Positions 1 through 31,603 of a stretch of 31,603 nucleotides of DNA are shown here, in pieces. The notes beneath the pieces are model-generated. The model was not told the origin of the DNA and searched no databases. It saw nothing but the letters and a program-made list of their open reading frames with translations. The stretch is taken from the NCBI GenBank assembly GCA_002269645.1, contig NIVC01002248.1:1-31603 (forward strand). The letters are read 5' to 3'. Position 1 is the stretch's first letter, and each line of letters starts with the position of its first letter. The position numbers were made by a program, and so were the translations under genes. This DNA is from Macrostomum lignano. Its lineage: Eukaryota.

Positions 1-531
1 CCGCTTTGCCCTGCTGTGCCGGCGCTACAGCCTTGACGACTTCATTAGCGCCATAGCCAGCCTGTCAGACGGCTGCGAGGCTGCCGACGCCGCACTGCTA
101 CTGCGCCGTTGTCCGCCAAGAAGAAGCACAAGAAGCGGCGCGGACTACCCTGGACCCGGCGTCGGCACAGCACTGGCCCCGCCGCCGAGGAGCCGCTGTC
201 CGCCTCTCTGGAGGGTCTCGGCCTTTGCGAGACCGCTGCTCGGGCCGCTGTTCTGCTGGACGAGCCGCTGCCGTCGCCGCCACCAACGCCGCCGACGGCA
301 TCCAATGAGACGGTTGAGACGCAAGCGCAGCCGTCGAAGCAGCCCCAGTCGCAGCCGCCGGCTCAGCCGATTTTAGCGGAGCCGCCTGCGCAGCCGCTGC
401 TGCCGAGGCGCTGCAGGGCCCGGCCAGCTGTTCGCCAGGCGGAGAAAACGCCTACGCAGCGACTGCGTTGTGTTTGGCGAATCGGCCTGACTGTCTGCGA
501 GATGCTTATAGCGAAACTCTCTTGCATTTGA
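1..531 (+). CDS. 3' terminal coding part of an unidentified gene (starts upstream of the window), with one apparent frameshift near 108
   Basis: Frame 2 reads RFALLCRRYSLDDFISAIASLSDGCEAADAALLLR from base 2. It continues after a 1-nt loss into ORF 109..531 (LSAKKKHKKRR NLS-like, then Pro/Gln-rich tail) to TGA 529-531. GC-rich like the other exons, followed by an AT-rich 3' region with AATAAA at 670-675. No family recognised. Confidence 0.55.
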
Positions 532-810
532 CTGATCAATTCGACTCTTCGATTCAACTATGCAACAGTTGTTTGTAAATCTGTTTAAGCAGCAGATTTT
601 TCGCTAGTTTTTTATTTAAACTGTCCTTTGGCTTGCTGTGAAATTTTAACCGCGATCTGGAGTTTTGTTAATAAAATCCTGCACTGAATATTGAACGCAA
701 GTGAATGCATACCGTATGCTTGCATTCAATATTGTTTTTGGCAGTCTTGACCGATTTCAAGTCTCTTGTCGTTTTGCTTTTGTAGGTCCTAGCTCATCTG
801 TGCCAGCAGT

Positions 811-1757
811 GCCATCTCACCTGAGCCCATTAGTCCATCTCATCTGAGCCCATTAGTCCCATCTCATCTGAGCCCATTAGTCCCATCTCATCTGAGCCCA
901 TTAGTCCCATCTCACCTGAGCCCAGTAGTCCCATCTCACCTGAGCCCAGTAGTCCCATCTCATCTGAGCTTAGTAGTCCCATCTCACTGAGCCCAGTAGT
1001 CCCATCTCATCTGAGCCCAGTAGTCCCATCTCATCTGAGCTTAGTAGTCCCATCTCACTGAGCCCAGTAGTCCCATCTCATCTGAGCCAGTAGTCCCATC
1101 TCATCTGAGCCCAGTAGTCCCATCTCACCTGAGCCCAGTAGTCCCATCTCATCTGAGCCCAGTAGTCCCATCTCATCTGAGCCCAGTAGTCCCATCTCAC
1201 CTGAGCCCAGTAGTCCCATCTCATCTGAGCCCAGTAGTCCCATCTCATCTGAGCCCAGTAGTCCCATCTCATCTGAGCCCAGTAGTCCCATCTCATCTGA
1301 GCCCAGTAGTCCCATCTCATCTGAGCCCATAGTCCCATCTCATCTGAGCCCAGTAGTCCCATCTCATCTGAGCCCAGTAGTCCCATCTCATCTGAGCCCT
1401 GTTGTTCATCTCATCTGAGCCCAGTAGTCCCATCTCACTGAGCCCAGTAGTCCCATCTCATCTGAGCCCATTAGTCCCATCTCATCTGAGCCCAGTAGTC
1501 CCATCTCATCTGAGCCCTGTTGTTCATCTCATCTGAGCCCAGTAGTCCATCTCATCTGAGCCAGTAGTCCATCTTATCTGTGCCCATTAGTCCCATCTTA
1601 CCTGTGCCATTAGTCCATCTTACCTGTGCCCATTGGTCCCATCTTACCTGTGCCCATTAGTCCCATCTTACCTGTGCCATTGGTCCCATCTTACCTGTGC
1701 CATTAGTCCCACCTCACCTGTGTCCATTAGTCCCACCTCACCTGTGTCCATTAGTCT
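811..1757. repeat. Tandem minisatellite, ~24-bp unit CTGAGCCCAGTAGTCCCATCTCAT, about 39 copies
   Basis: Unit is directly visible. Central copies are near-identical; right-hand copies drift to CTGTGCCCATTAGTCCCATCTTAC. Confidence 0.97.
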
Positions 1758-2036
1758 TATCAGTTGTAACGTGAACGCAGTAGTGCTATCTCGCTAAGCT
1801 CAGCAGACCTGTCTCGCTGGAGTCTTTTAAACTATAAATTGTGTATATCCTATCATGCTAACATAAAAGCTAGTATTTCAGTCATTATATAATTAAGTGC
1901 TCTTTGAAACGGACAATTTCTAAAATCCAAATTTCTTATTGCAGCAGACCGACCGGAGTTGCTATGCTGTGACCCGGACACTGTCTGGCCAAATATTATC
2001 TAATCTGACGTCAAAGCTTGAATAGCTTCAACAGCT

Positions 2037-5000
2037 ATGGAGTACGACCCCGCTTTTCCAACCGAGTGAGTTTGCTGTTCCATCAGATACCATGCATCAC
2101 TGAAACTATTATCTGGACTGGAGCAGACTCAGACTGAATAGTCCAGATGTGTTTCAGTGGTCCATGATTGCAGCCATGGTTGCGAAATTTATTTTCCACA
2201 TTAATAACAATCAACAAATAACTTTTCAGTGAGCTGGACGAGATTCCGATGCCAGTGCAGGCTGTCAATAGAGCCGCGCCGCCGCCGCCCCTCCGCCTCC
2301 GCCGCCTCCCCCGCCACCCCTCCGCCGCCGCCGCCGCCTCCACCGCCGCCGCCTTCGTCATCGCCGCCTCGGCCGCCGGCCCGAAACCTCCGCAAGTCGC
2401 CGCCGCCGTCATCCAGCCGATCCGACATTGACGACGACTTCGACGGCGACAAGGACTTTGGCAATGTGGCCGACATTCCCCTGCCGGACCAGCTGCCGGC
2501 GCTGGAGCACACCGCGGCCCCTCCACCGCCGGATTTGTCGCACCTGTCCGCCGGCTCTCACCATTCGGCCAGCAGCGGGCCGGTGAAATTCGCATTGAAA
2601 AGCGCATTCGGCATGATCAGCTACGCCAAGAGCGGCTCCGCTGTGCCCTACTCCCAGCAGCAACCGTCTCAGCAGCCGTCAATTGTGGTTGCTTCAATGC
2701 AGCAGCAGTCTGGTGGGCAGCAGAGTGCCACTTCGCCCACCCAGCAGCAGCAGCAGCAACAACAGCAGCAGTGGAAGCAGCCAATGCCGGTCCAAGCACC
2801 GGCCGGACCGGGCAAACGGAAGCCGCTAACCTTGCAGACTGGCGTTTTGCCGGCTAAAAGAAAGAAACTGCCAGAATCGGACAGCGGCCCAGCTAGCAAT
2901 GCCGGACAGGCCGGCGGTGGCAGCGGCGGTGGAGGCGCCGCGCCCATCGGCAACCGACGCGCAGAGCTTTTCCTACCTAACGCGGCCGACATCGAGAAGA
3001 CGCCAATCCAACCGTTCGAGTCCGGATCTGGCGGCTCCTCGGTGCCCAGCACCACGGCGGCCTCATCTTCAGGAGCCGCCCTGACTGGATCTGCAAGCGG
3101 TAGTCGCACCCGCGCTGACAGTGGAAACAGATCCGGTAGTTCCGTTGTCACCGAGTCCAGCGCAGCTGGCGGCATAACCAGCCTCATGAGCAGCAGCATT
3201 GGAGGCGTGTCCTCGCTTGGCTCTGGCGGCCTCGCCAGCCTAAGCGGTGTCGGTGGCCTCAGCGGACTCTCTGGCCTTGGTGGTGTCGGCGGGCTGTCCA
3301 GTCTTGGCGGCATCTCCAGCCTCAGCGGTTCCAGTGCCCTTTCAAACCTCGGCCTGCCAAGCTTGAAACCATCAGCCCAGGGCAAGCCGAAGCATAACCG
3401 GCCGAACCTGCTGCTGGCCGCCAAGCAGGCAGCCGAGGCGCCGCCACTGCCAGACGTGTCGCACCTGAATCCGGCCGCGCTGCCGCCCATTCCCGGCGCT
3501 CTGATGACCCGCCAGGAGGCCGATCGGTTGCGATCTTCGCGAGAACGCGAACTGCTCATGATGCACCAGCGCGACGACGGCTATGTGCAGCGCGATCCCG
3601 GCGAGGACGACGGAGGAGGTGAAGGAGGAGGAAGCCGGCGCCGTCGCCGCTCCAGTGGCTCGCACGGGCACCGGCACAGGCACCGCAAGCGGAGGCGCGG
3701 CTCACGCTCCCCAGACAGCCGGCGCCATCGGCACAGCAGGCACCGAAAGTCTTCGTCGTCTCCGCGCCGGTCGCATCGTGCCTCGTCGCCGGGAGCCTCG
3801 CCGAAGAGACATCACGGCGGCGAGCGTCGGCGTTCAACAGCCGAAGCGAGCAAAAACAACGGAGACGGCGGCGCGGCCAAACCCGGCGGCGGGCGCAGAG
3901 AGTCTGGCGGAAGCTCCTACGAGACCCTGTCGGACGAGGAGCCGCAGCAGCTGACTGACACCGAGATGGGGCTTAGCGACGCTGACAATCGCGGCGCCGC
4001 GCCGTGGCTGCTGGCACTGAGCTGCGTGAGCTGCCAGAGGTTCGCGAGAAAGTGCACATGAGCTTCTCCGGCGGCGACTCCGGTGCGCCAGCCACCGGAA
4101 GCGGCGCCAACGCAACTCAAAGAAGGAACACTTCTGCGTCTAAAGGGCAGCTTAAGTCGACGCTAGCCGAGTTCGGCGAGGACGACGATGACGACGGTTG
4201 TGAAGAAGCTGATAAAGCTGGCGATGAAAAGTCGAAGGAAACAAAGGCCGCCGAATCCAAGTCTGCGGCGGTGGAGCCTGTAGAAGCGCCGCAGAGAGAA
4301 GACGATCGAAGGCCGCAGTCCCAGCTGCGCCGGAGCCTCTCGAAGGACCGCCTGGCCTCGCGATCGGCCCCAACCGCCCAGGAGGCAACGGAGAGCCGGC
4401 GCTCATCGGAGCGATCTAAGGACCGGGTCAGAGAGCGATCGCCCAATGACCAAAGCGGCGAGCGACATCGGGAGGAGCGCCGACGACGACGGTCCCAACG
4501 CCGCCGACTCAGTCGCGCCATCGACATCGGTCGCGAGGCAACAGCCGAGACGCCAAAGAAGACGGCGATCGGGGTAAGGAAGGAAGCACGAGAAGGACCG
4601 GCACCGTCGACACGGCGACAGCAATAGCGGCAGTCGCCGAAGAGACGACAATGGTCGGAATCGGCACGGCAAAAGCCGGTCAAAGCGGCGTCACCGGCGC
4701 GATGACGACGACAGCCGGTCGGCTAGCAGCGGCGAGGCTGATAGCTCTAGCGGCCGTCGAGATCGATCCCAGCGGCATCGACGCCGGCGAAGCCCCGGTG
4801 ACTCTGACGGGTCGGCAGGCGGAGGGGGCGGTGGCGGCGGCGTTAGCGGAGCTGCGCCAGGCGGAGGCGGCGGTCACCGTCAGCAGAATCAGCGGCAGCG
4901 CAGTCGCAGCCGTCAGCGCCGCAGCCGATCGGGCTCTCGGTCCAGACAGCACCACCAGAGCAAGCGAGCTTCGGCCGCTGAACCCTCCGCCGACGAGACC

Positions 5001-8000
5001 TCCGCGGCCAGCAAAGCCGAAGAGCGCGAGCGGCGCCACCTGGAGAGACAGAAGGTGAAGGAGCGGCTGCGCCAAGTCGACGCCATGATCCAGCGGCAGC
5101 GCAGCGGCGGAGGCGATACGGGAGACGACGGTAGCGCAGTCAGAAGCGGTAACGGCGACGCTGGCGCCTCTGGCGACCGCCTGCACGCCACGCGCCAGGT
5201 GGGTGACCGGCGGCGTACCGCGCATTCCGCCCTGCCTGCGGCCTGAACTGCTGAATTTGCATGACCGCCGCCCCCCGGTTTTCCTTCGTCTTTGAATTTT
5301 GTGTGCCCCCCCTTCCAAACGTTCTCGCACCTGGCAAACTTGCTAATACTATATAGCATATGCTTAGCTCGAATATATTTATTAATAATGCAAAACAACC
5401 GCTTGTCGCATTCGTAGCAACCCCGTCAGTTTCCTCTCTACTACCCCCCCCCCATCCCGTTGGTCGTCGTCGAATAAGCTTCAATAAGTTTGTTTTTACA
5501 CTGCCGAGCGATCTATTAATAATTTATATTTTTTCTCATTGTTTTATTAATTTGCCAGGCCTCTATTAAGGTTTCAGTTGGGTTCTGGGGCTTCCCTATT
5601 TAATAGGCGGGTTTCTATTTAAGCAACTGGGTTGTTTGAAGTTTTCCAGATATTCTAGTCATGAGAGCTCTAAGGATTTCAATCTACTTAGTATTAGTAG
5701 TATGGTGAATGCGCGTTCCCGTGGATTTGGTTTAGTCAACATTAATTAAAAACGTTCTACCATTGCATCCCGCCGCCTCGTTGCATTTCACTTTTGCAGC
5801 AACCAAATAGAGCAGCTGGAGCTGCTCACTCGCCAACATGTCCAGCTGCTGATGGGGACCACTTTGATCATGATGATGACCATGGGGATGATGATGCCCA
5901 ATAATCCATCGCTAACAAGCCATGCCCCAGCTCATCCAGCTAGCAATCCCGAACTGTTACCCACCCCAGGAGTCAAAGGCGGCCCCGGTCCGGGTTGACC
6001 AGCCGAAGCAGCAGCCGGTGGCGGCTACAGTCGGCGCAGCTGTCGGCGGTAAGCCCGCTAGTAAAACCGGCAGCTCCGCCGATGCCAACGCCGCTTTCAA
6101 ACAACTGACAGACTTCTTCGGCATGCTGACTAACTTCACCAAGCAGATGCAGAGCCAGGTGGCCATGCAGCAGCGGGAGCTGTCCCGCCTGCGTGCCTCC
6201 GACTCCGGCCCCACAACTGCCGCCGTCTCTGTTGTGCCGACAACTCCGCCGGGCCGACCGCCGCCCGCGCCGAGGCCGGACGATACCGCTGGCGGCGGAT
6301 GCAGCAGCGACATGTCGGTGGCTTCGTCTACCTCGCCGATGCGCGGCGATGGCGGCGGCGGCGCCAGCGATCGTAGCATCAACGAGGTCGAGCTGGACGA
6401 ACAGGACCGGCAGTCCCTCCTGGCCGGCTGCCTCTCCTCGGACGTCGCCGAGCCGGAGGAGCCGCACGACGACACCCTGGATTCGTCCGCCGCCGCTGAG
6501 GCCGCAGCTAAGCGGGCTGCTGCAGCGGCCGCCCTAGAGCCGCTCGAACCGGCCGCGCCGCCGGGCATGTCGCCGCCGAGCTACGAGCTGCTGCAACGAA
6601 GCGTTCCGCTAGCAAAATTTCTCCCGACTGAGCCGGCTTGCGGCTGGCCCTGCGATTGCAGCGTGCCAACGCCCGACCAGGCAGCCAGAGGCGCCGAGGC
6701 CTGCGGCTCCGATTGCGTCAACCGAGCCCTGCGCGTCGAATGCGACAACAGGCGCTGTCCGTGCGGCGAGATGTGCACAAATCGGCGCTTCGACTTGCCG
6801 CCATCGGCCCTGCCGCTTGAGCCTCTGTATCTGGGCGCCAGACGCGACTGGGGCGTCCGCGCCACCTCGTCTGTTGGCGCCGGCGCTTTTCTAATTGAAT
6901 TCGCCGGCGAACTGGTCGACTGGAGCGAGTTTTGGCAGCGTCGTGCAGCGGACAAGGCGGCTGGCAAGCGGCTGTACTTTATGCCGATGGGAGCCAGTCT
7001 GGTGGCTGATGCCACTGCGAATGGCAACCTGGCCAGATTTGTCAGCTGCAGCGGCAGCGCCGGAGTTGAGGCGAACACCGAAGCGCAGGTGTGGGTAACC
7101 GGCGGCCAGCGTCGGCTGGGCCTGTTCGCTAGGCGCGACATCGCCAGAGGTGAGGAGTTGGTCATCGACTGCCGGTTTCTGTCTTGGCCAGCCGCAGTCG
7201 GGGCCGAGACGCGCTGCAGCTGCTGCGGCAAGCCTTCAATGACGCTCGACTTTGGCCACGATGCTAGCCAGCTGCTGACGCTTGAGACTGTGACGCAGCC
7301 TAATGAAGTGATAAGCTTGCTCAGGGTGAGTTGGCTCATGAACTGTGTTGCTGTTGTCTGAGCCCAAATTGATTAGAAAGTCAGTACAGCTGTTGACCCT
7401 GTGTATGTATCCGTGTGGGTGTGTGCTCAGGGATTAGCGGACTGACCTCTTGCCATGATTTGCGGCAGCGTCCACAGACAGCCCTATTTCCGAACTAACT
7501 AGCTAACCCATGCTATCGTGAATTGCTGTTGAAGGCCCTGCTGCACCAGCGAGATTTGCCGATCGAAGCCAGGACCCGACTGCTACAGCTGCTGGCCGAT
7601 GCTGCAGGCCCCGCTGTCGCCGACTGCCTACTGACTCTTCGGCGGCACCACGGGCTGCAACTGACCGCCGCCTGCCTGACCGAGGCAGCGCCCAACTGCT
7701 GCTCGAATTCGTCATCCTCGCCGAACACTCAGCTGGTCTTGGCAGCTCTGCGTACGATGGCCCGCGTGCCGCTGGCATCGGCTGATCAGTTGGCCCGAGC
7801 CTCTGTGGCTGACAGCCTGCAGCAGTTGCTCCGCCGTCTGTCTGGGGACCGGGATGCAGTCGGTCAGCTGGCTGCCGAGCTGCTGGCCCGCTGGGACCGT
7901 CTGCCGAACGAAACAGCGGCTCCCGGTTCCGGCGCGGCAGCGACCGCGTCTTCAACAGCATCAACCCAAGCAGCCGCTCCCGATGCTTCCTTGGCTTTGA

Positions 8001-9103
8001 CTTCGACGACGCCGCAGCCGACGGCGGACAGTTGCGCGGCGGCCGAGGAATTCGACCGGCTGTTCGAGGCGTACGCAGGCATGACGGAGCCCGATAGAAA
8101 GCAGCTGCAGGCGGCCGCCCTCGCCGGCTCGTCCGGCGGGGTGCACGCCATCCTGTGCCGCGTGCTCGAGGCAATGCTACTGCGAGGCGGCAGCGGCGGC
8201 GGCGGCTTCCATGCCAGATCCGCCGCTATGGCCGGCTGCGTCAGCCAGGAGGATCTCGCCGATGCGGCTGCGGCTGATCCGAATGTGCACCGACTACTGC
8301 TGGCTGTCACGCAGCGAGGCGATGCGGGTGAGCCAGTTTTTTTATCGGATCATCGAGTTTTCATGTTTTTTGTGCCTGTCTACTCACGGCAGTAAGTAGT
8401 ATAATTTTCGCATTGTATTTGCATTTCATTTTGCAGCCGTCGCAGCTTCGGGCGGCCTGCCGCCGCAATGGCGCTCGGCCCGCGATCCGGACGGCCGTGT
8501 GTACTTTTACCATCTGGGCACCAGGCGGACTGTGTGGCGCGACCAGCCGGGTAGCGAGCACTCCTGGGAGCCCACCTATCCGTGGGACGCCCTGCCCGAA
8601 GAGACCGCTGCGGAGCCATCGGCGGCCGCCTCCGAGGCTGCCTTCGAGTACAACGGAGCCTGGCGCTTCCAGGTGTCCCACGACGAGATCCAGGACATGA
8701 TCACCCGGAACGCCGTGAAAATCCGGCGCCGGGAGCGCGTTGAAAAGTTGAACAGAGGCGCCGCGAGGTGGCCAGCTCGCGCGAGCTGCAGCAGAAGGCT
8801 GCCTTCACCGCCTCGATGAAGGAGTTCGTCCACGCGCACCTGCAGCGCTACTGCGCCGCCACCTGCCAGACTGGCCGCATCACCAATCAAGAGGACTTGA
8901 AGTACTTAGTCAAGAAGATGACTCACGCAATCCTGCTGAAGGAGCTGAAGCACACGCGCCATATTGAAGACCTGGAGGTGAACGCCAATGTGCAGGGCAA
9001 GGCGAAGTCTTATATTAGCAAGTATATGCGCAGCAAGGGCTCAGTGTACTGCAGGACCGGCCGGCCCTCAGCCTCTGGACACGGCGGGCCGGCTCTGCAG
9101 TGA
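2037..9103 (+). CDS. setd2: SETD2/Set2-like protein (H3K36 methyltransferase architecture) with degenerate catalytic motifs; 5 coding exons
   Basis: Exons inferred from GT-AG sites with matching phases: 2037-2065 (MEYDPAFPT), 2230-5198, ~5970-7325 (acceptor uncertain: 5799, 5930, 5939 or 5969), 7535-8327, 8437-9103. Domains: AWS (CDC...CGSDCVNRALRVEC...CPCGEMCTNRRF), SET/post-SET ~6800-7240, helical TFIIS-N-like region 7535-7900, WW (LPPQWRSARDPDGRVYFYHLGTRRTVW), C-terminal SRI (CQTGRITNQEDLKYLVKKMTHAILLKELK...AKSYISKYM). The AWS-SET-WW-SRI order is diagnostic of SETD2. Six 1-nt frameshifts must be assumed (~2290, ~2319, ~4000, ~4515, ~4583, ~8762). Confidence 0.9.
6651..7240 (+). other. AWS-SET-postSET module of the SETD2-like gene
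   Basis: Translation of ORF 5922..7361 aligns colinearly by eye with the remembered SETD2 catalytic domain: WGVRA, IEFAGE, YFM, DAT.NGNLARF, Q.W...G..RLGLFA...I..GEEL..D, CSC. Confidence 0.92.
8457..8550 (+). other. WW domain of the SETD2-like protein
   Basis: LPPQW-RSARDPDGRVYFYH-LGTRRTVW-RDQP matches the WW signature (W..YY/YF..W..P). It is visible only after splicing 8327 to 8437. Confidence 0.9.
8790..9060 (+). other. SRI (Set2-Rpb1 interaction) domain
   Basis: FTASMKEFVHAHLQRYCAATCQTGRITNQEDLKYLVKKMTHAILLKELKHTRHIEDLEVNANVQGKAKSYISKYM closely parallels the metazoan SETD2 C-terminus. Confidence 0.9.
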
Positions 9104-9571
9104 GCAGAGCGCTAGTGAGCAGACATTTTATCAAATTGAGTTCTATTGTTAGTTTGAGAATTTTATATTGATTCATCTTTTATTTATCATATTTAGTGAC
9201 ACTCGGTTAATGCGGTACTTACCTACCAACTACTGTTAGTAGGCATTGTTTTATTTCTTCATAATATTATTAGCTTTTATTTGCATTGGTTTGCTTCCCA
9301 TTGTTTTGGATATTTATAGTACTGCAGTCTGTACTGCAGAGGCTCACTAACAAATATCGATTCACAATGATGCTTTTTCTGTTGTTCTGTCTTGCTATGA
9401 TTGTTGTGTCCAAGTGTGTTGGTTGCTACTCAAAACTATTCTCTTTCACAACCTCGAGTGCGTTGATTGCTTCATATTTAAATTATTCTTCATCAATTTA
9501 TCATTCATTAATAATTTGTCATCGTTTTCCAGTTTCGTGCTAGTCTGAAAACAATTTCTGTTATTGCACTA

Positions 9572-9577
9572 AATAAA
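9572..9577 (+). terminator. Candidate polyadenylation signal of the SETD2-like gene
   Basis: AATAAA in the AT-rich region ~470 nt after the stop, followed by T-rich sequence. Confidence 0.4.
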
Positions 9578-10544
9578 AAACGGCAAAAATTTTGAATTTT
9601 TGCTCTTCAAAATTTATGCATAAAAGAGTTAATTTTTTGAACTTTAGGCTTCAATTGATGGTTTTGCTGCGGAGTACTTCTTTGTCTTTTCTATTTGCCT
9701 GTTCATTTCATGTTTTGTACTGATATGCCATGTTTTTGTATCAAATCTGTAAGTTGTACAGATTTCAGTTTTCAATTCATTATGTTCGAATTGCCCAGCT
9801 GGAAGGCTTGTAATGCAAGTGAATTACAGTCGGCTGAACATTGTCAGAACAACTCTTATTTAAGAACTCCGGTTTGGCCTTTCTTTCCTCTTCGTTTCTA
9901 TTTCTGCAGTTACTGATTGGCTTAGCTTAGCTGGGAACTATCGAGTATCTGATCCCTTTTGGAGAGAATATTGAATATCCAACTACTCAGTGTAAACCGT
10001 CGTTTACTATCGCCTATTGATCGGCAGTGCTTTTTTTGCCTAGTCATGCCGGGCGTGAGCTTTGGCTGCTACGGGTTCGGCGGGCTGCCTCTCCCCGCTC
10101 TTTCCGCCTCTCTCACCCTCGTAGGGGTGGGGGGCGCTGGCCGTCTTATTATGGCAACGTGCCTTAGTAAACAGCTGAAATTACGAGAAACAGCATTTCG
10201 CTAGAGTTTAAACACAAGGCACAGCCGGCAGCCCCACCCAATGCCCAAAGTTCCACGCTGGAATCGCAGTTTGGAACCGGGGGAGGGGGCGGGTTTGCCT
10301 CCACGCTGGCAGTAAGAGGGGGCGGGTGGATAGGACGGGTTTTTTGAACAGTAACATCACTCAGCCCCTGCGTGATTTCTAAAAATAGACTGGGATCACT
10401 GTACAATCCTGTCCCGCAATGGGTCACGTGCTTCATAGTGGGCGTGCGTATCGAAATGTACAGGCGTATAAATGTACAGCATTGCCCCGTGTTCCAACAT
10501 TGCAATTCCAGCTCTCTTGCTCTGGCGTTCTACCGGGTCGCGGA

Positions 10545-10563
10545 CCAATAGGAAAACGCCACG
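10545..10563 (+). promoter_or_regulatory. ERSE (ER stress response element) CCAAT-N9-CCACG
   Basis: CCAAT aggaaaacg CCACG is an exact consensus with a 9-nt spacer, ~250 nt upstream of the xbp1 ATG. Confidence 0.85.
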
Positions 10564-10600
10564 ACGCGTTACAGTCAGCCTTATTTAAACAACGGACTGC

Positions 10601-10609
10601 TGACGTGGA
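10601..10609 (+). promoter_or_regulatory. UPRE (TGACGTGGA), XBP1s/ATF6-type binding site
   Basis: Exact TGACGTGG(A) between the ERSE and the TATA box of xbp1. Confidence 0.75.
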
Positions 10610-10693
10610 AGTTTCTCAAGCGGTTTTTTCTGAGGTAGTTTCGTCATACAATCTTGGACTGAATTGACCGATTACCTTTGGTACTGATCATCC

Positions 10694-10700
10694 TATATAA
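10694..10700 (+). promoter_or_regulatory. TATA box of xbp1
   Basis: TATATAA followed by G, ~120 nt upstream of ATG 10817 and downstream of the ERSE and UPRE. Confidence 0.65.
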
Positions 10701-10816
10701 GCATCGCCGCATGGCTTTGTAATGGGTTAGACAACTCTCCCAGTCTTAAATATTTCATCATCAATCTCTTGCATCAGAAGAACATAACACATCCTGCTTC
10801 GCTTTGTAACGCAGAG

Positions 10817-12365
10817 ATGACTATCAACGCGTCATCGAAAGTCGTGTACGCCCTGCTGCAGAAGGCGGGCATCGCCGGGCCGCAGATGTGCCTGGTTGAA
10901 GTCCCTGGCGGCAACGGTAAGCTGGCGCTGACCCAACAACAACAGCAGCAGCTGTTCAAGCGAGCCGACGCGTCGGCCGACTTCGTCGATGTTTCGGAGT
11001 CGGCCGCGCCTCCCGCGTCGACTTGTTTTGTCGGCGGCGGCGGCAGCGGGACTAAGATCATTAGTCCAGCCGACAGCTCGCAGCAGCACTTTCGCAAGCG
11101 CAAGATGATGCAGGAGCCGCGCCTGCTCGACATGGAGGACGCCCAGCCTGCGCGCATCGTCCTCGGCTCGACAAATCCGGCGTCGGCTTTGTCCCCGGCC
11201 CTGTCGACTTCAACATCGTCGTCTTCGTCAGTGGCTGCGGCAGACTCGAAGATTCGCACCGAATCGGAGAATCTGGTTCTGCAGAAGGCCCCACTAGATT
11301 CGTCGACCTACTCGACTTTGTCCTTCGACGAGTTCGAGGATGACGACGACCTGCTCGGCTCGTCAATCTACGGCCGGAAGCGGGCTCGGCTCAACCACCT
11401 GACCGCTGACGAGAAACTGACCCGACGGTAAGCTTTGAATCAGTTGTAAATTAAGACTCACCCGGAAGTCATTCCTGCGATACTACTTACTTGTCTACTT
11501 TAAGTAGTCTGTAGAAAATAATTCTATTCTATTCTCGTTGACAATTTTCCAGGAAAGTAATGAACCGCATCGCGGCTCAGCAGGCTCGCGACCGGAAGAA
11601 GCAGAAAATGGAAAAGATGGAGTCGGCGTTGCAGCGACTGGAGGTTGAGAATCGCTACTTGCGCTGCGAGAACTCTGAGCTTAAGGAGAAGCTGGAAAAG
11701 CTGGGCAGCAGGCTGAACCACCTGCTTGTGCAGCTGGAGGGCGGCTGCAGCCAGGGCGTTTCAGCTCTGAGCGGCGCGCGCTCGACCCCGGCAGACAGGA
11801 CAGCAGTGCCTGTGGCCAACCCTCAGCAGCAGGGTCGGGGTCTGGCGCGCCTGCTCATGACGCTGGCGCTCGCGCTGCAGCTGGCTCGACCGGCTGCGCA
11901 CAGCGGCAAAATCAGTCCCAGAACCAGCACCGGCGCCTCCTGCCGCTCGGCAGCTCGCGTGGCGGCCGACCGGCTCCGGCGGCGACTGCAGGCGACTCTG
12001 GCCAGCCGACGCAAGTGTCAGGCCTGGATGGCCGACACCTGGCCACCGCCGCCGGCGCTGGCGCCGAAACCGCCTGCGCTGGCACCCTCGACGCTCCGGC
12101 CTTTGCAGTTCCAGACGTCGACTGGCCTGTCGCTGCCGAGCCCGCCGGTGCTGATGGCGGCGACCTCCTAGCCGGCCTCGGCGACCTGCTGTTCGACCAG
12201 TCGGCGCTCAACCAGCTGGACTCGCTGCTGCTCTGCGACAGTCCGGACGCTCCGTCTAGCGAGTCCGGCGTCTTCTCCGACGCGCCCCTGATGCCCGGCC
12301 TGGCGTCGGCGGCGTCCCCAGACTCCGACGACCTCAGCGCGCTGTTGGACATTAACAGTGATTGA
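10817..12365 (+). CDS. xbp1: X-box binding protein 1 (bZIP UPR transcription factor); unspliced form XBP1u ends at 12171 (409 aa), IRE1-spliced form XBP1s ends at 12365 (466 aa)
   Basis: Exon 1 10817-11427, phase-2 GT-AG intron 11428-11552, exon 2 from 11553. The join gives RKRARLNHLTADEKLTRR|KVMNRIAAQQARDRKKQKMEKMESALQRLEVEN..., the XBP1/Hac1 basic region and zipper. Removing 11804-11826 joins it to the acidic ORF ending DDLSALLDINSD*. Confidence 0.95.
11804..11826 (+). other. 23-nt unconventional (IRE1-cleaved) intron of xbp1 mRNA
   Basis: CAG'CAGT ... CAG'CAGC boundaries match the CNG'CNG loop consensus. 3' hairpin: ACCCT/AGGGT stem with 7-nt loop CAGCAGC. 5' hairpin: ACAGG/CCTGT stem. 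Removal shifts into a long open acidic frame. Confidence 0.9.
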
Positions 12366-12933
12366 TTGATAGTCCGCTTATCGAATTCGAGCGTGGCTTT
12401 TTCTTCTCTCATTTTTCTCATCTCCTGTTCGCGCAGAACCTCTCTTTGAATTTCATATTTTTGCTTGTCGCAGCTTCTAATCGGTTCGCCGACCTGCAAT
12501 CAGTCGTCCGCTCGCTTGATCCGTTTTATTCTTCCTCGAATCCTCCAGTCGTGTTTCCGGTTAATCCTCGCCCCAAATCCGCCATTCATCGGTTCGGTTT
12601 GTGTGCTTTTTTGTTTTCCATTAGCCCCGCACCGTCTGGCCCAGTTAGCGGCCCACTGTAGTTTTGTGTTTAAACCCTGTTTATTTTCTGCGTTTATGAA
12701 TAGTTTATTTTGTGTTTTTTGTCCTGCTCCCCTCACCCTGACCCCAACGTGTCTGTGTTCGGCTCGCGCCGCTGTTGTCCCTTTCATATAAAATATGGTT
12801 ATGTCTGATTAAACATGTGTTTAAATTAATTTTATCAGTGGCACCGATACTGTACAGAGAGAAGGCATTAGTCTGGCGTGTGTTCTGTTCTAAGAGAAAT
12901 ATAACCAGCATGCTTTGCGTCACTTGGGCGTTC

Positions 12934-12939
12934 AATAAA
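12934..12939 (+). terminator. Candidate polyadenylation signal of xbp1
   Basis: AATAAA ~570 nt after the XBP1s stop, in a pyrimidine/AT-rich 3' region. Confidence 0.4.
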
Positions 12940-13030
12940 ATGCTAAGCAAAAATTCTATAAAAACCTGATACAAATAACTCAGACTTTGCATTCTTTTCT
13001 TTTCGTTTTAATTATGAAATCATTTGAGTT

Positions 13031-13266
13031 CAACAACAACAACAACAACACTAATAATAATTGATCACACCTGCTCCAATAAGCTCAGCGACAAGGACTG
13101 GGGGGGGGTCGCCACAGACCCTCAATTACCCCAGCTAATGCTGGCACCCATTTTACAGCTGGGTGAACTGAAGCAATGCCGAGTTTAAATGTCTTGCCCA
13201 AGGGCAAATCGTTCCGAGTGGGTCGAGAGTCGAACCCACGACCTTATTTACTAGGCTACAACCCCG
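13031..13266 (-). mobile_element. tRNA-derived CORE-like SINE with (GTT)n tail
   Basis: Minus strand: degenerate A-box (TAGCCTAGT), B-box GGTTCGACTC, then CCCTTGGGCAAGAC...GCTTCAGTTCACCCAGCTGTAAAATGGG. This resembles the MIR/CORE domain (CCTTGGGCAAG...CCTCAGTTTCCTCATCTGTAAAATGGG). It ends in a TTA/GTT microsatellite at 13031-13060. Confidence 0.75.
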
Positions 13267-13934
13267 TTGAGTTCAGATATTAGCGATTAAATACATTTAG
13301 TTGTCATCAGGGAAAACAGAAATATGAAGTTTTAGTTTTTCCTTTGCAACATTACTCGATTCTTGATAGACCATTTAGGAGCGAGTTAAATTAATGCCAC
13401 ATTTACACGTGCTCTACTGTTAGTAGCATATCCCGCGTGTCCTGTAAACGCGCCAACTGACTCGTATAATCGTATTTTGAGGGTGGCGAATGGATGAAAA
13501 TCCCCGTTTCGTAGGCCGCCTCTGCTTTTGAAATTAGTGCCAACTTTCCCAAAACTACGAGCGTATATGTAACCTGTCAACATCACCGTCGTGTTCACAG
13601 GCATGCTTTAATTGTAAATTGTCAATACAAATGGATTGGAACTTCAGGGGACACTATAGAAAACTTTTTTTTACAAAAATTGCCATAGCCACTTTTCTCA
13701 TCGTATTCTGAAGACTTTAGTATTCGATCTCTATAAATAAACTAACTACGAGTAATGCGAAACCGAATCAGAGTTTCGTGACATTAGTAGACTATGTAAT
13801 TAGCTCGTAATGTGAAGTATCATCCGCCTGCAATCTATTTGCCTGCAGTCTTTCGTAGAAAGTTGGCTGAAAAAACGCAAGCTACCATTAGCGATCCATC
13901 GATTGTCGACATGATTCAGAAATTGGAGCGCAAC

Positions 13935-14478
13935 AGTGCAGGTGTAAATGCCTAATTCAGAACATTAATGCAGGTGTAAATGCCTAATTCAGAACATTGG
14001 TGCAGGTGTAAATGCCTAATTCAGAACATTGGTGCAAGTGAAAATGCCTAATTCAGAACATTGGTGCAGGTTTAAAAATGCCTAATTCAGAACATTGGTG
14101 CAGGTGTAACAATGCCTAATTCAGAACATTGGAGTGCAGGTGTAACAATGCCTAATTCAGAACATTGGTGCAGGTGTAAATGCCTAATTCAGAACATTAG
14201 AGTGCAGGTGTAAATGGTAGATTTATCTCTAGGTTTCGAGTGCGTAAATAGTCTATGGCACGAGTGCGCTAACGCACACTGAAGGAACATAGTGATAGAT
14301 TCATTGATTTATGGGCAAAGCATTCTTCTGGTTTTAGCCATAGAATGCTAATACTGTGCAGTAAATCCCAAGCCGTGCTGTAAATTCCATTTAAGAATGC
14401 TTGGCCATATGTCAATGCCTAATTCAGAACATTAGAGTGCAGGTGTAAATGCCTAATTCAAAACGTTAGAGTGCAGCG
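13935..14478. repeat. Tandem repeat, ~31-35-bp unit GTGCAGGTGTAAATGCCTAATTCAGAACATTG; about 8 copies (13935-14216) plus about 2 copies (14414-14478) after an interruption
   Basis: Unit is directly visible; interrupted by ~200 bp of unrelated sequence. Confidence 0.92.
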
Positions 14479-14643
14479 GCAGTGTGACCTTTGCTGCGCT
14501 CTTTTAGCGCACTGCGCTATTTCAATATCTGCGCCTCAATGCTTGCGCATTTTAGCTGACAGCGCTAAAATGTTCATTCTGATTTATTGTCTTTTTATCT
14601 AATATCTGCGTTAATCAATGTCTTAAGTCAGCATAAATTAATT

Positions 14644-16312
14644 AATACCTGAATACCTGAATACCTGAATACGTGAATACCTGAATACCCGAAGGCCTGA
14701 ATACCTGAATACCTGAATACGTGAATACCTGAATACGTGAATACCTGAATACCCGAAGGCCTGAATACCTGAATAACTGAATACGTGAATACCTGAATAC
14801 CCGAAGGCCTGAATACGTGAATACCTGAATACGTGAATACCTGAATACCTGAATACTTGAATACCTGAATACCCGAAGGCCTAAATACCTGAATACCTGA
14901 ATACCTGAATACCTGAATACGTGAATACTGAATACATGTACCTGAATACTTGAATACCTGAATACCTGAATACGTGAATACCTGAATACGTGAATACGTG
15001 AATACTGAATACATGTACCTGAATACTTGAATACCTGAATACCTGAATACGTGAATACCTGAATACGTGAAAACCTGAATACGTGAATACGTGAATACCT
15101 GAATACCTGAATACCTGAATACTTGAATACTTGAATACTTGAATACTTGAATACTTGAATACTTGAATACTTGAATACTTGAATACTTGAATACGTGAAA
15201 ACCTGAATACCTGAATAACTGAATACGTGAATACCTGAATACCCGAAGGCCTGAATACGTGAATACCTGAATACGTGAATACCTGAATACCTGAATACTT
15301 GAATACCTGAATACCCGAAGGCCTAAATACCTGAATACCTGAATACCTGAATACCTGAATACGTGAATACTGAATACATGTACCTGAATACTTGAATACC
15401 TGAATACCTGAATACGTGAATACCTGAATACGTGAATACGTGAATACTGAATACATGTACCTGAATACTTGAATACCTGAATACCTGAATACGTGAATAC
15501 CTGAATACGTGAAAACCTGAATACGTGAATACGTGAATACCTGAATACCTGAATACGTGAATACGTGAATACTTGAATACTTGAATACTTGAATACTTGA
15601 ATACTTGAATACTTGAATACTTGAATACTTGAATACGTGAAAACCTGAATACGTGAATACGTGAATACGTGAATACCTGAATACCTGAATACCTGAATAC
15701 GTGAATACGTGAATACTTGAATACTTGAATACTTGAATACTTGAATACTTGAATACTTGAATACTTGAATACTTGAATACTTGAATACTTGAATACTTGA
15801 ATACTTGAATACTTGAATACTTGAATACTTGAATACTTGAATACTTGAATACTTGAATACTTGAATACTTGAATACTTGAATACTTGAATACTTGAATAC
15901 TTGAATACTTGAATACTTGAATACTTGAATACTTGAATACTTGAATACTTGAATACCTGAATACTTGAATACTTGAATACTTGAATACTTGAATACTTGA
16001 ATACTTGAATACTTGAATACTTGAATACTTGAATACTTGAATACTTGAATACTTGAATACTTGAATACTTGAATACTTGAATACTTGAATACCTGAATAC
16101 TTGAATACTTGAATACTTGAATACTTGAATACTTGAATACTTGAATACTTGAATACTTGAATACTTGAATACTTGAATACTTGAATACTTGAATACTTGA
16201 ATACTTGAATACTTGAATACTTGAATACTTGAATACTTGAATACTTGACTACTTGAATACTTGAATACTTGAATACTTGAATACCTGAATACTTGAATAC
16301 TTGAATACCTGA
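14644..16312. repeat. 8-bp satellite (GAATAC[T/C/G]T)n, ~1.67 kb
   Basis: More than 200 copies of GAATACTT/GAATACCT/GAATACGT. Variant-rich on the left, nearly pure GAATACTT from ~15715 to 16300. Confidence 0.98.
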
Positions 16313-16840
16313 CTCCCGTGGAAGGCACAAACAGTCATAACATTTGCTCCCTGTTCTTGGCCTGTGTTTATTCAACCGGATCTGCATGGCTTCGATCGGT
16401 CAGTCATGGGGCCGCACAGTAAATCTCTGAATTTCCAATGCGAGCCCGGGCCCTTCCAGCCATAAATCAGTCTCCAACCCAATGCTCTCAAGTCATTGGC
16501 AAGCACCGAAAATTGGCATATTGCACTAATACAATTTACCGTGGGAACTAACTATCGCACCACCACTTCTTACCCCCCCCCAGGATCAATAACAGAAAAA
16601 TCGATAACGGAAATTGAGTTAAGTATTTGAGGATTAAAGAAGCGCATCAAGGTATAACAATGACTAATGAGTATACTGCATTGCCACTATTATAAATGTG
16701 TTGTGTGTGGGGGGGGGGGTAGTTTTCAGTTGCATATTCGATAACGGGATCCCAAAACTAAAGCTCGAATCTTTATCGTTAACTCCAAATTTCCAGATGC
16801 TAAAAATCTATTTGGCATGTCCTCACAAACCTCACAGACT

Positions 16841-17660
16841 CTAAGCTTCACAAATCCAAAGCTTCACAAACCCTAAGCTTCACAAACCCCAAGCTTCACA
16901 AATCCCAAGCTTCACAAATCCTAAGCTTCACAAACCCTAAGCTTCACAAACTCAAAGCTTCACAAACCCTAAGCTTCACAAACCCCAAGCTTCACAAATC
17001 CCAAGCTTCACAAATCCTAAGCTTCACAAACTCAAAGCTTCACAAACCCTAAGATTCACAAACTCAAAGCTTCACAAACCTAAGCTTCACAAACCCTAAG
17101 CTTCACAAATCACAAGCTTCACAAACCCCAAGCTTCACAAACCCAAAAGCTTCACAAATCCTAAGCTTCACAAACCCAAAATCTTCACAAACCCAAAATC
17201 TTCACAAACCCAAAAGCTTCACAAACCCCAAGCTTCAAAAACCCAAAAGCTTCACAAATCCTAAGCTTCACAGACCCTAAGCTTCACAAACTCAAAGCTT
17301 CACAAACCCTAAGCTTCACAAACCCCAAGCTTCACAAATCCCAAGCTTCACAAATCCTAAGCTTCACAAACTCAAAGCTTCACAAACCCTAAGATTCACA
17401 AACTCAAAGCTTCACAAACCTAAGCTTCACAAACCCTAAGCTTCACAAATCCTAAGCTTCACAAACCCCAAGCTTCACAAACCCAAAAGCTTCACAAATC
17501 CTAAGCTTCACAAACCCAAAATCTTCACAAACCCAAAATCTTCACAAACCCAAAAGCTTCACAAATCCTAAGCTTCACAAACCCCAAGCTTCAAAAACCC
17601 AAAAGCTTCACAAATCCAAAAGCTTCACAAACCTAAGCTTCACAAACCTAAGCTTCACAG
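16841..17660. repeat. ~16-bp minisatellite AAGCTTCACAAACCC(T/C/A), about 50 copies
   Basis: Unit is directly visible; most copies contain AAGCTT. Confidence 0.97.
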
Positions 17661-18060
17661 AACCTAAGTCTCATTCAAGCTGGTTGCCACATGCCGACTG
17701 AAGCAATTCCATAGCGGAAATGTGAATGCATGTAAAACAAACAACTTGCCCTTTGGTCTCCATATTGCTATAGAAATCCGCCCCATGGCTCTACTCTCAC
17801 AGCAAAGCAAACAAGCCTTTGCAAACCCCCCTACTTTTGGAGACAGGCAGGCAAACACGGCAAATTGGTTTGGGACATTCTGGCCAATAGGAGCTCCGCG
17901 CGCTTTCACCGAGCATCATCCAGAGCGCACAAAAAGTTACTGTGCCAATGCTTTCGGCCATATCGACTCTGTCTGTCACTCTGCCCAGCTTTCAATCAAG
18001 CTGAGAGATAAGTTTAACCTAAGCTGCCCTAGATCGAGCTGATCGAATATTTTTCCACTC

Positions 18061-21000
18061 ATGTTGAGCAATATGCGTTGGAAGAAGCTGCTGGTGTTCT
18101 CCATAGCGGTTGCACTGACGGTTGCCATCGTGCACTGGGCGGCGATGCGAAACTTTACTGCGACTGGCTTGTCTGGTCGGGGCGAATGTCTGCGGAGTCT
18201 GGGCGACCTGGCCATGTGGGTTGAGCAGGTGAGTTCTTGTGCGCTGCACGGATTCGGATCTACTGGGATTCTGTAGATCTACAATTGGATCTACTGAGAT
18301 TCTGTAGATCTTCTATATCGGATCTACTGGAATTCGATAGATCCGCTATCGGATCTTCTGGGATTCTGTAGATCTACTATCAGATCTACTGAGATTCTGT
18401 AGATCTACTATCGGATCTACTGGGATTCTGTAGATCTACTATCGGATCTACTGGGATTCGGTAGACCTACTATCGTATCTACTGGGATTCGGTAGATCTA
18501 CAATTGGATCTACTGAGATTCTGTAGATCTTCTATATCGGATCTACTGGAATTCTGTAGATCTACTATATTAGATCTACTGGTATTCGGTAGACCTATTA
18601 TCGGATCTACTGGTATTCGGTAGATCTACTATCGGATCTACTGGGATTCGGTAGACCTACTATCGGATCTACAGGGATTCTGTAGATCTACTATCGGATC
18701 TACTGGAATTCTGTAGATCTACTATCGGATTTACTGGGACTCGGTAGACCTACTTATTGGATCTACTGGGATTCGGTAGATCTACTATCGGATCTACTGG
18801 GACTCGGTAGACCTACTTATCGGATCTACTGGGATTCGGTAGACTTACCTATTAGATCTACTGGGACTCGGTAGACCTACCTATTAGATCTACTGGGATT
18901 CGGTAGACCTACCTATTAGATCTACTGGGATTCGGTAGTTCTACTATTGGATCTACTGGGTTTCGGTAAGAATTCGGAAGAACTATTCGGCCAAAATTCC
19001 CAACCCTGGGTTGCATGATATGATTTTTGCGTCAGCAGTACTCGTGCTGCGTCTTGATGTATGTTAAAACTGTGAAGTTACAGGATTTACAGGCTAAACT
19101 GTTAACCCTTTTTTACCTATTATACTGTAGCTGTGAAGTCTGCAAAACACAGCTAGTCAAGCATGGTTTCAGCATGCAGTATCTGAAAACAGTCAAATGC
19201 CTCACAAATTAAACAAGGCTCGCCTCATTCTGTGCTGCCCTGCGCTTGTGTTGCTAAACAAACCGACCGGCACAGGACTGTGTTCCTGCCCTCCTTTGCT
19301 CTTTCCTGTTGCAAATGACCGCCAGCAGAGTCCTGCCTACACCTGCCTTGGGGTGGCTTTGCTTAAAACAGGGGATCTGCGCTAGAATCTGTGCATGACT
19401 GCCTAATCTCTGTGGAAGCATTCAAGCTGTTGTTTATTGCTGGATAATCGATTGCCTTTGATTGCCAAAGGCTCTTTGAATATGCAATAGTCGCATTTTC
19501 GCCTTTACAGTGCGCAGGGCCCTAAGGATAAATGACAAATAAATGACAAAGGATAAATGGCGGGGGAGTTATTGAGATGCCAAAGGGTCATGGGGGAGTT
19601 GCTGAGATGCCAAGGCTCGCTGGTGGTGCTCGTTCTTCGCGATATCTGCATATATAGATGTCTAGGCTAGAAAGCGTGGTTTCAGTAGTAATTGTTTTTT
19701 TTTTGTTTAAACGTTTCTATTAATCTTTACAAAAAACAACGGATACGAGTACTGGTTAGTAGGTATTAGTAATAGATACGGATTGAAATAGATTAGATGC
19801 AGGTTAAGGTTAGATATGGATTGAGTTAGATTAGATATGGATTGAGGTAGATTAGATATGGATTGAGGTAGATTAGTTATGGATTGAGGTAGGTTAGCTA
19901 TGGATTGAGATAGATTAGATATGGATTGAGGTAGATTGGATATGGATTGAGATAAATTCGATATGGATTAAGGTAGATTGGATATGAATTGAGGTAGATT
20001 AGATATGGATTGAGGTAGATTATTTATGTATCGACGTAGATTAGATATGGATTGAGGTATATTAGTTATGGATTGAGGTAGGTTAGCTATGGATTGAGAT
20101 AGATTAGATATGGATTGAGGTAGATTGGATATGGATTGAGTTAGATTAGATATGAATTGAGATAAATTCGATATGGATTAAGGTAGATTGGATATGAATT
20201 GAGGTAGATTAGATATGAATTGAGGTAGATTATATACAGATTATATAGATATCAGATTGCGCTGAGAAATATCAAACTCCTTCTACTAACCGAGGGAACA
20301 AGCAGGGCTGGCGCAACTAACACGTGTGGCTAGATCATCACGTGACTAATGAACTTTGAAAATGTGGCTTTCCAGGACAACCACTCGGCCGTCTGTCTGG
20401 ACGGTGTCCGGCTGTACAAACACCTGCCGGGCGGCGGCTTCCCGCTGTGCCGCCTGTCCGACCCGCCCGCCTGGCTGCAGCGCCGACTTCGCAAAAGCAG
20501 CGTCCGAACCTGGCTGCGAATTGCATCACCTGCGGCAGGCTCACCAGCGCCGCGCCGAGTTCCCATCTGGGGCCACACGGGAGGCGACTTCATCACCGAG
20601 AAGCTGGTCGCTGATCACGCCTGGGAGGAGTCGCTGGTTGCGCCGCTGCTAGACCGCCTGCTGCGCCTTGGCGTTGGCAACGCTACGCTGATCGATATCG
20701 GCTGCAACATTGGCACCTACACTCTGCAGGCGGCGGCGCTGGGTTTCCCGGTAAAGTCGAGCATTTCTACTTACAGTTATGTAGAAATGATTAGGCTTGA
20801 GGAACTTTGGCGGCTCAAAGGAGTCAATTTGAAGAATCGCCTCAAGATTACAAAGGCGGTCACATGGGTGCGAGAGCTGGACTCTGGGGAAGAAAAGTAT
20901 GGAGACATTCAAACCGTTTGAAATGAAATCTTACAGAAGAAGTGTTTCACGGAAAGAGAAAAAGACAAATGCCTGGGTTTAGAGAAAAGTTACGGAGGTA

Positions 21001-21967
21001 TTGGGAAAGGAACCAGGATCTTTGGAGGCGATCATCAAGCGGAGAAAGCTCAAATATTACGGACATCAGACAAGAAAGGGAGCCATGGCAGATGTCTGTA
21101 TTCAATGAAAAATGGAGGGTGAAAAAAAGAAGAGAAAGACCAAAAAGGCAGTGGGAGGATGACCTGAAAGAATGAACCGGATGGACAAATGGAGAGGTTA
21201 AGAAGAGCAGCAAAGGACAGGCAAGGCAGTGGTGGCGGAAGCTGGTGCATGAATGGGCGCGCCCACGGCCATGACAGCTACTGTAAAGAAGAAGAAGAAT
21301 GTAAAAAACTTGGCATTTAGAAATAAATATACCTGAACTTGAGCTTGATCTTCAACCTCCTCCACAGGTGATCGCCGTGGACGCCAACGCCCGCAATCTG
21401 ATGCGAGTTCGCATGGCCCTGCGCGAAGCTACGTCGGCGAACCCGTCCGCGTCACCATCAGCCAGCAGCTCTGCCGCTCCGTACGGCTCCGTCAGCCTCC
21501 TGTGGAGCTTCATCAGTTCCGACAGGAGCCGCTTGGCCAGGCTGAACTATCCAGCTGATTGCAACATCGGCGGCGCCACCAAGTTCGCCCGCTCGGTGCC
21601 CGACCCCGTGGAGGTGATGCCGCTGGCCGCCGACCAGCTCGTCCAGCTGGTGCCCACGCGGATGGTGCTGCTGAAGCTGGACGCCGAAGGCGGCGAGGCC
21701 GACTTCCTGCGCACGGCCGGCCGCCTTTTCAAAGACAGGAAAGTGGCGGCCGTCCAGATGGAGTGGCTCAGCAGGCACCTCACGGGCACGGACTCCGCCG
21801 ATGCCCTGGCTTTCTTCAACTCGCACGGCTACACGGCCCACTCTGTAGACGGGAAAACACAATTGAATCAGGGGTGGACCCTAACCTGGCCAGATAATGT
21901 GCTTTGGGTTCAACGGGACTCCGGAACCATCGACACAATCTACCATCGTCTAACTCCGGAACCATAG
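18061..21967 (+). CDS. Type II membrane-anchored FkbM-family (Methyltransf_21-like) SAM-dependent methyltransferase, ~380 aa, 3 exons
   Basis: Exons 18061-18228 (MLSNMRWKK plus hydrophobic LLVFSIAVALTVAIVHWAAM; CAG|GTGAGT), 20376-20750 (branch-like CTAAT then TTTCCAG| acceptor) and 21368-21967, all phase 0, join without stops. FkbM motifs: LIDIGCNIGTYTLQAAALGFP|VIAVDAN, LLKLDAEGGE, VQMEW, GY..., DNVLW. Confidence 0.85.
18250..18970. repeat. Intronic tandem repeat, ~31-bp unit GGATCTACTGGGATTC(T/G)GTAGATCTACTATC
   Basis: About 22 copies directly visible in intron 1 of the methyltransferase gene; many contain the palindrome GTAGATCTAC. Confidence 0.95.
19781..20235. repeat. Intronic tandem repeat, 21-bp unit GATTAGATATGGATTGAGGTA
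   Basis: About 21 copies with variants; the + strand is nearly C-free. Confidence 0.95.
20770..21300 (+). mobile_element. 5'-truncated, decayed RTE-clade (BovB-like) LINE 3' end in intron 2 of the methyltransferase gene
   Basis: Broken frames give MIRLEELWRLKGVNLKNRLKITKAV, ESWTLG, FEMKSYRR, SLEAIIKRRKLKYYGH, KMEG.KRR.RPKRQWEDDLKE, all matching the RTE ORF C-terminus. It ends in a (GAA)n tail at ~21288-21299. Confidence 0.82.
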
Positions 21968-22290
21968 ACACAATCTAACATCAACGCCGAAACCATCGAC
22001 ACAATCTACCATTAACTCCGGAACCATCGACACAATCTACCATTGTCTAACTCCGGAACCATAGACACAATCTAACATCAACGCCGAAACCATCGACACA
22101 ATCTACCATTAACTCCGGAACCATCGACACAATCTACCATTGTCTAACTCCGGAACCATAGACACAATCTAACATCAACGCCGAAACCATCGACACAATC
22201 TACCATTAACTCCGGAACCATCGACACAATCTACCATTGTCTAACTCCGGAACCATAGACAACAATCAATAATTGTCTAAATTCGGAACC
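21918..22290. repeat. Tandem repeat of 31-35-bp subunits (ACTCCGGAACCATCGACACAATCTACCAT...) with a 97-bp higher-order period, overlapping the methyltransferase stop codon
   Basis: The marker ACCATAG recurs at 21961, 22058, 22155 and 22252. Confidence 0.93.
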
Positions 22291-22920
22291 AGACACAGTC
22301 TCACCTTGTGGAACTAACCGAAGCATCAAGTAGCCAAAATGAGTTTTGAATACCACAGAGTTAAGAAAAAAAACAATTGGGTCCCAGGGGTCTTTGTCTT
22401 TGCTATTCTTTCAGGCGTTTTGTCTCTGAATTTAGGATTTTTTTCGACGGGTTCAAATATTGCGCGGTTAAAACTTTCCCTGCCTTGGATTCACGCTCAT
22501 TGTCCCTGTACTTTGTGCCTCTGTAGCGTATGCTCGCACAGTTCCCAAAGCGAATTTCAATTTATTATTCTAATTTCTTCGTACTATTGCACTTTTCGCG
22601 CAAAGGCATTTCCAAGGCGCAGAATGCTTTGGTACTTTTAAATCTATATTAGGTTACTAAATTTGTGTTGTGCAATCAGTTAATTTAATCTACCATAATA
22701 ATAGCTCTAAAGCCATAGTCACGGTACTATTATCGACTATTTTAATTTATAACTTCAGTGGCTGTTCGTGCGATTTTTAGTCGTGCTTTTTTCCAAGAAA
22801 TGCAATAAAAGATGAAACCTTTCCGTTTAACAAAGTCACGAAGTGTGCAAAGTTTGACTAGAGCTTCTTGTCGAAATCAATTCGAATTCGAAGACCCTGT
22901 GTGAGTGTGTGCTTGAGTTG

Positions 22921-23604
22921 CTATTGGCTGATGAAAGTTAAAAATAATTCCCTGTAGGACTTGACTGGCTGCTGAATCAGTCAGGGGGAATTCGAAGATC
23001 GGGGTGTGAGTTTGACTTTGAGTGTTTTCGTAGAATACGCTCGTATTGTAGCAGTATGTCTCTGTCTCTGTGTCTCTGTGTTACCTGTTAACTCTATATT
23101 TACATCTTAATAGTAGGAACATTGGACTGGTGGCAGCGACCATAATCAAGAATTCATAATTTAGGAATTTTATGCACCTAGAGCTAGCTGTATTAATAAT
23201 CGGCATCTTAATAATTATGTACTGCTCCGATAACGATACAGTGGTCGTTTGAAATCGGTAACATTCGTTATCACTTCAACCTTAGTGTTAAAGAGGAAAA
23301 TCCTTGCCACAAGAGGATTATCCCAGACAGCAATAGGAGACGTAATTTCAACCCTCGCTGCTAAATAAAAAACAAAACCAGTTAAGGCTCAGACCGGTCG
23401 CCCATTCCAGTCTCTTTGTGATTAATGATCAGGGCCGGTGAGACGTCCGCAGGCAACAGCGTGATGCTTTATTTAGGCTATTCTACCTACAAGCATGTCT
23501 AGCTGCTGAAAATTTGAAGGAAATCCAAAGATGTATTTGATAGACTGATTCAGCAGCCAATCACGTCCTACAGGGGATTATTTTTAACTTTCATCAGCCA
23601 ATAG
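22921..23604. repeat. 62-bp inverted repeat pair (22921-22982 / 23543-23604) around a 560-bp spacer; possible MITE or foldback remnant
   Basis: The left arm is the reverse complement of the right arm with 3 mismatches in 62. No target-site duplication seen. Confidence 0.8.
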
Positions 23605-23869
23605 ATTCCTAGGGGGGGGGGGTAAATTCCAAGTTTGGAGGAGAGAACTCGACCATAGACTATTTCAGATGAGCAATCCAGTGTATTCCTTCATCCATGG
23701 TTATAATCTTATGACTGATTGAGTGGCCCGGTCAAAGAATATGTAGCTATCTCTATGGCAAATGTCACAAAAACAAAGCTCTCAGACAAGATTCTATCCC
23801 ACGCGTTTGAGCTATAAATGTTAACGCAAATGCATTAGGCATGAGTGTGGAGTTGTCAAGGCAACAAAA

Positions 23870-25198
23870 ATGATGCGCGATCAACTATTCCACCTGTTCG
23901 TCCTTCTCATCAGCGCTGCCGTGGCGACACTTGCTTTCCGTGAGTAATGCGCGTGTATGCATGTATTGGATTGAAGTTTGTTAGTTTTCTGGTTGCAAGT
24001 CTGGAGACAGTAGTAGTAATGAAGTGCAATGGCTCAGCTAGAGAAGACAGCCTGAGCTGGTTGGCCAATACGAAAGAAACTGCGTCATTTTGTTTACTGA
24101 ATCTTTGTAGTCTAATGAGTCTAGACGAATATTTTCTATGAAATTGTTGAACTTGAGTAAAAGAAAAAGCAAACTATTGCATGAAACGACGTACGTACTA
24201 TTGCATGGAACAGATTAGTAACGAGAAACATAGTTTAAAGTATAATTTGGTTTGTTGGTATACAATGTGTTTTATGAAGTGAGTAAATTGTAAATGTGAG
24301 AACAAAAGCAATAAAATCCGTCATTTCATTTCATAAAAATGAATTAACATCGTTATGGAATATTAATAAAAAATATTAAGCATTGTCATATTGCACCGGA
24401 ATTCAATTGAAAAATTTAAAGGTTAATACAGCGAATGCATCCTTGAAGCGAAGAATAATTGAAGATAACAAAATAATGAAAAAAAGAAGAAATGAACTAC
24501 CGGCACAAAAGTTGCAGACAGGAAGCAACATCCTGGAATGTGTTACCGCGCAAAGTTTTAAATATACTCCACCCCTTTCAGCCAAGCCCGAGATGGTGCT
24601 GTTTTCGGCCGAGGGCGGTACCGACGAAGAACCTTCGACGGTATTTTTCTACGGTGACGGCGCTGCGAGCGGGAATCGGACCAACGCAACAAAAATTGAA
24701 ACAATTTACCGCTCTGCCTTGCTGGACGACCTGAGCAACGCTCTGCTGCAGTACAACGCCGATATCATTGTGGTTGAACTGCGGCAGAAAGCCAACCGAG
24801 TAGCTTCGGCGTGGTTTGACGTTAGCGACAAGACCGGGCTGAATACTTCCAACTGGTTCAGTCCGGAGCGGCTCCTGTACACCATCCCGTTTTGGATGTA
24901 CAACAACGGCCGCTCGGCGCCGAAATTCGCTCATTTCAGCATCGCTGGACACAACCGCAGCAGCTCCTCCAACAGGACGTTTTACATCCACAAGTTCGAT
25001 GATCGCGACTGCGACAATGATCGCGGCTTTATGGGGATTGTAGAAAGCGACAAAGACGATTGTCTAATGCCGTTTGCCAACAAGGCTGGTTTCACAAAGC
25101 TCCCTATTTTTTTCTACGCAAAGTACGACGCCCCGTACTTGGAGAAAGTTGTGGGCTTTGCCGACCATCTGCTGATCTACATGGATCATATTGTCTGA
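23870..25198 (+). CDS. Secreted protein of unknown function, ~228 aa, 2 exons (signal peptide plus one globular domain)
   Basis: Exon 1 23870-23939 (AAAAATG; MMRDQLFHLFVLLISAAVATLAF; phase-1 donor GTGAGT) joins exon 2 24582-25198 (TTTCAG| acceptor) in frame. The mature part has NWFSPERLL, FSIAGH, RTFYI, C.ND.GFMGIV, C, PIFFYAK, GFADHLLIYM, two Cys and several N-x-S/T sequons. Confidence 0.8.
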
Positions 25199-25964
25199 AA
25201 AGCAGTTTTAATGGATATGGGAAACGCGCTATTTAAAGAGTCAATTTCGTATTTGAGGCCCTATGTGATAACGGTTCTACTTTCATTATTCGTTTAAAAA
25301 AACCCTTAGCCTGACGCATGTCGATCCGGATGTGCTCCCTATATATATATCAACGCAACACCAGGCTTGTCTTGAGATGTTTGCGATTTTGTGAGTAGTG
25401 AATTAGTAAAAAACTTAAATTTTGCATATATGTACAGCTACATTTAGGGTCGCTGTCCCGCATAGGCGCTGATCGTATATGTGGTCTGCACCCCACATTG
25501 AATGCACGTTCATCACGTACGAACGCACAAACCATGCTTTGAGTACTTGAGAGAAGTCCTTGTCACGCATGCATCATGCAGCTGCAGATCCACCTTAGTT
25601 CACGGAAAATTGGCACTTTCATGTCACATAAGTGCATAATATTACCCATCTTTATTTCAACATTACAGATATTTGATCAGTAAAGTTTGGAAAAAATAAT
25701 GCCTCACATGCTTTTAATTAAGAACCTATATAGAATATCCGACCATAAGACCCAAATTTGAAAATATTTCTATGTTAGTTCATCGTTTCCATTTGATTGA
25801 ATTGTCGCAAAAATTATGAGGATAAAAGCTCCTTAGACTACTTGTACATTTGACAAGTATGCCCATGTCATAGATAGTAACCCTAATAGCTGCAAGCAGA
25901 TTTCCCACCCATCTGTTTTGCGAAGAGGAAGTTTATGATGGTTATGCAACAACAGAATACGCGA

Positions 25965-27670
25965 TTGGCGTCACGGGCAGGTCGCGAATGAACGCCACGC
26001 CGCCGGCCGAATCCGGGGCGCCGGCGTCAGCCAGCAGGAAATCGACGAAACGCCGAGTGCGCGCCTACCCCCGCCGGTAGGGTGACTGCAGCGTTAGCAG
26101 CAGCACCTCCTGCACCGGCTCTGGGCAGTACGACTCGGCGCGGATGATTTGGCCTGCCAGCTGGAGTCGCCGACGGCGCAACAGGTCGCCGCTTGGACGG
26201 ACCAGGCCGGCGCGGTGATACAAAGCCGCGTTGGTCCACTCGCTCGTAGCCGATCTTGAAGGCGGCGCGCAGCAGGCCAGCGTGCGCCGCGTCAACTTGT
26301 TGTTCGAGCTACTCCGTCAGCGTCCAGGTCTCGGCGTTGTACAGCAGGACGGTCTCGATCACCACCTGGAACGACGCCGCCCTCTGGCGGTCAGGTAAGG
26401 CCTCGGACTGCACGACTGCCCTCACAGAACGAAAGGCAGCCCAGGCAAGCCCGCGTCGACGCTGCAAATCCTCGCACACGCCGCGGGAACCAGACCGCCG
26501 AGGTAGACGAACTGCTGACAACGCGGAAGCTCTGTTGCCCGTCCATCAGCACCTCGTCTCAAAATCGCAGCCTCGATGTCGTCCGGCACGCAGAGCATGA
26601 CGGTCTTCTACGTGTTGACCACCAGGTCGACACTTTCCCAACAGCAACTAGCTTGTCCAGTTGTCGCTGGGCGCCCTCGACAGTTGAGGACAGCAGGGCG
26701 AAGTCGTCGGCGTAGCCAAGCAAACAGAAACAGAAAGTTGTCGTCGTTGATAGGAAGAGCGGTCCGCAGCACCCAGTCAAGCATCAGAACGAACAGGAAT
26801 GGCGCAAGCGTATCTCTCTGTAGCACCCCGGAGGATGTCTTAAAGAAGTCCGATAGGCCGTCCGGTGTTTAAACAGCAGCTTTCGTATCACGGTACATCG
26901 CCATGATGGCGGAAATCAGCTGCTCTGGCACGTTGTACGCACGGAGCACCTTTGGGAGCTCAGACCTGACGACCGAGTCGAATGCTTTCTTGAAATCTAT
27001 GAAGATAACAATAGGATCGACTGGCATATCTGTGCTTCCTCGATGACTCGCCGAAGAGCCAGCTGATCTGCGTCACTAGCTGTGCCGCGATGGGGCCGGA
27101 AGCCGATCTGCTCAAGGACGCAGGTACGGATCCAGCACGGGCTGCAACCGCGATAACAGCATCCGGTTGAACAACTTCGCAGAGCAGGACTGAAGGCAGA
27201 TACCTCGATGCTCCTCAAGCCTCGTGGTGCCCGGTTTCTTAGGAACTGCGACGATGTGCGCCGTGGTCCATTCGTTAGGTGCCTCGATCCTCACCGAAGA
27301 GCGTACGCGATTAATCACTCTGGCGACCTCACTGGCCACACAGTGGATGCGCAGCGCCTCGATGGGCACCTCGTCCGGACCCAGCGCTTACCCGCCCGGT
27401 GACTGTTGGGCGAGCCTCACAACGTCGGCTGTGCTGACTGATGCTAGGCTGAAACTCTCCTCTGCCGGCAACGGCATCTCCGGCGGCAGCGTCAGACTGT
27501 CTGGCAGCGGGGATAGCGGCGCGTTGACAATGGCGGCGAAAAACTCATGTAGCTCGTTCCCGCGCTCGTCAGAGTCGACTGCCAGGTTTAGCGGAATGCG
27601 CTGCTTTCGCCCCCGTCAGAGAATTATGATTATGCTACATGTACCTCGCTCAGCTCGGCAGGCGTCAATT
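25965..27670 (-). mobile_element. Decayed non-LTR retrotransposon (RTE/RTEX-like) reverse-transcriptase region and C-terminus
   Basis: Minus-strand fragments in several frames: WTTAHIVAVPKKPG, HRGICLQSCSAKLFNRMLLSRL, EQIGFRPHRG, IFIDFKKAFDS (~26975-27007), SSGVLQRDTLAPFLF, GYADDF (26703-26714), LLYNAETWTLT, LAGQIIR. It contains stops and frameshifts, and no endonuclease domain was seen. Confidence 0.92.
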
Positions 27671-30225
27671 TGAGCTCATCCCAAGCAGAGATCTATCTGT
27701 CTATCCATCTATAAATCCATCTATCCATCTTGTCTTTCTAATAACAGTATGGCAGTCCCTGTTATAAGATTCGTAGCTCATTACTTTATTTGCTTAATGT
27801 TAAGCAAAAGTAATCAGTTAAAACAAAAACTATATAGTTCGCACTTTGTAGAGCCGCGAAATCGTATCTTAACGTTTGAAGAATTCGTAGGCAAAAGTAT
27901 GTTCTTAATTTTAATAAATTTATGAGATCACATATAAAAAGCGAAAAATGTGATGATTCAAAACATGCGCAACTTATCAAGTTGTAAGTCGATCTCATCA
28001 TCCTCAATGCATCTCAAGCGTCCGCTGGTAACTGTGCTATCAAGAGACAATATAACTATTTGGGCCCGTGTGCCCTACTTGGAGTGTTTGTTTTCGTTTT
28101 AACTCAAGTTAGAGAATTTTCTCTTCTTTTCTTTACAGGAGCAAATGAACTGAAACTTTGTTGCGTTTTTGGTCAAGACTGAGTTGCATGGCAGATGATG
28201 GCTGTATGTTATTTTTATGTTATGCTTTTATTTGCTGTTATTTATACTTCCTAAGTTCCTACGCCCTATTAAATTCAAGAAAGCATTATTTTTTACTTCT
28301 TTATTAATTTACTAGCAATAACTGACAGGCAGTCCAGTTAATATATATAATATAAGCCTATGGCTATAATATGGCTCAGCCATAATTATAACAACTTTTG
28401 ACATTTCTATGGCCGTCGGCCAGCCATAAAAAATTAGTATTTACTGTATTCAGGCTATATCTATGGCTTAGCCATAAAAATAACCCCCACCCATAATATA
28501 GGCCTATTATGATGTTGCCTTTGGTATTAGGACTATTAAGCTTAGGCAATTTTTAGTTTGTTATACTTATAGGCAAGTTGCCTATAGCCATAGGTATATT
28601 TAATGCAGGTCTATTAGTTCCAAATCCAGTATACCAATTCTTCAGTTTCTTGACTTTATTAATTAGCATAGAGTCATAGACTTCTAGGCAGCTAGGCTAA
28701 GCCTAACCTATTATTTATAGGATCAGCTAGACTAATATAATTCATAAATTTTTATCTAGGCCTATTTTTATATATAACTATATATATATATATAAATATA
28801 AATATCTGTATCATTGAAAATATAATAAAAAATGTTGCTACAGCAGAATCATTTTTATATTGGCCTAGTATTGGCAATTTATAGATTTGGACTAGGCCTA
28901 TAATATATATTTTACATATAAAGATCTTTGACTTTATGGGTAAAGATCTTTATATAAGTGTTTTATATTTTCTAGGCAGTGATGGACACATTGGGCCTAC
29001 TCAAAAAAATAATGTGTAATAAAGTGACAATTGTCATCATATTGTCATAAGGCAATGTAAAAAATCAATAATAAAAATAATGATTATTATTTGTTATTTT
29101 AATCTTTTTATTTTTCGGTAAAGAACTATTTTAACACTACTGTTTTACTATTTTACAAGGGATATCCTAGTTGTAATGTCACTTTTGCTTGCTTGTAAAG
29201 TTTTAATATGTATTAAAAAATCATATGCCTTAAAAGTTAGTGGCTTATTTTAGCTTTTATACTAATTATAGCACAAGAGTCTAATTTTTTATAAGGGCTT
29301 TTATTGTAAGCAGCATGCATTTGTTTGCATACTCTTAGCCATAGAAATACATACCGCATAATGCTTCTATGTTTATTTAAAAGAGAACCACAAGTAAAGC
29401 TGATCAAGCACAGAGTTTCAAGACAATAGCTGCAAGACTTGTTCCTATCATGTATCCTAACTTTTGCCAACCACTTTTGGGTAAGTTGGCAACATATTGT
29501 TAGCCAGCCTTGAATTGTTCAATCTACCTATAAACCTGTAAACTGAGATGTTGCCCAATCAAAGGTAAGTTGCTACTTTCACTTAGAGCAGTCAGTCTAG
29601 CTAGCTAACTGGCTACATGGCTACAAATAAAATTTCAAAGCATGTTCATTTTTAAGATCATTTTAGGTAGTAGACAACACTTAAAGGATATCAGATTCTT
29701 ACATATTTGTATTTTTGGTTTTAAGTATTTTTCTTCCCTGGGATACAAACTTAGGTTGGGTAATTTGAGATCTCAGATCTTAGTTCTATTGAATTTATTG
29801 CCTTCCAAACTTTACTTCCTTGTGAACTTTGAAATCAATCAATGAAAAGAATATTTAGTAAGAATACACTCTTAGAATTCCATGGGACACAATTCATTGG
29901 GCACTGGGAATGGAAATTGGGGCTGAGGTTGCTATTCAGATGCTAGAGGCCTGCTATTGGCTAGGGAACACCCTAAATTCTTTAAATACTTTTGGTTATA
30001 TGCAATCGAATGAAAAATAATAATATAAGATCTCATTTATTACATGCTAAGAAATCAATAAACTATTCCCAATTTTAAGGCATTGTAAGTCCTGACTGCA
30101 CCGACTATGATATTGGCCATGGGAAATATCATTAGCCTGATTTATAGAAAGCATAAATCAAATCAGCCAGACTGTCACTAAAATACATGGCCTAAATGTA
30201 CATTGCAGCCCCAGCCGGCCTAGCT

Positions 30226-31566
30226 ATGCAGCAGCAGTTTCAATTTGATGACAAATTCTTTCGCGACAGAGGGAACGATTATTTCCGCCGGGATGACTTT
30301 CACCCGGCTCTGCTGCTCTACTCCTTCTGCGTCGGCCTGATTGACAAGACTACCAAGGACAAGACCGCCAAGGCTAAGGTCCTGTGCAACAGGGCTGCCT
30401 GTTGGCGCAAGCTCTCGGCAATGCAGTCGGCGTACGAGGATGCCCTGAATGCGCTTAAATGCGACAAGAAGTACTGGCGAGTAAGGCTGGCTTGCTGTTT
30501 GCTTAGTTTGAACTTTTAATTGTCTTGGCTTGGCAAAGCAGTGTCTCTGTGCCCGGCTTTAAGGCGTAAGCAAACTCTAGTGGTGCAGCCAGAGCTACTA
30601 ACAATATGCGCGACAGTTTAGGCTGGAATGCCGAGGAATGCTATGCTTGGCTTAGGGATTAAGAGGGCCAAACTGAACTTTCTACTGAACTGACAGTAGC
30701 TTACACGCAAATGTGCTCAAGGGTGTAACTGCTTATTATAGCTATAGCATGTGTTCCAAAATGTAAGATCTCCCCTATATTATCCCCTAGTGAAAGTCCC
30801 CATATATTACTCCCTAGTGAAAATCTCCCCTCTATTACCCTCCTATGGGAAATTTCCCCTGTTATCCCCGTAGTGAAAATCTCCCCTCTATGATCCCCTC
30901 TCAAATTTTTCTAATCAAACATGGCCTACCCCGCCCCCGCATCGCCAGTCCTACCACTGGCTGGCCCAGATCCACAAGGACATTGGTCTCTCCGACTATG
31001 CGCCTCGCGTCATCGTCGCCTGCTTCGCCAACTGTGAATTTCCTCGCGACGAGTTCAGCGCGAATTCAGCCGTTGAGATGTACATCGAATACCTGGAGAC
31101 GGCCGCCCCGGCTGGCTACTCGAGCCAGTTGAGAAATAATGGGACCCCGGTTGAGTCAGCCAACGGCCCCAGCAACGGCGGCATTCAGCAGCTGGGCCTG
31201 TCCAGCGCCTCCTGGAACTGCCTCCTAGCCGAGCTGAAACGGCAGCAGCGCCGACCGCAGCTGGCCTTCACCCTGGCCGAGCTCCGACGCCAGACCGGCC
31301 CGGCTATTGAGCTGGCCGCCCCGTTCAGCGACCCGGCCTACCTCATCGACCTGGCTGGGGGGAGCGGCGCCCAGTCGCTGCGCCAGTCTGAACTTGTCAA
31401 CGTTGTTGAAAATCTGTCAGTCAAGGGCGGCGGCGGCTGGAATGCCAGCATGTTTGACCGCGTCTGGCCGTCGCTGACCCCGGATCGGGTCACCGAGCCG
31501 GCTTTTCGAGTTCGGGTGGCCGAGTCGCTGACGCGCCTGGCGCTCACGCTGGCGCCACATACGCAG
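30226..31566 (+). CDS. TPR-repeat protein, 5' part (continues beyond the window)
   Basis: Exon 30226-30480 (FRDRGNDYFRRDDFHPALLLYS...KVLCNRAACWRKLSAMQSAYEDALNALKCDKKYWR; donor GTAAGG) joins in phase 0 to exon 30949-31566 (SYHWLAQIHKDIG...; donor CAG|GTAC). This completes a typical three-TPR clamp. The start codon is uncertain because an acceptor at 30208 precedes it. Confidence 0.8.
30765..30901. repeat. Short intronic tandem repeat, ~28-bp unit AAATCTCCCCTCTATTATCCCCTAGTGA, about 5 diverged copies
   Basis: Directly visible inside the TPR gene intron 30481-30948. Confidence 0.8.
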
Positions 31567-31603
31567 GTACTGAATCTGTGGGTGTTTGGGGAAGGTTGAG
31601 ATT

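What the first reader, a model, noticed from the sequence alone, without database searches (positions are those of the whole stretch)
6840..7240. SETD2 homologue with every catalytic SET motif substituted: candidate pseudo-methyltransferase scaffold
Seen in sequence: GWG becomes DWG (GAC 6846); EYxGE becomes EFAGE (TTC 6900); RFxNHSCxPN becomes RFVSCSG-SAGV-EAN (N>S 7044, H>C 7047, C>G 7053, plus a 4-aa insertion); ELTFDY becomes ELVIDC (TGC 7170); post-SET CxCx4C becomes CSCCGKPS. Established: in SETD2 the NH pair (N1628/H1629) binds SAM, C1631 plus three post-SET Cys bind Zn, and Y1579/Y1666 form the lysine channel. These are in-frame substitutions, not indel noise, while AWS cysteines, WW, SRI and splice sites are well preserved. 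Inference: a catalytically dead SETD2 paralogue that still rides elongating Pol II, acting as an H3K36/nucleosome reader, decoy or splicing adaptor. I know of no described example.
Basis: partly seen in the sequence, partly recalled or inferred. Interest (0 to 1): 0.85.

Follow-up and report, generated by a model that had tools for sequence, protein, structure and literature searches.

The report
Flatworm SETD2 with dead catalytic site
The flatworm Macrostomum lignano's version of SETD2, the enzyme that normally marks transcribed genes with H3K36 methylation, has lost essentially every residue needed for catalysis but kept its polymerase-docking parts, so it most likely works as a non-enzymatic scaffold.

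Summary
The window is a 31.6-kb contig of Macrostomum lignano. Positions 2037-9103 (+) hold a five-exon gene with SETD2 architecture: AWS, SET, helical region, WW and SRI. Its SET domain is the only one among 153 nearest homologues that lacks the invariant Gly of GWG, the invariant SAM-binding Asn, the catalytic Tyr and three of four post-SET zinc cysteines.

The change is domain-specific. SET and post-SET evolved two to eight times faster than in parasitic-flatworm orthologues. AWS, WW and SRI evolved no faster, or more slowly.

A near-identical sister contig carries an uninterrupted 1939-codon reading frame. The gene models are RNA-seq based, so this is not a decayed pseudogene.

Shared N-terminal motifs suggest the flatworm SETD2 orthologue rather than an old paralogue. 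Whether a second, intact SETD2 exists could not be tested here.

One correction: in this contig six single-base homopolymer deletions break the frame, five in exon 2 and one between WW and SRI. They are probably assembly errors.

Best reading: a SETD2 pseudo-methyltransferase that still docks on elongating Pol II. Dead SET domains are known in other families (MLL5, SET-24), but I found none described for SETD2.

The parts
2037..2065 (+). Exon 1: start codon, MEYDPAFPT(D); donor GTGAGT
   Evidence: The N-terminus matches MEYDPASPTDEL of Mesocestoides, Schistosoma and Paragonimus SETD2.
2230..5198 (+). Exon 2: about 990 codons of low-complexity, Pro/Ser/Arg-rich N-terminal region. In this contig five one-base deletions (2287, 2316, 4000, 4493, 4581) break the frame.
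   Evidence: The sister contig L001 has one open 1009-codon frame here.
5970..7325 (+). Exon 3: linker plus AWS, SET and post-SET; acceptor AG, donor GTGAGT; no indel relative to L001
6651..6791 (+). AWS zinc-cluster domain (CDC...CTNRRF); all seven cysteines kept
   Evidence: Pfam AWS 5.7e-11.
6849..7169 (+). SET domain core (Pfam envelope); the fold is predicted to be retained
   Evidence: Pfam SET 2.1e-11. AlphaFold pLDDT is above 90 over most of it. The top Foldseek hits are human SETD2.
6846..6854 (+). DWG in place of GWG (G1561D; Gly in 153 of 153 homologues)
6897..6911 (+). EFAGE in place of EYxGE (Y1579F)
7035..7076 (+). RFVSCSGSAGVEAN in place of RFxNHSCxPN: N1628S, H1629C, C1631 lost, four-residue insertion
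   Evidence: pLDDT dips to 76 here.
7155..7172 (+). ELVIDC in place of ELTFDY (catalytic Y1666C)
7212..7238 (+). Post-SET remnant RCSCCGKPS. C1685 is lost under any alignment; C1678 or C1680 is retained depending on the alignment.
   Evidence: The post-SET region is modelled with pLDDT below 60.
7535..8327 (+). Exon 4: helical region that aligns weakly with the conserved region after post-SET in other SETD2 proteins, followed by an Ala/Gly-rich linker
   Evidence: There is no Pfam hit.
8437..9103 (+). Exon 5: WW (8457-8537), an A-run at 8743-8746 one base shorter than in L001 (frameshift in this contig), SRI (8816-9049), stop codon 9101-9103
   Evidence: Pfam WW 4.8e-09, SRI 6.9e-16.

Best explanation
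This locus is the Macrostomum lignano orthologue of SETD2/Set2. Its SET domain has become a pseudo-enzyme.

Shown:
- The fold-defining and AWS zinc residues are kept.
- The residues that hold S-adenosyl-methionine and perform methyl transfer are replaced. These are the first Gly of GWG, the Asn-His pair, the catalytic Tyr and the post-SET zinc cage.
- The divergence is confined to SET and post-SET.

Inferred:
- The protein cannot methylate H3K36.
- It is still made and kept by selection, because the other modules are conserved. These are AWS, the helical region after post-SET, WW and the SRI domain, which in other species binds the phosphorylated Pol II tail.
- It therefore still docks on elongating RNA polymerase II. 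There it acts as a non-catalytic scaffold for elongation, splicing or chromatin factors, and may still bind the H3 tail or the nucleosome.

Whether it is the animal's only SETD2 is open.
For: Identity and architecture:
- Pfam finds AWS, SET, WW and SRI.
- The best solved-structure matches, by sequence and by fold, are human SETD2.
- The closest proteins are cestode, trematode and monogenean SETD2.
- The N-terminal motifs are shared with those proteins.

Loss of catalytic residues:
- Of 51 alignment columns at least 90% conserved in 153 homologues, all 12 AWS columns are kept and 15 of 39 SET/post-SET columns are changed.
- The changes include G1561D, N1628S, H1629C, C1631V, Y1666C, C1678S and C1685M, none of which is seen in any other sequence.
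- A conserved Asn side chain hydrogen-bonds SAM in all SET structures, and a catalytic Tyr activates methyl transfer (PMC3178901).
- MLL5, which lacks the same xGxG, Tyr and NH motifs, binds no SAM and has no activity (PMC5094779).

Domain-specific rates:
- Identity to outgroups for M. lignano versus parasitic flatworms is 34-37% versus 51-58% in SET, 20% versus 35-50% in post-SET, 47-55% versus 40-51% in AWS, 51% versus 33-43% in WW and 42% versus 29-35% in SRI.
- Tajima-type counts of unique changes in SET plus post-SET are 31-36 for M. lignano against 4-18 (p = 2e-6 to 0.014). In the other domains M. lignano has fewer unique changes than the parasites. The Fisher contrast gives p = 5e-7 to 8e-3.

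Not a decayed pseudogene:
- L001 carries a 1939-codon frame with no stop. The chance expectation from base composition is about 1e-20.
- All introns are GT-AG.
- The annotation is built from RNA-seq transcripts (PMC5730564).
- The SET core is modelled with pLDDT above 90.

Plausibility of a scaffold role: mouse SETD2 has a catalysis-independent role in promoting PAF1C-Pol II interaction (PMC13187324).
Against: - No biochemical test was done, so inactivity is inferred from sequence.
- His1629 is replaced by Ser in 8 of 153 homologues, and Tyr1579 by Phe in 3, so those two changes alone are not decisive.
- A cluster of cysteines (VSCS plus CSCC) could in principle form a remodelled zinc site.
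- No orthologue from another Macrostomum species was found. Selection on the degenerate SET domain itself could therefore not be measured. The two copies differ by only 3 synonymous and 2 non-synonymous changes.
- AlphaFold confidence partly reflects the canonical homologues in the alignment.
- In this contig the frame is broken six times. If those breaks are real rather than assembly errors, this copy is non-functional.
- Expression is inferred from how the annotation was made, not from reads I saw.
Confidence: 0.65

Rival explanations
1. It is a divergent extra copy. M. lignano also has a canonical, active SETD2 elsewhere, and this gene is a duplicate freed to lose catalysis. It is compatible with the pseudo-enzyme reading but changes its significance.
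For: M. lignano has a highly duplicated genome (PMC5730564). My searches for a second copy had limited reach: one search listed only proteins shorter than about 400 residues and did not recover its own query sequences, and one search shows only the best 150 of 4670 hits.
Against: - The only M. lignano proteins retrieved are models of this same gene.
- No hit scores between the self-match and the 44%-identical cestode SETD2. This argues against a duplicate that arose within the Macrostomum lineage.
- Outside WW and SRI, none of the 150 best hits resembles this protein.
- The gene keeps the orthologue-type N-terminus.
- The known genome duplication is too recent to explain about 33 unique SET changes, because the duplicated copies here are about 99.8% identical.
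Confidence: 0.35
2. It is a pseudogene in decay, with no function for any part of the protein.
For: This contig has six frame-breaking one-base deletions. Its GenBank protein is partial and ends in a frameshifted tail before SRI. The catalytic residues are gone.
Against: - All the indels lie in homopolymer runs of a PacBio-based assembly (PMC5730564).
- The sister contig has an intact 1939-codon frame, about 1e-20 by chance.
- AWS, WW and SRI evolve no faster than in active orthologues.
- Splice sites are intact.
- The gene models come from transcripts.
Confidence: 0.08
3. It is still an active methyltransferase with a remodelled active site, or with a new substrate.
For: The SET fold is predicted to be intact. 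Arg1625, Phe1626, Trp1562, Tyr1605 and several H3-groove residues (Phe1589, Phe1606, Met1607, Glu1636, Gln1638, Phe1668) are kept. Ser at the His1629 position occurs in 8 canonical-looking homologues.
Against: The invariant Asn (153 of 153), the first Gly of GWG (153 of 153) and the catalytic Tyr (all 151 sequences with a residue there) are all replaced at once. The post-SET zinc cage that closes the lysine channel is lost. The same set of losses makes MLL5 inactive.
Confidence: 0.06
4. It is an assembly or sequencing artefact in the motifs.
For: The assembly has homopolymer errors nearby.
Against: The changes are base substitutions plus two in-frame 12-nt insertions, not homopolymer slips. 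Two contigs agree across exon 3 except for one synonymous site.
Confidence: 0.01

Closest known systems
SETD2 / Set2 (KMT3A) of other animals, closest in cestodes, trematodes and monogeneans (for example Mesocestoides corti A0A158QT09, Taenia asiatica, Schistosoma rodhaini, Cichlidogyrus)
   Same: It has the same domain order: AWS, SET, post-SET position, helical region, WW and SRI. It has a similar length (1939 versus 1922 residues) and shared N-terminal motifs. These are also the best sequence and fold matches.
   Different: All of those proteins keep GWG, NH(S)C, the catalytic Tyr and the CxCx4C post-SET motif. This protein has DWG, SC, Cys and CSCC with no third cysteine, plus four-residue insertions after the NH position and before post-SET.
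MLL5 (KMT2E) / SETD5 / yeast Set3 / Drosophila UpSET: SET-domain proteins without intrinsic activity
   Same: They show the same kind of loss. The xGxG, Tyr and NH motifs are replaced while the SET fold is kept, and the protein works through its other chromatin-binding modules (PMC5094779).
   Different: They belong to a different SET subfamily with different partner domains (PHD rather than AWS, WW and SRI). The loss there is ancient and family-wide. Here it is a lineage-specific loss inside an otherwise uniformly catalytic family.
C. elegans SET-24 and (from my own knowledge) plant SUVH2/SUVH9: catalytically inactive SET proteins that act as chromatin adaptors
   Same: They are pseudo-methyltransferases that still regulate chromatin (PMC12886896 abstract).
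   Different: They are unrelated subfamilies with no link to the Pol II tail.
Catalytic-dead SETD2 point mutant in mouse cells
   Same: It shows that SETD2 protein without methyltransferase activity can still carry out a function, namely supporting PAF1C-Pol II interaction and neuronal differentiation (PMC13187324).
   Different: That is an engineered single substitution. Here the loss is a natural, multi-site degeneration.

Membership tests
SETD2/Set2 orthologue group | AWS domain immediately before SET | tested here: met
   Pfam AWS 5.7e-11. All seven zinc cysteines are present.
SETD2/Set2 orthologue group | SET domain most similar to SETD2 rather than NSD or ASH1L | tested here: met
   PDB search: SETD2 1e-33, ASH1L 1e-28, NSD 1e-22 or weaker. 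The nearest database proteins are flatworm SETD2. No formal phylogenetic tree was built.
SETD2/Set2 orthologue group | C-terminal WW and SRI (Set2-Rpb1-interacting) domains | tested here: met
   WW 4.8e-09 and SRI 6.9e-16. They are contiguous in frame in L001. In the window they are separated by a one-base frameshift.
SETD2/Set2 orthologue group | Post-SET CxCx4C zinc motif with the SET-C cysteine | tested here: not met
   C1631V, C1678S and C1685M; only one or two of the four ligands remain.
SETD2/Set2 orthologue group | H3K36 trimethyltransferase activity | not testable with these tools
   This needs an enzyme assay. The sequence predicts no activity.
SETD2/Set2 orthologue group | Single orthologous locus in the genome, with no other SETD2 | tested here: inconclusive
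   Only models of this gene were retrieved for M. lignano. The searches could not cover the whole genome.
Catalytically competent SET-domain lysine methyltransferases | xGxG (GWG) SAM-binding motif | tested here: not met
   G1561D. Gly is present in 153 of 153 homologues.
Catalytically competent SET-domain lysine methyltransferases | NH pair of RFxNHSC (the Asn side chain binds SAM) | tested here: not met
   N1628S (Asn in 153 of 153) and H1629C. The role of the Asn is from PMC3178901.
Catalytically competent SET-domain lysine methyltransferases | Catalytic Tyr of ELxFDY | tested here: not met
   Y1666C. Tyr is present in all 151 sequences that have a residue there.
Pseudo-methyltransferase SET proteins (functional class, not a clade) | SET fold kept, cofactor and catalytic motifs lost, rest of the protein under constraint | tested here: met
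   The constraint is shown by relative rates, not by dN/dS.
Pseudo-methyltransferase SET proteins (functional class, not a clade) | Demonstrated lack of SAM binding and activity | not testable with these tools
   This needs recombinant protein.

The most novel reading that the evidence does not exclude
M. lignano has no catalytically competent SETD2 at all, and its sole orthologue is this pseudo-enzyme. In that case co-transcriptional H3K36me3 in this animal is either absent or written by another enzyme, and the function selection has preserved in SETD2 is the non-catalytic, Pol II-bound one. That would be a natural separation-of-function experiment in a transgenic, RNAi-tractable model.
Probability: 0.35. 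Interest if true: 0.85.

Novelty: new variant of a known kind. Interest (0 to 1): 0.66.

Why it matters
SETD2/Set2 is treated as the universal writer of H3K36me3 on transcribed genes. Whether its important jobs need catalysis is an active question, since mouse work now reports catalysis-independent roles (PMC13187324).

A natural SETD2 that keeps AWS, WW and SRI under normal constraint but has lost the SAM-binding and catalytic residues would show that the non-catalytic function alone can be worth keeping. M. lignano offers RNAi and transgenesis, so this can be tested.

If it is the only SETD2 in the genome, it also raises the question of who, if anyone, makes H3K36me3 there. That matters because the species is reported to retain DNMT1 and DNMT3 with low-level DNA methylation (PMC11292947).

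It also warns annotators: the database names 'histone-lysine N-methyltransferase' for this protein are probably wrong as to activity.

Tried and rejected
- a word-indexed homology search with the SET exon returned nothing, not even the self-match, so it was uninformative.
- the same tool with the 954-residue model found only three M. lignano models of this gene, one moth SETD2 and an algal protein. It found no orthologues from other Macrostomum species, so dN/dS per domain could not be computed.
- a profile of six flatworm SET domains, meant to reveal a canonical M. lignano SETD2, listed only proteins shorter than about 400 residues and missed its own query sequences. It found no Macrostomum hit, but the test is inconclusive.
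- the metagenome scan gave one unrelated, AT-rich, canonical SET gene (L003).
- literature searches for Macrostomum with SETD2 or H3K36, and for the gene identifiers, found nothing relevant.
- I considered an 83-nt GT-AG intron (8673-8755) as a way to restore the WW-to-SRI frame. I rejected it because the sister contig simply has one more A in the run and reads straight through.
- The comparison of the two copies has no power for selection tests: five substitutions in 5.8 kb.
- I ran no further search on naming more of the top 150 hits. None resembles this protein outside WW and SRI, so the chance of finding a Macrostomum paralogue was low.
Full report
**What the window is.** The window is GC-rich exons set in AT-rich, repeat-laden DNA. 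A protein search matched the exon at 5916-7358 at 100% identity to PAA52569.1 (BOX15_Mlig017137g2) of the free-living flatworm Macrostomum lignano. A second annotated protein, BOX15_Mlig028966g3, sits on a contig of exactly 31,603 bp, which is this window. The sister contig NIVC01003215.1 was fetched as L001. It is 97.6% identical over 13.4 kb and about 99.8% identical across the gene.

**Checking the observation.** Translation of exon 3 gives an AWS domain followed by a SET domain.
- The best solved-structure match is human SETD2 (1e-33). ASH1L and NSD score lower. HMMER aligns RFVSCS-GSAG-VEAN with RFMNHS----CEPN.
- L001 has the same exon apart from one synonymous change, so the substitutions are not read noise.

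**How unusual it is.** I aligned the domain with the 150 best hits from a library of 1.84 billion cluster representatives, plus a few cluster members.
- Fifty-one columns are at least 90% conserved in the 153 other sequences.
- The flatworm protein keeps all 12 such columns in AWS. It changes 15 of the 39 in SET and post-SET.
- The changes, in human numbering, are K1560R, G1561D, Y1579F, H1603R, I1615A, N1628S, H1629C, C1631V, P1633A, K1639V, V1642T, Y1666C, C1678S, C1685M and G1687L.
- Eleven of these residues occur in none of the 153.
- No other sequence in the set lacks the Asn, the first Gly of GWG or the catalytic Tyr. That includes cestode, trematode, monogenean, mollusc and rotifer SETD2.
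- The numbering is anchored on my recollection that RFMNHSC starts at Arg1625.

**The gene.** Using L001 and the annotated models, I derived five exons, all with GT-AG introns. In window coordinates they are 2037-2065, 2230-5198, 5970-7325, 7535-8327 and 8437-9103.
- From L001 the coding sequence is 5820 nt, or 1939 codons, with no internal stop. Given its base composition, the chance expectation is about 1e-20.
- The protein begins MEYDPAFPTDEL and carries ADIPLPD and TGVLPAKRK motifs. These recur at the N-termini of Mesocestoides, Schistosoma and Paragonimus SETD2.
- It ends with WW (8457-8537) and SRI (8816-9049) domains.
- Architecture, length and lineage-specific motifs suggest the flatworm SETD2 orthologue.

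The window lacks single bases relative to L001 at 2079, 2287, 2316, 4000, 4493, 4581 and 8742.
- Every one lies in a homopolymer run.
- Five break exon 2. The one at 8742 puts SRI out of frame with WW.
- As a result, the GenBank protein for this contig is partial and ends in a frameshifted tail.
- The assembly is PacBio/Canu polished with Pilon and contains 180 Mb of blocks duplicated at 95% identity or more (PMC5730564). These deletions are therefore most likely assembly errors on a redundant contig. I cannot exclude a damaged second copy.

**Domain-specific divergence.** I measured identity to outgroups (a vertebrate and the mollusc Elysia) for M. lignano and for its parasitic-flatworm orthologues.

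| Region | M. lignano | Parasitic flatworms |
|---|---|---|
| AWS | 47-55% | 40-51% |
| WW | 51% | 33-43% |
| SRI | 42% | 29-35% |
| SET core | 34-37% | 51-58% |
| Post-SET | 20% | 35-50% |

Tajima-type counts of lineage-unique changes used four flatworm comparators and two outgroups.
- In SET plus post-SET, M. lignano has 31-36 unique changes against 4-18 (p = 2e-6 to 0.014).
- In the non-catalytic domains pooled, M. lignano has fewer unique changes (for example 37 against 52).
- The contrast between the two classes gives Fisher p = 5e-7 to 8e-3.

The protein as a whole is therefore not fast-evolving. Only the catalytic module is.

**Structure.** AlphaFold2, run with an 82-sequence alignment, gives mean pLDDT 79.
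- AWS and the SET core are mostly above 90.
- There is a dip to 76 at the four-residue insertion.
- The post-SET region falls below 60.
- Foldseek returns human SETD2 first.
- The alignment consists of canonical homologues, so this shows compatibility with the fold, not proof of it.

**What the losses mean.**
- In all solved SET structures one conserved Asn side chain hydrogen-bonds the cofactor. A catalytic Tyr activates methyl transfer, and a second Tyr orients the lysine (PMC3178901).
- Human MLL5 lacks the xGxG, Tyr and NH motifs. It was shown experimentally to bind no SAM and to have no activity (PMC5094779).
- The flatworm protein has the same classes of loss and has also lost the post-SET zinc cage.
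- Several residues I recall as lining the H3 groove are kept: Phe1589, Phe1606, Met1607, Glu1636, Gln1638 and Phe1668. Residual H3 or nucleosome binding is therefore possible but untested.

**Is it used?**
- The annotation of this assembly is a genome-guided RNA-seq transcript assembly (PMC5730564). The two gene models therefore imply transcription, but I saw no reads.
- The two copies differ by 3 synonymous and 2 non-synonymous changes, too few for a selection test.
- No orthologue from another Macrostomum species was retrievable.

**Is there an intact SETD2 elsewhere in the genome?** This could not be tested.
- The only M. lignano proteins found are models of this gene.
- Nothing scores between the self-match and the 44%-identical cestode proteins. 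This argues against a duplicate born within the Macrostomum lineage.
- None of the 150 best hits resembles this protein outside WW and SRI.
- The profile search designed to find a canonical copy was biased towards short proteins and is inconclusive.

**Mechanism proposed.**
- Shown: SETD2 architecture, selective loss of cofactor and catalytic residues, normal conservation of AWS, WW and SRI, and an intact long reading frame.
- Inferred: the protein cannot methylate H3K36. It still binds the phosphorylated Pol II tail through SRI and acts as a scaffold. A catalysis-independent role of this kind is reported for mouse SETD2, which promotes PAF1C-Pol II interaction (PMC13187324).
- Rivals are listed separately: an active enzyme with a remodelled site, a decaying pseudogene, an artefact, and a paralogue living beside an intact copy.

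**Comparison and novelty.** Pseudo-methyltransferase SET proteins are known in other subfamilies: MLL5, SETD5, Set3 and UpSET, C. elegans SET-24, and, from my own knowledge, plant SUVH2/9. I found no report of a SETD2/Set2 family member with a dead SET domain, and no paper on this gene. I rate it a new variant of a known kind. Interest is moderate to high, and it rises considerably if this proves to be the animal's only SETD2.

Noticed in passing
window 2079, 2287, 2316, 4000, 4493, 4581, 8742 (also 1893, 5306, 5529): There are single-base length differences from the sister contig L001, all in homopolymer runs. Six of them break the SETD2 reading frame in this contig. The GenBank protein BOX15_Mlig028966g3 is consequently partial and truncated before SRI.
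   Followed up: yes
window 10817-12362 (+), especially 11804-11826: The downstream gene is an XBP1-like bZIP factor (Pfam bZIP 8e-08) with two overlapping reading frames. A 23-nt segment flanked by CAG|CAG at both ends lies in twin small hairpins, and removing it joins the bZIP frame to the second frame. This is a candidate IRE1-type unconventional intron. The fold z-score is only -1.4.
   Followed up: partly
window 2000-9000 versus 10000-14100, compared with L001: Divergence between the two contigs is very uneven. It is about 0.2% across the SETD2 gene, introns included, and about 3-4% across the XBP1-like gene and the region downstream. This could reflect gene conversion, a mosaic of haplotypes or subgenomes, or an assembly effect.
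   Followed up: no
window 786-1756; 13936-14216; 14644-16312; 16832-17668; 18254-18968; 19810-20236; 21918-22267: Seven large tandem arrays lie around the genes: 24 nt x41, 32 nt x8.5, 8 nt x210, 16 nt x52, 31 nt x23, 21 nt x20 and 31 nt x11. The 8-nt array creates long spurious ORFs on the minus strand (14631-16399).
   Followed up: no
window 20346-21964 (+): Two ORFs here have weak to moderate methyltransferase matches: Methyltransf_21 (FkbM type) at 1.3e-06 for 21305-21964, and Methyltransf_23 at 0.006 for 20346-20918. They may be exons of one gene, and a tandem repeat overlaps its 3' end.
   Followed up: no
UniProt A0A1I8HAG4 (P0151) and A0A1I8G5F4 (P0157); L001 6325-9327 and 10001-13183: Public gene models for this locus are inconsistent. 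Two UniProt models fuse the SETD2 C-terminus to the XBP1-like gene. The GenBank annotation of the sister contig splits SETD2 into a 652-residue and a 954-residue protein. The full 1939-residue protein does not seem to be annotated anywhere.
   Followed up: partly
L001 1-3637; window 1-530: The upstream neighbour in L001 is an RRN3 (Pol I initiation factor) homologue. The open frames at the very start of the window probably belong to its 3' end.
   Followed up: no
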